Of a stretch of 64,000 bases of DNA, positions 1 to 64,000 are shown piece after piece (positions within the stretch are counted from its first letter, which is position 1; the number at the start of each line of letters is the position of its first letter). The notes beneath the pieces were generated by a model. It saw only the letters and a list, made by a program, of their open reading frames with translations. It did no database searches and was not told the origin of the DNA. Location of the stretch: the NCBI RefSeq assembly GCF_036971445.1, contig NC_091480.1:13392001-13456000 (forward strand), in the 5' to 3' direction. The position numbers and the translations under genes were made by a program. The stretch comes from Narcine bancroftii (taxonomy: Eukaryota).

Positions 1-69
1 TGGTGAGTGAGCAGACAATTTGATAACTACCAATGTACCTTTGAACCAATATCACTAATAAGCAGATGG

Positions 70-867
70 CACTAAACAATTTTTTTCAAAAGGTTTGCTT
101 CCTGAAAATAAATTGGGGATTATGATAGAGAACTTCAAGCTAAACTCAAAGATAATTTCAGATTTGCTGTATCATGTAAGAAGTTGGAGAAACATTATAT
201 GAACTTTTCATTAAATTTAGCACGTTTAACCCCATTATGATGCTGTCATTTCGTCAGTTCAACGGACCTAAAAAATGTTTTGCTGCTGATTTTCGTTTGT
301 ACTCAGCATCTGATGCCTCTCATGTCAGTGTCCAACAACAGTCGGCAAGCATTTATGTCCTGATAATGCTTTTCATGGTTGGAATGTCCTGGTGAAAAAC
401 TCTGTATGTATGCATTGTATGAGCTGGCCATCTGTGACTCCTCCCTCCCAGAAATCCCAATAAAGGCTGTTATGCCCAAACTCCTCCCTCAGTCTCTGCC
501 TTGGAACCGGGCCAGCAACATGTGAGATGTGCTGATGTCTTAAGGTGATTAAAGCCTATTAATCTGTCTAATGTGATTGAACAATAGTGCAGCAAACCTT
601 TCACCATATTCGTCACTGACTGTACCAAGATCAGCAGGGAAGGAATCCAAGTGTGAATACAGAAAATTAATTTTCAAAGATGTGTTGCATTTCAGGGATT
701 TGTATGCTTGAAATAAATAAAAGACAGGAAATCACAAAACTAGGTTATATCTTTTTAAAAAGCGATACAAGTTAGGACAATTTTAAGGTGATTTTCATGA
801 TCAGCAACCCAAAATTGATAAAGTCCACCCAAAAGTGTTCAGGAAGCAAACTCCTTGTTGTCCAGTG
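70..867 (-). mobile_element. Non-autonomous Chapaev3-like (CMC) DNA transposon with an internal insertion at ~403-594
   Basis: Right TIR TTGTTGTCCAGTG, degenerate left TIR; same family as 12666, 26841 and 41048. Interrupted by a TG...CA LTR-like segment. Confidence 0.65.
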
Positions 868-987
868 TGATTGCGGTTGGTGAGACTTGGTGTGAAAGCT
901 GGCTGCAATATTAGTGGTGTCTGTGTTTCAAAATTCATGCCAATGGCTTTAGTTGCTTGGAAAAGGTGTGAAAAATACTTCCTTTAG

Positions 988-1141
988 CAGTGTTTCTCAA
1001 CCTTTATTTCCCCACTCATCCTAAGTAATCCCTTACTAACCATACAACTCCTATGGCATCCTAAACCATAGGTTCTCTGTGGTTGGTCAGGGATTAATTA
1101 AGGTGGTATGTGAGTAGGAAAAAAAAGGTTGAGAACCACTG
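988..1141. mobile_element. hAT/Charlie-type MITE (second, partial copy at ~2508-2650)
   Basis: TIRs CAGTGTTTCTCAACCTTT...AAAGGTTGAGAACCACTG; internally near-palindromic. Confidence 0.7.
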
Positions 1142-1283
1142 TCCCACAGTCAAGTCCAAGCTGTGTGAGTCTGCCTGCCAAAGGGGCTGTGTAATGTTGA
1201 GATGGAGCTGTGATCTTTGTGCATCCCTGACCAAACGAAAATCTGAAGGAACTGCCTTGTGTTCCAAAGCTAGATCTTCTTAC

Positions 1284-1432
1284 CTCATCAGACAACTCAT
1301 CCAAGATGACTTGAGATAATTCCCTTCTCCATGTAATGGTGGAAGGTACTGACTGAGGTTCGATGCTGTATTCTGATTCCAGCGAGTTCAAAACATCCAG
1401 CAGCACGTAGCCACCAGTCTCCCGGAGAATGG
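1284..1432 (-). CDS. EME2: EME2-like coding exon 2 (no further exons recognised in the window)
   Basis: Acceptor TTTTGTCTTGTTCCCTGCTTAG|, donor GAG|GTAAGA, phase matches exon 1. Reads (A)ILRETGGYVLLDVLNSLESEYSIEPQSVPSTITWRRELSQVILDELSDE, cf. EME2 AILEDAGADVLMEALEALGCECRIEPQ and EME1 IEAQAVPCSVTWRR. Confidence 0.85.
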
Positions 1433-1489
1433 CTAAGCAGGGAACAAGACAAAATCAGTCCGAGTGCAGAACGTACCCACTCAGAACTG

Positions 1490-1815
1490 AAGGCATCTGC
1501 AAGAGGCGGCATCGGAAGGAAGCAATCATGGACCCCCTCCGACCCCCCCCCCTCCCAGACCATGCCCTCTTCACACTGTTGCCATCGGGGAGGGGGTCCA
1601 GGAGCCTGAAGACGAGCACTCAGCGAAGCAAGGGCAGCTTCTTCCCGTCTGCCATCAGATTCCTGAATGATCAATGAACCACAGACTCTGCCTTACTTTG
1701 ATTTTTCTCTGGTTTAATTTGTAATGTGGTTTATCTACATGTTTGCAGTGTGATGCTGCCACACAAAAGCAAAGAATATCATGAGATGTTCATGGCAATA
1801 AATTCTGGTTCTGAA
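1490..1815 (+). mobile_element. Rex1/Babar-type LINE 3' fragment
   Basis: DHALFTLLPSGRGSRSLKTSTQRSKGSFFPSAIRFLN motif; AATAAA-TTCTG tail. Confidence 0.7.
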
Positions 1816-1913
1816 AATAATGGCACTTGGGCTCTCTCACCAAGATCCCATACAGACGCTGTGCGTGAAGACACAACGCTGGAGAAACCCAGCAGGTCCA
1901 ACCGTGTCCTCTA

Positions 1914-2193
1914 TGTAGCAAAGACAAAGATACATAAGCAACGTATCCCGCCTGAGCTCTTCATCAAGACATAATTGTAGCAAAGATAGATACAAAAGCA
2001 ACGTTTCCCGCCTGAGCTCTTCATCAAGACATAATTGTAGCAAAGATAAAGATACAAACGCAACGTTTCCCGCCTGAGCTCTTCATCAAGACATAATTGT
2101 AGCAAAGATAAAGATACAAAAGCAACGTTTCCCGCCTGAGCTCTTCATCAAGACATAATTGTAGCAAAGATAAAGATACATAAGCAACGTTTC
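1914..2193. repeat. Tandem array, 4.5 units of ~62 bp, inside a Penelope-derived inverted-repeat element (~1850-2292)
   Basis: Unit TGTAGCAAAGATAAAGATACAAAAGCAACGTTTCCCGCCTGAGCTCTTCATCAAGACATAAT starts at 1914, 1976, 2036, 2098 and 2160. Confidence 0.9.
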
Positions 2194-2746
2194 GGGCTTG
2201 GACCCTTAAGGGCTCATGCCCGAAACGTCAGTTGGGGATCTATGTCTTTGCTGTATAAAGAACGCCGTTTGTCCTGCATTGTGTTTTTAATTTAACACAA
2301 AGATAGTTCTAACTTTTTGTTTTGTTTTCTGCGTTATTTGATTGCTTGCAAAAGCAAATGTATCTCCAGAACCCACGGGAATGAGATTCTCCCCGCACAC
2401 TTACACAAAGTAACCTTGCACTCTGCAACTTACAAAAACAAAGAACACCGCCAGCCGCTGAGAATGTGAAACACAGCAAACCCTTCAGTCGGAACTTCTC
2501 TACAGTCCACTGGTTCTCAATCATTTTTTCCCCGACCCGTATACTACTTTAAGTAATCCTTTGCCAACCACAGAGCACCTATGGTATAGGATGTCAAAGG
2601 TGCTGTGTGGTTAGTAAGGGATTCCTTAAAGTGGTGTGTGAATGGAGGGGGGGGGGGGTGATTGCTCCAGACCAATGCTGCTTCCCCCCCACCCCGTCTT
2701 TGTTGGAGTGGTGGTCTTACGGGCAGAAAGGATGGCCAGGGCTCAC

Positions 2747-3152
2747 CTGGGTCGACGCACACTCTCATGGACTTCAAGCACTGGTCCGGCCGAATGTACT
2801 TGAGGGCAATGTCTGTGGCCTGTCGCTCGTCCCTCTCCTGCATCTCCACCTCTCTGGCAGCCTTCCTCTCGCGTTGGAGAATGTCGCAGCCCCACTTGGC
2901 CAAGTGGTCGTGCTCGGGGCTGCAGGCTTCCCTGTGCCTGGGGCCGGGCGCCGCCGCTTGCGCTGCGCTGCCTGCTGCGGTGGTCGAGGTCCCTTCCCCT
3001 GCGCTCCCTTCGCGATGCGCCCGGTGGTGGTTGCCCATCGGCGGGGCTGTCACCGGCCTGCTGTCCACCTCGGAGCGGAATCGCTCCAGTTCCGCCAGGG
3101 GCCCCTTCGCGACCAAAGGCGCCCAGTAGAAGAGTCCCGGAGACGGGTACAT
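2747..3152 (-). CDS. EME2: EME2-like (MUS81 partner, ERCC4-like) coding exon 1
   Basis: ATG at 3152 with an in-frame TGA upstream. Ends ...RQATDIALKYIRPDQCLKSMRVCVDP-G|GTGAGC (phase-1 donor), resembling human EME2 ERRAAAEALRLLRPEQVLKRLAVCVDTA. Lies in a CpG island. Start codon less certain than the 3' end. Confidence 0.8.
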
Positions 3153-3650
3153 ATCCTCCCTCTCCAGCCCCCGGGGCAGCCGGCGAGGCTGAATTCGAGC
3201 AGCCGAGGTGGGCGGGGGGATTGGGGAGAGATCAAGGGGCTCCCAGGCGCCGAGAGCAGGGGTTCACAACAATAAACATTCAAGGGGAGGAGGGGGGGTT
3301 GCAAACTCAATGCCAGCCTCGACACGAAGCTCTTGCAGCGGGTCTCCGATCCGGCCCCATCGCCCACCCAGAACCCCCACGCCGGAGACAAAGAACCGCA
3401 GCTCAAGGCAGATCCCCGGCTAAAGCCACCGACCGAGGAAGAGTCCAGCTCCGTCTGCAACCCGTCCAGGTCACCGAGCACTGCCCCCGCCACTCAGACT
3501 GAACCCCTCCAATCCCATCCCCTCCAGGTCCCCACGCTGCCGATCCAACGGGAGGGAATCTGACCGTAAACTCTCCGACGACGTCCAGCGCAGATTTTGG
3601 ACCCGTTCCCATTCCTCGCTCGCTCCCCTTCATTTAGACTTCGTGGATCC
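2750..3650. promoter_or_regulatory. CpG island / probable promoter and 5' end of the EME2-like gene
   Basis: Very GC- and CpG-rich stretch against an AT-rich, CpG-poor background; covers exon 1. Confidence 0.7.
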
Positions 3651-3669
3651 CTGATCTTACACGTTATAA

Positions 3670-4110
3670 TTCTGGTCAGAATCCGAATTTATCATCACGA
3701 AATCCATTGTTTATGCGGCAAACATTTATGTGAACCACATTACAAATGAAACAAAAATACTGTAGTGCAAGAAAAAGTCGAAGTAAGGCGGTGTCTGTGG
3801 TTCACTGTTCATTCAGAAATCTCCTGGCAGTGGGGAAGAAGCTGACCTTGTGTTGCTTCACTCTCCTGTACCCTTTTGTCCCAAGGGTGGCAGAGTGAAG
3901 TGGGGGTCTCTGAGGATAGAGGCTGCTTTCTGAAGACACTGCCTCATGGAGGTGTCCTTGATAGAATCAAGTCTGGTGCTCATGAGGCATTGACACCTCA
4001 GTACCAGGTGGTGATGCAACCAGCCAGAACCCTCTCCAATGTACACCTGTCGAAGTTTATGAGGTCTTCAAATCTCCTCGCAAAGTATAGCCTTCTCCAT
4101 GATTCCATTA
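3670..4110 (-). mobile_element. Rex1/Babar-type LINE 3' fragment
   Basis: CLQKAASILRDPHFTLPPLG remnant on the - strand. Confidence 0.6.
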
Positions 4111-5930
4111 CCGTGGTGATTGATTGCTTTATTTGTGAAAATGTTAGATTTTAGGCCAAGGCGTGGGATTGAGGATGATTTAAGACTAAATAATAGTGAA
4201 ATAAATTAAGATTAGTAAAGTTTTATGTACTGACATGTTCAATAAGGCATGCAACACTATTTGGTTTTAACTTACAGTTTCAGTGGAGCACTTGCTGCTG
4301 TGAAGTGTAGTCAAAGAGACGGACACTGGATGAGCACCCTCGAGAGAAAGGAACAGGGGTCTGATGGTCAGCATGAACATGGCGGGCCAAAGGGCCTGCT
4401 CCTCTGGTGTGATGTGCCAACAGGCTGGATATCGTGAAGCGAGAGCCTGCTGTGCCCGAATGCCTCAGAGGTTAGAAGCTTGTAGAAAAGGAAGATGCTG
4501 GAAGTTCCCAGCAATTCAGGGAGCATCTGTGGAGAGAGAGAGCAAGAGAGAGAGTCAGAACAGAGAGGGGTGAGCTTTTAGAAGCAAAGGGGTAGATACA
4601 AAGAAAAGCAAAAGGGAAGTCTGCCACTGGTCTGAGAGAAATATTAAATTGATACACCCCACTTGTTTTCACCTCTCCTTTTCCTTTAAATTGTGGAATG
4701 CTAGGCATTTGTTGGGTGTGCTGGGTTCCAGAACTCCTGGACCTGGGTTGGCTCCACTGTCAGGCTTCCAGGAAGCCCAGAGATAGAACTGAATGTTGCT
4801 GAGAACCTTCTGCAACCCCGCCAGGATATCTGTTCCCTGAACCAGAGCTAATTGGCAAGCCCACTGACTTCAGTGCAGATTGTATGTCTGTCGGGAAGAA
4901 AAGTGAAGGCAAAGCTTTGTTCCTTTTTAAATAATCACCTGTATTATTTAAAGTTTTTAATTGTTTAAACCTGCATATGTGTTTTTTTGCATTAAAATTA
5001 TTTAATATGTTTGAATTCTTAATTTTTTAATATATTTCTGATTGGCAGTCAGCACCCATGGTTAAACTAGGAATTGGAGAGCATTCAGCACCTTGAGTGG
5101 CTCAACCAGGTGAAAAGATCATGGTGGATCTGATCTTAACCTCATCTCTGCATTCACTCTGCCTGCTCCACCCTTTTGCCCACTTGCTCATCAAGAATCT
5201 GTTGTCTCTGCCTTAAAAGCAGTGCTTCTATTGCTTTCCAAAGGCGCAAAATCCTCTGAGAGGAAAACAGTTGCTTCATTTTGTGTCATGTGGGTCAGAT
5301 TGTAAATGTGAAACTGGAGAGGCTACAAACCCCCAAAATTAATCTGCGCCAAAGTGCCATGACTATGTGTGCTCAGTCCTATGGCTGTAATACTCAGGGA
5401 ACTCCTGCCATCTCCCACAGGAATGTGCAAAGCATTGCATCAGGGATTAGGGTGGGGCTCTTGGGACAGCGGATCAGGGGAACATTGGGGGGGTTGCAGG
5501 GAAGATGTGGTGGTGATGAATGATGATCATTGGGAGATGCAGCTGGATTAGTTGAGGTCTGAAAATATGAAATGGGACCCAATAAGTTCAGGAAAAGTGT
5601 CTGGTTAGAATGTGGAGTATAGAATAGCTGTGGCCCATGGCCCTAAAGATGAGGTAGTAACATTCGGGGTTACACAAGGATCCATACATTAGGTCTCAGA
5701 TCTTCCACCCTCTCTGTTGAACAGTCTGCAGGTCCCACATTGCCCTCATCAGGATCGAACACAGGAATAGAATGGACACAAGTCCTCCAGACTGCAAACT
5801 CAATTTATCCAAGTCATCAGAAATTTCAGCTGACTTAATTTATTCAGCAATGAAATGACAACATTGAATATGTATCATTTGTCTGTATGTGTGTTATGTC
5901 TGGTTGAGGACCACAGGTTGTTCATATATT

Positions 5931-8900
5931 TGAATATGGATGGGCAGGTGATAGAGAAGGGAAATGCTCTGGAAGAAGATGAAGGGCAATTGGCAGGAAA
6001 AGTAAATAATGTTGTTATTAAAGATGAGGGAAAACAGGGAATAAAAATTGGGAAATCTCTGAAATTCATATATTTTAATGCCAGGAGTATTGTAAAAAAG
6101 GTGGATGAGCTGAAGGTGTGGATTGATACTTGGAAGTATGATGTGGTAGCGATTAGTGAGACATGGTTGCAGGAGGGATGTGATTGGCAACTGAATATCC
6201 CTGGGTTTCGTTGTTTTAGGTGTGATAGAGTCGGAGGGGCAAGAGGAGGTGGGGTTGCATTGCTTGTCAGGGAAAATATTACAGCGGTGCCTAGGAAGGA
6301 TAGATTAGAGGGCACATCCACGGAGGCTATTTGAGTGGAACTGAGGAGTAGGAAAGGAGAGGTTACACTTGTAGGGGTGTATTATAGACCACCCGGAGGG
6401 GACCGAGACCTAGAGGAGCAAATCTGTAGGGAGATAGTAGATATTTGTGATAAGCACAGGGTTGTAATTATGGGAGATTTTAATTTTCCACATATAGATT
6501 GGGAAACACATTCTGTGAAAGGACTGGATGGGTTAGAGTTTGTGAAATGTGTGCAAGATAGTTTTTTACAACAATATGTAGAGGTGCCGACCAGAGAAGG
6601 AGCAGTGTTAGATCTACTGTTGGCAAATGGGATGGGTCAAGTGACGGAGGTTAGTGTTGGCGAGCACTTCGGGTCCAGTGATCATAATGCCATCAGCTTC
6701 AATGTCATTATGGAAAGAGAGAAATCAGGGCCAAGGATTGAGGATTTTGATTGGGGAAAAGCTAGATTTGAGGAGATGCGAAAGGACTTGCAGGGTGTGC
6801 ATTGGGACAATTTGTTTTATGGGCAGGATGTAGTAGAGAGATGGAAGTCTTTTAAAGATCAGATTTTGAGAGTGCAAAAGCTTTATGTTCCTGTTAGGTT
6901 AAAAGGAGGGGCAAAAGGTTTGGTAGAGCCGTGGTTTTCAAGGAATATTGGAAACTTGGTTCGAAGAAAAAGGGAGGCGTACATTAGATATAAGAAGCAT
7001 GGAGTTAAGGAGATGTTTGAAAGATACATTGAATGTAAGAGGAATCTTAAGAGAGGAATTAGGAAAGCTAAAAGAAGGTACGAGAAAACTATGGCAAGCA
7101 GGGTGAAAACTAATCCAAAAGAGTTCTACAAATATGTTAATGGTAAGAGGAAAGCTAGAGACAAAATTGGTCCCTTAGAAAATCAGAGCGGAAAACTGTG
7201 TGTGGAGCCTAGAGAAATGGGGGAGATATTGAACAGTTTCTTTTCTTCGGTATTCACTAAGGAGAAGGATATTGGGAGATGTGAGATAAAAAAAAGCAAA
7301 TTGGGTAAATATGGGGAATATAGAGATTACAAAAGGTGTAGTTTTAAGGCTTTTGAAGAATATAAAGGTGGATAAGTCTCCGGGACCAGACGGGATCTTC
7401 CCCAGGACATTGAGAGAAGTGAAGAAGGAAATAGCAGAGGCTCTGGCGGTAATTTTCCAAATGTCATTAGATATGGGGATAGTGCCGGAGGATTGGCGCA
7501 TTGCGCATGTGGTTCCGTTATTTAAAAAGGGTTCAAGGAGGAAGCCTGGCAACTATCGGCCTGTAAGTTTGACGTCTGTGGTAGGTAAGTTAATGGAGAA
7601 AATTCTTAGAGATAGTACTTATAAACATCTGGATAGACAGGGTCTGATCAGGAGCACTCAACATGGATTTGTGGGAGGAAGGTCATGTTTGACCAATCTG
7701 ATTTAATTTTTTGAAGAGGTGACTAGGAATGTGGATGAGGGTAGCGCAGTGGATGTTGTCTATATGGACTTCAGTAAGGCCTTCGATAAGGTACCACATG
7801 GAAGGTTAGTTAGGAAGGTGCAGTCTTTAGGTATAAATTTTAAGATAGTCAAATGGATTGAACATTGGCTGAAAGGGAGAGGCCAGAGAGTGGTAGTGGA
7901 TAATTGTCTGTCAGGTTGGAGGCTGGTGACCAGTGGTGTGCCTCAAGGATCTGTATTGGGCCCATTGTTGTTCGTTATATACATTAATGATCTAGATGAT
8001 GGGGTGGTGAATTGGATTAGTAAATATGCAGACGATACTAAGATAGGTGGAATAGTGGATAATGAAGAAGGTTTTCAAGGATTGCAGAGGGATTTGGGCT
8101 GCTTAGAAAAGTGGGCTGAAAAATGGCAGATGGAATTTAATGCTGATAAGTGTGAGGTGCTTCATTTTGGTAAGAAGAATCAGAATAGGACATACGTGGT
8201 AAATGGGAGAGCATTGAGGAATACAGAAGAGCAGAAAGATTTAGGAGTGACAGTACATCGTTCCCTGAAGGTAGAAACTCACGTGAATAGGGTGGTGAAG
8301 AAGGCTTTTAGTATGCTGGCCTTTATCAATCATTGCATGGAATAAAGGAGTTGGGATGTGATGTTGAGATTGTATAAGACGTTGGTGCGGCCTAATTTGG
8401 AGTTCTGTGTGCAGTTCTGGTCGCCTAATTATAGGAAGGATATAAACAGAGTGGAGAGAGTGCAGAGAAGGTTTACCAGAATGTTACCTGGGTTTAAGCA
8501 TCTAGAGTATAGGGAGAGATTGGACAGATTAGGTCTTTATTCTTTGGAGCGTAGAAGGTTGAGAGGGGATTTGATAGAAGTATTTAAGATTATGAAAGGG
8601 ATAGACAGAGTGGATGTGGATAGACTATTTCCGTTAAGAGGAGGAAAGATTAAAACAAGAGGACATGAGTTAAGAATTAAGGGGCAGAGGTTTAGAGGTA
8701 ACATGAGGGGGAACTTCTTTACTCAGAGAGTGGTAGCCGTGTGGAATGATCTTCCGGGAGAAATAGTGGCGGCGGAGTCAATTGTATTATTTAAGAAAAG
8801 GTTGGACAGGTATATGGATGAGAAGAAGATGGAGGGTTATGGGCATTGTGCAGGGAGGTGGGACTAGAAAGGGGTGTTTGGTTCGGTGCAGACTAGAAGG

Positions 8901-8945
8901 GCCTAATGGCCTGTTTCCGTGCTGTAATTGTTATGTTATGTTATA
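5931..8945 (+). mobile_element. CR1-clade LINE, near-complete but inactivated ORF2 (APE endonuclease + reverse transcriptase)
   Basis: APE motifs (YFNARSI, ISETW, MGDFNFP, SDHNAI) and RT motifs (KSPGPDG, DFSKAFDKVPH, GVPQGSVLGP, YADDTK). Stops at 6332, 7704 and 8343, frameshift near 7290; (TTATG)n tail. 5' boundary approximate. Confidence 0.95.
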
Positions 8946-9460
8946 TACAATCAGACGATAATAAACTTGAGTAATAAAGAGGGTGATTTTATATATAAAA
9001 TGGCATTACTTTTAAGCATGGCCCCAAAATAACAAATGGGACTAGCTTGGATGGATAATTGCTCAGCATGGACAAGTTGAGCTGAAAGGTCCTGGATGTA
9101 AACCTCTACAACCTTTTGTCTCCAGAGTGTGCACTGGCCATCGCATTAGATTGCTCATCCACCAGTGCTGCATTCCACTCAGGATAACGGCTATGAGATT
9201 AATACAAAGGTTCCATCCACAATATAAATCTTTGTATACGTTTGATTAACATAATCTGTTGTGACCACCCTTACTTTGGTAATAATACCTTTAAATGAAT
9301 TGAGGATTTTACACAGTCAATGTAAAATAGTGGACAAAAAGAAAATTAACTATTAAATCATTTGTTTCATCTTGGTGGTTTAGGCTTCAGTCCAGTGGAG
9401 TGAAACCTAAAGGAAAACAGATGTCGCAGCCTTTTGGTTTCAAAGTGGCATTCATTTAGA

Positions 9461-9651
9461 TTCTTTCTTTGGCTTGGCTTCGCAGAAGAAGATTTATGGA
9501 AGGGTAATGTCCACGTCAGCTGCAGGCTCGTTTGAGGCTGACAAGTCTGATGCGGGACAGGCAGACACGGTTGCAGCGGTTGCAAGGGAAAATTGGTTGG
9601 TTGGGGTTGGGTGTTGGGTTTTTCCTCCTTTGTCTTTTGTCAGTGAGGTGG
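9461..9651 (-). mobile_element. RTE-clade LINE 3' end
   Basis: HLTDKRQRRKNPTPNPNQPIFPCNRCNRVCLSRIRLVSLKRACS (C-terminal C2H2-like); same family as 39051, 42649 and 46189. Confidence 0.85.
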
Positions 9652-10623
9652 CTTGTGGAACACATCACATGCCACCATGACCACATCATGTACTTTGTTA
9701 AATTTGAATTGAATATCGAAAGAAATGAACAATGATTATTCATACCATTAGAGCAGAATGCTGGACAATATTTTAAATATTAAACAGTTCTGTAATTGTC
9801 ATGCTTTGCTGACTTTGATCTTGCTGACATTAACTTCATACCATGTTCTGCATTATAATTATTTTTGCTCCATTGACCATAACTGTTTGAGAAATAAATA
9901 CACCAAGCCTATTCACTTGGCAGATGTTAGGAGTGCATAACTTTGCTTGTCAATTCTAATGTACTAAATAAAATAATGTATATATGTATCAAGTAAGTCA
10001 AGATTTGGAAAGTATGATTTTTCACATGGTGGTTGTGTTGGCACATTTACACATACTGTAATTTTTTAAAAATTATTTCAACGCAACAGTTGGGCAGCTG
10101 ATGGCACAAGAAAAAAGCCCAAATTCCCTCTGTATGAAGATTTTGCTTTCTCCGATCTGAAGTGGGAACAGCTTTCGTGAGGAAATATCAATGAATCTAC
10201 CAGGGCTTTGCCAGTAACTAATATGATGGAAAAAAGTTCAAGTTGGCGAGGGACCTTTTTGTTTCAATCGAGCTGGCATTTTAATGACATATAAAACAAA
10301 CTTGATTATCAGAATTCTGTGGGCTCAAGTCTATTTCACTGTCCAGATCTGCAAATGAACGACTAGTTACCTCCACACTGCTATTTCCTTTATGTTACAG
10401 AATGTCAAGATAGACAGGAAAAATTGAGGAGCGCACTTCATTACAATTTCAAGCTGTAGATGATACTGAATATATGCACTTTCATGGCATCATGTGTCAG
10501 ACCATGATTATTAGATGATTCTAAATAAACATTAGACAAAGGGACAATAACATAAGCAGCATTAAATTATACAGTATCTTATTTTTTACTTCAGCTTTAT
10601 ACCAAATATTAAAATTGTGACAG

Positions 10624-10884
10624 TTAACAAACAGGTCGAATAAAGAAAAGGACAACACTTCTTGGATTGACTCTAAAACTGTGTGTGTGGTTTGAATTAA
10701 GAAAGGAAACAAGCTTTTTGTCAAAAACATCATAGACATTGTACCCATGCGCACAGTCCTTGATGCCCAGAGGAGGCAAGCTCAGCGAGAAAGATTTGGC
10801 TCCTCCTCGTTCAGCCGTGTTGAGGTAGGCCAAAGCAAATTGTCCGTGAGCCAGCTTCCTCTTCCAGAGTTGGAAATCTTCATC
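10624..10884 (-). CDS. NAGA-like coding exon 7 (C-terminal beta-sandwich domain, stop)
   Basis: Acceptor CTGTAG|; [40 protein letters not shown]...[17 protein letters not shown]. Confidence 0.9.
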   Translation of the reverse strand, partial: DEDFQLWKRKLAHGQFALAYLNTAERGGAKSFSLSLPPLGIKDCAHGYNVYDVFDKKLVSFLNSNHTHSFRVNPRSVVLFFIRPVC

Positions 10885-13800
10885 CTACAGTTAAGAGTTC
10901 AGGTTTTAAAGTAGCATACGCAATTATATGGTATAGGGCAGCCATTCACAACAAGGGCCCTGCCACCCCCTTGGGGGCCACAGCACATTTAAGTAAAAGC
11001 CTTGTTTTCTTTTCACCTCATGTAACTGTGACGTGGTGCTGCAGCAGTAAGCAGACACAAAACTCAAGAAAGACTATTCGGTTAAAGTCTCTGCTACAGG
11101 GGTAGCTGTACTGGTGGCTCCCAAGTGACTGGCTCGGGAGGGGCCGGCTCAGGATTATATCCCAGGCGGTTAATTGACAGCCGGGTGGGTGGAGTTAGGT
11201 CTATTCAGGTCGGCTGATTGACAGCCAGCCAAGTGTGATCTGTCCTCCTGTGATCTTCCTGCAGGTGCAGAGATCGCCCCCTGCAGTATGCTAGTGGTGT
11301 ATCAACACAGTAACATAAATTTTCTTTAGGGAAAAACATGAAAGTGAGCAGACGCTGTGATTGAAATAAAAACGCAATGCTGGAAAAACTCAGCAGATCG
11401 AACAGTGTACGTTATATAGCAAATATAAGGATACATAGCCAACATTTCGGTCTTGAGTCTTCATCAAGTGCAGATTCACAAGTGAAGTGTTGCTTCATTT
11501 GGAAGGATGATTTGAGGCCCCGAATGGTGGGGGGGGGGGGAAGTTGGGGGCCCTAGTGTGGGACTTCCTGCAGTCACAGGGGAAGGTACCGGGAGTAGGT
11601 AGTGATGAGTAGAACAGGGAGTCGCAGAGGGAGCAAAATGGAGAAGAGGAAGGAAGCTGGTGGAAGGATAAGGTCATTGGTGACGGAAATTGTGGAGGAT
11701 AAAATGTTGGATGTGGAGGTTGGTGGATGGTCGATGAGGTCAGGGGGAATCTTGTTTTTGTTGCGTCTTGGGGCAGAGGGAGCCAGGGAAGATGTGCGGG
11801 GAGTGGAAGAGATGCGGGTAAGGGCTGAGTTAATGGTGGGAGAGGGGAAGCCATGTTTTTTTTTAAAAAGGGCATTTCGGATGTCCGAGACTGGAAGTCC
11901 TCATTTTGGGAGTCGGTATGATGGAGATGGAGGAATGAAGAGGAAGGAATAGGATTCTTACAGTGTGTGAAGAAGTGTAGTCGCGATAGTTGTGGGAGTA
12001 AATATTTTTTATGTAGTTGGTAGGTGAGAAGCAAGTAAGAAACCAAAATTTGACTGCTTCACAGGGAAGGGGGCCCATAAACTTTGAGCAAGGTCATGGG
12101 GGGGGGCATAGTTGAAAAAGGGTTGAGAGTGGTTGATATATAGGGGTCAAATAATATAATAAAAACAAATAATCTGGTCACATTCAACGCCAGAGAGAGA
12201 GAGACAGGAATCATTTTGTTACACTGTAGTTTTGCTGGTTTTTGGTCTTATGAGTCAAGCAAAAGAATGCAAGGAGGAAAAGAACCGCAGAGTAATTAAT
12301 CTTCCTCACTTTATGGCAGCAAATAGCGAATTATTTACAATTCTGTAGTCAGGAAGAGTGACTGCCAAAGCTGTTTTTTAAAAATTTGCAACAAATGAGA
12401 ACAAGGGGGAGGGGGTTTAATTAAGATTAATAAAATTACAGAAAACTTACTTAGGGTAAACAAAAAGGATCTAGATCCCTTTGCTAAATAATAGGTATGT
12501 CGGGGGACCGGGGTGGGGGGCGGGGGGGTGGTGGTAACTGAGAACTTTGTTTCAAGTTCTTGTCCTTAACCAAGCAATGGTTAAGGACAAGAACTCACTC
12601 AAAGAGTGAAGGGTGATGAATGCAGAAACCTTTGACAGATCCAACAAGTACTGTAAGAGCTGTAACACTGGACAACAATTTTTTTCAAAAGGTTTGTTTC
12701 CTGGGGAAAAAAAAAGACGATTCTGCTTGACAACTTCAAGCTGAACACAAAGATAATTTCAGATTTGCCTTATCATGTAGGAATTTGGAGAAACATTAAC
12801 TTTGACTGAATTTAGCATCTGATCAGTGTCCAACACTGATGGATTTTAGTTGCCCTCATACTGCTTTTCCATGGTCGCAATGTCCTGGTGAAACATTTCA
12901 CCATGTTCGTCACTGACTGCACTGAGATCAGCAGGGAAGACGTCCAAATGCGAATGCAGAAAATGAATTTCCAATGACATGTGGCACTTCGTGATTTGGT
13001 ATGCTTGAAGTAGACTTAAAATATGACAGGAAATCACAAAATAGTTTATATCTAAAAAATGATCTGTGATAGGAAAACTTTAAGGCAATTTTCATGATCA
13101 CCAGCCCAAATCTATAAAATATACCCAAAAGTGTTCAGGAAATGGAATATTTGTTGTCTACAAATCTACAAAGCTGTGGATCAAGAGTTTGGATGAAAGA
13201 TCACAAATGGCCTCCTTCTGTGGCTTAGAATGTTATGCTTCTATGAATGATATTGTTAATTATGCTCCCCCCTTCCACAACCTACTCAATGTATAAACGA
13301 AAACAAAATCAGTTACCTTTTTAATTCTAACGCCCTGCTGTCCCAGCTTGTCCTGGTCTATGTAGATAAGCAGCTTGTTTTGCAGAAGTGCCTTGGCATC
13401 ATCGGAGATCGTACGAAGGTCATTCGACATAAAAAAAGGTGCTGCCAATATTGCCCAGATTGCCAGTTGTGCTTTCGATTGGTCCTGATTCAGGCCAAAG
13501 TTACCCACCATTAACTGTAAGTAATAGAGGCAGCAAAGGTTAATTTTTTTAATGTTAGCTCTAAATCATAATTATTGAATTCACGTGAAAAATTATTTCC
13601 TTATATGGCAAACCCACCATCCACGGAACTAACCTATTCAATATTCATCGCACCCTCAATAACAAATACTTCCTTTTTTAGGTAAGGAGGCCAAATTTTA
13701 CACAATATTCCAGGTGTGAATTCCGCAATACAATTGCACTGCAATTTCATTACACCTGCATTTAATCCTCTCATAGTGAATGCAAACATTTGCCGTACTT

Positions 13801-16800
13801 GCACGTTGACCTTCAGAGACCTGTGTACAAACGCACTGTGTCCCTTTGTACATCAGCGCCTCACAATCTCTCATCATGTACCAAATTCTCTGTCCATCAC
13901 CGAATTAATTCTACATAGTAGTTTGCATTAATAATAACTTGATTTTAACCAGGTGGTTTTGAATCTGTTTTGACAGGAGAGTTAAGAAGGTTTATGGGAT
14001 GCTGGGCTTCATTCATTGGGGGACTGAGTTCAAGAGTTGAGAGGTCGTGCTGCAATTCTACAAATCCCTGGTGAGACCACACTTAGAGTATTATGTTAAT
14101 TTCTGGTCACCTCATTAGAGGAAGGACGAGGAAACGATGGGAGAGGGTGCAGAGGATATTTACCACGTTGTTGCCTGGATTGGAAAAGGAGTCTTATGAG
14201 GCAAGGTTAGCAGAGCTGTGACTTTTCCCCCTGGAGCGAAGAAGAATTAGAGTCAACTTAATAGAAGTCTAAGGATTCTGAGAGGTAAGACATAAGGTGG
14301 ACAGCCAATGCCTTTTTCCCAGGCCAGGAGGAGCAAACACCAGAGGACACATGTTCAAATTAAAGGGAGAAAAGTTTAGGGAAGATATCAGCGGTAACTT
14401 TTTTTTTTAAACACAGAGAGTTGCCTTACCAGGGGTGGTGGTGGAGACTGAAACATTAGGGGTATTTAAAAGACTCTTAGATGAAAGAAAGATAGAGGGT
14501 TACAGGGTAAGGAAGGTTTTTTTTGGCAGGAAAATATAGGTTGACACAACATCAAGAACCCCAGGACCTGTACTGTGCTGAAATGTTCAATGTTCTATGT
14601 TTCTAAGTCTCTCTCTTATTCATGTTGTCTCTGTGTGCTTAAGTGTCAGTTGGGACCATACCCCTACAAGTCACAGTTACTATATTGTTGCAAACTATGC
14701 ACGTATGCTGTACCATATCTGGATCATTCCATCTTCCCGGACCTGCAGCTGGTTGCAAATCTTCTTGGTGATCTCCAAACCAATTTATAATTGCTATCAC
14801 TTTATTCCATGAGTCATTGATATCATCATAATTCCTCCACAGATTGCAGAGTTGACTAACTAGAGTATAATTCACCTGAAGGAAGGTCAGAGACAAAAAA
14901 AAATGCTTTATACAATAATGGGTAGTTAGCTGCAACAGGACGTGGAGACTTGACTTTAGTAAAACAAATATAAAATGCATTGGATCAAAAGAGAAAGAGA
15001 GAGGTAGTGTAATTTAGAGCAAGAAATCCAGAGCTTAAGGCCAACACAAGTTGAGACATGAATGTAATTGTGGATTGAGAAATGTTGGGCATGTGCAAGA
15101 AGCTGAAATGGAAGAGGATTGTAGAAAGGGTCTGAGAAGTCTGGAGTCATGGAGGATCCTTGAAACAAGAGGGGGAAGTTCAAAGCATTGCCAGACCAAC
15201 AGCTGGCAGGGTTGGTAGGTGAATGGGACTGGGTGCAAGTGAAGACACAAGCTGTCAATGAACTCAGGTGGGAGGTATCACGGTGCATGTTGCTTCTGGA
15301 ATTGGGATCATTAAGTACAACACAACCACCTTTTTACTGAAGGTCTGCAAGGACCACTCCCTCTGTGACTCCCTCATTCGCTCATCGCCCCCTTTCCACC
15401 TTCCCCTGCAACCACAGGAAGTGCCACACCTACATCCACACCTCCTCCCTCCCTACCATTCCGGACCCCAATCAGTTCTTTCAAGTGAAGCCACACTTCA
15501 CTGTGTATTTGCAGGAGTTACTTACTGTATCCGGTGCTTCCCACTGTCGCCTTCTCTACATCAGAAAGACCAGATGAAGACTGGGAGATCGCTTCATTGC
15601 GTACCTTCGCTCTGTCCGCATCAGTGACAGGGATCTCCCAGTGGCCAACCACTTTAATTCTGTGCCCAACTCCCATGCTGACATGTCTGTCATGTCCTCA
15701 TGTACTGTCCCACCAAGACCACCAGTAAATTGAGCACTTAATTTTCCATCTGGGCACTCTCCAACTGGATAGCATTAACATAGACCTCTACAGTTTCTGC
15801 TACCCTATTCTTTGCTCTTCATCCCTTCCCTTTCCCTTTGTCTTCTTTCCTCCAGAGCTCCATCCCCTTTCCTCTCTATAAACAGAGACACCCCCCCCCC
15901 CTCCTCCTGCTTGCTAGTGTTCCCTCCCTCCTTTATCCACTAACCCCCTCCTGCCTTTGGGAGTCTGCTATTTCCTCTGCCCTCCCCCACCATTTGTTTG
16001 GGCGCCTGTCGATAGTTTGCTCATACCTTGATGAAGGGCTCAAACCTGCTGAGATTCTCCAGCACTGTGTTTTATTTCTGCAGTGTCCGCAGACGTTCAT
16101 GTTTTACCCCTTTTACAGAAGATAACTGACCAGCAATTTCCCCCCAAGTCTGTAGAATTGAAGTTCCACATGCTACCATCTCTTTCTCACTATACTCTCA
16201 TTCAGTCCAGTCATTTCAATGGAATGAATACAAATATACAATGTGATATGGTTATTGTACAACAGCACCACCAATTGGGGATGAAGTTCAAGGCAACCAA
16301 TGAAGGGCCCCACAGCAATTGATTGAGCGAATCTAAAACTAGCACAAAGTAGCCAAGAGGATAAGATGCCTGAAAGATCAGAGTTATGGAGGCCTTAAAT
16401 AATGTTGAAAAGCTCAAATATTGACGTTTGACTGCTATCTCTTTGGACCCCAGCCTTTCATAATATATACTCCATACTGGGTCCATGGGTAAGCCTTTAC
16501 AGTAGTAAAGCACAGTATGAACCAGCTAGTGGTTGGTTATAAAACTAATCCCGGAAAACCGGAACTCTGAGTATATGTGCTTGTTGGTAGTCCTGGAAAA
16601 CGGGGACACCGGAGTACATAGACTGGTTGGTAGTCCCGGAAAATCAAGACATAGAGTCCAAAGTGCTAAAAGTTTCTCATCTTGACTTCACACCATCAAA
16701 TAGTGAATCAAGGTCACCTGCTTGAACATCATAACAATCGCGCTTATCTATTCATTTGCAAATGCTTTTCAAATATGCGAAAGTGTTGGACTGTCAAGGG

Positions 16801-19800
16801 TGGCGGCAATTTTTTTTTAAGTTTGTAATTATTCTAAAAAAACATTTCTGGCATAAATCTGCTGGCAAGATGAGCATGGAGGCTACTTAATCAACTCTGA
16901 GTCAAATTGATGCAATGTCACACTTACTTGGTAAAAAACGCATCAGAGTCGTACGGTTACAGGGTTAAGAGAAGGAAATTTGCTTTTTATATCTAATCCA
17001 GATACTTCTTTACCATTCATACTATCGTTTTTTATATTTTATTTAAAATCAACACATATATGACAATTTTTACAATAAAATAATGTCACATTGAAATAGA
17101 ACTTACAAATAGATGCTGATTTATATATATATATTTATATGTATATAAAAAAGAAATTTAAAAAATTTAAAAAACCCATATAAACCCCAATAATCTCTAC
17201 CCCCCCCCCAACCCCAACCCTTGCTACTCCTACTAAAAAACTAATATCTAAAATATATAACATAGTTATACATTGAATTGGATTGCTTCAAAAGATGCTC
17301 AGAGATCCCCCCAAAAAAAACATTATTGATTTTCAGGGAAGACTTCACTGGTGGTTTGCCATTTCCTAACTTTAGATTTTATTGCTCGGCGGTCAATATA
17401 CGTAACTTGATTTTTTAAAATTACAATTTGATATACCAAATTGACCACCCCACTGGGGTAGAAATGGAACTAAACTTTACAAGAATATTTCCATGTTGGC
17501 AATTCTTGGGGCTTCTTTATCCTCTTCCTTAGACAAACGAACTGACAACCCGGTTGCTAAACACAGTTTGAGAATATCGGCAAAATTTAGAACGTTTTTT
17601 GGATTTCAGAGCTTTTCTCTTGCTCACCCTATTACGTCCAGTCACCTCTTTCAACCATCTTTGCAAGACTCTGCCTTCAAGGATTGGCACAGTCTGGGTA
17701 TTAAATGTTTTAAAGTCATTTTTACTGACAACAATTTTGCATCTTTTGAACAATTTGTTGTAAAATTTAACGTATTGAAAACTAATTTTTTATTTTTTTA
17801 AAAGATATTTACAATCTCAGATTCCTGATTTTCCTGGGAATCCAGAGGCAAATATTCTTGATACATATTTTGAACTACAACCTCCTTATAAAGGCTTAAT
17901 ATTGGCTGATTTAAGACAGACGGTTAATTAAAATTAAGAACACCTGGGAGCAGGACTTGAAGTTTACGCTGTCCAATGAGGTTTGGAGCTCCATTTTTCA
18001 ACTGATTAATACTACATCCCTTTGTGCATGGCACAGTCTGGTGCAATTTAAAGTGGTTCATAGAGCACATATGTCTAAATTAAAATTGTCTCAGGGTGAT
18101 GCTTCTTTAATTCATATGTTTTGGACCTGACTAACTTAGGAAAATTTTGGAAGGATGTTTTTCAAACATTATCAGAGATTTTAAATTTAAAATTGGAACC
18201 AAGCAATTCAATTGCTCTTTTTTGGAACATTTCGAGAAGATGATATGTTACTTCAATTCAATGCTGTGTTTTATCTTTTATCTCATTGATAGCCAGATGT
18301 GAAATTTGATTAAATGGAAAAATAATACTCCACCTACACACGCACAATGAATATTATATCTTGTTTAAATTTGGGAAAAAAAATTAGATATGAGGGTTAA
18401 TAACTCAAATATTAAATTTCAAATGATACGCACCTTGTAGTTGGATGACTACCATAATCTTAAGATTTAGTGTTAAACTGGAATCTTGGCGTTGTGCTGT
18501 CCCTCTCTAAGTCTGCGCCACCTGGATTTATTAATGATAATCTTCAACCTTGCTTTGGAGAAGGGGGTTTTGAAATTTAATTATCTTTTTTTGTTTCTTC
18601 ATTGTTATGTTCTATTTTAGTACCTTGAATGTGCTTTGGAACTTATAACTTTTTTCTGATCTTGTAGCACACTTCATAACTGTATTGTTCAATTTTTTTT
18701 TTAATTGTAAAATATCAATAAAAATATTTTTTGGAAATAAAACACTCCTTCCTCCTACCTTTGGCAGTAAACCATCTTCATAAGCAGGCCAGCTACAAGA
18801 ATACACAATTGGCCTTCCTGTGGCATTGAGAGCATAGCTCATCTTTGGATAACCTGAGGAACAGAACACAGGTTTCAACTCATTGCCAATCATTTGCAAT
18901 TTTATCACTACTTTTTTCAATCTGTGACAGACTTCTGAAGGAAAATAATTTAAATGTTTTTGATAATATGACAAACTGAAGCATATAATTGTGGTGTGGA
19001 TTGTGGAGGGCCACGTGACCTCTCTGACTGGAACCTGGTCGGATTGTGGACTGCGGAGATACATCTGACATTTCCGACAAGCCTGAGATCGGAAGTGACT
19101 TCACCTGCCAATCAAGGGTTTGATCTGCAACAGGTGAGGTTGACAGGCAATTGGTTCGATCAGGTCACATAAACCTGATTGAAAAGGCAACACAATCCTG
19201 CTTGTTCTCTTTTGTTGCTACCTCAAGACCATTACTGAAGTCCAGACTTCAGGCCATGGGCTGCACTGGAGGGCCAATTGCAATGGGCCTGTCCAGGATC
19301 CTGAGCTGAGGGCAATACTAGAAACTACGTTCGTTTGATATACTTGTTAGTTGTAATTAATTTACTGTTCATAAGTGTGCTGTGCCTGTGGGTGGATGGG
19401 TAATTTGTGTTTAACCCTTGAATTCCCATTTGAGAGTTGAGAATGTTAAGAAATGATTTATTTGCACCCCATATGCAGTTATTTGTGTATTGTTGCTGTG
19501 TATGTACCAAGTAAGTATGTATGAGTGTGTGCTTTATGCATAAATAAAGACCACTGTTTGTTAATAACACATGTCCGTCCAGCCACGATTCTCTTTGAAC
19601 CCGTCAAACCTATTCAGAACACAACAACAATTATTCAAAAACAAGGATGTTAGTGTGCAACTAATTCAAGTTTTTGACAGTGAGGATTATTCATTGTCCT
19701 TGTAAATTTGAACTCAATTATCTTTTTAACGTGTGCCTCCTGTTTATTTAGGGAGCCATTATGTTAGCACTTCAAAATCTTAGAGAGGTACCTATTGATC

Positions 19801-22416
19801 TTTCAGTAGAGTTGGAATTACAACCATCGAGCTTCAGCATGTCTACTTCCCATTCTGCAAATGTCCTGGCATCAAGGTCAACTGTCTCTAGTAAGGTACC
19901 GAGATACCCACCACAGGTTGAGTGGCCCAAGTCTCCATAAATCCCTAGCTTCAATCCTTTGAAATGAACCTAGCATACATAAAGATCAAGAAATAAATAT
20001 AGTTTCAACATGAATAATTATCTTACTTTGTGGAGATATTTTTCTCTACTTAAAGTCTGAAGAAGAATGCATATTTTATTTGCCCCTTCAGGAAACAATC
20101 TGTCTCATTGAAGATAATCAACACAATCCATTGTTATCATGGTAAACAAAAGGTTTCTTAATTTCTTAAGTTGCTCCTTACGTTTAGAGTTTTAACTTAC
20201 TTTAGCGTTTATATACTTTAATTTAACTTATTTTAACATTAACTTTTAGTGTTTTAACTTACTTTTGGTGTTTTAAACAAGTGGTATCTTAACTTTTCAA
20301 GTGGCTCCTTGCTTTTTAAAAATTGTACACAATAATTGGAACCAGACATTTGTTTTCAATGAGTCCTGGTACAAAATGTCTCCTGGGGCGAGTGGAGGAG
20401 TCTCATTACCAAGGGCCAGTGGCACTAAAGTCCAAAATACTGAGCAGAATGCAAAGGTGAAGTAAGAACAATTAAAACTGACTGAACTAAAACAAGATCA
20501 CACCTGATCACTTAAAGGTGCATCTGAAATTTTATTTTCCAAATACATTTATCCAAAATTATGAAAGCTTACTAATTAAAATTATCTTTAATAACTGTGC
20601 AAAGGGTTTCTTTTTACTATATGGGTATTAGAATCTATTCTACTTTAAATTCTATTTGCAAGCTCATATATTGAAATATTATTTATAAGAAACAAAATAT
20701 TCGAGGATGAACAAAAACAAAAATGATTTAGCTAAAGTGAAAGTCAGATGAGTTTTATAGCAGGTCATTAAGAGTATTGATAAACTCGCCCGATTCTCTA
20801 AATGATTCAGGTACAGTGGGAGTTCCCATAGATTGAAATTTTCTCTGCTTTTGCAGGAGAAATCCTAAAATCCAGGCTGCTCGGGGATTGGGCTGGATAG
20901 GATTTTCAAGCATGTAATGCTTGGAAATTATGTCTAAAAATGAACATTGTCAAAGAAAAATGCAGGATACAAATTAATTTCTTTGTGATATATTTACCTG
21001 TATAAAGCGTGGTCACTTGTTGCCACTGAGCACCTGTGGTGCTTAGACACACACACAAAAGCCCACTAAAATTTAAAGGTTTCAGAGTTTTCAAAATGTG
21101 CGGATTCTCAGATGGTCCAGATTTCTGGCATCCGGATTTTTGGACTTCTACTGTATTTTACATCATTCATAAACAAGGCAAGAATAGATGTAATCATTTT
21201 CTAGCTATTTGTCAGGTCATTTCCATCCTGATATTTGGAAGATAATTATAATTCTTCATGCAAAGGACACCAGCCCATTAAAGGAGAAGAGAAGGGTAGA
21301 AGAGAAGGTTACTCACATACTCAGCCAGTCCTTTAATCCCACTTGGGAATCGGTCTGGATCTGGCTGAAGTTTTCCATTGATATCTCTCACCATCGCTGA
21401 CCAACAATCGTCAATGTTTACATATTGATACCCCAGATCTTTCCAGCCATCTTCCACCAGCTTGTCCGCCATTGCCCTAAACAACCTTTCACTGACAGAG
21501 AGGAAAATCCAAGAGGATCTGATTTATTTTAGTTATTAAAATTATTTTAGAATGATGCATGTGTTGTTGGCAAGGTCTCACTAGAACACTACACTATAGC
21601 TTAGAAACAGCCCCTTTGGCCCATCTAGTCCATGCCAAACTATTATTCTGCTCCGACCCAGAGTAAATTTCCCATCTCTAAATGTCCCTGAGGAGAACCA
21701 CTTCCACGAATCACTCTGGGAGATTAATGGGGTTAATGGGTGAGCCATTGATGGTCAGTCTCTCATACACCTGAAGCTCTTGTCCTCTTTGATGGTAGAT
21801 GTTGTGGGTTTGGGAACCAATGCCAGGGTAGACAAGAGAAGTGACTGTGGCTTTTGTGCAGGACTGGTGGAAGCAATGAAGTAGATTGTTTGTCTCAAGC
21901 TTTTTGACTTGCCACTCCCAAACAGAAAAAAGGAGTGAGCCAACAAAAAATAAACGTAACAGGAGAAACAGAAAATAAATCCTTGAGCTGCTTCTTGGGG
22001 CAGAGACTGGTCTTCAACCTGAAGCGTTAACTCTTTTTCCTCATCCTATAAATGTAGCCTGACTTGCTGAGTGATTCCAGCGTTGTAAATGAATGAGCTG
22101 GAAAGACAGTGACAATTTATGCTTTCTTGCTTGATGTTTGTGGATTTTATTGACAGGGGCTTGAGGCTCACAACTCATATTTGCATAAATCATTTGCTTG
22201 GTTTGAAACACATTCAGAATCCCGTCTGGATACTGCTTGAAGAGCCTACCTGATACAGTTGTCAGGGTATAATTTGCAATCCGTTGTGCATTTGAAACGT
22301 TCCCAGGCTATCCAGCCCATTGGAGGAGTTCTTGCCAAACCATTATCCAGAGGCTCACATAGCCCAACTAGTGTCAGGTACAAGGATATGAAAAGGACAA
22401 GAGTTCCACAATGCAT
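10624..22416 (-). CDS. GH27 alpha-N-acetylgalactosaminidase-like lysosomal glycosidase, 7 coding exons, 411 aa (probably a NAGA paralog rather than the ortholog)
   Basis: Exons 22416-22250, 21491-21317, 19969-19792, 18853-18759, 14875-14714, 13514-13317 and 10884-10624 all have GT-AG boundaries and join in frame (1236 nt). Signal peptide, [25 protein letters not shown] (nucleophile Asp), CSWPAY, WRNYDD (acid/base Asp), [11 protein letters not shown]. Confidence 0.93.
11027..11309. mobile_element. Solo LTR (283 bp)
   Basis: TGTG...CACA termini, exact 5-bp TSD GTAAC (11022-11026 and 11310-11314). Confidence 0.8.
11335..11990 (-). mobile_element. Penelope-like element fragment
   Basis: [13 protein letters not shown] Cys-linker remnant upstream of GIY-YIG, plus terminal repeat with TTGATGAAG...CCGAAATGTTGG. 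Confidence 0.7.
12666..13158 (-). mobile_element. Non-autonomous Chapaev3-like DNA transposon
   Basis: TAA-CACTGGACAACAA TIR; transposase C-terminal remnant [44 protein letters not shown]. Confidence 0.7.
13317..13514 (-). CDS. NAGA-like coding exon 6
   Basis: 198 nt; [66 protein letters not shown]. Confidence 0.95.
13975..14605 (+). mobile_element. CR1 LINE 3' fragment (degenerate)
   Basis: [12 protein letters not shown]...FWSPH remnant, TRGH motif, TTCTATG tail. Confidence 0.75.
14714..14875 (-). CDS. NAGA-like coding exon 5
   Basis: 162 nt; [54 protein letters not shown]. Confidence 0.95.
15340..16105 (+). mobile_element. Penelope-like element 3' part (GIY-YIG endonuclease remnant plus terminal repeat)
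   Basis: [21 protein letters not shown]...CRLLYIRKT...RLGDRF...[10 protein letters not shown]; ends CATACCTTGATGAAGGGCTCAA. Confidence 0.8.
17330..18740 (+). mobile_element. L1/Tx1-type LINE ORF2 3' part (degenerate)
   Basis: [23 protein letters not shown] and ASLIHMFWT remnants; AATAAA/A-rich tail ending ~20 bp from a NAGA-like splice donor. Confidence 0.75.
18759..18853 (-). CDS. NAGA-like coding exon 4
   Basis: 95 nt; (G)[31 protein letters not shown]. Confidence 0.95.
18990..19626 (+). mobile_element. Solo LTR (637 bp)
   Basis: TGTGGTGT...ACACAACA inverted termini, TSD ATAAT/ACAAT, AATAAA near the 3' end. Confidence 0.75.
19792..19969 (-). CDS. NAGA-like coding exon 3
   Basis: 178 nt; [59 protein letters not shown](G). 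Confidence 0.95.
21317..21491 (-). CDS. NAGA-like coding exon 2
   Basis: 175 nt; (S)[58 protein letters not shown]; donor GTGAGT. Confidence 0.95.
22250..22416 (-). CDS. NAGA-like coding exon 1 (exon starts at 22427)
   Basis: [55 protein letters not shown]; donor AG|GTAGGC; acceptor T-run CCCCAG| 11 nt upstream of the ATG. Confidence 0.92.
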
Positions 22417-22989
22417 TCAGGCCCACTCTGGGGAAAAAAAAATCCAAATTTATTTTGTTACAATTCCTTTTTTTTTCACCCGAGTCAATGATTAAAACAG
22501 AATGTCTCTGACATTAAAAAAAATCCCAAAGGACTCTTTAAAATTTATAATGATTCTAATTTTTCGAGATACAGAATGATAACAGGCCCTTTCTCTCCAT
22601 GAGCCACCCACCCACCCCCCCCCCCACCCAAATCAATTAACCTGCAAACCCCATATTTTTTTGGAGGGTGGGAATAAACTGGAGCACCCAGAGGAATCCC
22701 ACATGGTCAAGAGGAGAATTTACAAACTCTTACAGACGGTGCCAGATTCAAACCCAGATCACTGACACGGTAAATAGCATTGAGCAAACCCAATAACTTT
22801 TGAACTGAACATGCATCAGATTCTTAGTCTTTTACCTTTTAAAAAAAAAAAGAACCTTTTTACATCATCTATTTTTCTCTTCTCAGGTGTCTTAAAAGAT
22901 TCATGTGCATTAGAACTCAACCGAAATTCAGCACTCTTGCTGGCAAGTCAGTGACAAGGATTCTTCTCTTGCCTTGTGGTCAATTGAAT

Positions 22990-23375
22990 GTGACCACATA
23001 CAAGACGGCTACGACTGGATTTGCCCACAAAATTGGAAAGAATCTCTCTTGTCTCTATTTACGACATTCACCGGGAGCATTGCTTAAATACGGCTCAAAG
23101 AAATATTGAGGATCCTTTCCATCCAAAGCACAATATCTTTGTCTTACTGCCATCAGGAAGGAGATACAGGAGCATCAAAATCAGGACTGCCATGCTGGGA
23201 AATAGCTTCTTCCCGTAGGCTGTGAGAACGATGAATCCTGTAACTGAGTAAATTATTCCAAAATATTTGTATATATTTACTTTATATCCTGATGTATATA
23301 TGTGATTATTATGTGCTGTGTACTGTGTGTATGCCGTGGTCCAGAGAAACACTGTTTCATCTTGAACTTGATTTA
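22990..23375 (+). mobile_element. Rex1/Babar-type LINE 3' fragment
   Basis: IEDPFHPKHNIFVLLPSGRRYRSIKIRTAMLGNSFFP. Confidence 0.75.
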
Positions 23376-23544
23376 TCAACAGGGAAGGGGTATCTTTTGG
23401 AGCAAAGGCCTGTCAATGCTGGAAATTCCAAGAAAAACACAGAAAATGCTGGAAGTGCTCAGCAGACTGAGAAGCATCAATAAGAGCTGAAATTTCAGAT
23501 CAAGGACTCTTTTCCAGAAATGGAAAATGAGTACAGGTTAAAGA

Positions 23545-24700
23545 GAGATGCGAGGCCTGTGACCTGTGGTGTGCCTCAGGGATCAGTGCTGGGACCATTG
23601 TTGTTTGTCATCTAAATCAATGATTTGGATGATAATGTGGTAAATTGGATCAGCGTGTTTGTAGATGACACAAAGATTAGAGGCATTGTGGAGAGCGAGG
23701 AAGGCTTTCAAAGCTTGCAAAGGAATCTGGACCAGCTAGGAAAATGGGCTGAGAAATGGAAGATGGAATTTAATGCAGACAAGTGTGAGGTGTTGCATTT
23801 TTGAAAGACAAATCAAGGTAGGGCATACATAGTAAATTGTAGGGGACTGAGGAGTGTGGCAGTACAGAAAGATCTGGGAATACAGATACATAATTCCCTG
23901 AAAGTAGCATCACAGGATAGGGTTATAAAGAGATTTTTTTTAATATTGGTCTTCATGTTAAGGTGAAGTTGTATAAGACATTGGTGAGGCCAAATTTGGA
24001 GTATTATATGCAGTTTTGGACACCCAACAACAGAAAAGATATAAAATTGAATAAGTCCAGAAAAGATTTATTAGGATATTACTGGGACTTCAGGAACTGA
24101 GTTACAGGGAAAGATGAAACAGGTTAGGACTTTATTCCCCAGAGCATAGAAGAATGAGGGGAGATTTGATAGAGTTATACAAAATGATGAGAGATATAGA
24201 CAAAGTAAATATGAATGGCTTTTTCCACTAAGGTTAGATGAGATATAAACTAGGGGACATGGTTTAAGGGTGAAGGGGGAAAGGTTTATGGAAACATATG
24301 GGGGAATAGAGAGTGGTGGGTGTGTGGAACGAGCTGCAGCTAAAGTGGTGAATGTCGAATCCTGAGTTCAAATAAAGTAAACACTCTGAGGTGGAGTTCA
24401 AATATGTTCAGTCTTTATTATCTCTTACTCCCACTCGTGATTCTGTTCAACACGACTCCCTCATGGTTCTCTGCAACATGCCAGCCATTACAATCGATAA
24501 CCAAACTATTATTTATCACGACTGCACTACAGTGAATGCGGCCTCAATTTTAACATTAAATAAAAATTTGGACAGGTAGATGGTTGGGAGGCGTATGAAG
24601 GACTATGGACTGGGTGCAGGTCAGTGGGACTGGACAGAGAAATGGGTCGGCATATAGAAGGTCTGAAAGGCCTGTTTTCTGTGCTGACAGGTTCTATGAA
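23545..24700 (+). mobile_element. CR1 LINE 3' part (RT to tail), interrupted by a solo LTR
   Basis: GVPQGSVLGPLLF...MEFNADKCEVLHF remnants. Confidence 0.85.
24353..24531. mobile_element. Short solo LTR (179 bp) inserted in CR1
   Basis: TGT...ACA termini, exact TSD GTGAA (24348-24352 and 24532-24536); CR1 sequence resumes after it. Confidence 0.8.
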
Positions 24701-26249
24701 GGTATCCCTCAAGCTGAGCCTGATGTCCTCATGTCCTCAGAAACTTGCAAATCTCAATACAACTCTGGAAAATCCATCAGAAATCTTCAAAATCAGGTTA
24801 AAGTTTAAATAAATCTGAATTAATCACCACAAAAAAAATAATAAAAATAAATTGAACAAACTATTTAAAACATGCAAATTGTGTTTCTCACTGCCACTCC
24901 TTTTGTCATTCTCATAGTTCCCCATTCCTGTTGCAGGATTCACAAGTTTCTTTGACATAAGTAGCAGTTAATTAGCCTCAAGCAGACATTATCTTGTTGG
25001 TTTCTATGTCAAATATAATATTGGTTAGATCCTAATGATGGTAAAGTCCTCTGATTGCAACTGCAAAGTCCAAGCCAAAGAGAGAAACTATAAACCCCAA
25101 CCAAAACCCACCAGCAACAACTAGCAAATGACTCATAGATTAAAAGCAAAAAAAGACCTTTTGCTCTATATTGTACTTTATTTTGGTTATACTTTTTCTA
25201 TCATGCTCTTAATTTTAGTTCAAAATTTCCTGGCACATTTTAAGTCCAAACATCATTCACTATAAAAATATGCAATATCAGATGCTAAGTTTAATTTTTA
25301 AAAGTGTTGGTGGTACTTCTAATATTTAATATCAACTTGTGGAATAAGAGTTATTACGAGCATTCAGTTTGACCAAAGGTCGTAAAATAAATTGTAGGGA
25401 AATTATTCCTTTGACATTAATCATTTAAAATATTTAAATAATTAAATTCCAGACCATCATACAACTCTTATCTTGTCCACTATGTTCTCAGTAGCCACAA
25501 CATATCCGCAGCGCATTGGGGTTAATGGACCAAGGACTATAATTGAATCATGAACTGCAAACAGTTATTTTGGTAAGAATTGTGATCCAACTGCACCACT
25601 GGAGGCAAAATAATCCATTTTTCCAATTAGAATTTGTTAACCTTTGCCCACCCCTCTCCCAGTTAAACAAGAATGTCTGCCGATGTTGGGATCAAGTGCA
25701 CTGCACAAGCACGCAGTATCCTCCGTAACCAATGTTTCAGCCCTCAGCCCTTGGATAGGTCAGAAGAATGGCCCAGGCCCAAAACGTAAGTTACCCTTTA
25801 CTTTCTGCATGACCGACAGAGCTTCTCCAGCACATTTGTGTATTTCCCCCACTCTCCCAGTTGGGGCCTCCTGACTTGATTACTCCAACCCCATCCTTCA
25901 TTCTCGATAAACAGAGTTGTCAAAATCATAAGGGAAGATATAGGAACAGAAGTAGACCATTCGGCCCATTGAGTGTGCTCCACCATTTACCTAAAAACAC
26001 CACTGCTACTAACCTAAATCAAGTCTGACCTCACTCACACCTGATTGAGCAAGACGTTGACTGCACAATTCCCTTTGTGTTCTCATAGCCATGACTCCAC
26101 CTCCCTTAATGATCTCATCTCCTCCAGCCCCAGGACCGTCCCAAGTTAATGTATTCTTTCATCTTGCATATCCTTAGCTTTAATCACTTCCTTGCCGACA
26201 GTCATTCTTTCAGATGCATCCCTCAGGTCTAAAATTTCTTCTCTGAACT

Positions 26250-26840
26250 TTTAAAGGACCACCGGAGAAGAGAGTGGGTTCACCGAGATCGCGGTCACTT
26301 GCCTGACACCTCACTTCAGGCTGAATGGGTTTCGCGCAACATCACTGAGTTGGATCGCAAACGAAGTCTCCAAACAGAAGAAACACCATGAAGCCCTTTA
26401 ACGGGGCTAACGAAGGGAATTGGAAGAGGCGAACTCCCTGGACAGGGGGTTAAAACGAATGATCCTCATTTCTTTGCCCGGACCAGGGGGCATCCAGGAA
26501 TTTGGTGGCCAGGAGGAGGTGGACCGTCCCTGCTGATGTTGTGTGATGTCAGCGTCTTCTGGCTTGTGGGCATCGGAAGCACAGTTCTCTCCGAGGACAG
26601 GGGAGACGTGCCAGACCAGACGCGGCAGTGCCCAGGGACCGAGAAACTCCGAGCCGCTGGGTTCTCTGGTCGTTGACACCGAAAAACTTTGAAGGATTGT
26701 CAGCGATGTGGAGACTTCACTGGGAAGGAAGCGATCCGCACCGTCACTCAAACGGGAACAAAGAACAAGTCACAATAGGTTAACTGAGGCTAATACAGCA
26801 TTGAACACCGGGCAGTGAGCGGGACGGTTCAGACCAGAAC
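26250..26840 (-). promoter_or_regulatory. CpG-enriched unique segment, candidate promoter / non-coding first exon of the NAGA-like gene
   Basis: Local CpG enrichment ~4 kb upstream of the ATG exon, which has a splice acceptor and so needs an upstream exon. Minus-strand donor candidates GAA|GTGAGG (~26316) and CAG|GCAAGT (~26302). Confidence 0.35.
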
Positions 26841-27425
26841 CGCTGGTGAACGAAGATTTTGCTTCCTTAACACTTCGGGGTGGATTTTTCTGCTGCAGAT
26901 CACAAAAATCACTTGAAAATGTTTCCTGTCTCTTACCTTTTTGTAAGATATAACCCTTTTTTTGTGTGTGATTTCCTGTCATACTTTGAACATGCTTCAA
27001 GCAGACAAAACCATGAAGTGCAAAAAACATCTCAATGAAAATTCATTTTCTGCATTCTTGGTGCAGTCAACGAGGAAAGTGGTGTTAAAGGTTCCACGGG
27101 GACATTGTGACCATTGAGAAGCATCAGGGCAACTGGAATCCATCAAATGCTGGACGATGTTTGGAAACTGACAAGAGAGGCATCAGATGCTGAGTACAAA
27201 CGAAAATCAGCAGCAAAACCATTTTTAGGTCAGTTGCACAGGTAATGTGGCAGCATCATTAAGTGATTAAACATACTAAATTCAATACAAGTTAATTTAA
27301 TGTTTCTCTAAAGTCCAACTTCTGACATGATACAGCAAATCTGAAGTTATCTTGAAGTTAACTGTCATAATCCCGAATTTTTTTCAGGAAGCAAAACCTT
27401 TTGGAAAAAAAATTGTTGTCCAGCA
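26841..27425 (+). mobile_element. Non-autonomous Chapaev3-like DNA transposon (opposite orientation)
   Basis: Degenerate TIRs CGCTGGTGAACGAAG...TTGTTGTCCAGCA; reverse complement of the other copies. Confidence 0.65.
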
Positions 27426-28469
27426 TAATAGATACATCAGGTTGAGGTTGGCACAAGTATATGCCCTTCTGAATGGTTTTGCTTTACAGTGTGATATACA
27501 TTTGCCATAATTTCATGAATAGGTAACATTATTTCTTAAATGATTGAGATGTGGACTCATGCCAAATTAAACTAATTCTCTCCTGTGTGCACATGATGCA
27601 CATCCTTATATCCCCTGCAGACATGTACCCACATGGTTTATTTTGTTTTGAAATAAATGAAAAAGTTGGTCTCTGCTAACTCATGGTTGAATCCAATGGG
27701 GGAATCAAGTATGTTGTGGTTATTTGGAACCCAGGAGGCTGAAAGGATGAGAAGAATGTGTTGATGGGTTGAGATGGAATGAGTAGTGTCAGCATTAACA
27801 AAGACATGGCTTTTTCAGTGCAGTCAGTGTTTGCAATGTTAATTCCAACTGTACCAGATTTCAGTTAAACAAAAAAGTCTGCAGATGCTGGGGTCGAGTG
27901 CAGAACACAAACACACAGGAGAAACTCAGCAGATCACACAGCATCCGTAGGAATTAAAAGGTAACCAGTGTTTCAAGTTTGGGACCTTCGTCAGGTATAA
28001 ATAAAAACAAGCAGGGTATTTACTTCATATGGATGCTGAGTTTCTCCAGTGCATTTGCATATTCTACCAGAGTTAAATGGTTGTTTCTCGTGATCTTTCC
28101 TTGGGTCATATTTTGGATAGCGCTAAAGTCGATCAGGCAAAGTTTCATGTCAGCCTTTGTAATGGCATTTTCAGCAGTTTGGAGATTGTCAATCTGTAAA
28201 TGATGGATTCCTTTAAGATACCAAAGCAATTATAAAAAATATTGAGTTGTCAGGTGGGGCTCTCCATTTAAAGTCAGGCTTCCATGTTGACAAAATATTA
28301 ACTTTCATTAGCATTTGGCTCTGAATCAGTCAGTCATGGGTTCAAGAATTTAAGTAATACAGAGGTGTGCTGACTGTGGAATGCTTTAGATTGGTCATTA
28401 AATCAGCGCACATTCTTTACATAATTGAGTTCATACAATGCAATGGCTGTATATGAGGAATGGTGGAAT

Positions 28470-29430
28470 TAGAACCATAGAACATTACCACATAAAACAA
28501 CCCTTCAGCCCTTCTAGTCTGTGCTGAACTCTTTTTTTGTCACTGACCTGCACCCAGTCCACAGCCCCCCATACCTCTCCCATCCATGTACCTGTCCAAA
28601 TTCTTCTTAAAAATGTTAAAATTGAGCTCACATTCACCTCTTCAGCTGCCAGCTCATTCTACACTCCCACCACTCTCTGCATGATCCCCCTAATGTTCAC
28701 CCTAAAACTTTTCACTTTCACCCTAAACTGCTGAACCTTTCCTGTAACAGAGTTCCTGAAATATTTAATGTTAAAATTGAGCCACTTTTGCTGGCAGCTC
28801 ATTCCACACTCCCACTACTCTTTGTGTGATGAAGTTCCCCCTTAACCTTTATCCTCTGGGCTGTATCTAACTGTAGTGGAAAAAGGCTAGTTGCTTTGTC
28901 TATGCCCCTCATAATTTTGAATACCTCTATCAAATCCACCCCCCCCCCCTCACTCCAGGGAATAAAAGTCCTAACCTGTTTAACCTTTTCCTGTAACTCA
29001 GTTCCTGAAGTCCAGGCAACATCCAAGGAAATCTTCTCTGCACTCTTTCAATCTTATTGATATCTTTCCTGCAGTTAAGTAACCAAAACTGCACACAATA
29101 TTCTAAATTTGGCTTCACCAATGTCTTATAAGACTTTACTATAACATCCCAATTTCTATGGAGTATAAAATACCTTGATTTATGAAGGCCAATATACTAA
29201 AAGCTCCCATTACAGCCCTATCTACTGTGAAGCCACTTTCAGGAAACTATGTATCCGTATTCCCAGATCCTTCTGTTTTACCACACTCCTCAGTGCCCTA
29301 CCATTTACCATGTACGTCCTTCCTTGGTTTTCCCTTCCAAAATGCAACACCTCACACTTGTCTGCATTAAATTCCATCTGCCATTTTTCAGCCCATTTTT
29401 CCAGCTGGTCCACATCCCTCTGCAAGTTTT
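28470..29430 (-). mobile_element. CR1 LINE 3' part
   Basis: LEKWAEKWQMEFNADKCEVLHFG; VKPNLEYCVQFW. Confidence 0.85.
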
Positions 29431-29874
29431 GAAAAATTTCCAGTGTTTTGCCTAATATTTTCAACCAACACAAAATGGATTAGATGGTTAACACTTTGCA
29501 TGTGAATTTCCAGAGTGCAAAACCTGTAGCTGCATTTGCCTACATAACAACGGTGCCACAAACCAATATGAGATATTTTGTGGACATGTTGCATAAAGGC
29601 ACGTTCTTTCGGAACTGAGATGCAGTATGAGGACTCCGAATTTTATTCTTCTCAGAATACATTGCAGCTTTGAATAAGATTGTCAGTAGTTAGTGGGTTG
29701 TGCCTGTGGTTCCCAACATTTTGATATTGTTTTGTATCTGAAAGAAATTGCTTGAGTATATGGTCTTAGAAATTGGCATGAGCGTGGGCACCATAAAGAG
29801 TCAGATATTTTGGATATTGTCCTCTGAAAGAGATCTCCTAAATGATCTGTGAAACGCACTGTAATTCTTGCTTC

Positions 29875-30200
29875 TACCATCAGGAAAGGGGTTTAAGTGC
29901 CACAAGCCTCACACCACCAGGTTCAGAAACAGCTGCTACCCCTCCAACATCAGACAAACTCAATCCGAGACTCATTTAAGGAGTCCTATTTTTGCACTTT
30001 ATTGATTTTTTTCTCTTTGTATTGCACAGTCAGTTTGTTGATATTTCTTTATTTGTTTACATGTATACTTCTTGAGTACAGTTTTTTTTTACACTGCCAA
30101 TAAATGCTAATTCTGCCTAGCTCATAGGAAAAACAGTCTCAGAGTTGTATGTGCTCATACACATATATATACTCTGACAATAAACCTGAATTTTGAACTT
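29875..30200 (+). mobile_element. Rex1/Babar-type LINE 3' end
   Basis: Closely similar to 36950-37275; ends ACTCTGACAATAAA. Confidence 0.7.
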
Positions 30201-30517
30201 TTAACTGAATATGACCTGTACTGAGCTACTTACTTCCCTTTGGAAGTCAAATTTCATTGCTAGGCTTACTGTAAAAAGAACATTTTTTTTCTGTGTTAGT
30301 GTGGATTAAGAGAAAATGGAAAACATTATAGGGACTGGACTAATTGATTAGTTATCTGCTTTTTTTTTTACTGCTGTGTAGTATCCACTGTGTTAACAAG
30401 AATAACTTTACAAACGTATCGTCTGATTCAAGGTGCTGGAAAATCTCCCGCAACAAGGCTAAAATTTAAGGATTTTTATAGTCTTCAAACCACCTTGGGA
30501 ATTTGTGAAATAAAGTA

Positions 30518-31059
30518 CAGGTTGAATACCCCTTAACTGAAAATCCAAAATCTGAAATGCTCCTCAAGTGTAAAATTCCACGCATGATCTCACTTGCCCA
30601 TGTGGGGCTCTGACACTTCTTTAGCACCAGTTTGTTACCAACCATCGTTAACGCCAGACCTACGTTGCATTACTCACTGTGTTTTTTGCCATCCTGCAGA
30701 ATTTCTAGTATTTGGCGCTGCATTTATCTTCTTTTGTAAGTAGAGATAGAGTTTTTATTTTTTAGTAAGTACAAAACATTTATTTTCATGTGAAATCTGA
30801 AATTCCGCTCCACCTAAAATGCCATGTTTCAATGTAACGTGACCAGCAACATTAAGGTGTTGCAAAAATAAAATACAGTGTACTGTAACCTTTTGATCAA
30901 AACGCAGCATCGTAAATGGAGTCTGAAAACCTGCCATTGTTTGCTGCTGTTGTTTAACAGCTGACACAAGGATTCTGCTGATGTTACCCTAAACACATTA
31001 TTCAAAAAATCTGAAACACTTTTGGTCCCATGCATTTCAGATAAGGTGTACTTGACCTG
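30518..31059. mobile_element. Tigger/pogo-like (Tc1-mariner) non-autonomous element
   Basis: TA-CAGGTTGAATACCCCTTA...TAAGGTGTACTTGACCTG TIRs. Confidence 0.65.
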
Positions 31060-31124
31060 TGCTCCTTTTAAATCCAGATGTAAGATATTTGTCGGTGCCT
31101 GTGCTACATAATTGTTTAGGAAAA

Positions 31125-31545
31125 GGAGGTGTAAGGTGCTACAGGTCACCCTTGGGCAAGGTGTAGTACCTATTTAGCCTCCTAATCAGGGTCATGTGAA
31201 GCCATGGATTGCAGTAATGGATGATTTTTACAACCAGATTCTACAAATTTTAATTTAAGGTTGTAAAACTAAAAATACTGGCCAGATGAATCTGCTGATC
31301 AATGGCCAGGGTTCTCCATCCAGTATGGACATTGCAACTGAAGAAGGCAACAGGGAACCACTTCAGTATTTTTTCCTTGTATAATCATGAACTCAACATT
31401 ACGATTATGTTCTCACCTCAAAGATGGAGCCCTCACCAAAGGAGGACAGGGGAGGCAACAACTAAAATTCGGAGGATCAGAGAACATGACAGAAGGAGAG
31501 ACATGATTGCCCATGCCGAACGGCAAAGCACCTGAATGAATGATG
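31125..31545 (+). mobile_element. RTE-related SINE
   Basis: GAAGAAGGCAACAGGGAACCACTTCAGTATT motif resembling Bov-A/Sauria-SINE RTE-derived cores; (TGAA)n tail. Confidence 0.45.
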
Positions 31546-31929
31546 TAAGATATTTAGATACTTTAAATCGGATAACTGGAGAACATGCTTTACACTCAGC
31601 AGGTCAGACAGTATCTGTGGATCGAGAAACTGAGTTAATGTTTCAGGTAGATCATCTTTCTTCTCCATTGATGCTGCCTGACCTCCTGAATATATTTGCC
31701 ATTTTGATTTTATTTCACACAAATGCTTTATTAATTCTCATTCATAAATATAAAATTCACTCTAAATGTAAACATTAAATTAACATTGGGAGAATGCTCA
31801 AATCATAACATTATATACCGTCCTTTTTTTTTAAATCATATCGTAGTTCTTTTAAAAAAAACCTCAGTTGAGAGAGGAACAGTTAAAGCATCATAACCCT
31901 GACCTTCATCAGTAGTACTACAGTTCTGA

Positions 31930-32410
31930 ACTCCTACTTGATGAAGGATATACTGGCCTTGGAGGCAGTGTAGAGGAGGCACACTAGATATATTCTAGAG
32001 ATGAGGGGGTTATCCTACTAGGAGTGGTTGAAACATCTGAGATTCAGAAGAATGAGAGGGGATCTTATCAAAAAGTATAAAATTATAAAAGGCGTAGATA
32101 AGATAGAGGTAGGTAAGTTTTTTCCCCGCTGGTCTGGAAGATTTAGGGTAGTAGATTTAGGATGGAGGTGAGGAGGAACTGCTTCTTCCAGAGAGTGGTG
32201 AATCAGTGGAATTCTCTACCCATGGATGCAGTGGAGATGCCTCAGTAACTATATTTAAGACAAGATTGGATAGATGTTTCAAGAGTAGGGGAATTAATGG
32301 ATATGGGGAAAGGCAGGTAGGTGGAGATGAGCCTATTATCAGATCAGCCATGATCTCAATAAATGGAGGAGCAGGATCGATGGGCTGGATGGCCGCTCGC
32401 ATTTCTCATG
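31930..32410 (+). mobile_element. CR1 LINE 3' fragment
   Basis: RRMRGDLIK...FQRVVNQWNSLP...FKTRLDR remnants. Confidence 0.7.
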
Positions 32411-32749
32411 CTCCATCAGCATAGACATGACAAGTAGAAGTCGTAAGATGAAGGGAAATATCTCGAGCAAACTCAAGGCCTCCCACTGTATTGCACCAGC
32501 CATGTTCGCTTTCTTTGGGATACCTTGAACCTAAAGATGTGTTTCCAACTCAGCCACAATCACCAAACTGTTTCTGATTTTCTAGCATTCATGTATTACC
32601 CGTGGGGTTGGATCAGAATTTTTGTGGCGCTTTGATGCTCCAGTTGAGAACTGCTCAGCATTTCATTTTGCAAAGTTGTTTCCCAAACTTAGGAATTTGT
32701 CATTCACATTGAATTACAAAACATTTAAGCTTCTAATAACAACGGATTC

Positions 32750-33650
32750 CCATTCCGAATCCGATTCTATCTGCACTGGTGCTTGAGATTGGCGAACGAA
32801 AAAGAAGATGAAGCATTCCTTGTTTCTCTCACACCTTTAGCCCCCGAAGTATTTGGGTTTTTGTTTACGAAGTGCCGGCATCTTCACCCTGGAAACAAAT
32901 CGCGAATTCTGTGCAAATCTTTTGGAATATCGCAACTCCCAAATCGTTTCAAGAAGTTTTCCAATGGTGAGTGGTCAGATGTCCTTTTGGAACTGACACG
33001 CCCTTAAAACGAGAGCAAAAGGATTGCCCCGCATTCACCGAAGCTTGAAAACGACTGAGTGAAGGTGTCAACGCAACTTCAGCAACGAAGAAGCGGCACC
33101 TGCCACCGGCATTTACTGGCACTGGGTCCCTTGCCTTTTAATGGTCAATATTGCCCCTCTTCAACATCCATTGGCTGTGTGCGGGGGATGCATCGTCCAA
33201 TGAGATATTCAGAAGTGGAATAGTGTGCACGCCCTTTGCACATTGCGGATTATCGGACGTCTGCAAGGCAACTGCGGATAAGGGGAAAGGCATCGGGGGG
33301 GGGGGGGGGGGGTTGAAAGTGTCTGCTTTTTTGTTGTTGTTGTTGGCATTTTACAGCTGATTTAAGCAGAGCTTGGGTTTGAGAAACTTTTGGGCCACGG
33401 TTTTGCTCGTTTGGCACAACTTTATCAGCCAAAAACAATCGGGTGCATCAGGACCCGTCCGCAGGGCAAATGCAACTTTCAAGTTGCCATCTTCCACTGC
33501 TGGGCTACAGGGGCAAGGGGGGGGCGGGGGGGGCTGCTTCCCCGTCAAAGTGCAAGGACTGAGCCAAAGCAGCGGCCGGCTGCCTCCCATCGGCGCAAGA
33601 GGACGCCGCCCACCGCCGCAAGCTGAACTTCAACGAGGATGAGACGGAGG
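32750..33650. promoter_or_regulatory. CpG-enriched region, probable promoter of the Myb/SANT-like locus
   Basis: Raised CpG/GC content and G-runs immediately upstream of and overlapping exon 1. Confidence 0.5.
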
Positions 33651-34591
33651 TCCTGATCTGTGAACTGACTCTGATCCAGGAGCAGCTCTTTGGCCGAGGA
33701 GACACCAAAATCCCGGCAAGAGCCAAAAACAAGATCTGGCATTCCATACTGGCCAAGGTTAATGCTGTGTCCAAGTGCACCAGGGACATAGGTGACATTA
33801 AGAAGAGATGGTATTACATGTGCCACCGGTCTACGGTCTAAGGCTAAAGTAATCAGGTTGACGCAGGAGGCAATGCAGAGCGAGAACATTATCCAAACCC
33901 TGCACCAGGAGGCTGCCAATCAGAAGGTCACGAGCTATGATGCTTCAGGGCCCAGAAGCTGCAATAACAGAGGGCAACAGGCAAGCCATGGGCTACCACA
34001 CGAAGAAGTCCATGCCACCCAGCGAGGTGAGGGGGCAAGCCAAGAAGGTGCCAGAGCAGATGTTGCCACATCACCCAGTCCAGTGGCCATCCATCCTGCT
34101 TTTCACAGTGGGGCCGAATGCTACAGAGGGAGCCAAACAGGAGTCTCGAGGCCATCAAGCTAATGTAGACTTTCGTGATGAGTTGCTTCTCGACAGTCCC
34201 TTGGTCAACAACTCATGCCACCAAAGTTCCCCATTTAAATGACCAGTGAATCAACCTGCTTGGTGTAAACCCAAATGAGGAACAATGAAAATCAGTCTGA
34301 GGGTCTGAAGGACGGGTGCTGTGTGGGTAGTTAATGAGAAGATTGTTACCCATTGTGATGTCAGAGACTTATCCCAATTTGTCCTGTCCCTCTTTGGTCC
34401 TTCTGTTTTGAGAGTTTTGAAATAATTTTCACCAGCTCTCTATATTCTATACCCTGTTTATTAGAAAAGGTAATCTCTTGACCTGTAGTCTTATTGTCAC
34501 TTCCCACGGGCAGTGAGAATGTTGAACGACCAAAGGAACTGCTCGCACTAACCATCCAAGACTCTCATATTCCTGAAACAATATTTATTTA

Positions 34592-36432
34592 ACCATATAA
34601 CCACTTACAGCACAGAACAGGCCAGTTCGGCCCTACTAGTCCATGCCGTAGCAAATCCCCACCCTCCTAGTCCCACTGACCAGCACCCGGACCATACCCC
34701 TCTAGTCCCCTCCTATCCATGTAACGATCCAGTCTTTCCTTAAATGTAACCAATGATCCCGCCTCGACCACGTCTGCCGGAAACTCATTCCACATCCCCA
34801 CCACCCTCTGCGTAAAGAAATTTCCCCTCATGTTCCCCTTATAATTTTCCCCCTTCAATCTTAAACCATGTCCTCTAGTTTGAATCTCCCCCACTCTTAA
34901 TTGAAAAAGCCTATCCACATTTACTCTGTCTGTCCCTTTTAAAATCTTAAACACCTCTATCAAGTCCCCCCTCAATCTTCTATGCACAACCTTTCCCTGT
35001 AACTCAGACCCTGAAATCCTGTCAACATTCTCGTGAACCTTCTCTGCACTCTCTCTATTTTGTTTATATCTTTCCTATAATTTGGTGACCAAAACTGTAC
35101 ACAGTGCTCCAAATTTGGCCTCACCAGTGCCTTGTACAATTTCATCATAACCTCCCTACTCTTGAATTCAATACTCCGATTTATGAAGGCCAACATTCCA
35201 AATGCCTACTTCACCACACCATCTACCTGAGTATCAGCCTTGAGGGTACTATTTACCATAACTCCTAAATCCCTTTGTTGCTCTGCAATCCTCAATTGTC
35301 TACCATTCAATGTATATGACCTATTTAAATTTGCCTTTCCAAAATGTAGCACCTCACATTTATCTGTATTAAATTCCATCAGCCATTTCTCAGCCCACAC
35401 CTCCAGCCTTCCTAAATCACCTTTTAATCTACGGTAATCTACCTCACTGTCCACAACACCACCAATCTTTGTATCATCCGCAAACTTGCTTATCCAATTC
35501 TCCACCCCTACATCCAGATCGTTAATATATATAACAAATAACAGTGGACCCAGGACCGAACCCTGAGGAACTCCACTAGTCACCGGCCTCCAATTGGACA
35601 AACAATTTTCTACCACTACTCTCTGACACCTCCCATCCAACCACTGCTGAATCCATTTCACTACCTCTTTATTTATACCTAATGCCTCCACCTTTTTTCC
35701 TAACCTCCTGTGGGGAACTTTGTCAAAAGCTTTACTAAAGTCTAAATAGACAACATCCACAGCTTTCCCTTCATCAACCTTTTTTGTAACCCCCTCGAAG
35801 AACTCAATCAGGTTTGTAAAGCATGATCTACCCCTGACAAAACCATGCTGATTACTCCCTATCAATCCCTGGACCTCCAAAAATTTGTAAATAGCATCCC
35901 TCAGAACACTTTCCATCAACTTGCCCACCACAGACGTCAGACTTACAGGCCTATAATTCCCAGGTTTGCATTTGGACCCTTTCTTAAAACAGAGGAACCA
36001 TATGCGCCACCCTCCAATCCTTTGGCACCACCCCCGTGGCCAGTGACATCCTAAATATCTCGGTTAATGGCCCCACTAACTGTCCACTAGCCTCCCTGAG
36101 TGTCCTAGGGAATATTTAGTCCGGTCCGGGAGATTTATCCACCTTTATCTTTTTTAACACAGCCATCACTACCTCCTCGGTTATCCTTATATGCTTCATG
36201 ACCTCCCCACTATTTTTCTTTACTTCAACTGGTTCAACATTTTTTTCCCTAGTGAATACCGAGGCAAAGAAATCATTCAAAATTTCCCCCATTTCCTCAG
36301 ACTTCTCACTCAGCCTACCCTCACTATCTACAAGGGGTCCAATTTTATCTCTCACTAATCTTTTACTTTTAATGTACTCATAGAAACCCTTTGGATTTAT
36401 TTTTACTCTGTCAGCCAAAGCCTCTTCATGCC
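34592..36432 (-). mobile_element. 5'-truncated CR1 LINE (RT domain) in the intron of the Myb/SANT pseudogene
   Basis: KSPGPD, QHGFVRGRSC, DFSKAFDKVPH, GVPQGSVLGP, FADDTK; few lesions; tail GTGCTGTAAGTGGTTATATGGTT. Confidence 0.95.
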
Positions 36433-36714
36433 TTAAACTTGACTGGACTTGCCGCTCCACTGCAAGCATTTGACAGTTACTCCAGCTGTGCTGAAGCAGT
36501 TCAACCAAAGCTGGGAACTTCTTGCTGGGAAATTGGAAATGAACAGCTTCATTTCATTACCAGTGCCCTATTTTGATTCATAATACCATTCTTTTGCTCT
36601 CCCAAATTATTTCTCTTTAGTTGGTCAATTTATCACAAAATTACACCATATTCAGCTGGATTTTCTTTGTAGGTATAACCTAAAATATACTTCAAAAGAG
36701 TATTAACCAATAAT

Positions 36715-37275
36715 CAAAAGTTGGTGATGGAAAATGCGCTGACTGGGTGCATCACAATCTGGTATGGGGACACCAATACCCCTGAGCGTATACCCGGGAA
36801 AAGGTAATGAACAGTCTAGGACATCACAGGCAAGACCCTCCCTACTATCGAGCACATCTACGTGGAACGCTGCCACCGGAGAGCAGAGGCAATCATCTAG
36901 GATCAACACCACCCAGGACATGCTCTATTCTCGCTGCTGACATCAGGAGAGAGGTGTCGGTGCCACAAGACCCGCACCACCAGGTTCAGGAACAGCTGCT
37001 CCCCCTCCACCATCAGACTCCTCAACACAAACTCAATCAGGGACTCATTTAAGGACTCTTACTTGTACACTTTATTGATTTTAAAAAATTCTCTCTATAT
37101 TGCACAGTCGGTTTGTTTATATTCATTATCTGTTTACAGTTCTTTATTTGTTTACATGTATGCAGTCTGTACATTTTTTGCACAACCAATTAGTAGTAAT
37201 TCTGCCTTGCCTGTAGGAAAAAGAATCTCAAGGTTGGATGTCATTTATGTACTCTGACAATAAATCTGAAAACTC
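36715..37275 (+). mobile_element. Rex1/Babar-type LINE 3' part
   Basis: LTGCITIWYG...HHPGHALFSLLTSG...TRFRNSC remnants. Confidence 0.8.
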
Positions 37276-39050
37276 GAAAGTCTACAGACACTGTGATTGA
37301 AGTAAAAGCCCAATTTTGGACAAACTCAGCAGGTCAAATAGTGTTCTCTACAGTATATACTGTAGCAAAGTTAAAGATACATTACCAACATTTCGGGGTT
37401 GAGCCCTTCTTCATGATGAAGGCTCAAGCCCAAATCGTTAAGTTTAGAATGTGTTTTCAATTAATAGTTATTTGGCAGAATTGGATAAATAAAAATAATT
37501 TAGGAAAATGCAATTTTTGCAACAGTTTAGTTTGACTGTAATTTCAAGGTGCATTGTGACGACAATGAACTTTTTTCCTGTCACATGACTGACTAATGTC
37601 TTCTATTACCTGTGTGTTAACAAATATGGTTTGTCAGCAATCTATACAAGATATCCAGAGCTCCGCTCTTAATGCAAAATTCACAGCTGATACTGTAAAA
37701 TGTTTCACCTAAACAAGTTGGCTTTTTGGATTCTTCTGTTTTTATGCATAATTTTTTTTAAAAAAGCACATTTCCCATGTCTTGCTTTCTTGCTAAGTAT
37801 TTCCAGTAATTTTAATTTCATTAAAATGCTTCAATTTTGCTTATTCACAAAATTAAAGTCTTTCACTAGTCTGTGTTCATACTTCACAAGATTCAAGAAC
37901 AATTCATTTCCTGCCTTGTCAGAATCCTGTATAAATTTCACACCAATAAAATAATGATGCTTTTTCTCTGTTCTAACAGATCTCTTTCTCTGTAATTCTG
38001 CACTCCGTATTGTGTTTTAACTGCTGTTCTTTGTACGGCTGAATGAGCTGGACTGCTCGCAAAACAAACTCTTTTTGTACCTTAGTACATGTGACAATGA
38101 ACTTGAACATGAAATTCAAGACCCTATTTCAAGATGTGGAAGAGAAAATTACAAACAAAACTGTGTCAAACATTGTATAATGAATATATTTTAATAGGGA
38201 AAGATATGTGTAAAACAATGGAAAGATTGATCCTGCTTAAGTACAATTTTAGTTACTTAGTTTGCAATTCAGTACTAATTTAAGCCTTTTTTAAAATTAA
38301 ATTATTTGAATGGGTGAAGTAACATTTTCACTTAACTTGCACTTTTATCATGAAATAAATACTTCCTAAATTTTATTCAGTAAATAAATGAATATATTTG
38401 ACCAAATTTACATGGTAAAGTAAGAGGGCAATTTATTTCTCCTTAATATACAAGATAGGATCAGGTGCATTGTTAACTTCCAGTTCCTAAGATTTATGTT
38501 CCACTATTATCTTCATTACTGACAAAAATCAAGTACTTCTACTGCTGAAGTGAACAGAACTTGGTAATATGAATAAAGTTATGTCTTTACAAAAGACATC
38601 ATTTATGTGATAAGTTCATTGTTGCCCATGGATCTTTAGTACTCAACCGTAACTATTAAAAATGTGGATTAATTATTTTAATCAAAAGATTTTAAGAATA
38701 CCTAACATAATTTAAGAAATTATGTTTAAATTTATCTTTTTTTCTTTCCTCCTTTGTACAACTGTCCTCTTTTCGTCCTGCTGGAAACCACCCATTCATA
38801 TTTACACTTGCTTCTCTAACCTTCCACCTCATTATTATTGTAGTTCATTCTGCTTGGTTGAAGAGATATCTTTCTTCAGTTCAGACACCATACCTCGCAA
38901 TTATTTAGTATTTTGGCAGGGATGGAGAGGTGGTGAATAACTGCTACTGAAAGTGGTCTGATATATAAGCAAAAAAAGGTTTCTGATATATTGGTGTGTA
39001 TGATCAGGAGTATTATTTATACATGATTATATTATGATTATATTATTTGT

Positions 39051-39299
39051 ACGGTGCATCTTGGCGCCTCACAGTTTGGCGGGCAGCAACCTCCTTTGAA
39101 GAAGACCGCAGAGCCCACCTCACTTACAAAAGGCAAAGGAGGAAAAACCCAACACCCAACCCCAACCAACCAACTTTCCCCTGCAACCGAGTCTGCCTGT
39201 CCCACATCGGACTTGTCAGCCACCAACGAGCCTGCAGCTGACGTGGACATTTACCCCCTCCATAAATCTTCGTCCGCGAAGCCAAGCCAAAGAAAAAGA
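39051..39299 (+). mobile_element. RTE LINE 3' end with 11-bp TSD
   Basis: TSD ATATTATTTGT at 39040-39050 and 39300-39310; ASWRLTVWRAATSFEEDRRAHL...HQRACS. Confidence 0.9.
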
Positions 39300-39789
39300 A
39301 TATTATTTGTCCACAGAGACCATTGATGATGTGAAACAGGAAGATATTGGTTCAAATGTCGATGTGGATTATTCTTCACCAGAAGTTGGATCTCCACTGA
39401 TCTTTCGAGAACCAAGTCCATTCCAGTGGCAAGGAAAGAGGGTACATAAGCAGATTTCTGAGGAAGAACTTCTAGGGATCCAGGAGCAACACAATAGATT
39501 ACTTGGGGTTGGAAATGATGAGTTACATGGAATCAGACAGGAACTGAAAGAGCTCCGAGATGATATTCGTGAATTGGCCACCACCATCAGGCAGCCCCTA
39601 GAGCAACTGGCAAATTGAGTGCAAGCTCTCCTTCCACCGCTGCACCATCCTCCTCATACTCAACCATCAGAGATGACCACCTCCTTCACACAGCACGATA
39701 AACCGACTTCAGAACCTAATGAGCTTCTATCCTTTCATCGCCAGACACACCGAAAAACCAGTAAAAGAGCAAAGCTGAAAGTATAATAA

Positions 39790-40355
39790 AACCAGAAAAT
39801 GCTGGAAACACTCAGCAACTCAGGTAGTATTTGCAGGAAGGGAAAGGGTTGATGATTCAAGTTTGGGACCATCATCAGAACAAGGAAAGTGAGCTCTCCC
39901 AGTGGCCACTTGTTTCAATTCTCCGCCCCATGCCCTCGCTGATATGTCTGTCCATGGTCTCGTGCACTCCCAGACTGAGATCACCTGCAAATTGGAGGAA
40001 CACCACCTCATGTTCCATCTGACCACCCCCCCCCCCCTAACTACTTGGCATTAACTTCAACTGATTCGGTTTCTGCTTATCTATCCTTCTTTCCCCATTC
40101 CTCTCTCTCTCTTCTTTCTTTCATATCTGCATTCATAGAGTCGTCCCTCCTTATCCTCTCTTGTCCTAACCATGTCCCATTACCATGTTTTGTCTGTTGA
40201 TCTATGCTCCACCCCCTGCCCTTTTATTCAGGCTCCTGCCTGCACTTTACTCATACTTTAAAGGGCTCAGGCCTGAAACAAAAGTTTTATATCTTTACCC
40301 CCCTATAGAAGCTGCAAGTCCTGCTGAATTCCTCTAAGCATTTCTTTGTATTTAC
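39790..40355 (+). mobile_element. Penelope-like element remnant with inverted terminal copies
   Basis: CTCTCCCAGTGGCCACTTGTTTCAATTC and KLEEHHLMFHL remnants; AATGCTGGAAACACTCAGCA...CCTGCTGAATTCCTCTAAGCATT ends. Confidence 0.65.
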
Positions 40356-40443
40356 AAAGAAAAACCAAGTTTTGATAATAATTTAAACTTCTCTTTTAGG
40401 AATATCATCCTTGAAGATGTTCTCCTCTGCCCTTCACTAGACC

Positions 40444-40643
40444 NNNNNNNNNNNNNNNNNNNNNNNNNNNNNNNNNNNNNNNNNNNNNNNNNNNNNNNNN
40501 NNNNNNNNNNNNNNNNNNNNNNNNNNNNNNNNNNNNNNNNNNNNNNNNNNNNNNNNNNNNNNNNNNNNNNNNNNNNNNNNNNNNNNNNNNNNNNNNNNNN
40601 NNNNNNNNNNNNNNNNNNNNNNNNNNNNNNNNNNNNNNNNNNN
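40444..40643. other. Assembly gap (200 N)
   Basis: Run of exactly 200 N, likely a fixed-size scaffolding placeholder. Confidence 0.99.
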
Positions 40644-41047
40644 TAGCAGGCAAAAGGGAATTTCCCTTATTACATGTGTCATAGGACACTATTTTATTAC
40701 TGTAATAATAAATTGAATCTTGAATGATGTGGAAAGGATATTCTGTTACCAGAACAAATTTTGATGTTTTCTAATTCAGGATAAATAGAGTCTTCTGAAA
40801 CAATGGCTTTTGCAGGGAGGCATGGATGGTTTGTCTGAAGCTTGAATTGACGGTAGATCAGAGCATGAAATAGTCTCTTTACCCAGTGCCATTCACTAAG
40901 ATCTTGGGGTTGAACATTGGAAAATTGGGAGGAAAATGGGAGTTAAGGCCAAACATCGGGTTGGTTATGATCTTTACAACTAACTCCATTAGGTTGCACA
41001 AGGAATGAGCAAGATTGTGTTATTCTAGTTTCTGATTATTTGTAGTA

Positions 41048-41524
41048 CACTGGACAACAAATTATTTTCAAAAGGAATGAACTTTTGTTGAATTTAGCAT
41101 GTTCAGTTATTTTAAATGATGCGTCAGTTCAACTGACCTAAAAATGTTCTGCTGCTGACTTCGATTTGTACTCAGCATCTGATGCCTCTCGTGTCAGTGT
41201 CCAACAAAAGTCGGCCAGCATTGATGGATTCCAATTACCCTGATGCAGCTTTTCTATGGTCGCAATGTTCTGGTGAAACCTTTCACCGTGTTCGTCACTG
41301 ACTGCACCAAGATCAGCAGGGAAGAAGTCCAAGTGCGAATGACAGGTTGTACATCATGGTTTTGTATGCCTGAAGTAGACTTAAAATAGGGCAGGAAATC
41401 ACAAAAATAGGTTATATAAAATGGAATGTGTTAGGAAAGTTTTAAGGTGATATTCGTGATCAGCAGCCCAAAATCCATAAGATGCGCTCATGTGTTCAGG
41501 AAGCAAAATCTTCATTGTCCAGTG
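41048..41524 (-). mobile_element. Non-autonomous Chapaev3-like DNA transposon
   Basis: TIRs CACTGGACAA...TTGTCCAGTG; ORF remnant [55 protein letters not shown]. Confidence 0.75.
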
Positions 41525-42648
41525 TAATTGGTAATCTCAGTGGTCCCATGAGGTTAACCCTGCAACAAGAATTCTTCTTTTGAGATTTAAATTCTGAGTT
41601 TTGTGATTAGTGATGGAGCAGATTTACTAACCTCAGGGAAGCTGATCTGTTTGGGACTGCCTCTGATCTATTGGCCCCTGCCATTGACATCATGTCAGAA
41701 TCCGTTGTAGATTGCAACCACACAATCATCTGTGTTCTATCTGGTGGGGCAGCCAAACCCATTGGTAAATTCTTTCAGATGATTAAACCAGGAAGTAATC
41801 AGAAAGCTAAATAAAGATTTGAGTGTATTCATGATGATAGTTTGAAATATAAACTATTTAAAGTTCATTCTTTCATAAAATACTGTATCTCTAAATTTAA
41901 GAATAAAACATTGAATCAGTATGGGTGAACTTACCTGGATCACATGCAAAACAAGGCTTTTCCCTTGGTATACAGGATGATAACAGCATTGACCAATGAT
42001 AATGGCTCAGTTTTGTCTCTATTATGACATCATGATCTGTTGAGTTTGATCCCCAGCCCCGCTGTTAGCAAAGTGTAATAAGGGCAAAGAGACATAATCA
42101 ATGTCAAACTGACTCCCATTGACCCATTTGACCTGGTCTCACCCTATGCAGATATCTCTTTCTTCCACCTTCACTGAAACTTTTAAAACCATCTTTATAA
42201 AATCTCTAATTTTTTTGTTCTGACAAAATATTTCTAACTTGAAATATTAACTCTTTCACCCCCCCCCCCCCCCAGTCCCCCTACAAATGCAGTTTGAATT
42301 GTTAATTGATTCCAGAAATTTTCAATTTCTGATATCTGCAGTTTTTTTAAAAATTGCTAATTTTGGGTCTTATTTTCTTTGTGTACAAAGAAACATTTTG
42401 GTTTTTTTTTTGTTGTTGCTCATTTGTTGTATGAATTGGAGGAGGTTAATTTTACTCTCTGCTCTGAATAAGAGTGTTTTATTGAACAATTGGACACCAA
42501 AATAGGAACTGGGCGAGGTATCAAATTAATATTTTGCATTGGTAGTCACTGAGGAAAAGGACATGGAGGACGGTGATATGGATGATAGTGTGGAGAACAT
42601 AACGTGTTCAGTTCTGGAAAGAGTTGATGCTGTGACTTTTAAAGAGCA

Positions 42649-43470
42649 TTCTTCTTTGGCTTGGCTTCGCGGACGAAGATTTATGGAGGGGGTAAAAAGT
42701 CCACGTCAGCTGCAGACTCGTTTGTGGCTGACAAGTCCGATGCGGGACAGGCAGACACGATTGCAGCGGTTGCAGGGGAAAATTGGTTGGTTGGGGATGG
42801 GTGTTGGGTTTTTCCTCCTTTGCCTTTTGTCAGTGAGGTAGGCTCTGCGGTCTTCTTCAAAGGAGGTTGCTGCCCGCCAAACTGTGAGGCGCCAAGATGC
42901 ACGGTTTGAGGCGATATCAGCCCACTGGCGGTGGTCAATGTGGCAGGCACCAAGAGATTTCTTTAGGCAGTCCTTGTACCTTTTCTTTGGTGCACCTCTG
43001 TCACGGTGGCCAGTGGAGAGCTCGCCATATAACACGATCTTGGGAAGGCGATGGTCCTCCATTCTGGAGACGTGACCCATCCAGCGCAGCTGGATCTTCA
43101 GCAGCGTGGACTCGATGCTGTCGACCTCTGCCATCTCAAGTACTTCGACGTTAGGGATGTAAGCGCTCCAATGGATGTTGAGGATGGAGCGGAGACAACG
43201 CTGGTGGAAGCGTTCTAGGAGCCGTAGGTGGTGCCGGTAGAGGACCCATGATTCGGAGCCGAACAGGAGTGTGGGTATGACAACGGCTCTGTATACGCTT
43301 ATCTTTGTGAGGTTTTTCAGTTGGTTGTTTTTCCAGACTCTTTTGTGTAGTCTTCCAAAGGCGCTATTTGCCTTGGCGAGTCTGTTGTCTATCTCATTGT
43401 CGATCCTTGCATCTGATGAAATGGTGCAGCCGAGATAGGTAAACTGGTTGACCGTTTTGAGTTTTGTGTG
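42649..43470 (-). mobile_element. RTE LINE 3' part inserted into an older CR1 fragment (~42540-43650)
   Basis: Open frame AEVDSIESTLLKIQLRWMGHVSRMEDHRLPKIVLYGEL...HKRVCS. Flanks rejoin as CR1 TTAAAGAGCATT|AAAGTGGATAACTCCCC. Confidence 0.92.
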
Positions 43471-44989
43471 AAAGTGGATAACTCCCCAGGGCTTTATGGA
43501 ACATTTCCCAGATTATTAAGAAGCAAGTGAGGAGATTGCTGGGACCTTGACAAATATCTTTGTATCATTGCTACTGGTTGGCAAGGAGGTTCTGGAGCAC
43601 TGGAGAGTAGTCAATGTTGTTCCTTTGTTCAGGAAGGGAAAATGGTACTTCTCCCCTATCGACGACACAATAAAACATTTTTTTTTTTAAATTGTTACCT
43701 GAGGTGAAAAGAAAAGAAGGCTTTTACTTAAATTTGCTGTGGTCCTGTTGAGAATGGCTGCTCTTGACAGACATGTGAAGGGAATGGAGAGAGATCTAGT
43801 ATGTGTAGATCGCAGAGTTTTGGTTTAATTTGGGCATCATATTCAGCACAAGGCATTGTGGGTTAAAGGGCCTGTTCCTGAGCTGTATTGCTCAATGCTT
43901 AATTATGATAATTATTGTACTGTGACATAATGCTTCTGTTAAATGAGGCCTGCCGCTCCTAATGAGTGTAATGCTATACTGCTGGCCTATAGTATTTTTT
44001 TATTTGGTTTCTTTCACCATCTGTAATTAACATGGACCTGAAGAATATTTGGTAAGATTCTATTTCTAGGCAAGATGAAAGATGAGGACCTTTTTTCCAT
44101 TATATTCTCGCTGTTTTTCTGGGGAGATTTTGGTTGTGTACTCCATATTATAAAGAGTGCACCTTGTAGAGCCAGTCCCTCGCAATGCCTAACCCTAACC
44201 TGGGGAAGAGCCTAGCAAATGCACAGATAAAGAAGTTAGAAAAGAAGCCAAAGAATTGAATGAGTGAAGTTCTGCATTGTGGGGAGATTTCTGTTTGTAC
44301 ACAAGAACAATGAATTTTTGGAGTAATTTTGAGTTCAGGTGCTGATGGTGTGGAATTTGCAAGATCTCCCTGGCACCGCATGGATTTTCCTCTGGTGCCC
44401 TGGTTTGCTATCTCAACCCAAAGATCTGTGGGTTAATTGGCCACTATAAAATTGCCCTCAGTGAGTGGTAGAATCTCGGAAGAGTAAATGGGAATGTAAT
44501 GTAAATACTGGATTGTTAGTGCAGACTCAGTGGGCTGTAGGACCTGTTTCAATGTCAAATGAGTCTGTAGTTATTGTGCAGGTTAAAGATTTGAGTGAAG
44601 CAAATATCTGATTTAATTATTTCAAAATACAAGTTTATAATGTGATGAGGGTTTTCTGCTCTAAGGTTAAGGTGTCAAAACGGGAGTATTTCTCCTTGAA
44701 ACAAAGAAGGTTATGACATTTGATTATAGATATACAAGACCATACCTGGTTCAGATAGATATCCACAGTAATTCAGTGGCATTATATCATCTCATTTCTT
44801 TTGGTTTCACAATCAACTTCTGTTCCTATTTGTTTAAATCATTAAATCAGTTAAAACTTTAAAATGGGTTCTACCGCTATTGCTTAATTATTAAATGATT
44901 ACTTCTCAGCAATAAATGCCGTAGTCTTGAGACTCAGAGCGTATAACAAACATGTGTAACTTCCTGAAGATGACCATGTTAATTGAGTT

Positions 44990-46090
44990 GAACCTTTTAA
45001 GTTCCTGGGAGTCCTTATTTCAGCAGACCTTTCCTGGAACCAGCACACTAAGGCAACATTGAAGAAGGCACATGAGCACTTTCTGAGGAAGTTTGGCATG
45101 TCTACCTTATCAAACTTCTGTAGGTGCACTGTGGAAAGTATACTGACGGAATACATACAGCTTGGTTTGGGAATTTGACTGCCCAGGAACACAGAAGATT
45201 TAGATTAGATTTCAGATTTATTCTCAGAGTACATACATGACATCACATACAATCCTGAGATTCTTTTTCCTGTGGGCGAGGCAGAATTACCACTTACTGG
45301 TAGTGCCAAATAAAACTAACACAATGCACACATGTCAACAAAGAAATATAAACAAACTGTGAATCACAGAAAAAAATCAATCAAGTGTAAGTGTCCTTAA
45401 ATGAGTCCCTGATTGAGTTTGTTGTTGAGGAGGTCGAAGGTGAAGGGGTAGCAGCTGTCCCTAAACCTGATGATTTGAGTCTTGTGGCACCTATACCTTT
45501 TTCCTAATGTAGCAGTGAGAACAGAGCATGTGCTGGGTAGTGTGGATCCTTGATAATTGCTGCTTCCCCTCTAATGGCAGCAGTCCCTGTAGATGTTCTT
45601 GATGGTGGGGCATTTTTTTTTCTTTCTGTGATCTCCTGAAGGTTTTAAAAGAGATATGTCCATCACAGGCACCAACCTCCATTCAATTGAATGCATTTCT
45701 GTAAGATACTCCCTCAAAAAGGCAGGCAACATCGTAAAGGACCCCCATCACACTGATCGCAACCTCTTCTCACTGCTGCCTTCAGGCAGAAGGTATAGAA
45801 ACCCGAAGACCAGCATCTCTAGGTCCAAGAACCATTTCTTTTGAACAGTTATCAGGTCCTTGAACCTCCTTTATTACACTAATCAGCGACTGCTCTGACA
45901 TCACAAGAGGACTGTGATTTTTGGAGAATATTTATTACTTAATTTTGGTATTCTCTCTTTTTCATTCAATTAAATATACTGTTGTCGTTTTTGAAGTTTG
46001 TTTTTATTAAGTACCTGTTCAACTGCAGAAAATATGAATTTTTGAGCATATGTACATTTGACAATGTCTGTGACAATAATCTCATTTTCA
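44990..46090. mobile_element. Nested Rex1/Babar fragments (+ copy interrupted by a - copy at ~45205-45620)
   Basis: KAGNIVKDPHHTDRNLFSLLPSGRRYRNPKTSISRSKNHFF on +; inverted copy with a CAGATTTATT tail. Confidence 0.7.
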
Positions 46091-46188
46091 TTAATCATAC
46101 TCCTGAGCCTCCAAGTTGTGGATGCCTAAGATGAATATGATTTTTTTTCCATTCAAATCATATTATTTTAATAAATCATAGAATTAAG

Positions 46189-46829
46189 CGTATACAGAGC
46201 CGTTGTCATACCCACACTCCTGTTCGGCTCCGAATCATGGGTCCTCTATCGGCACCACCTACGGCTCCTAGAACGCTTCCACCAGCGTTGTCTCCGCTCC
46301 ATCCTCAACATCCATTGGAGTGCTTTCATCCCTAACGTCGAAGTACTCAAGATGGCAGAGGTCGACAGCATCGAGTCCACGCTGCTGAAGATCCAGCTGC
46401 GCTGGATGGGTCACATCTCCAGAATGGAGGACCATCGCCTTCCCAAGATCGTGTTATATGGCGAGCTCTCCACTGGCCACCGTGACAGAGGTGCACCAAA
46501 GAAAAGGTACAAGGACTGCCTAAAGAAATCTCTTGGTGCCTGCCCCATTGACCACCGCCAGTGGGCTGATCACGCCTCAAACCGTGCATCTTGGCGCCTC
46601 ACAGTTTGGCGGGCAGCAACCTCCTTTGAAGAAGACCGCAGAGCCCACCTCACTGACAAAAGGCAAAGGAGGAAAAACCCAACACCCAACCCCAACCCAC
46701 CAATTTTCCCCTGCAACCATGTCTGCCTGTCCCGCATCGGACTTGTCAGCCACAAACGAGCCTGCAGCTGACGTGGACTTTTTACCCCCTCCATAAATCT
46801 TCGTCCGCGAAGCCAAGCCAAAGAGAAAG
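46189..46829 (+). mobile_element. RTE LINE 3' part with 9-bp TSD
   Basis: TSD AGAATTAAG at 46180-46188 and 46830-46838; near-identical reverse complement of 42649-43300. Confidence 0.92.
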
Positions 46830-47057
46830 AGAATTAAGTACTTTGAACAATTCTGTGAGTATGGCGTTTTTCTTGAACGAAGGTTTCGAGGATGATTAAT
46901 ACAATTGCATTTATATTTAAGTTTCTTTGTCTTTTGAGAAATCGTGTGTTATGACTGAGTTTCACGACTTGTTCATGACAATAAATTCTGTTTCTGATGT
47001 GTTTCTCTTCCTCACTTAGAGTCTGCGTGATCAGAAGAAGTGGGCGTGAGGGATAAC

Positions 47058-47125
47058 ATGTCCAATGTTTCCAAGGATAGAAAGAATAGGTGGCAGAAAA
47101 TTCAGGAAGGATTGCAATTTATCCA
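47058..47125 (+). CDS. ZC3H7A: ZC3H7A first coding exon (exon starts at 47020)
   Basis: Acceptor TTTCTCTTCCTCACTTAG|; ATG at 47058; [22 protein letters not shown](Q); donor CA|GTGAGT. Confidence 0.92.
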
Positions 47126-50100
47126 GTGAGTATCATCTTAACTTTTACACTAATTCTTGGTAGTTTTGGATCAAATCATTTGTCATTTGAAGTACTGCAA
47201 TGGGTATTTTCTACATCTGATCAGAGATTATATATTTTACTGCTTTTGTTGGCAACCAAATGAGCAGAATGTGAATTTTCTATTGTCACCCATGACCTTG
47301 TTGTTAGTGAGGAAACAGGTTTGGTTGGTCTCAAAGACAAAGAGTCTGGACACATAGTTTTAATAGTAAGGGATTTTATTTACAGAAGGCAAATGTTGGA
47401 ATGGCAGCAAAGGCACACACATAAATGCACAATTTACAGCAGCCGTGGGGAAAAAACATCATGGACAATTAATAACGAACGAGGGGAAATAGTCGTGATG
47501 GCAATAAGCAACGTGACTAGTTTAATAGTGACCGTGGGTAAAAAGTGGGGAAGGCAATGGCGATCGTGGGAAAAAGTCGAGTAAGTAATCAACAATGCAC
47601 ATGGTTTAATATGTGGGGAAGAGGTCGGGTAAGCAATAAACAAGGTGCATGGTTTAGTAGCAGTCATGGGAAAAGTAATAGCGGCAATGAAACGCGCATA
47701 CAATTAATAACGAACATGGGAACAAAGTACACACACAAACATACAACAAACTGTGTACATACAATAATCAAAGAAAAATCAGTACAATGCCCTGCCACCG
47801 CTTGACTCCGTGCAGGCATGGCTATATGCTACCACGTCCACTAATTCAATGCTGCCAACCTTTTTAAACATTGCACAACTTAACAACAATTTCTCCAGTG
47901 CCCTTCTTTGGTTCTAGGCCTGGAGTGAAGCAGGGTGGTCCCAAGCTGGCAAAGAGGGAGAACAAAGCTCATGTGGCACCTTTATAGTGCTGGAAGGCTG
48001 GGGGGGGGGGGGGGGGGGGGGGGTGGGTGCAGCCCAGGTCATTAGCAGGGACACAATGGCTCAGTGCCAGGAAAGTTAATGTGATTACCAAGGTGAAGTA
48101 CAAAGGAAGCAGATTTGGCCAACCCAAGGTGTGTACTAATGGATGGGGTGAGGCAAAAACTTGATTGGCAGGTGGTGTGCCCTCCAATTAGGTAGGGGAC
48201 AGTGATGTCATGTGACAGCTACGACCCTTCCCAATACAGATCTCTAGGAGCAAGAGTTCATGCTGACTTGAGGACACTATCTCAATGTCCTGGGAATTCT
48301 GTATGATTGATAGGGTAAAACAGGCATGTGAAAATATTGATACATTCACTTGAACTCCATTGTTAAAACACAGCTACCCAAACTTGGCTCGTGATTAGAT
48401 GTGTGCATTTGGAATAAACAAGAAAGTGAACTATACAGTCTTGTCTCATTATTATAAACCATTGGAGTTGGTGAATTAAGAATGTTTCATGTGTTATTGT
48501 GCTTTCTTTTCCTGCAGAATATCTGTTTCAGAACCATTTGCATCAAAACAGTGTAGCCAAGATCAAAAACTACTTGTATAGTGAAATATTACTTCAAAAA
48601 CTCCTCAAAGGTAGTCGTGTAGTGCTTAAATTTGAATTTTTAATTTTTTAACATCATAAATTTAGACATACAGCATGGTAATAGGCCCTTTCGGCCCATG
48701 AACCATGCCGCCCAATTAGAACTTAGAACCAATTGACCTACAGCCCCCAGTGTGTTTTTGAAAGGTGGAAGGAAACCGGAGCACCCGACGGACATGGAGA
48801 GAACCTGCAAACTCCTCACAGACATCTCTGGATTCAAACCCGGGTCACTGGTGCTGTTACAGCATTACGCTAACCGTTATAATAATGATTCTCTAAATAT
48901 TTCGAAGATTTCAATTTTTAAAATTGTTGATATTGAATGGGGGCTTTAATATTTATACCTTTTGAGTTTGAATCCGATTTTAGCTGGCAGAAAATTTACT
49001 TTTTGCATGCAAAGATAGATTCAGGTGATGTTTCAATATCTCATTAAATGTCTCAAGAATGGATGAAACACTCTTTATAATGTCAACTTTTAGACCGATT
49101 CTGACCTGGAGGCGTTGAGTCATAATGCTTTGGATGGTAGCTTTGCACCATTTTTTTTTTTTTTTTGCTCCTTTACTCCTCAGCCTGGCACATTTCCAAA
49201 TATCTGAACCTGTTCTTGGACTGCTACAGCAATGGATGTGGTCATTTGGGTCAAACTACCTGTCTCACAGTGGTCTCATCCCAACTCGTGTTTAGCAACA
49301 GTTCTTTTATTGATGCGGGATATGTTTCATGTTTATTCAGAATAATATTTTGAGTATAATATCAAATAATAAGGCAGAGTTTTAGTATTGTGTCCAATAT
49401 TGTGTACGATATTGGCAATCCTTTATTGATTTTTATGCTTTTTAGGTGGTTATATTGAAAGTAGGAGAGGTGAATTGATGTCTGGATAAAATTTCATTAA
49501 AGTAAATTGAAGATTCTGTTCTTAATTACAAGCAACTCATGCTTGAAAATTACTTCTGTGACGTGATTAAGAAGTACAATTGAATGCTGAACAACAGGGG
49601 AAGGTTTCTGTAGGATTTGCATGTTAATCCACTTTGGAACTTGAGACACACAACATCCACGTACATTTCTAGTTACAGTTACTACTGAAGTCATCAGAAC
49701 AAAGGTTAATGCTTAAGATAATCTCTGAAAATATGCCTTTTTTGGTGGGGGGGGGCAGAGGTTCATCTTGCAAATTTTAATTGTCAGTTAGAAATTAAAT
49801 TTTGTCTATTTTTAATCTCTCATCACCATCTTTTCTTCCTTTTCCCTCGAAATGTGCTTTTAGTTTGAATTAAATATTTTTCCTGGTTTAGACTTAAAAG
49901 CACTAAGGATTCTTTTTAGTTTTGCTGATAAAGGGAGAGAGAGAGAGAGAGGGGGTTAAAAAAAAGTAACTCCCTTGTGAAAAGGCTACACATGAATAAG
50001 AATGGTGGAAGTTCTCAAATTCTGTGGGCTGCAGTGTACCTGGGTTCCCACCTGCTCTAGGAAGATGACTATCATTTCAGTGCCAAAAAATAAATCTACT

Positions 50101-53100
50101 TTGATGGCTGCCACCCAGTGACATCCTTCATCATGAAGTGCTTTCACCAACTCCACCTCTCAGGCAACTTTGATCAAATAAAATTTCCCTTTTGTCACAA
50201 CAGTTCCTGCCTGAGCTGGTGCCACCCCCCTGGCTCTATAGTCGGCCCTGGAGCACTTGGATAACAAGGACATTCATCCATGTCATTCTCCTGTTTATTG
50301 ATTATCTCTCTGACTTCAATACATAGACACTAATCTAGTGTAGACCAGTTGGAAATCTATACTGATTCCATGCAGCTACCTTCATTTGGAAAGAAATGTA
50401 TTATTCAACAACAGTTTGGAAAATGGCATTTATCAAAATACTATTTTTTAATATATTATGCACTAACTCAACTTTTTTCCCCATTTATCTTTTCAGTTGA
50501 GTAGAATAATTGAATTTTATAGCTTCTCATTCATTTCTATCTTCATGTGTGTTAGAAATCATATTGTAAATCTTGTGCAATCCTCGTAATTACCCTTGGA
50601 GGTCTGTGTTCTGCCCTCTTTTATCCCTTCCATTTTGAATCATTTTCAAACTATGCTTGCAGCAGTTGGGTTTGAGAAACCTGTCTATCGAGTTACTTTG
50701 TGCATGCCACAGTATTTAACAGTACTATTGCTAGAATTTCAATGGAAGTAATTGAGCCTGATCTTCAGATTACTGGTGAGTTGCCTAAACTTGCCAGTGT
50801 TGGGAGCATTTTGTTTTGTGCTTTGAGTTTTCTGGCTATCCATCCCATAGGATGATGATGGTTCCTTTCAGTCAGTTTGTGGGGTTTGGTATGAAGATAG
50901 CCCACTCATCAGAAAGGAACAGTGTGTGCATGAATAGATTTAGGTGAGTAGGGGTTACACAGGTGCAGACCCACCCTCCTGACATCCCCTCCTGGATCCA
51001 GCGGCATGGTGAGGTCGAAGACGACTGGGGAAATTTCTGTTACAGTGAATGGCCAGACCAAGCTTTGATGCAAGGGATGCCCTATCTGCCCTTCACGAGT
51101 TTGCTAGATGGCCTTTGACCTGACTAGAGGGTTCGTCTGCCCTTGGACAGGTCTTGTTTTTCATTCTGTAGGGTGTCCATTGTGTGAGAAATGTAAAATT
51201 CTTTTTTTTTTTTTTAAATTTTTTATTTTTCACACCATAAATCACAATAGCCATGATATACACTTTTTCTTTTCCACACATTTACAGTGACTTTTTCTCC
51301 CTCCCCCCTCCCTCCTCCCAAGCCACCCCCCCACCCCCCCCCCTCTCATCCATTTTAGGTATACAATCTAGGTTGCATTAATTCAGTTAGACAATGTTGT
51401 CATTCAACAAAAATACACCAGAAATTCTACTGAGTCCATTCTTTTCTTTTCTTCTCCTTCCATCAACTTAGGTAATGTTTGTTCCCGGTAGGTTTTCGCT
51501 ATTGTATTTAATGTAAGGCTCCCATACTTGTTCGAATATTTCAATATTATTTCTTAAACTATATGTTATTTTTTCTAATGGAATACATTTATTCATTTCT
51601 ATATACCATTGTTGTATTTTCAAATTATCTTCCAATTTCCAGGTTGACATAATACATTTTTTTGCTACGGCTAGGGCTATCTTGACAAATCTTTTTTGTG
51701 CATCTTCCAAGTCAATTCCAAATTCTTTATTTTTTATGTTACTTAGGAGAAAGATCTCTGGATTCTTTGGTATATTGTTTTCTGTTATTATTTAATATCT
51801 GATTGAGATCATCCCAAAATTTTTCTACTCTCTCACATGTCCAGATTGCATGAATTGTTGTTCCCCTTTCTTTTTTACATCGAAAACATCTATCAGATAC
51901 TGTTGGGTAGAAATGTAAAATTCTTGATGAAGCTTCCTTGATCCATATGTTTTGAGAGTGCCAAATTTAAAGAGATTCTGGAAAGTTACAGCTCTTTCTA
52001 GCCTATCAAATCTCAAGGATGAAAATTAGTTCCTGTTACATAGCCTAATGGGTGGAGACACACAGGAGCTTGCAGAAGTTTAAATCTGGAGTAAAAGTCT
52101 TGATTAAGGTTTTGAACCCGAAACATTGACGATTGTTTTTCTCCCATGGTATCTGCTCATTGGCATGTGACCTCATTGACATGTCACCTCAAACTTTCCT
52201 GAGACTTCAACTTTTCACCAAACGTGTGAATCCAGGCTGTGCTAAGGTCAGAACAATTAACAGTTGACAGTTCTGGTCAGCTCAGTTTGAGCCAATATTA
52301 TTATTTTATCTGATTATAAATATAAAACGCAAGGAATGTTTTCATGTTATCTAATTGTTCTGCATGACCAAGAATAGCTTGAGGAGTTCATTACTGAATT
52401 TGGTCAGTACCCATTTATCCACAATCTATGATTTGACTGTATCATAACTGTTGAGTTATAAATTATTAAAAGTTTAAAATTTTTGAATTTAAAGATACAA
52501 CATTGCAGCCCACAAGCCTGCATCACCCAAATACACCCGTGTGACCAATTAGCCGCCTAATCCTGTATGTATTTGGAATGTGGGAGGAAACCCAAGCAGA
52601 CAAGGGGAGAACATACAAACTCTTAAACAGCACCAGATTTAAACCTGGGTCGATGGCTTTGTAACAGTGCTGTGGTAACCACTACACTAACTATTTTGCC
52701 CCTTATTTTTATCTTTCCAGTGTTTTTACTGTGAAAGGTCTTGTCCAGTCTAGAAAACCACCAACATTTAAATCTAGGACATGTGAACAAGTGGAGAATG
52801 TGTCTTGTTCTGTTTAATAGTTTCCTAATTTTGAAATCGGTCTCTTTGTATCACCCCCTCTTTCCTTGAGTCTCATTTGTTATTAATGATAAATCTTTTG
52901 TCAGTAAAATCACTAATTTAAATGTAGACTGCACATCACATTTTACAAATTAGGCAATTCTATTATTTGCTCAGCAAGGACATGCATGAAAAGTATGAAG
53001 CTAATTTTTTACTTAGATTAATGAAAAATTTCATGTAGCTGAATAAAGATTTGACAGTATTTGTTAATCTGCATTTACTGCACGGCATTTCACAGTGAGG

Positions 53101-56100
53101 AAGAGTATAAAAAGCTATTCCACAGTTTAACATTCATTGGAGAAACTGGTCTTTAAAGGTTTGTGTGAGTCAGATACACCAGACACTTTTTTTGTTGCAG
53201 GTCTCCACTGCCCTATCCTGGAACAGAGAGGGACTATGAGGTAAAGTAAATATCATTAATTATTTCAATGTACAACCGTTAAGCTTAGTCCTTTCCTCAC
53301 CTATTGAGTATGAACTGTCTCCATTTCAGGGCCAGTTAGAGTTACACGATAAACGTGAGGTTTACTAATGGCAATGTCCTGTGAATTGAGAAAAATTTTA
53401 CTGTTGAACTTAAGATGGAGGAGATAAATATCCTAAAGGTAAATTAGGATTCTAATCATGTATTTTCAAGATAAGTGGTGAAATAAATCAGAACATTTAG
53501 TAATTGGGAGTAAGATCCAATTCCTACTCTCAGACGTATGGATTATTTGTTTGCATTACTAAAAGGAAAGATCGTTGAAAAAGGATGCATAGCCTGATTG
53601 ACCATCTGATGTTCTATCCGTTCATTAAAATTGGTTACTGTTTTTTTCCCAATAGTTCTGGAACCTATGCCACTAAATGTTCAATCCACCGTGACTTGGG
53701 ATAGGAACTTGCTTCTCGTCCCCTTATGTTCCATGTAATTTCAAAGAATAGGTGTGATGTCACCTAATAAGAAACACGAAATGGTCTGTTTTCTCTGCTC
53801 GGGCATCATGAAGTTTAAAACTTTAATGTTGTACTGCAAAAATTAGATGGAGCAAATCCATTGCAGCTGACATTGTATTTTACTTGATGTAATGCGATGT
53901 TTTCTCTGATACAGTCATGGGAAAATGGAAATTAAATCACTTCAGTGGGAAATTGAAGAATAATGGCAAAGAACATAAATATTGACAAGGAAATTAATTA
54001 ACATTTCAGGCTTGTGTTTAAGCAGAGCAAGAAAGAGAATCATTTGTTTTGAAATGTCATGGCAATAGTAAGTTTCTCAACAATTAAACACTTGGGGGGT
54101 ATATATCCCAAGATTTTAAGCTTTACAAATAAAATATTTTAAATTTGCATTGTTATGCAACTATATTTCATCAGAGAAGGAAGAAATAAAGGAACATGGT
54201 TGATGATGGTGTCTCTTGAATGGGATGTTATCTGGGAGGAACGTGGAGGTATGGTTCCTGTTTTAAGGAACATTTCTAAAGTGGGCTAGAAGAACAAAAA
54301 AGTGTTGCATGAGGGGCAAAACAATGATAATTTATTGAAGGAAGAGTAATCAGATTGAGGAAATGGGTGAGCAGAGGTCCTCCTATTGGACATGAATTGG
54401 ATTATTTATTGAATTGAACTGTTTATTGTCACGTACTGAGATACAGTGGAAAACTTTATTTTGCATACTATTGGGAAAATCAACCAAAACACGGTGCAAA
54501 AATCAAAAGAAAAGTTCAGGGAACAGTATCAGATTAAAAACAAAAAGTTCAGGATATAGTTGTTAAAAGATAAAAATCTTTGTCTAATGGAAAGTCCATT
54601 CAAGAATTTGATAACCGCAGGAACTGTCCTTGAATCTAGAAGTGAGTGTTTTCAAACTCGTGTATCTTCTTCCTGACTGGAGTGGATTATGACCTATATT
54701 ATGTTGGAAGTTTTCTTGAGGCAATGGAAGTTGTAGATCGAGCCATCAGAGGAAAGGTTGGTTTGTGTGACAGGCTGAGCTCCATTTACAACTCCTTGCA
54801 GTCTTGGGCAGACCATTTCCCTTATCAAACTGTCATGCAATTGAACAGGATAATTTTATGATACATCTGTAAAAGTTGATCGGGCACTGGGGCATGCTAA
54901 ATTTCTTTAGGCTTCTGAGGAAGTGGAGGACTGGTTCCTGGTTCAACCATCTCAATGTGTTAGACCAGGGACTGGTTATTGGAGTTATTTTCTCTGAGGA
55001 ACTTGAAGCTCTCCACCATCTCTACTTCAGCACTTTTGGATACAGGCAGGAGCATGTGCTCCATTTCGTTCCGTTTTAAGAATATGTTTCAAGATGTGTG
55101 ACTTGTATAATTTTACTTTCTAGGTATTTCTTCAAGAACTTGTGAAAAATTTGTATGATGAGGGAAATGATAAGTTCAGAGAAGGAAATTGGGCTGAAGC
55201 TTTGAATAATTATACTGAGGCCTTGAATGTGGCCGATTATGCATCTGAAGAAATCAGTATTGTGAATGGATTAATAGAGAAACTTTATGCCAATCGTGCA
55301 GCTTGCTATTTGAATATGGTAAGATTTTTTAAAATTGTAATATAGGACAAATGCTTACCGAGAAACGTTCTCAATGTTTGATGGCGAGAATTAAGACCTC
55401 TCAATCACAATTCATCATGTTATTTTGCTTCAGGGGAATCAGTGTTAAGATGGACATTTTATTTTACTTTGTTGTGGACATTTTGACTCTGACATCACAA
55501 CCGATGATCCCAGTCGTGTTCCAAGCAATGACTCTTAGGACAAATCACAGGATAACTTTATATCCCACAGTTTATTTTCACTGTATAGGTTTGTTGAATG
55601 CTAAAACTAATTGTCTCCAGCATAACATATGCTAACATAAATCATTATATTTGTTGTGTATTTCTTGTAATTTCAGGGTCTCTATAATCAAGTATTAAAG
55701 GATTGTGACAAGGCTTTGCAACTGAATCAGAATAACTACAGAGCACTTTTTCGAAAAGGGAAATCCTTGAAAGAATTGGGAAAGCATAAAGAAGCCTATG
55801 ATGTTGTTGCAAAGTGTTCTCTAGCTGTGCCACGTGTAAGGAAATGCCATTTAAATCTCCATATGTTGCCTAATAACTTTTCCAGAAAAGATGATTCGGA
55901 GCCCTGCCCTGTGGTTTAATCTTACTTTTCAAAATGTACTTATTGAGTTTAACACAAGGCGAACTAATGATAACATAAATCATATACATATCAAATGTAA
56001 ATTGAGGCATAACCATAATTATTACATAATTTATTCAAAACAAATTCTATAATTATAATAATTAAATCATAATTTGTACCATGTCTGAAAATAATATTGA

Positions 56101-59100
56101 ATACAAAAAAAATTATGCAAGTAATGCATGTAAAATTCCCTTATATAGGATATTTTGTACTTTTCTGATGTGAGCATGTTGTCCTGTTATCTGCAATCTT
56201 TAATTAAACCACAACCTCCCCCCCCCCACTTATTTGTCTTAAAATAATAAAAAGGGAAAAAAAAATTTAAATCTCAACTAATCTACCCCCTCCCTCTAAA
56301 CAAGGTTATCTGTGTATATTGTAAATATGAATCAAATAACAGCCCCCAGACACCAAACAGAGAATCCCTGGATCATCCATACCACTTAAATCCTCAGAAT
56401 GTGAATGGTCTTATCAAATTCAGACTTTGCATCTTTAATATAGATTTCATTTTTAAGAACTGTATTTTATCAAACTTTTATGTGGATCAACAAGGTATTA
56501 TTTCATTCTCATCTGGCATACTCTTCTCACAACTTGTGAGGCTGTTTGGCTCATTGCGACATTGCTGATGGTCAAAACAATCACGTTGGTCCCTTTCCTC
56601 TACTTATTTTCCTTGAACCACTTCCCCTGTTTTCTCTCGCTGGCTCTTGCGCTCGCTCTCTGTCATGCCCAAAATTCCCTCTTAAATTCTTCAAATTGAT
56701 CTACACTAGGGGGTAATCTGCAAAAGTCACTTAATTTACCAACGTTTCTTTGGAATGCGGGTGGTTAGAGGTGCACCTGATGGAAATGATCATGGGAATA
56801 CAACACAAGGTAAGTTACCAGGAGCAGAAGTAGCCCATTAGGCCCTCTAGCGTGCCTCTCCATTTAAAGTGATCATGGCTGATCAGACTCAACTCCCTTT
56901 CTGTTCCATTTCTTCATGCCCTTTGATCTATCAAACATTTTATCCACCTTCACTTTAAATACTTTGAATGTTCTACCACCCATTGGGTCAGAGAATTCCA
57001 GAGACCCACCACCCTCTGAAGAAGAAATTTCTACGCCCCTCACCTTTAAATGACCAGCCCTTGTATGTTCAAGACTTGCCCATAGTTAAAACATCCACAT
57101 TTTTAAAGTTCAGCCCCTTTGCAATGTGAGCAAAAAATGCTGTTGTCTTCATAAATACTTACTGGACCTGCCTGCTAGATGTTTGTGATTCATGAACCAG
57201 CATACTCTGATCCTTCTGTACTTCACTCGCTTGCAGTCTCCCTCCATTGCAATAATCTGCACTTCAATTTCTCTTACTGAAGGTCATGACCTCACACTTC
57301 CCCAAATTAAACTCCATTGACTTGTCTTTTGCCCACTCACTCAATCCATCCATGTCCTGATACAGAATCACAATATCCATATGACAGCATGCTCCCCACT
57401 TACTTTCATATCAATAGCAGATTTGGAAATGTTACATTCTATTCCGTCCTCCCAGTCTTGTAATGTAAATAGCGAACAATTGCAGATCCTGTGATACTCC
57501 GCTAGTTACCTCCTTCCAGTCTGAGATGTAACTGTTTATTGCAACTCTCTATTTTCAATGAGTCAGCCAGTTTCCATGCTTCCCCTGAATCCATAGACTT
57601 TTAATTTGTGCTCCAATCTCCTGTGTTATCAAATGCTTTTTTTACATATTTAAATATGCTAGATCTACAGGTTTCCCTATGTCAGTTCTTCCTATTACAA
57701 CCCTGGAAGTATTTGAGGGAAGATATGCAAAGTGCATAGACAGAACCAAAGGTCAGGATGGACCGTAGGTTCTTTAGTATGTTAGACCGGGAAAACTTGA
57801 GGGGTATTAAGTGCAGACTTCAATGGGAGCTTGATATGCAGTGGAGGCAGTATCCACCAATCACAGAGAGGTATTAGCAGATTTCTGGAACTGTTGCGCC
57901 TTTCTACTTGCTCACTTGTTTGTAACCAGTACATTTGATAACATTATATACAATGTAATGCATTAAAAGAAGAGAGAAATAAGATAACTATATTTATTTG
58001 TTCAATCTTTCCCTTTATCTGTTGATGTAATTTTAACAATCTTTTTTGAATTTTATTACTGGGTTCTGGGACACTAGCCGACAGTATAATTATTTTATAG
58101 CTCCAGAATTTGTTAAAGATAGTGTCCCATATATAAAAATAGATTTTAAAAAAATATATATATCAAAATAGATTTTTAAAAAAATATATAAATAGATTTA
58201 AAAAGAAATAAAAAAATATATCAAAATAGATTAAAAAAATATATATAAATAGATTTAAAAAGAAATAAAAAAATATATCAAAATAGATTTAAAAAATATA
58301 TATAAATAGATTTAAAAAGAAATAAAAAAATATATCAAAATAGATTAAAAAAATATATATAAATAGATTTAAAAAGAAATAAAAAAATATATCAAAATAG
58401 ATTAAAAAAATATATATAAATAGATTTAAAAAGAAATAAAAAAATATATCAAAATAGATTAAAAAAATATATATAAATAGATTTAAAAAGAAATAAAAAA
58501 ATATATCAAAATAGATTAAAAAAATATATATAAATAGATTTAAAAAGAAATAAAAAAATATATCAAAATAGATTAAAAAAATATATATAAATAGATTTAA
58601 AAAGAAATTAAAAAAATATATCAAAATAGATTTAAAAAATATATATATAGATTTAAAAAGAAATAAAAAAATATATCAAAATAGATTTATAAAATATAAA
58701 TAGATTTAAAAAGAAATAAAAAAAATATATATATATATATTTATATATCCTCTATATATAATATTCTGCTACTCTCTCTCCAACTTTGTGCAGTTCAATT
58801 TCCACCCATGAAGGCTTGTCTCTTCTGTTAAATTGAGAAGTGATGAATTTCATTTGGACTGCCCAATAGTACTATTTAAAATTTGGGAGTTGCAAACCTC
58901 CCATAAGGTATTGCCAGGTTATTTTTTCCATGGAAACTCTGGCTAACTTTCTAAAGAAACTTTCTACACAATTTATTTAAATTTTGAAAAAAAATTTCTG
59001 TGGTAATGGTATTGGAAGAGCCTGGAAAAAAGTATTATGTACACAGGAATATGTTCATTTTAACAGAGTTAACTCTTCCAAATAAAGTCATTGGAAGAGT

Positions 59101-60499
59101 CATCCATTTACTTAAATCTTCCTCATCCTTCTTAAGCAAGGAGAGATAGTTCATTTTGTGTGAATTTTTCAAATCATTTTCTGTTTTAATCCCATTCCTC
59201 GACCATTTAAATTGCATATTTCTTTGACAGTTTGTATAATCCCCATCAATTAATCGCATAATCTCACTTTTTCCCCAATTTATTTTGTACCCAGAGACCC
59301 TCCTGTAGTTTTGAAGCTGTAAATGCAGCTTTTGCAAAGACGTTTCTGGTTCTGTCAGACATATTAATATATCTGCAAACAAATTGATCATGTTCATCTT
59401 GGTCAACACTGGGAATGCTGGAGATACTTTCCCATTTGTCACAACTCTGGCCTTGGGTTCATTATATTGGGCTCAAATCCAATTTATAAAGTTTTAACCT
59501 AATCCAAATCTTTCCAGCACTTTAAATAGAAAATCCCACTCCAGTCTATCAAAAGGCTTCTCTGCATTCAAGGCAACTGCCACCTCTTTTTGAATGGGCC
59601 AAATTAATTATACTAAGTGATCTACTTACAATGTCTGCTGATTGCCTTTTCTTAACAAATCCTGTTTGATCCTTATTTAGCAATTTTGCCAATCTGTTTG
59701 CCAAAGCATTGGCTAATATTTTATAGCCCATCTTCAACAAAGATAATGATCTATATAATGACAGTTTCAATGGATCTCTATCATTTTTGGGATTTACCGT
59801 TATTATTGTTATTGAAAAGGAAGTATGGGCACATTTTGATTTAAGACCTGTAATGTTATCTCTTCTTTTCTCTGACAACAGATGCTGCTGGGCTCTCTAA
59901 GTATTATTTCAGAATTTGAGGGTGTTCAGTTCTCTGTTCTTTCTAGTACTTTTTCTCTCTGTTCTTCAACTTCTCTACCTCTGATTAACAAGCCTGCACT
60001 CTTTCCACCACCCAGCACCACTCTCACTTGTAGCATTCAGAATCTTTGGAGGTCTCTATTTTGTCCACCTTCCCCTTTTGCAACTTTGATTTCTAGTTTT
60101 GAGTAAAGGTAATCAACCTGAATCATTAAATTTTTTTCTCCCACCACAGGAACTGCCTGATCTGCTATGATTTCTAGCATTCATCCTGCCTAGTATAGAA
60201 TAATTTAACTTCTGTTACCTGCATTACCTTTAAGCACATTTAAACAAATGTGTTTCAAATTGTATTTCAGGAGGATGTTGTAATAAAATTAACCCAGGAA
60301 TTGGCTCAGAAATTAGGATTAAAAATTAGGAAAGCATATGTCCGAGTTCAGGTGAGTATATTCTATACTATTTTTTTTCTTGCATCTTTTTTCCTTTTTA
60401 AATCTTTGTATTCATATTATTAATTGAACATTCATCTTTTTCTTGCAGCCTCCATTAATTGCCGTCCGTTCAATTCCTTCAGCTGAATCTTCTAAACAA
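47058..60499 (+). CDS. ZC3H7A: Zinc finger CCCH-type containing 7A, N-terminal TPR region (first six coding exons; continues beyond window)
   Basis: Exons 47058-47125, 53201-53240, 55124-55318, 55677-55835, 60271-60351 and 60449-60499 join in frame: [31 protein letters not shown]...[34 protein letters not shown]. The MSNVS...EGLQFIQSPL start and AKCSLAVP match human ZC3H7A rather than ZC3H7B. Confidence 0.93.
47299..48238 (-). mobile_element. Solo LTR (940 bp) in a ZC3H7A intron
   Basis: TGTTG...ATACA termini, TSD GACCT/GATCT, minus-strand AATAAA, internal short direct repeats. Confidence 0.7.
51204..51908 (-). mobile_element. 5'-truncated young L1/Tx1-type LINE with poly(A) and 17-bp TSD
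   Basis: TSD AGAAATGTAAAATTCTT at 51187-51203 and 51909-51925; ORF2 C-terminus [15 protein letters not shown]...[22 protein letters not shown]; T-run tail. Confidence 0.9.
53201..53240 (+). CDS. ZC3H7A: ZC3H7A coding exon 2
   Basis: 40 nt; TTTTGTTGCAG|...[13 protein letters not shown]|GTAAAG. Confidence 0.92.
54410..55075 (-). mobile_element. Rex1/Babar-type LINE fragment
   Basis: VESFKFL...LRSLKKFSM...FYRCIIK remnants; TGAACTGTTTATTGTCAC tail. Confidence 0.65.
55124..55318 (+). CDS. ZC3H7A: ZC3H7A coding exon 3 (TPR)
   Basis: 195 nt; [65 protein letters not shown]|GTAAG. Confidence 0.95.
55677..55835 (+). CDS. ZC3H7A: ZC3H7A coding exon 4 (TPR)
   Basis: 159 nt; [53 protein letters not shown]|GTAAG. 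Confidence 0.95.
56815..57690 (-). mobile_element. Old CR1 LINE fragment
   Basis: Reverse-complement [13 protein letters not shown] and FFFRGWW remnants. Confidence 0.6.
58130..58745. repeat. AT-rich 57-bp minisatellite (~10 units)
   Basis: Unit AGAAATAAAAAAATATATCAAAATAGATTAAAAAAATATATATAAATAGATTTAAAA; central units near-identical. Confidence 0.95.
58770..59850 (-). mobile_element. L1/Tx1-type LINE RT remnant
   Basis: [22 protein letters not shown]...[13 protein letters not shown]; NLFADILI; [11 protein letters not shown]; [13 protein letters not shown]. Confidence 0.8.
60271..60351 (+). CDS. ZC3H7A: ZC3H7A coding exon 5
   Basis: 81 nt; [27 protein letters not shown]|GTGAGT. Confidence 0.95.
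60449..60499 (+). CDS. ZC3H7A: ZC3H7A coding exon 6
   Basis: 51 nt; TCTTTTTCTTGCAG|[17 protein letters not shown]|GTAAGT; phase 0/0, position equivalent to the short human LSLKSVPGDGATK segment. Confidence 0.8.
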
Positions 60500-61474
60500 G
60501 TAAGTTTATTGTTGTTTAACTTTTATTCATTGTATATATTAAATGTGCATGAGAGACTTCAGTATGTTTTGGGTTCACCTCTTTCATTACTGTAATATTA
60601 ACTTAAGTTCTGAGTCCTGAAATATGGTTTCACTCAAAAAGTCGACCATCCACTTCTCTCCACGGATGCTGCCTGACCTTTTGAGTTCCTCCAGCATATT
60701 GTATTTTTTCTCCAAATTCCAGCATCTGCCATTCTCTTGTCTTTTAACTTTTTAAGTTCTATTTTTTAATACAAAGGACATAATTTGGTGCATTTTATTT
60801 GTTGCATTGAAACAATTATCCACTTGCTCTGTTTATAAAAAAAAACTGCTCAATAAATTTCAAATTTTTTCCTTCGCAATTTCTTTGTGAATTTAATTAA
60901 CTTACAATGAGAATCACTTTTTAAAAAAAATTGCAACATTACAGTAAAAAATGAATAAAACATTAATCAAATATCCATAGCCAATTATACAAAAAAAGTA
61001 CTTTTATATTTTTCTCCCCATCCCCCCCACCCAAAAATAAGAAAAGAAACACCCACCATTTAATAAACAATAATATTGGCAGAGACAATCATTAATTGTT
61101 ATTTAAAAATTACTAATTAAGAGGAGTGGACAATGAGAATTATCAATGAAAAACAACTGCCGAGTTCCTCAAATGAATCCATTAGGTCTGCAATTTCAAA
61201 TTGGAAAAAATGCTGTGTTATCATTGATCACCTATAATTCGGATATTAAATTTATGTGGATTTAAATTTCCATTAGCTTCAAAAAGTGTTTGTCATTTTA
61301 TTAATATTAATTATATAAAAATGCTTGTGGGTCCTGTTGCCTTAACTAGCTTTTAAGTGTTTGTTTGAGGCAGCGCTTGAGAATTTTTTTTTGTGCGTGA
61401 TATGAGGATTAAAAAAATAATGTGTTTTGAATGTTACCATCCAATATGAGTAATATTTTTTAAAAATTAATTTA

Positions 61475-61722
61475 GACATACAGCACAGTAACAGGCTATT
61501 TTGGCTCACATTTCCGTGCCGCCCAATTTTAAACCCTATTAACCTGCACCTCCGGTTCATTTTGAATGGTGGGATGAAACCGGAGCCCCCGGAGAAAACC
61601 CACGGACAAATGGGGAGAATGTACAAACTCTTTACAGGCAGCGTGGGACTTGAACCCCGGTCCATTTCCGATTGTTGGCGCTGTAAAGGTATTACGCTAA
61701 CTGCTGCACCAACTGTGCCGTA
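61475..61722 (-). mobile_element. SINE (similar copies ~22565-22790, ~48665-48880, ~52495-52700 on -, ~44330-44560 on +)
   Basis: Shared core AAACCGGAGCACCCGGAGAAAACCCAC...GGGAGAATGTACAAACTC and CR1-like tail CATACAGCACAGTAACAGGC. Confidence 0.7.
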
Positions 61723-62639
61723 AGATGCAGAATAATGCAGTGAATTTGCCATCAGAACTTTGGGTATTGTCCCTACGAGTTCCAAACAAAAGCCAAGACT
61801 GCTCAAATCTGAAGCTAAACACAATTTGCTGGAGGAACTCAGCAAACCTTGCTGAAGGATTCGATCCTGAAACGTTGAGCATTCTTTTTCTCTCGCTGTA
61901 AACTCATCCCACTAAGTTCCTCCAGTAGACTGTGTTTGTTCCAAACCAAAGCTACTGGAAAGTGCTTGCTGGTATCAAGAGGGAAAATGAGTCTCAAATC
62001 CCTGCCTCTGGAAAAGAGCAAATTTTGGCAAAAGCCAATCTCTGATGCTTTTCTTCATGGCCAGTGGCAATTGCAATAAATGAGAAGAAAATAAAATCTG
62101 CCTCAATAAAAAAAAGTGATCAAATGATATGCTTGTTTTAACAGTTAAGACACTGAGAATTATTTAATGTTTCTCCTGTTAAAAGCAATGTTGATTTTTT
62201 AAAATTATAATATTTTTTATTGAATGAAGTATGTGGACTTTGTCAGTTTTACTACTTTATTCTATGATACTTCCAAGTCACTAATACTTTTTTATTATTA
62301 ATTTTATGAAATTTATTGCCAATCCTACATTGCTTCAAGGAGCTACGGTCAGCCAACATAGGATTAGGGCCTTTGACTGTGGGCAACCATGATCCCAAAT
62401 GAACAATCCCATCTGCCAGCACATGATTTGTATACCACCATTCCCTGCACATTCACGTGCCTGTCTAAATGCTTCCTAAATGTTGCTGTCATCTGTTTCC
62501 ACCATCTCTCTTGGCAGTGTTCCATACATCTATCATTCACTGATGAAAGAAAACATGTTGATTGTGTGGTTAGAATATTTGCTGATCTCACTATTCTCCG
62601 TGCCTTTCTCCTGTATATGTGATGTACATAAATTACTTG

Positions 62640-63330
62640 CTGAAAATGTAAGTGGATAGGTTAGTAAGCTTGGAGATTATGTAAGTTGTTGTGGATAGTG
62701 TAGGAGACTATCAAAGGATGCAACAGATACGTTGCAAATAGAAACTTAGCACTAGATTCACAGTGTTTGCAGACTTTCCTGTGGCAAATAGATAACGATC
62801 AGTTGGAGAAATGGCCAATGGAGTTAAATCTGGACAAGTGTGAAGTGTTGCACTTTCGGAGTGCATCAGGAAGGATGTAGAGGCTTTAGAAAGGCTACAA
62901 AAGAGACTGAGGGTGAGAAGTATGAGGAGAGTTTGGACAAACTTGGGTTGTTTTTGCTGGAGTGTAAGAGCTGAGGGGACGCCTGATAGAAGTCTGCATA
63001 AAATTAATAGAGTTATAGGAGGTACAGAGAGGGCAGATGGTCAGATACCCAGGGTAAAAATGTCAAAGGCCAGATAGCATACATTTATGATGAGAGGGCA
63101 AAAGTTTAAATGAGATGAGCAGGACAGCGTTTTACACAGAGAGTGATAGGTGCGTGCAATGGATTGCTAGGTGTAGTGGTGGAACCAGATACAATATTAA
63201 CTTCAAGTGGGTATTAGATGTATGAATATGTAGGGAGAGGAAGGCTATGGATCATGTGCAAACTGAAGAGAATGCGCTTTTTGCTAGGTCCAGACTTTGT
63301 GTGCTGAGGGGCCGTTCTTGTGATGTATTA
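62640..63330 (+). mobile_element. Old CR1 LINE 3' fragment
   Basis: EKWPMELNLDKCEVLHF and FTQRVIGACNGL remnants. Confidence 0.65.
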
Positions 63331-64000
63331 CAGTCTAGTTGCAAGTTTGAAATAATCAAGGATGGCAATTAAAATTTTCATATTTCTGCCTACGACGAGT
63401 GAGATAAAAACTTCAAATTTGAAATCTTGTAGATTTGAGAAGATAAATTTTAAAAAATCTGATGCTATGGATTTTTGAAGTGTGTGCCGTCAGAGCAAAA
63501 GTTCCCTATAAATTGGATTAATTGCTAACCATTATTACAGAACTTTTTTTTTCTCTGTTTTCCTCCAAAGCCTATCGATAGTTTGGATTCCATTGAAGAT
63601 ATCGAAACAGGTAAAATGAATTTAATTTTATATTCCTGCAAATTCTGCAGAGGCTTGGAAGAATTATTTGACAGTTTTTTCCATTCATGACGAGCATGGA
63701 AATAGGTAATTGAATGAGCTGTCTTCAGGAATTGTATTGCACACAAAGGAAGACAGAGATAGCTAATATTTAATCCAATGCTTTTTGAAATGTTTTCCCT
63801 TTCAGTGTAACAAAAAGTTGAATTTTTCTGAGATTATATATCTTTGGTTGTAGATTTTCCGGGAATAAGTCTGGGATCTTCAGTTGCCACACCTGATTCT
63901 TTGGATAAAATCCCTCACGCAGCAAGTGAGCCACCACCAATTCTAGTTGTTTCCAATTCTGCTTCACCTACAGTACATCTGTCCAAGAAAAACAACCTTC

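Follow-up and report, generated by a model that had tools for sequence, protein, structure and literature searches.

Gene structure and transcript

We analyzed a 64,000-nucleotide stretch of the genome of Narcine bancroftii (the window). An intact GH27 gene lies on its minus strand (10624-22416), flanked by an EME-family gene and a ZC3H7-like gene. The coding sequence is 1236 nt long (411 aa plus stop), free of internal stops, and divided into seven coding exons of 167, 175, 178, 95, 162, 198 and 261 nt (phases 2, 0, 1, 0, 0, 0) by six introns, all of them GT-AG. Coding exon 1 (22250..22416, -) holds the ATG, the predicted signal peptide (residues 1-22), the start of the barrel domain and W38, and the mature protein begins, in the alignment, where the solved chains of NAGA and GLA have their residue 1. 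Exon 2 (21317..21491, -) codes for D83, D84 and C85, and exon 3 (19792..19969, -) for Y125, C133, K160, C164 and the predicted nucleophile D162 (codon at 19828-19826). In exon 4 (18759..18853, -) is found the CSWPAY loop with S194, A197 and Y198; this N-acetyl recognition loop has the NAGA length and is longer than that of GLA by one residue. Exon 5 (14714..14875, -; phase 0-0) contains R219, the predicted acid/base D223, D258 and M259, while exon 6 (13317..13514, -) carries the dimer-interface F265 (F273 of GLA) and the end of the barrel. The entire C-terminal beta-sandwich is in exon 7 (10624..10884, -), with C369 and C411, the latter immediately followed by the stop codon. The 3' UTR (10273..10623, -) has an ATTAAA at 10285, and the contigs terminate at 10273.

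Introns 1, 2, 3 and 6 appeared joined in contigs of all four runs (one study, the RNA data type being presumed). In a contig of 1701 nt, exon 3 is separated from exon 6 by 255 nt, a length that fits exons 4 plus 5 (no joints of introns 4 or 5 were among the matches listed). Exon 7 was 100% identical to the RefSeq NAGA-like isoform X3 of N. bancroftii, and residues 1-372 were 100% identical to isoform X2. Splice sites and contigs confirmed what the initial annotation had described, an intact frame of 411 aa over seven coding exons with a CSWPAY loop and the C-terminal domain in one exon. The figure of seven holds for the coding exons and not for the total. An untranslated leader of 11 nt (22417..22427, -) lies behind a splice acceptor (pyrimidine tract and AG directly upstream), and contigs X1-1 and X4-19 have 100 extra nt 5' of 22430, so that an upstream untranslated exon probably exists, with at least eight exons in all. 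Its place can only be suggested: the contig-covered, CpG-rich stretch at 26251..27000 (no strand assigned) is a candidate promoter or first exon, with no link to the mRNA among the rows listed. Besides, exon 5 has a weak donor and is skipped in some transcripts (isoform X3 lacks it, and the exon has its own contig in three of the four runs). The skipping removes the exon that holds the predicted acid/base D223.

Phylogenetic placement and species distribution

Three GH27 proteins were found in N. bancroftii, on separate contigs: the NAGA-like protein of the window, a NAGA (P0087) and a GLA (P0308). The window protein is 59% identical to the NAGA, 52% to the GLA and 88% to the NAGA-like protein of Pristis. 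In a tree of 66 rows a third clade was recovered (99/97) that joined NAGA (100/100) with GLA apart (100/100), and a mixture-model tree of 26 rows gave 99/98 for the third clade and 100/99 for its union with NAGA. AU tests on the full protein rejected the grouping of the third clade with GLA (p 0.0002), and AU tests also rejected a duplication of cartilaginous fish inside NAGA (p 3e-7). These sequence comparisons place the window gene in a third vertebrate clade, as sister paralogue to NAGA, and the duplication that gave the pair is older than the split between sharks and bony fish. The position of the lamprey was ambiguous (75/44 in the mixture-model tree; AU p 0.41), so the duplication can be dated only to before that split. 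The trees left out amphioxus, tunicate and hagfish, and the outgroup was not a single clade in the 66-row tree.

The initial annotation had proposed a gene orthologous to neither NAGA nor GLA, and this stands. Orthology to GLA would go with an E203/L206 loop, the C378-C382 pair and nesting with GLA, none of which was found. The situation that the annotation had named as fatal to its claim, nesting in NAGA with no second NAGA locus, was checked and did not occur. A plain NAGA orthologue that was translocated and lost introns agrees with the database names (NAGA or NAGA-like) and with NAGA as the best solved-structure match, but is refuted, and practically without probability, by the separate P0087 that nests among other NAGAs, by the presence of both types in at least nine species, and by the tree placement and the AU test that rejects the nesting.

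The clade comprises sharks, rays, chimaera, bichir, sturgeons, bowfin, coelacanth, amphibians, turtles and squamates. Absences were judged from the best 120 of 1338 matches, ranked by likeness to the window gene, and from one published table (Hara et al., 2018; PMC5901865). No third-clade copy of mammals, birds, crocodilians or teleosts was among those 120, and the gene was likely lost in these four groups; the loss in mammals that had been proposed is thus supported but is too narrow. Actually, the existence of the gene was already tabulated in 2018, and the third paralogue is not novel as had been supposed. Table S10 of Hara et al. (2018) contains it as orthogroup AmnPhylome_0000865_sub_002, 'alpha-N-acetylgalactosaminidase-like (LOC102938681)', an 'elusive' gene with NAGA as the listed paralogue and orthologues in 0 birds and 0 mammals. 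The orthogroup has nine species (two turtles, five squamates, Xenopus and the coelacanth) with cartilaginous fish absent, and the NAGA-like gene is not taken up in the main text. Its Thamnophis member, XP_013925122.1, is our P0452, which scores as third type (+130 bits) and whose cluster representative P0048 shares the 99/97 clade with proteins of Xenopus, Gekko, turtle and coelacanth. What is new here is the presence in sharks, rays, chimaera, bichir, sturgeons, bowfin, salamanders and caecilians, the observations on structure and neighbours, the C369/C411 pair without tail, the skipping of exon 5, and the test showing that the Xenopus 'naga' is a third-clade gene. No dedicated study turned up in our literature search, which mostly did not cover subscription journals, and the four supplementary files of Hara 2023 (PMC10208646) gave no NAGA match in the part available.

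The Xenopus 'naga' (NP_001107689.1, AAI54864.1; L and S copies of X. laevis) belonged to the third clade and not to NAGA in the trees, and its placement inside NAGA was rejected (AU p 0.006). Among the best 120 of 1338 matches, all 25 named amphibian rows fell in the third clade, and 15 of the 20 named frog proteins carry the plain name NAGA despite belonging to the sister clade. Xenopus is also absent from the NAGA row of Table S10 (PMC5901865). Apparently Xenopus has no true NAGA, and frogs seem to live with the third-clade copy only. This orthology correction matters in practice, as the wrong gene would be used when Schindler disease is modelled in frogs or when species are compared.

Active site and predicted function

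The Pristis orthologue has the two domains expected of GH27, the barrel (PF16499, 2.6e-143) and the C-terminal beta-sandwich (PF17450, 3.7e-12), and its structure model (pLDDT 92) has chicken NAGA 1KTB as top match (TM 0.92). D162 and D223 align with D170 and D231 of GLA, the GH27 Asp pair, described in PMC8234732 as catalytic nucleophile and acid/base. All 15 of the GLA active-site positions listed there map to NAGA-type residues in the window protein, from which NAGA chemistry is predicted. S194 and A197, kept in 22/22 third-clade rows, form a NAGA-type loop, and the equivalent pair of positions acts as a specificity switch (PMC5645117, PMC5478728). Two indels of the barrel are common to the third clade and NAGA, against GLA. 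The signal peptide, the sequons (five N-glycan sites predicted), the acidic pI and F265 are all kept.

Comparison with known enzymes gives the same picture. Vertebrate NAGA (human 3H53, chicken 1KTB, Narcine P0087) shares with the window protein the fold (TM 0.91-0.92), the whole set of pocket residues, four barrel disulfide pairs, the loop length and F265; in contrast, the window protein belongs to a separate clade (55-61% identity within a species), has no intron in the C-terminal domain and no tail, and possesses C369/C411 and other indels in domain II. With GLA (human 1R46, Narcine P0308) it shares the fold, the catalytic pair, seven coding exons, some domain II residues and the intron positions, which fall at GLA codons 65, 123, 183, 213, 267 and 333. 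However, it has S194/A197 in place of E203/L206, is only about 52% identical, does not group with GLA over the full protein, and has neither the two deletions of the GLA barrel nor its C378-C382 pair. GANA-1 of C. elegans, left out of our trees, has the same S/A recognition loop but is an invertebrate single-copy gene with 5 exons, whose one enzyme acts mainly as alpha-NAGA and to a minor degree as alpha-GAL (PMC548690). Such a dual activity is likely the ancestral state.

Taken together, we consider it probable that the window gene codes for an intact GH27 glycosidase and is the NAGA sister paralogue, likely derived from an early vertebrate genome duplication. Its product is predicted to be a lysosomal alpha-N-acetylgalactosaminidase that forms dimers and is to a large extent redundant with NAGA. 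The signal peptide and the five N-glycan sites would serve its delivery to the lysosome. The reaction there would be a retaining double displacement in which D162 attacks and D223 is the acid/base, with the small S194 and A197 leaving room for the N-acetyl group, the main substrate being terminal alpha-GalNAc and the activity on alpha-Gal weaker. Redundancy of both copies would account for a patchy and partly reciprocal pattern of loss, of the sister copy in mammals, birds, crocodilians and teleosts and apparently of NAGA in Xenopus. The pair gives a clean case of this kind of duplicate loss. On the other hand, sharks, turtles and lizards have kept both copies for more than 400 million years, which counts against full redundancy.

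The same origin could go together with a distinct job, a different aglycone or glycolipid preference, partner, stability or compartment, due to the rebuilt C-terminal domain and the pocket-side changes of sharks and rays. This domain is on average 29% identical to that of NAGA, compared with 73% in the barrel, and exon 7 holds 16 of the 18 clade-diagnostic columns. C369 is present in 33/34 and C411 in 30/34 non-frog rows, and the tail has a median near 0 residues (11-37 in NAGA). Removal of the tail alters the activity of GLA, according to PMC8234732. Besides, N165, D200 and L137, beside the pocket, depart from the NAGA consensus in sharks and rays. Nevertheless, the fully NAGA-type pocket, the retained targeting and dimer features and a sister copy that seems able to replace NAGA in frogs make a distinct job unlikely, and argue against the distinct glycan specificity that had been suggested. 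In a more elaborate form, which we find similarly doubtful, the ancestor of jawed vertebrates had a third lysosomal alpha-galactosaminidase whose putative disulfide-stapled, tail-less C-terminal domain confers a stability, partner or glycolipid preference of its own; frogs would use the enzyme in place of NAGA, and sharks and rays would tune it through substitutions beside the pocket and through skipping of the acid/base exon. Frogs have largely lost C411 (present in 1/21 rows) and in part C369 (15/21), and their proteins carry a short tail. The gene represents no new kind of system, and the result is real but modest. It does provide a natural GH27 scaffold with a NAGA-type pocket and a different second domain, at a time when engineered NAGA is under study for Fabry therapy (PMC5478728).

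Neighbours and origin of the C-terminal domain

The exons of the neighbours came from a loosened splice-site scan, the strict one giving fragments only. Downstream, on the same strand, is an EME-family gene (1284..3152, -), likely EME2, of which the first two exons were located (3152-2747 and 1432-1284). Exon 1 matched EME2 only (weakly, E 0.048), and exon 2 preferred EME1 (E 0.0012 vs 0.95). A bamboo-shark gene model fuses the third-clade gene with this same EME neighbour (168.7 vs 161.8 bits in the EME1/EME2 comparison). Upstream, on the opposite strand, a ZC3H7-like gene (55124..60351, +) is represented by three TPR-region exons (55124-55318, 55677-55835 and 60271-60351), and in the ESM Atlas a TPR exon matched unnamed TPR clusters only. 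This gene may be ZC3H7A. Of the EME2/ZC3H7A synteny announced by the initial annotation, the EME and TPR families of the neighbours are upheld, with EME2 and ZC3H7A as candidate labels. Two group-10 phospholipase A2 proteins of snakes in a NAGA-like cluster did not match the GH27 proteins compared by BLAST and have no synteny value.

ZC3H7A and ZC3H7B form a pair, and ZC3H7B is located in the human 22q13.2 region, near NAGA. Human NAGA is at 22q13.2 (PMC5478728), and CBP (16p13.3) and P300 (22q13.2) are another pair between the 16p13 and 22q13 regions (PMC9690401). The window gene and NAGA are likely ohnologues from whole-genome duplication, as had been proposed, a view that draws on the duplication before the shark/bony-fish split and the ZC3H7-like neighbour, and partly on human map positions and weak identifications of the neighbours. 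An ancient small-scale duplication followed by transposition would suit the single lamprey cluster of NAGA/third type seen, but appears improbable given the ZC3H7-like gene beside the window gene, the CBP/P300 link, the conserved EME neighbour in the bamboo shark, and the treatment of such pairs as early-vertebrate duplicates by Hara et al. (2018; PMC5901865).

The C-terminal domain might also suggest a true mosaic, with a NAGA-derived barrel and a GLA-derived last exon acquired by gene conversion or exon shuffling. The last exon scores nearly the same with GLA and chicken NAGA (17.7 vs 17.4 bits), is 31% identical to that of Narcine GLA and 23% to that of Narcine NAGA, and shares F329, N347, G352 and F357 with GLA; the AU test on this domain alone keeps the grouping with GLA (p 0.49). 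Against this, clade averages of domain identity are 29.0% to NAGA, 27.5% to GLA and 25.9% to invertebrates, the best trees of the domain place the third clade with NAGA (85/99, a single long outgroup falling within; 58/88), and C382 of GLA aligns to Y373, the same as in NAGA. Several of the residues shared with GLA are present in outgroups too (G352 is G in 7/9 outgroup rows, and G385 in 6/9). As the GLA-like traits are largely common to invertebrate outgroups, a mosaic is unnecessary and seems very unlikely; of the 'mosaic or ancestral state' put forward at first, we retain the ancestral part, although the C-terminal domain alone is not decisive. The gene has likely kept its seven coding exons and GLA-like C-terminal residues from the ancestor, and NAGA is likely the changed copy, with an extra intron and indels, the C369/C411 pair and the absence of a tail being the clade's own traits. 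Human NAGA has 9 exons with the C-terminal domain split by an intron (PMC548690), which in the undivided exon 7 of the window gene is absent. One NAGA isoform of a shark stops at the alignment column that holds N374/V375 of the window protein, hinting at an intron in the C-terminal domain of shark NAGA.

Three GH27 genes in Narcine and the third clade

We have searched the proteins of Narcine bancroftii for its NAGA and GLA, and found three GH27 proteins in all, encoded on contigs of different size (third-clade gene, 103,180,129; NAGA P0087, 94,862,116; GLA P0308, 179,661,875). The window protein was 59% identical to the Narcine NAGA, 52% to the Narcine GLA and 88% to the NAGA-like protein of Pristis. 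Third type and NAGA were both present in nine species: Narcine, Pristis, Heptranchias, Callorhinchus, Polyodon, Erpetoichthys, Gekko, Sphaerodactylus and Euleptes. In a tree of 66 chosen rows (22 third clade, 19 NAGA, 16 GLA and 9 invertebrates; LG+G4) the window protein fell inside the third clade (99/97), which was sister to NAGA (100/100) with GLA separate (100/100). The outgroup did not form one clade here, and a long snail branch joined GLA. With a mixture model over 26 of these rows the supports were 99/98 for the third clade and 100/99 for third plus NAGA. This clade of its own, together with the separate NAGA and GLA, bears out the initial annotation, which had proposed a third GH27 paralogue orthologous to neither. 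The gene is a real, intact and under-studied paralogue whose identity had been read correctly.

Over the same 26 rows the AU test rejected a third plus GLA grouping (p 0.0002), Xenopus naga within the NAGA clade (p 0.006) and a duplication in cartilaginous fish that unites their third-type and NAGA copies (p 3e-7). A lamprey position outside both third and NAGA was not rejected (p 0.41). Since support for lamprey with NAGA falls from 97/85 in the 66-row tree to 75/44 under the mixture model, the third clade and NAGA can be said only to have split before sharks and bony fish diverged.

Some minor observations concern the other GH27 genes. In bichirs NAGA and GLA were on contigs of the same size (P0093/P0301 in Erpetoichthys, P0112/P0207 in Polypterus; 164,003,311 and 181,559,541) and may share one chromosome, unlike in Narcine. 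For the Narcine GLA two RefSeq accessions, each on its own contig, give the same sequence; the second would be a duplicate, either recent or produced by the assembly. The elopomorphs Albula (P0076/P0103) and Megalops (P0073/P0115) have two NAGA-clade proteins each, separate from the third clade and probably teleost-duplication copies. A GLA-type Glu/Leu loop was found in the invertebrate proteins P0097 (Littorina), P0156 and P0157; the grouping of P0097 with GLA is weak (83/87, on a long branch). Two readings are possible: a GLA lineage that predates vertebrates, or a switch with more than one origin.

Gene structure and transcripts

Seven minus-strand coding exons were found where they had been placed originally (22416-22250, 21491-21317, 19969-19792, 18853-18759, 14875-14714, 13514-13317 and 10884-10624), with six introns, all GT-AG, and an intact frame of 411 residues closed by a single stop. 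The RefSeq 'alpha-N-acetylgalactosaminidase-like' protein of this electric ray agrees fully with exon 7 in its isoform X3 and with residues 1-372 in isoform X2. Contigs from four public runs (one study, presumed RNA) joined introns 1, 2, 3 and 6 in all four, and one of 1701 nt extended from exon 1 to 10273, with 255 nt separating exon 3 from exon 6, a length in keeping with exons 4 and 5; an ATTAAA is located at 10285. Two contigs carried 100 extra bases 5' of 22430, so an upstream untranslated first exon is likely, and the count of seven exons is that of the coding part.

Exon 5 encodes R219 and D223, and its donor is weak. It was absent from isoform X3 and from a bamboo-shark gene model, and was a separate contig in three of the four runs; the skipped form would be inactive. 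In isoform X2 an internal donor in exon 7 after H371 (10745 region) is joined to a short minus-strand exon (4526-4472), 1.4 kb upstream of the EME gene, which takes the place of the last strands and C411; this isoform is likely a non-functional read-through.

Predicted activity and the C-terminal domain

We compared the 15 GLA active-site positions listed in PMC8234732 with their window equivalents (W38, D83, D84, Y125, C133, K160, D162, C164, S194, A197, Y198, R219, D223, D258 and M259). Only S194 and A197 differed from GLA, and both matched NAGA in 22/22 third-clade rows; exchange of these two loop positions interconverts GLA and NAGA specificity (PMC5645117, PMC5478728). Also kept were the four barrel disulfide pairs, five sequons, a hydrophobic leader and F265, equivalent to F273 of GLA, a dimer marker in PMC548690. 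The model of the Pristis orthologue (pLDDT 92) matched chicken NAGA best (TM 0.92; GLA 0.91). From sequence and model the enzyme would be expected to act in the lysosome as a dimeric, retaining alpha-N-acetylgalactosaminidase, with a lesser alpha-galactosidase activity. All the sequence tests made point to a NAGA-like action, and the enzyme is the orthologue of neither NAGA nor GLA. A distinct glycan specificity, raised originally as a possibility, would not be expected from S194/A197 and other active-site positions that are all NAGA-type.

On human GLA the introns of the window gene fall at codons 65, 123, 183, 213, 267 and 333, which we take to be the GLA exon boundaries; human GLA isoforms have an exon inserted after residue 64. 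NAGA exons 2-7 are the counterparts of GLA exons 1-6 (PMC548690), and therefore all three genes share the six introns. What sets the architecture of NAGA apart is its extra intron in domain II, hinted at by a shark NAGA isoform that stops at the column of window N374/V375.

The initial annotation had left open a mosaic or an ancestral state, and had called for a GH27 tree on the full length and on single domains. The third clade was recovered; over 42 of the 66 rows third plus NAGA had 100/99 with the barrel only and 58/88 with the C-terminal domain only, the latter being indecisive, as third plus GLA was not rejected (AU p 0.49). This value would allow a mosaic gene with a GLA-like domain II on a NAGA-type barrel. 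Two barrel indels group the third clade with NAGA, and GLA-shared residues such as G352 and G385 were also found in outgroup rows (7/9 and 6/9), NAGA being fixed for its own states. The third-clade domain II stands at much the same distance from all three groups, with a mean identity of 29.0% to NAGA, 27.5% to GLA and 25.9% to invertebrates. Ancestral retention of the GLA-like traits would be the simpler reading of these sequences, and the mosaic the less simple.

Exon 7 holds 16 of the 18 clade-diagnostic columns. Outside frogs, C369 was present in 33/34 third-clade rows and C411 in 30/34 (misses include truncated isoforms); in frogs the figures were 15/21 and 1/21. With the four barrel pairs accounted for, no other cysteines remain in the mature protein, and in the model the two stand on either side of strands 373-377 and 401-409, so a C369-C411 disulfide would be likely. 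NAGA has a tail of 11-37 residues in 19/19 rows, whereas the window protein ends at C411. These tails end in Leu in 17/19, as do many GLA tails, often in Leu-Leu or Phe-Leu; in the third-clade rows compared with them a tail was mostly absent.

Range, earlier records and neighbours

We surveyed the best 120 of 1338 matches, ranked by likeness to the window gene, and typed them by profiles built from subsets of those rows: 56 were assigned to the third type and 62 to NAGA, and 2 were ambiguous. One of the 56, a snail protein, was outgroup by tree. The remaining 55 comprised 7 cartilaginous fish, 1 coelacanth, 4 non-teleost ray-finned fish, 2 caecilians, 3 salamanders, 21 frogs (20 named), 3 turtles and 14 squamates (13 named), with no mammal, bird, crocodilian, lungfish or teleost; because of the ranking, absences from the best 120 of 1338 are weak by themselves. 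Every one of the 25 named amphibian rows among these 120 was third type; of the 20 named frog rows, 15 are called simply NAGA. The Xenopus naga entries NP_001107689.1 and AAI54864.1, together with the two X. laevis copies, belong to the third clade.

In Hara et al. 2018 (PMC5901865), Additional file 9 (rows 115-116) enters 'alpha-N-acetylgalactosaminidase-like (LOC102938681)' among the elusive genes, with NAGA as its partner, in nine species (taken from gene ids). The row is without three mammals, two birds, two alligators, gar, zebrafish and stickleback; no bird or mammal orthologue is recorded there, 112 mammalian and 68 avian gene sets having been searched deeper. These records and the lack of mammals among the best 120 of 1338 matches agree with the loss in mammals originally proposed. 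The NAGA row, as tabulated, has no Xenopus gene, the Thamnophis accession given is P0452, a third-clade member, and the accessible main text does not discuss the gene. Our literature searches found no paper devoted to it. Its existence and mammalian loss stood in the Hara et al. table already; added here are the records from cartilaginous and early ray-finned fish, the tested misnaming in frogs, the C369/C411 pair and the skipping of exon 5.

An EME-family gene, with its first two exons at 3152-2747 and 1432-1284, starts 7.5 kb downstream on the same minus strand; its exon 1 matched EME2 weakly and its exon 2 preferred EME1. A Chiloscyllium punctatum model that fuses the third-clade gene to the same EME gene scores both EME labels alike; this fusion suggests that the two genes are adjacent in sharks too. 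On the plus strand, from 55124, are three TPR-region exons that we take to be ZC3H7A; we assume human EME2 and ZC3H7A at 16p13 and ZC3H7B at 22q13. Human NAGA at 22q13.2 (PMC5478728) and the CBP 16p13.3/P300 22q13.2 pair (PMC9690401) fit a duplicated region.

Between the third-clade and TPR genes a Myb/SANT-like DNA-binding domain ORF (33563-33838, plus; PF13873, 7e-16) and a further ORF (39100-39615, plus) probably form a transposon-derived element. LINE-type endonuclease/reverse-transcriptase fragments with stops lie at 5834-8864 (plus), 34670-36553 (minus), 42709-43512 (minus) and 46175-46768 (plus), one of them, near full-length, lying between the 3' end of the gene and the EME gene. An inverted long repeat pair (23706-24626 and 28541-29434, 78-84% identical) stands either side of the candidate promoter. 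Two snake group-10 phospholipase A2 proteins (P0451, P0453) appear in the NAGA-like cluster of P0048 without a BLAST match to it, possibly linked via an unlisted fused gene model.

Follow-up and report, generated by a model that had tools for sequence, protein, structure and literature searches.

A probable unitary pseudogene of a MYPOP-like Myb/SANT gene in the ray Narcine bancroftii

The Myb/SANT-like domain PF13873 is, in the accessible part of PMC9392472, the domain of the Harbinger accessory proteins. The same part describes NAIF1, TSNARE1 and MSANTD1-4 as single-copy host genes with introns within one domain superfamily; the survey begins from human proteins, and the word "shark" is absent from that part. 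PIF/Harbinger TIRs measure 25-50 bp according to the portion of PMC9179366 at hand. MYPOP (p42POP) represses Myb-element promoters, as stated in excerpts of PMC13187161 and PMC6265261. Neither pseudogenes nor host genes with PF13873 are a new kind. A description of the gene treated here was not found in the literature searched, though it could be mentioned in subscription journals or in supplements to PMC9392472.

The window, i.e., the whole stretch of 64,000 nucleotides from Narcine bancroftii that was analysed, most probably holds a unitary pseudogene of an elasmobranch MYPOP-like gene, of which other sharks and rays have intact copies. The gene family has been little studied, and its loss here is likely of the ordinary, lineage-specific sort. 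An earlier note had proposed a hidden Myb/SANT domain at this locus, and PF13873 indeed matches the window at 58.3 bits (cut-off 21.7), well past chance. The ancestral gene had about 365 codons, of which 348 remain. The features are as follows; X numbers denote sets of sequencing-sample contigs, and Logan contigs are filtered.

32501..33588, forward strand: upstream stretch enriched in CpG, likely holding the promoter and the 5' UTR
33589..33592, forward strand: lesion 1, lost start codon, ATCG for ATG (X4 record 1 agrees, gap-free here)
33593..33838, forward strand: Myb/SANT-like DNA-binding domain, exon 1 in its first frame (PF13873, E 7.4e-16)
33827..33841, forward strand: lesion 2, 7-nt tandem duplication with frameshift (in the X4 contig too)
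33840..33968, forward strand: exon 1 in its second frame, from the last part of the recognition helix into the linker (tblastn frame 3, alignment)
33969..33972, forward strand: lesion 3, frameshifting deletion of about 47 nt relative to the skate ortholog (in the X4 contig too)
33973..34177, forward strand: exon 1 in its third frame, conserved QWP..LLFT motif (tblastn frame 1)
34178..34183, forward strand: lesion 4, ancestral splice donor, ATGAGT for GTGAGT (ortholog comparison)
34178..39316, forward strand: intron of 5.1 kb with LINE fragments and a high-copy repeat
39317..39615, forward strand: exon 2 up to the TGA, acidic linker, coiled-coil helix and MYPOP-like C-terminal motif
39616..39618, forward strand: lesion 5, TGA where orthologs have a Cys/Tyr codon (direct read, alignment)
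39619..39786, forward strand: remainder of exon 2, helix end, basic tail and ancestral stop (alignment with the C-termini of the orthologs is colinear up to the final residue)

The CpG promoter suggested earlier holds in that CpG is raised, only moderately (observed/expected 0.76 and 0.66 within 32501-33500, 0.48 at 33501-34000), and the region may act as a promoter. The neighbouring genes on the two sides are a galactosidase (NAGA-like) and a TPR (ZC3H7B-like) gene. A promoter shared with the galactosidase gene was considered, but the first coding exon of that gene lies at 22249-22416, 11 kb from the locus. Within the intron, a LINE fragment (RVT_1) occupies 35209-36063 on the minus strand, and the high-copy repeat stops about 18 nt upstream of the acceptor CAG|AG at 39316|39317. 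Up to the TGA, exon 2 shares 68-81% identity with eight ortholog clusters. The TGA at 39616 is followed by 55 open codons and a TAA at 39784-39786, which overlaps AATAAA (39785-39790). Acceptor, TGA, open stretch and overlap had all been placed correctly before. The basic tail is likely a nuclear localisation signal.

The exon structure had to be redrawn. The donor proposed earlier, GAG|GTGAGG at 34026|34027, exists but is cryptic and lies inside the ancestral exon 1 coding sequence, in the third-frame stretch (34-55% identity to orthologs among the tblastn rows listed). Exon 1 runs to 34177, and between about 33970 and 34026 the residues claimed previously do not follow the frame of the intact orthologs. 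The count of 300 codons for the repaired gene stands as 299 codons plus the stop; it was built on the wrong donor, with two lesions missed. Three lesions had been reported and five were found, the additional ones being the deletion near 33970 and the donor at 34178.

The broken start is confirmed, since CCCATCGGCG at 33586-33595 contains no in-frame ATG; a one-base insertion would be its simplest reading. A Met precedes the first aligned residue in 17 of 17 orthologs, and 15 of the 17 start at the very Met that was lost. An alternative start at ATG 33470 was rejected, as it is cut off by TGA 33560; the region behind this ATG matches the N-terminal extension of Heptranchias at E 1.3, which is not significant. 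The CGGTCTA duplication, also seen earlier, consists of copies at 33827-33833 and 33834-33840 and creates a TAA at 33839-33841; tblastn against the orthologs jumps frame at 33832/33834. At the third lesion, four bases are left where orthologs have 17 residues, and the conserved SEPSTS motif is gone. The ancestral donor boundary is 34177|34178. Unspliced ortholog products read FH-GEF (P0020, P0021) or FD-GEW (P0032) at this point and spliced ones FH-ETI or FD-ETT, while the window reads FR-DEL. The full protein is impossible here: the start codon is missing, the reading frame meets a stop at 33839, and the splice donor no longer works. The TGA at 39616 was also considered as a selenocysteine codon, a reading rejected because it comes after the four other lesions and because 32400-41000 has no Rfam match at E<=1.

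That the gene may be intact in related species was suggested by the earlier note and is now established for 17 sharks and rays. Orthologs with both exons (355-413 aa) are annotated in 17 species, e.g., XP_059834612.1 (Hypanus sabinus), XP_055507701.1 (Leucoraja erinacea) and XP_078273617.1 (LOC144603788). The suggestion that they may also be unnamed is half right; in RefSeq they already stand under automatic names (MYPOP-like, NAIF1-like or uncharacterized) or LOC numbers. The orthologs are 55-70% identical to the window read-through (189-234 of 336-344 columns) and share its start, intron position and C-terminus, but they are intact in all 17 aligned species, whereas the window copy carries five lesions. 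The intron position is common to window, skate and bamboo shark. PF13873 was found in every ortholog, and the aromatic trihelix residues F14, W50 and W74 are invariant. Each ortholog has 75-90 of 90 Myb residues in common with Hypanus or Heterodontus, and the window has 65-73 of 89 identical to each of the 17. Searches with the two exons converge, all eight proteins from the exon 2 query being among the 11 from the exon 1 query, and return one full-length protein per species. The ortholog tree follows the species tree: sharks and rays fall apart, and carpet sharks, skates, and stingrays with mantas each form the expected group; the window copy forms a third ray branch. Ten unnamed skate-cluster proteins from Logan (353-361 aa) cross the exon junction in 10 of 10 cases checked, and those listed with contigs sit on contigs of 1.3-1.5 kb, which suggests spliced transcripts of the gene in skates.

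Among the described genes, MYPOP resembles the family in its layout. Both have an N-terminal PF13873 domain, a C-terminal helix motif, a basic tail and a similar length, and the C-terminal halves align by hhalign with P 93.5 and E 2e-7 (45% over 40 columns). Of 148 representatives, the seven ranked directly behind the fragment of the family itself are MYPOP-clade proteins. However, the MYPOP Myb domain shares only 33% identity with that of the gene and falls into a separate clade, whose members are far more alike among themselves, from coelacanth to mammals. Mammalian MYPOP also has a long proline-rich stretch that the elasmobranch gene lacks. The closest Myb domain (46%) is instead that of a lungfish, salamander and lizard gene annotated as MYPOP-like or NAIF1-like (XP_043930146.1, XP_069494757.1, XP_060616989.2), with the same domain start position and a similar length and layout, but a weak C-terminal match (P 19, E 0.001). 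NAIF1, identified by P0163, forms a separate, nearly invariant clade of ten domains, and the TSNARE1 domains likewise form a tight clade of their own apart from the family. MSANTD1-4 were not identified among the named matches and are outside the domain comparison. In the FastTree topology, TSNARE1 and the lungfish/lizard family were the neighbours of the elasmobranch family (support 0.81). IQ-TREE on 45 of the 171 domains did not recover this placement and rejected none of four sister hypotheses. One clade with MYPOP was neither supported nor rejected (p-AU 0.11, 84 columns, 2000 replicates); p-AU was 0.20 for the lungfish, salamander and lizard gene and 0.09 for NAIF1.

The decay extends beyond the lesions. 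Relaxed constraint was judged by a protein-level proxy: 20 of 142 invariant columns are changed in the window (14%; 14-18% in matched drops), compared with 2-8% in each of 11 working orthologs. Changes at constrained residues are two to three times as frequent as in the majority of working rays. The excess is significant against three rays (Fisher p 0.002-0.013), and variable columns are changed at a skate-like level (0.43-0.47). Six of the 20 changes fall on invariant residues of exon 2. The Myb domain has 15 changes in 76 positions compared with 6-7 in the others, and lineage-private changes number 29 of 179 in the window and 8-20 elsewhere. Rhinoraja, whose frame is intact, has 20, so the excess is modest relative to the fastest working ray. 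The neutral drift is estimated at about 0.03-0.06 substitutions per site. Five lesions and this amount of drift contradict the earlier view of a recent pseudogenisation, and the loss is probably old. A first lesion would have been followed by long neutral drift, during which the remaining lesions gathered. The mutation rate of the epaulette shark, given as 7e-10 per generation in the accessible part of PMC10587355, translates into 4-9 x 10^7 generations of drift, probably too many for a ray lineage; this dating supports only "not recent".

Other explanations of the locus were weighed. Errors of assembly in an intact gene might be suspected at TGA 39616, where X4 record 8 spans the codon without a gap but with two unplaced substitutions and is not a base-by-base confirmation. 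Start, frameshift and TGA lesions are confirmed only in X4, possibly the source sample; X1-X3, in which all of the 85 words sampled from 33400-34300 occur, could be the source sample as well. Nevertheless, the three indel lesions recur in an independent contig, X4 33320-34529, with two substitutions and one gap that lies at 34273, within the intron. The donor change is covered without any difference by X5 record 9 (34022-34486) and X6 record 17 (34082-34232), from other samples and studies. Moreover, a 47-nt deletion and an excess of changed invariant residues are atypical of sequencing errors. This explanation is already largely refuted and extremely unlikely. A spare copy that decayed while a working duplicate persists elsewhere is improbable, though less so. 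With only 0.03-0.06 substitutions per site since the split, a sister copy should match at 85% likeness and double the depth, but X4 depth at that likeness is 6.4-7.9 across exon 1 and 6.45 across exon 2, near the 5.7 of one spanning contig, and orthologs occur once per species. The depth figures come from among the contigs listed, so a more distant intact copy would be compatible with them.

It is also very unlikely that a reduced form still works, either as a non-coding RNA or as a protein of about 150 residues from ATG 33873 and donor 34026, which would keep the coiled coil and drop the Myb domain. The cryptic donor fits the consensus and has the phase that exon 2 requires, and the identity of exon 2 to orthologs up to the TGA would agree with such a product. 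On the other hand, invariant residues of exon 2 are changed too, and the transcript was not seen in the material examined. The X5 contig 34022-34486 runs past both candidate donors into the intron; at 39480-39699, X5 and X7, which are RNA by guess only, show no depth, and none of the 15 listed of 1006 joints connects the exons. No sample recorded as RNA is listed with the locus, and these observations point neither way. A plain Harbinger transposon relic deserves hardly any credence, even though PF13873 is a Harbinger accessory-protein domain (PMC9392472, accessible part) and many similar unnamed proteins exist, some of them from salamanders. None of 104 stop-to-stop frames of at least 68 aa at 22.5-55 kb belongs to a transposase family, a scan that a heavily broken one could escape, and no TIR-type flanking inverted repeats were among the 25 longest of 87 pairs at 31-42 kb, where decayed TIRs could escape. 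Dispersed copies are not indicated, with a depth of about 6 over the exons (10^4-10^6 over the intron repeats) and a single Myb match in the window. The intact orthologs are vertically inherited and share an intron position. These scans of the surrounding kilobases agree with the two-exon host gene without TIRs or transposase described earlier, and the unitary pseudogene remains the preferred reading.

A Harbinger origin of the gene itself would be suggested by the domain family alone. It is possible, if rather doubtful, that the gene represents an undescribed vertebrate domestication of a Harbinger Myb protein, missed by human-centred surveys, either private to elasmobranchs or orthologous to the lungfish, salamander and lizard gene, and then lost in one ray lineage. 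In the orthologous case, the gene would be as old as jawed vertebrates, and mammals seem to lack it. The ray would then be a natural knockout for a regulator that, among sharks and rays, has kept its DNA-binding domain almost unaltered. A separate domestication would lengthen the list given in the accessible part of PMC9392472. The overall importance is modest: the locus draws attention to a transcription-factor gene that is conserved in sharks and rays, has apparently not been studied and goes by misleading automatic names. Comparison with a lineage that lives without the gene may help to reveal its function.

As for the intact protein, the N-terminal Myb/SANT trihelix would bind DNA. A disordered acidic linker would lead to a 60-residue C-terminal helix, likely dimerising or partner-binding, and the basic tail would likely import the protein into the nucleus. 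Judging by the likeness to MYPOP, the protein would most likely repress transcription. A search of PDB sequences found nothing better than E 0.15. In the AlphaFold model of the Hypanus protein, which is poor (pLDDT 51.6, pTM 0.25), the helix spans residues 252-313. Foldseek with this model gave no match at E<=0.001, and the Zeste DNA-binding domain appeared at E 5. In the ESM Atlas, the matches were PF13873/PF13837 clusters only.

The locus at 33589-39786 (plus strand) is probably a unitary pseudogene of a conserved, automatically annotated elasmobranch Myb/SANT gene. The comparison with Pfam Myb_DNA-bind_5 (PF13873) proposed in the earlier note gave a match (E 7.4e-16) for the frame 33563-33838, the one Myb-like frame in the window. 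With the native exon-1 piece as query, 11 clusters among 23 candidates were recovered (identity 76-84%), and with the exon-2 piece 8 clusters among 193 candidates (68-81%). All 8 are included in the 11; both exons thus belong to one protein. Cluster look-ups yielded named intact orthologs from 17 species (7 rays and skates, 10 sharks), which bears out the guess that the gene is intact in related species. They are 355-385 aa long, counted from a shared Met, and carry automatic names (MYPOP-like, NAIF1-like, uncharacterized). No description of the gene was found in the literature searched.

Searched with a profile, 1.84 billion representatives yielded 581 matches at E<=0.001. The top three are elasmobranch (E<=4e-86), and the remainder align essentially over the Myb domain. 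A second profile search gave 13 matches among 8000 scored candidates, namely 12 of the elasmobranch family and one salamander protein. Chimaera proteins are missing among the named matches, which does not prove absence from chimaeras. The 17 named orthologs were aligned, excluding the partial models P0003, P0032 and P0035 and unnamed members from the Logan set. In a tree of these orthologs and the window's read-through (the pseudogene translated across its frame breaks), a fully supported split separates rays from sharks, and the window is placed on a third ray lineage next to skates and stingrays/mantas. The organism is therefore likely a ray, and the gene was inherited vertically.

Exon 1 consists of three successive frames, as located by tblastn:
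33593-33832, plus strand: exon 1, frame segment 1
33834-33968, plus strand: exon 1, frame segment 2
33973-34177, plus strand: exon 1, frame segment 3, containing the 34026 donor

All sequence features named earlier were present as placed. Positions 33589-33592 lack an ATG, and a 7-nt stretch is duplicated in tandem at 33827-33840, where a TAA arises at 33839. The donor at 34026 fits the consensus, the acceptor lies at 39316, and TGA 39616 is followed by 55 open codons and a TAA at 39784. The count of three lesions did not hold, as a deletion of ~47 nt at the second frame jump of exon 1 (17 skate residues against 4 bases) had been overlooked. Nor is 34026 the gene's exon-1 donor, since it falls within the third segment; the ancestral donor is 34177/34178. 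Intron-reading gene calls continue FH-GEF (skate-cluster contigs) and FD-GEW (bamboo shark), which fits G/GTGAGT, and spliced ortholog models continue FH-ETI and FD-ETT at the junction. The window reads FR-DEL (G/ATGAGT), so the donor's first base has changed. The lesions thus total five (start, duplication, deletion, donor 34178 and TGA 39616, which occupies a Cys or Tyr codon in the 17-protein alignment), and 348 of ~365 ancestral codons are left.

At 34174-34180, an Arg codon where rays have His makes a weak GT (TTC/GTGATG), three bases upstream of the dead donor and in phase with exon 2. A very high-copy repeat (39040-39298, depth >10^6), resembling LINE pieces at 42706-43512 and 46175-46771, stops ~18 nt before the exon-2 acceptor; it may have deleted the branch point, in which case the lesions would number six.

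Three sequencing runs, possibly from the source sample, contain 85/85 sampled words of 33400-34300. An independent contig, from the run X4, over 33320-34529 differs by 2 substitutions and a single gap, at intronic 34273; the three length-change lesions therefore exist in it. Contigs of two other samples (X5 and X6, other studies) cross 34178 without difference. Another X4 contig, over 39277-39814, which spans TGA 39616, has 2 substitutions, their positions unplaced. Among the filtered contigs and matches listed, X4 depth over both exons is 6-8 and that of the spanning contig 5.7, in favour of a single copy at 85% likeness.

The loss was formerly described as recent. Among columns invariant in the other orthologs, 14-18% are changed in the window versus 2-8% in each of 11 working orthologs; at variable columns it is changed no more than skates. 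At 179 shark-invariant columns, the window has 29 private changes and five working rays have 8, 9, 15, 16 and 20; in the Myb region the figures are 15/76 versus 6-7. By simple neutral simulation, the 5-12% excess corresponds to ~0.03-0.06 substitutions per site, with 1-2.5 nonsense codons expected and one observed. As slow substitution rates are reported for sharks (PMC10587355), this represents a long time, and "recently" is unsupported.

A transposon was ruled out: no TIR-like pair flanks the locus among the 25 longest of 87 inverted-repeat pairs (31-42 kb), no transposase family occurs in 104 frames at 22.5-55 kb, both as the earlier note had it, and the depth is single-copy. In its Myb domain the elasmobranch family shares 46% identity with a lungfish/salamander/lizard family and 33% with MYPOP, and by domain sequence it fails as MYPOP; this ranking runs opposite to the C-terminal signal, which favours MYPOP. 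NAIF1 identity was rejected. As sisters, MYPOP, the lungfish/salamander/lizard family, NAIF1 and TSNARE1 all survived (0/4 rejected, p-AU 0.09-0.20; 84 columns, 2000 replicates). As far as architecture goes, the elasmobranch family would resemble MYPOP in its working. A Harbinger origin is plausible but would be remote in time, because putative derivatives of Harbinger named in PMC9392472 include MYPOP and TSNARE1, and PMC9179366 reports Harbinger elements as not found in elephant shark. That the gene is an overlooked Harbinger domestication, with the lineage here as a natural knockout, is proposed tentatively and is rather doubtful.

The lungfish, axolotl and Anolis cluster representatives P0040, P0061 and P0112 belong to a conserved Myb/SANT gene auto-named MYPOP-like or NAIF1-like. 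It is neither, has 0/3 named members from mammals, and is possibly another overlooked family. In coelacanth, a gene model labelled RNA polymerase III subunit RPC6 (P0043, XP_014342095.1) contains a Myb/SANT domain and a coiled coil; either the model merges two genes or a Myb gene is nested in the locus.

The structure model obtained for the Hypanus ortholog is of poor overall quality (pLDDT 51.6). Its N-terminal domain is helical (residues 11-100, block means 68-87), and a disordered stretch separates this domain from a single helix at 252-313. The C-terminal half of MYPOP aligns with that of the family (P 93.5, E 2e-7), and a basic tail ends both. MYPOP is reported to repress Myb-element promoters via its DNA-binding domain (PMC6265261, PMC13187161), and binding to DNA and to partner proteins is described for NAIF1 and for Harbinger Myb-like proteins (PMC9392472). 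From the model, the MYPOP match and this literature, we infer that the intact protein would be a nuclear DNA-binding regulator. It would probably act as a repressor, dimerising or recruiting partners via the helix.

Other features of the window are as follows:
14639-22416, minus strand: alpha-galactosidase-family gene (PF16499), five exons, first coding exon 22249-22416
55124-55916 and beyond, plus strand: TPR-coding exons
5834-8867 and 34667-36553: LINE fragments (endonuclease and reverse transcriptase), several frames
58129-58730: tandem array, 57-nt unit, 10.7 copies, AT-rich
1914-2193: tandem array, 62-nt unit, 4.5 copies

The galactosidase gene, which we take to be NAGA rather than GLA, and the TPR gene, presumably ZC3H7B-like, are locus flanks usable for synteny comparison. 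A GC-rich CpG island at 2544-3502 (o/e 0.75), without a Pfam match in the two frames scanned, has long open frames on both strands and may be a further gene's first exon.
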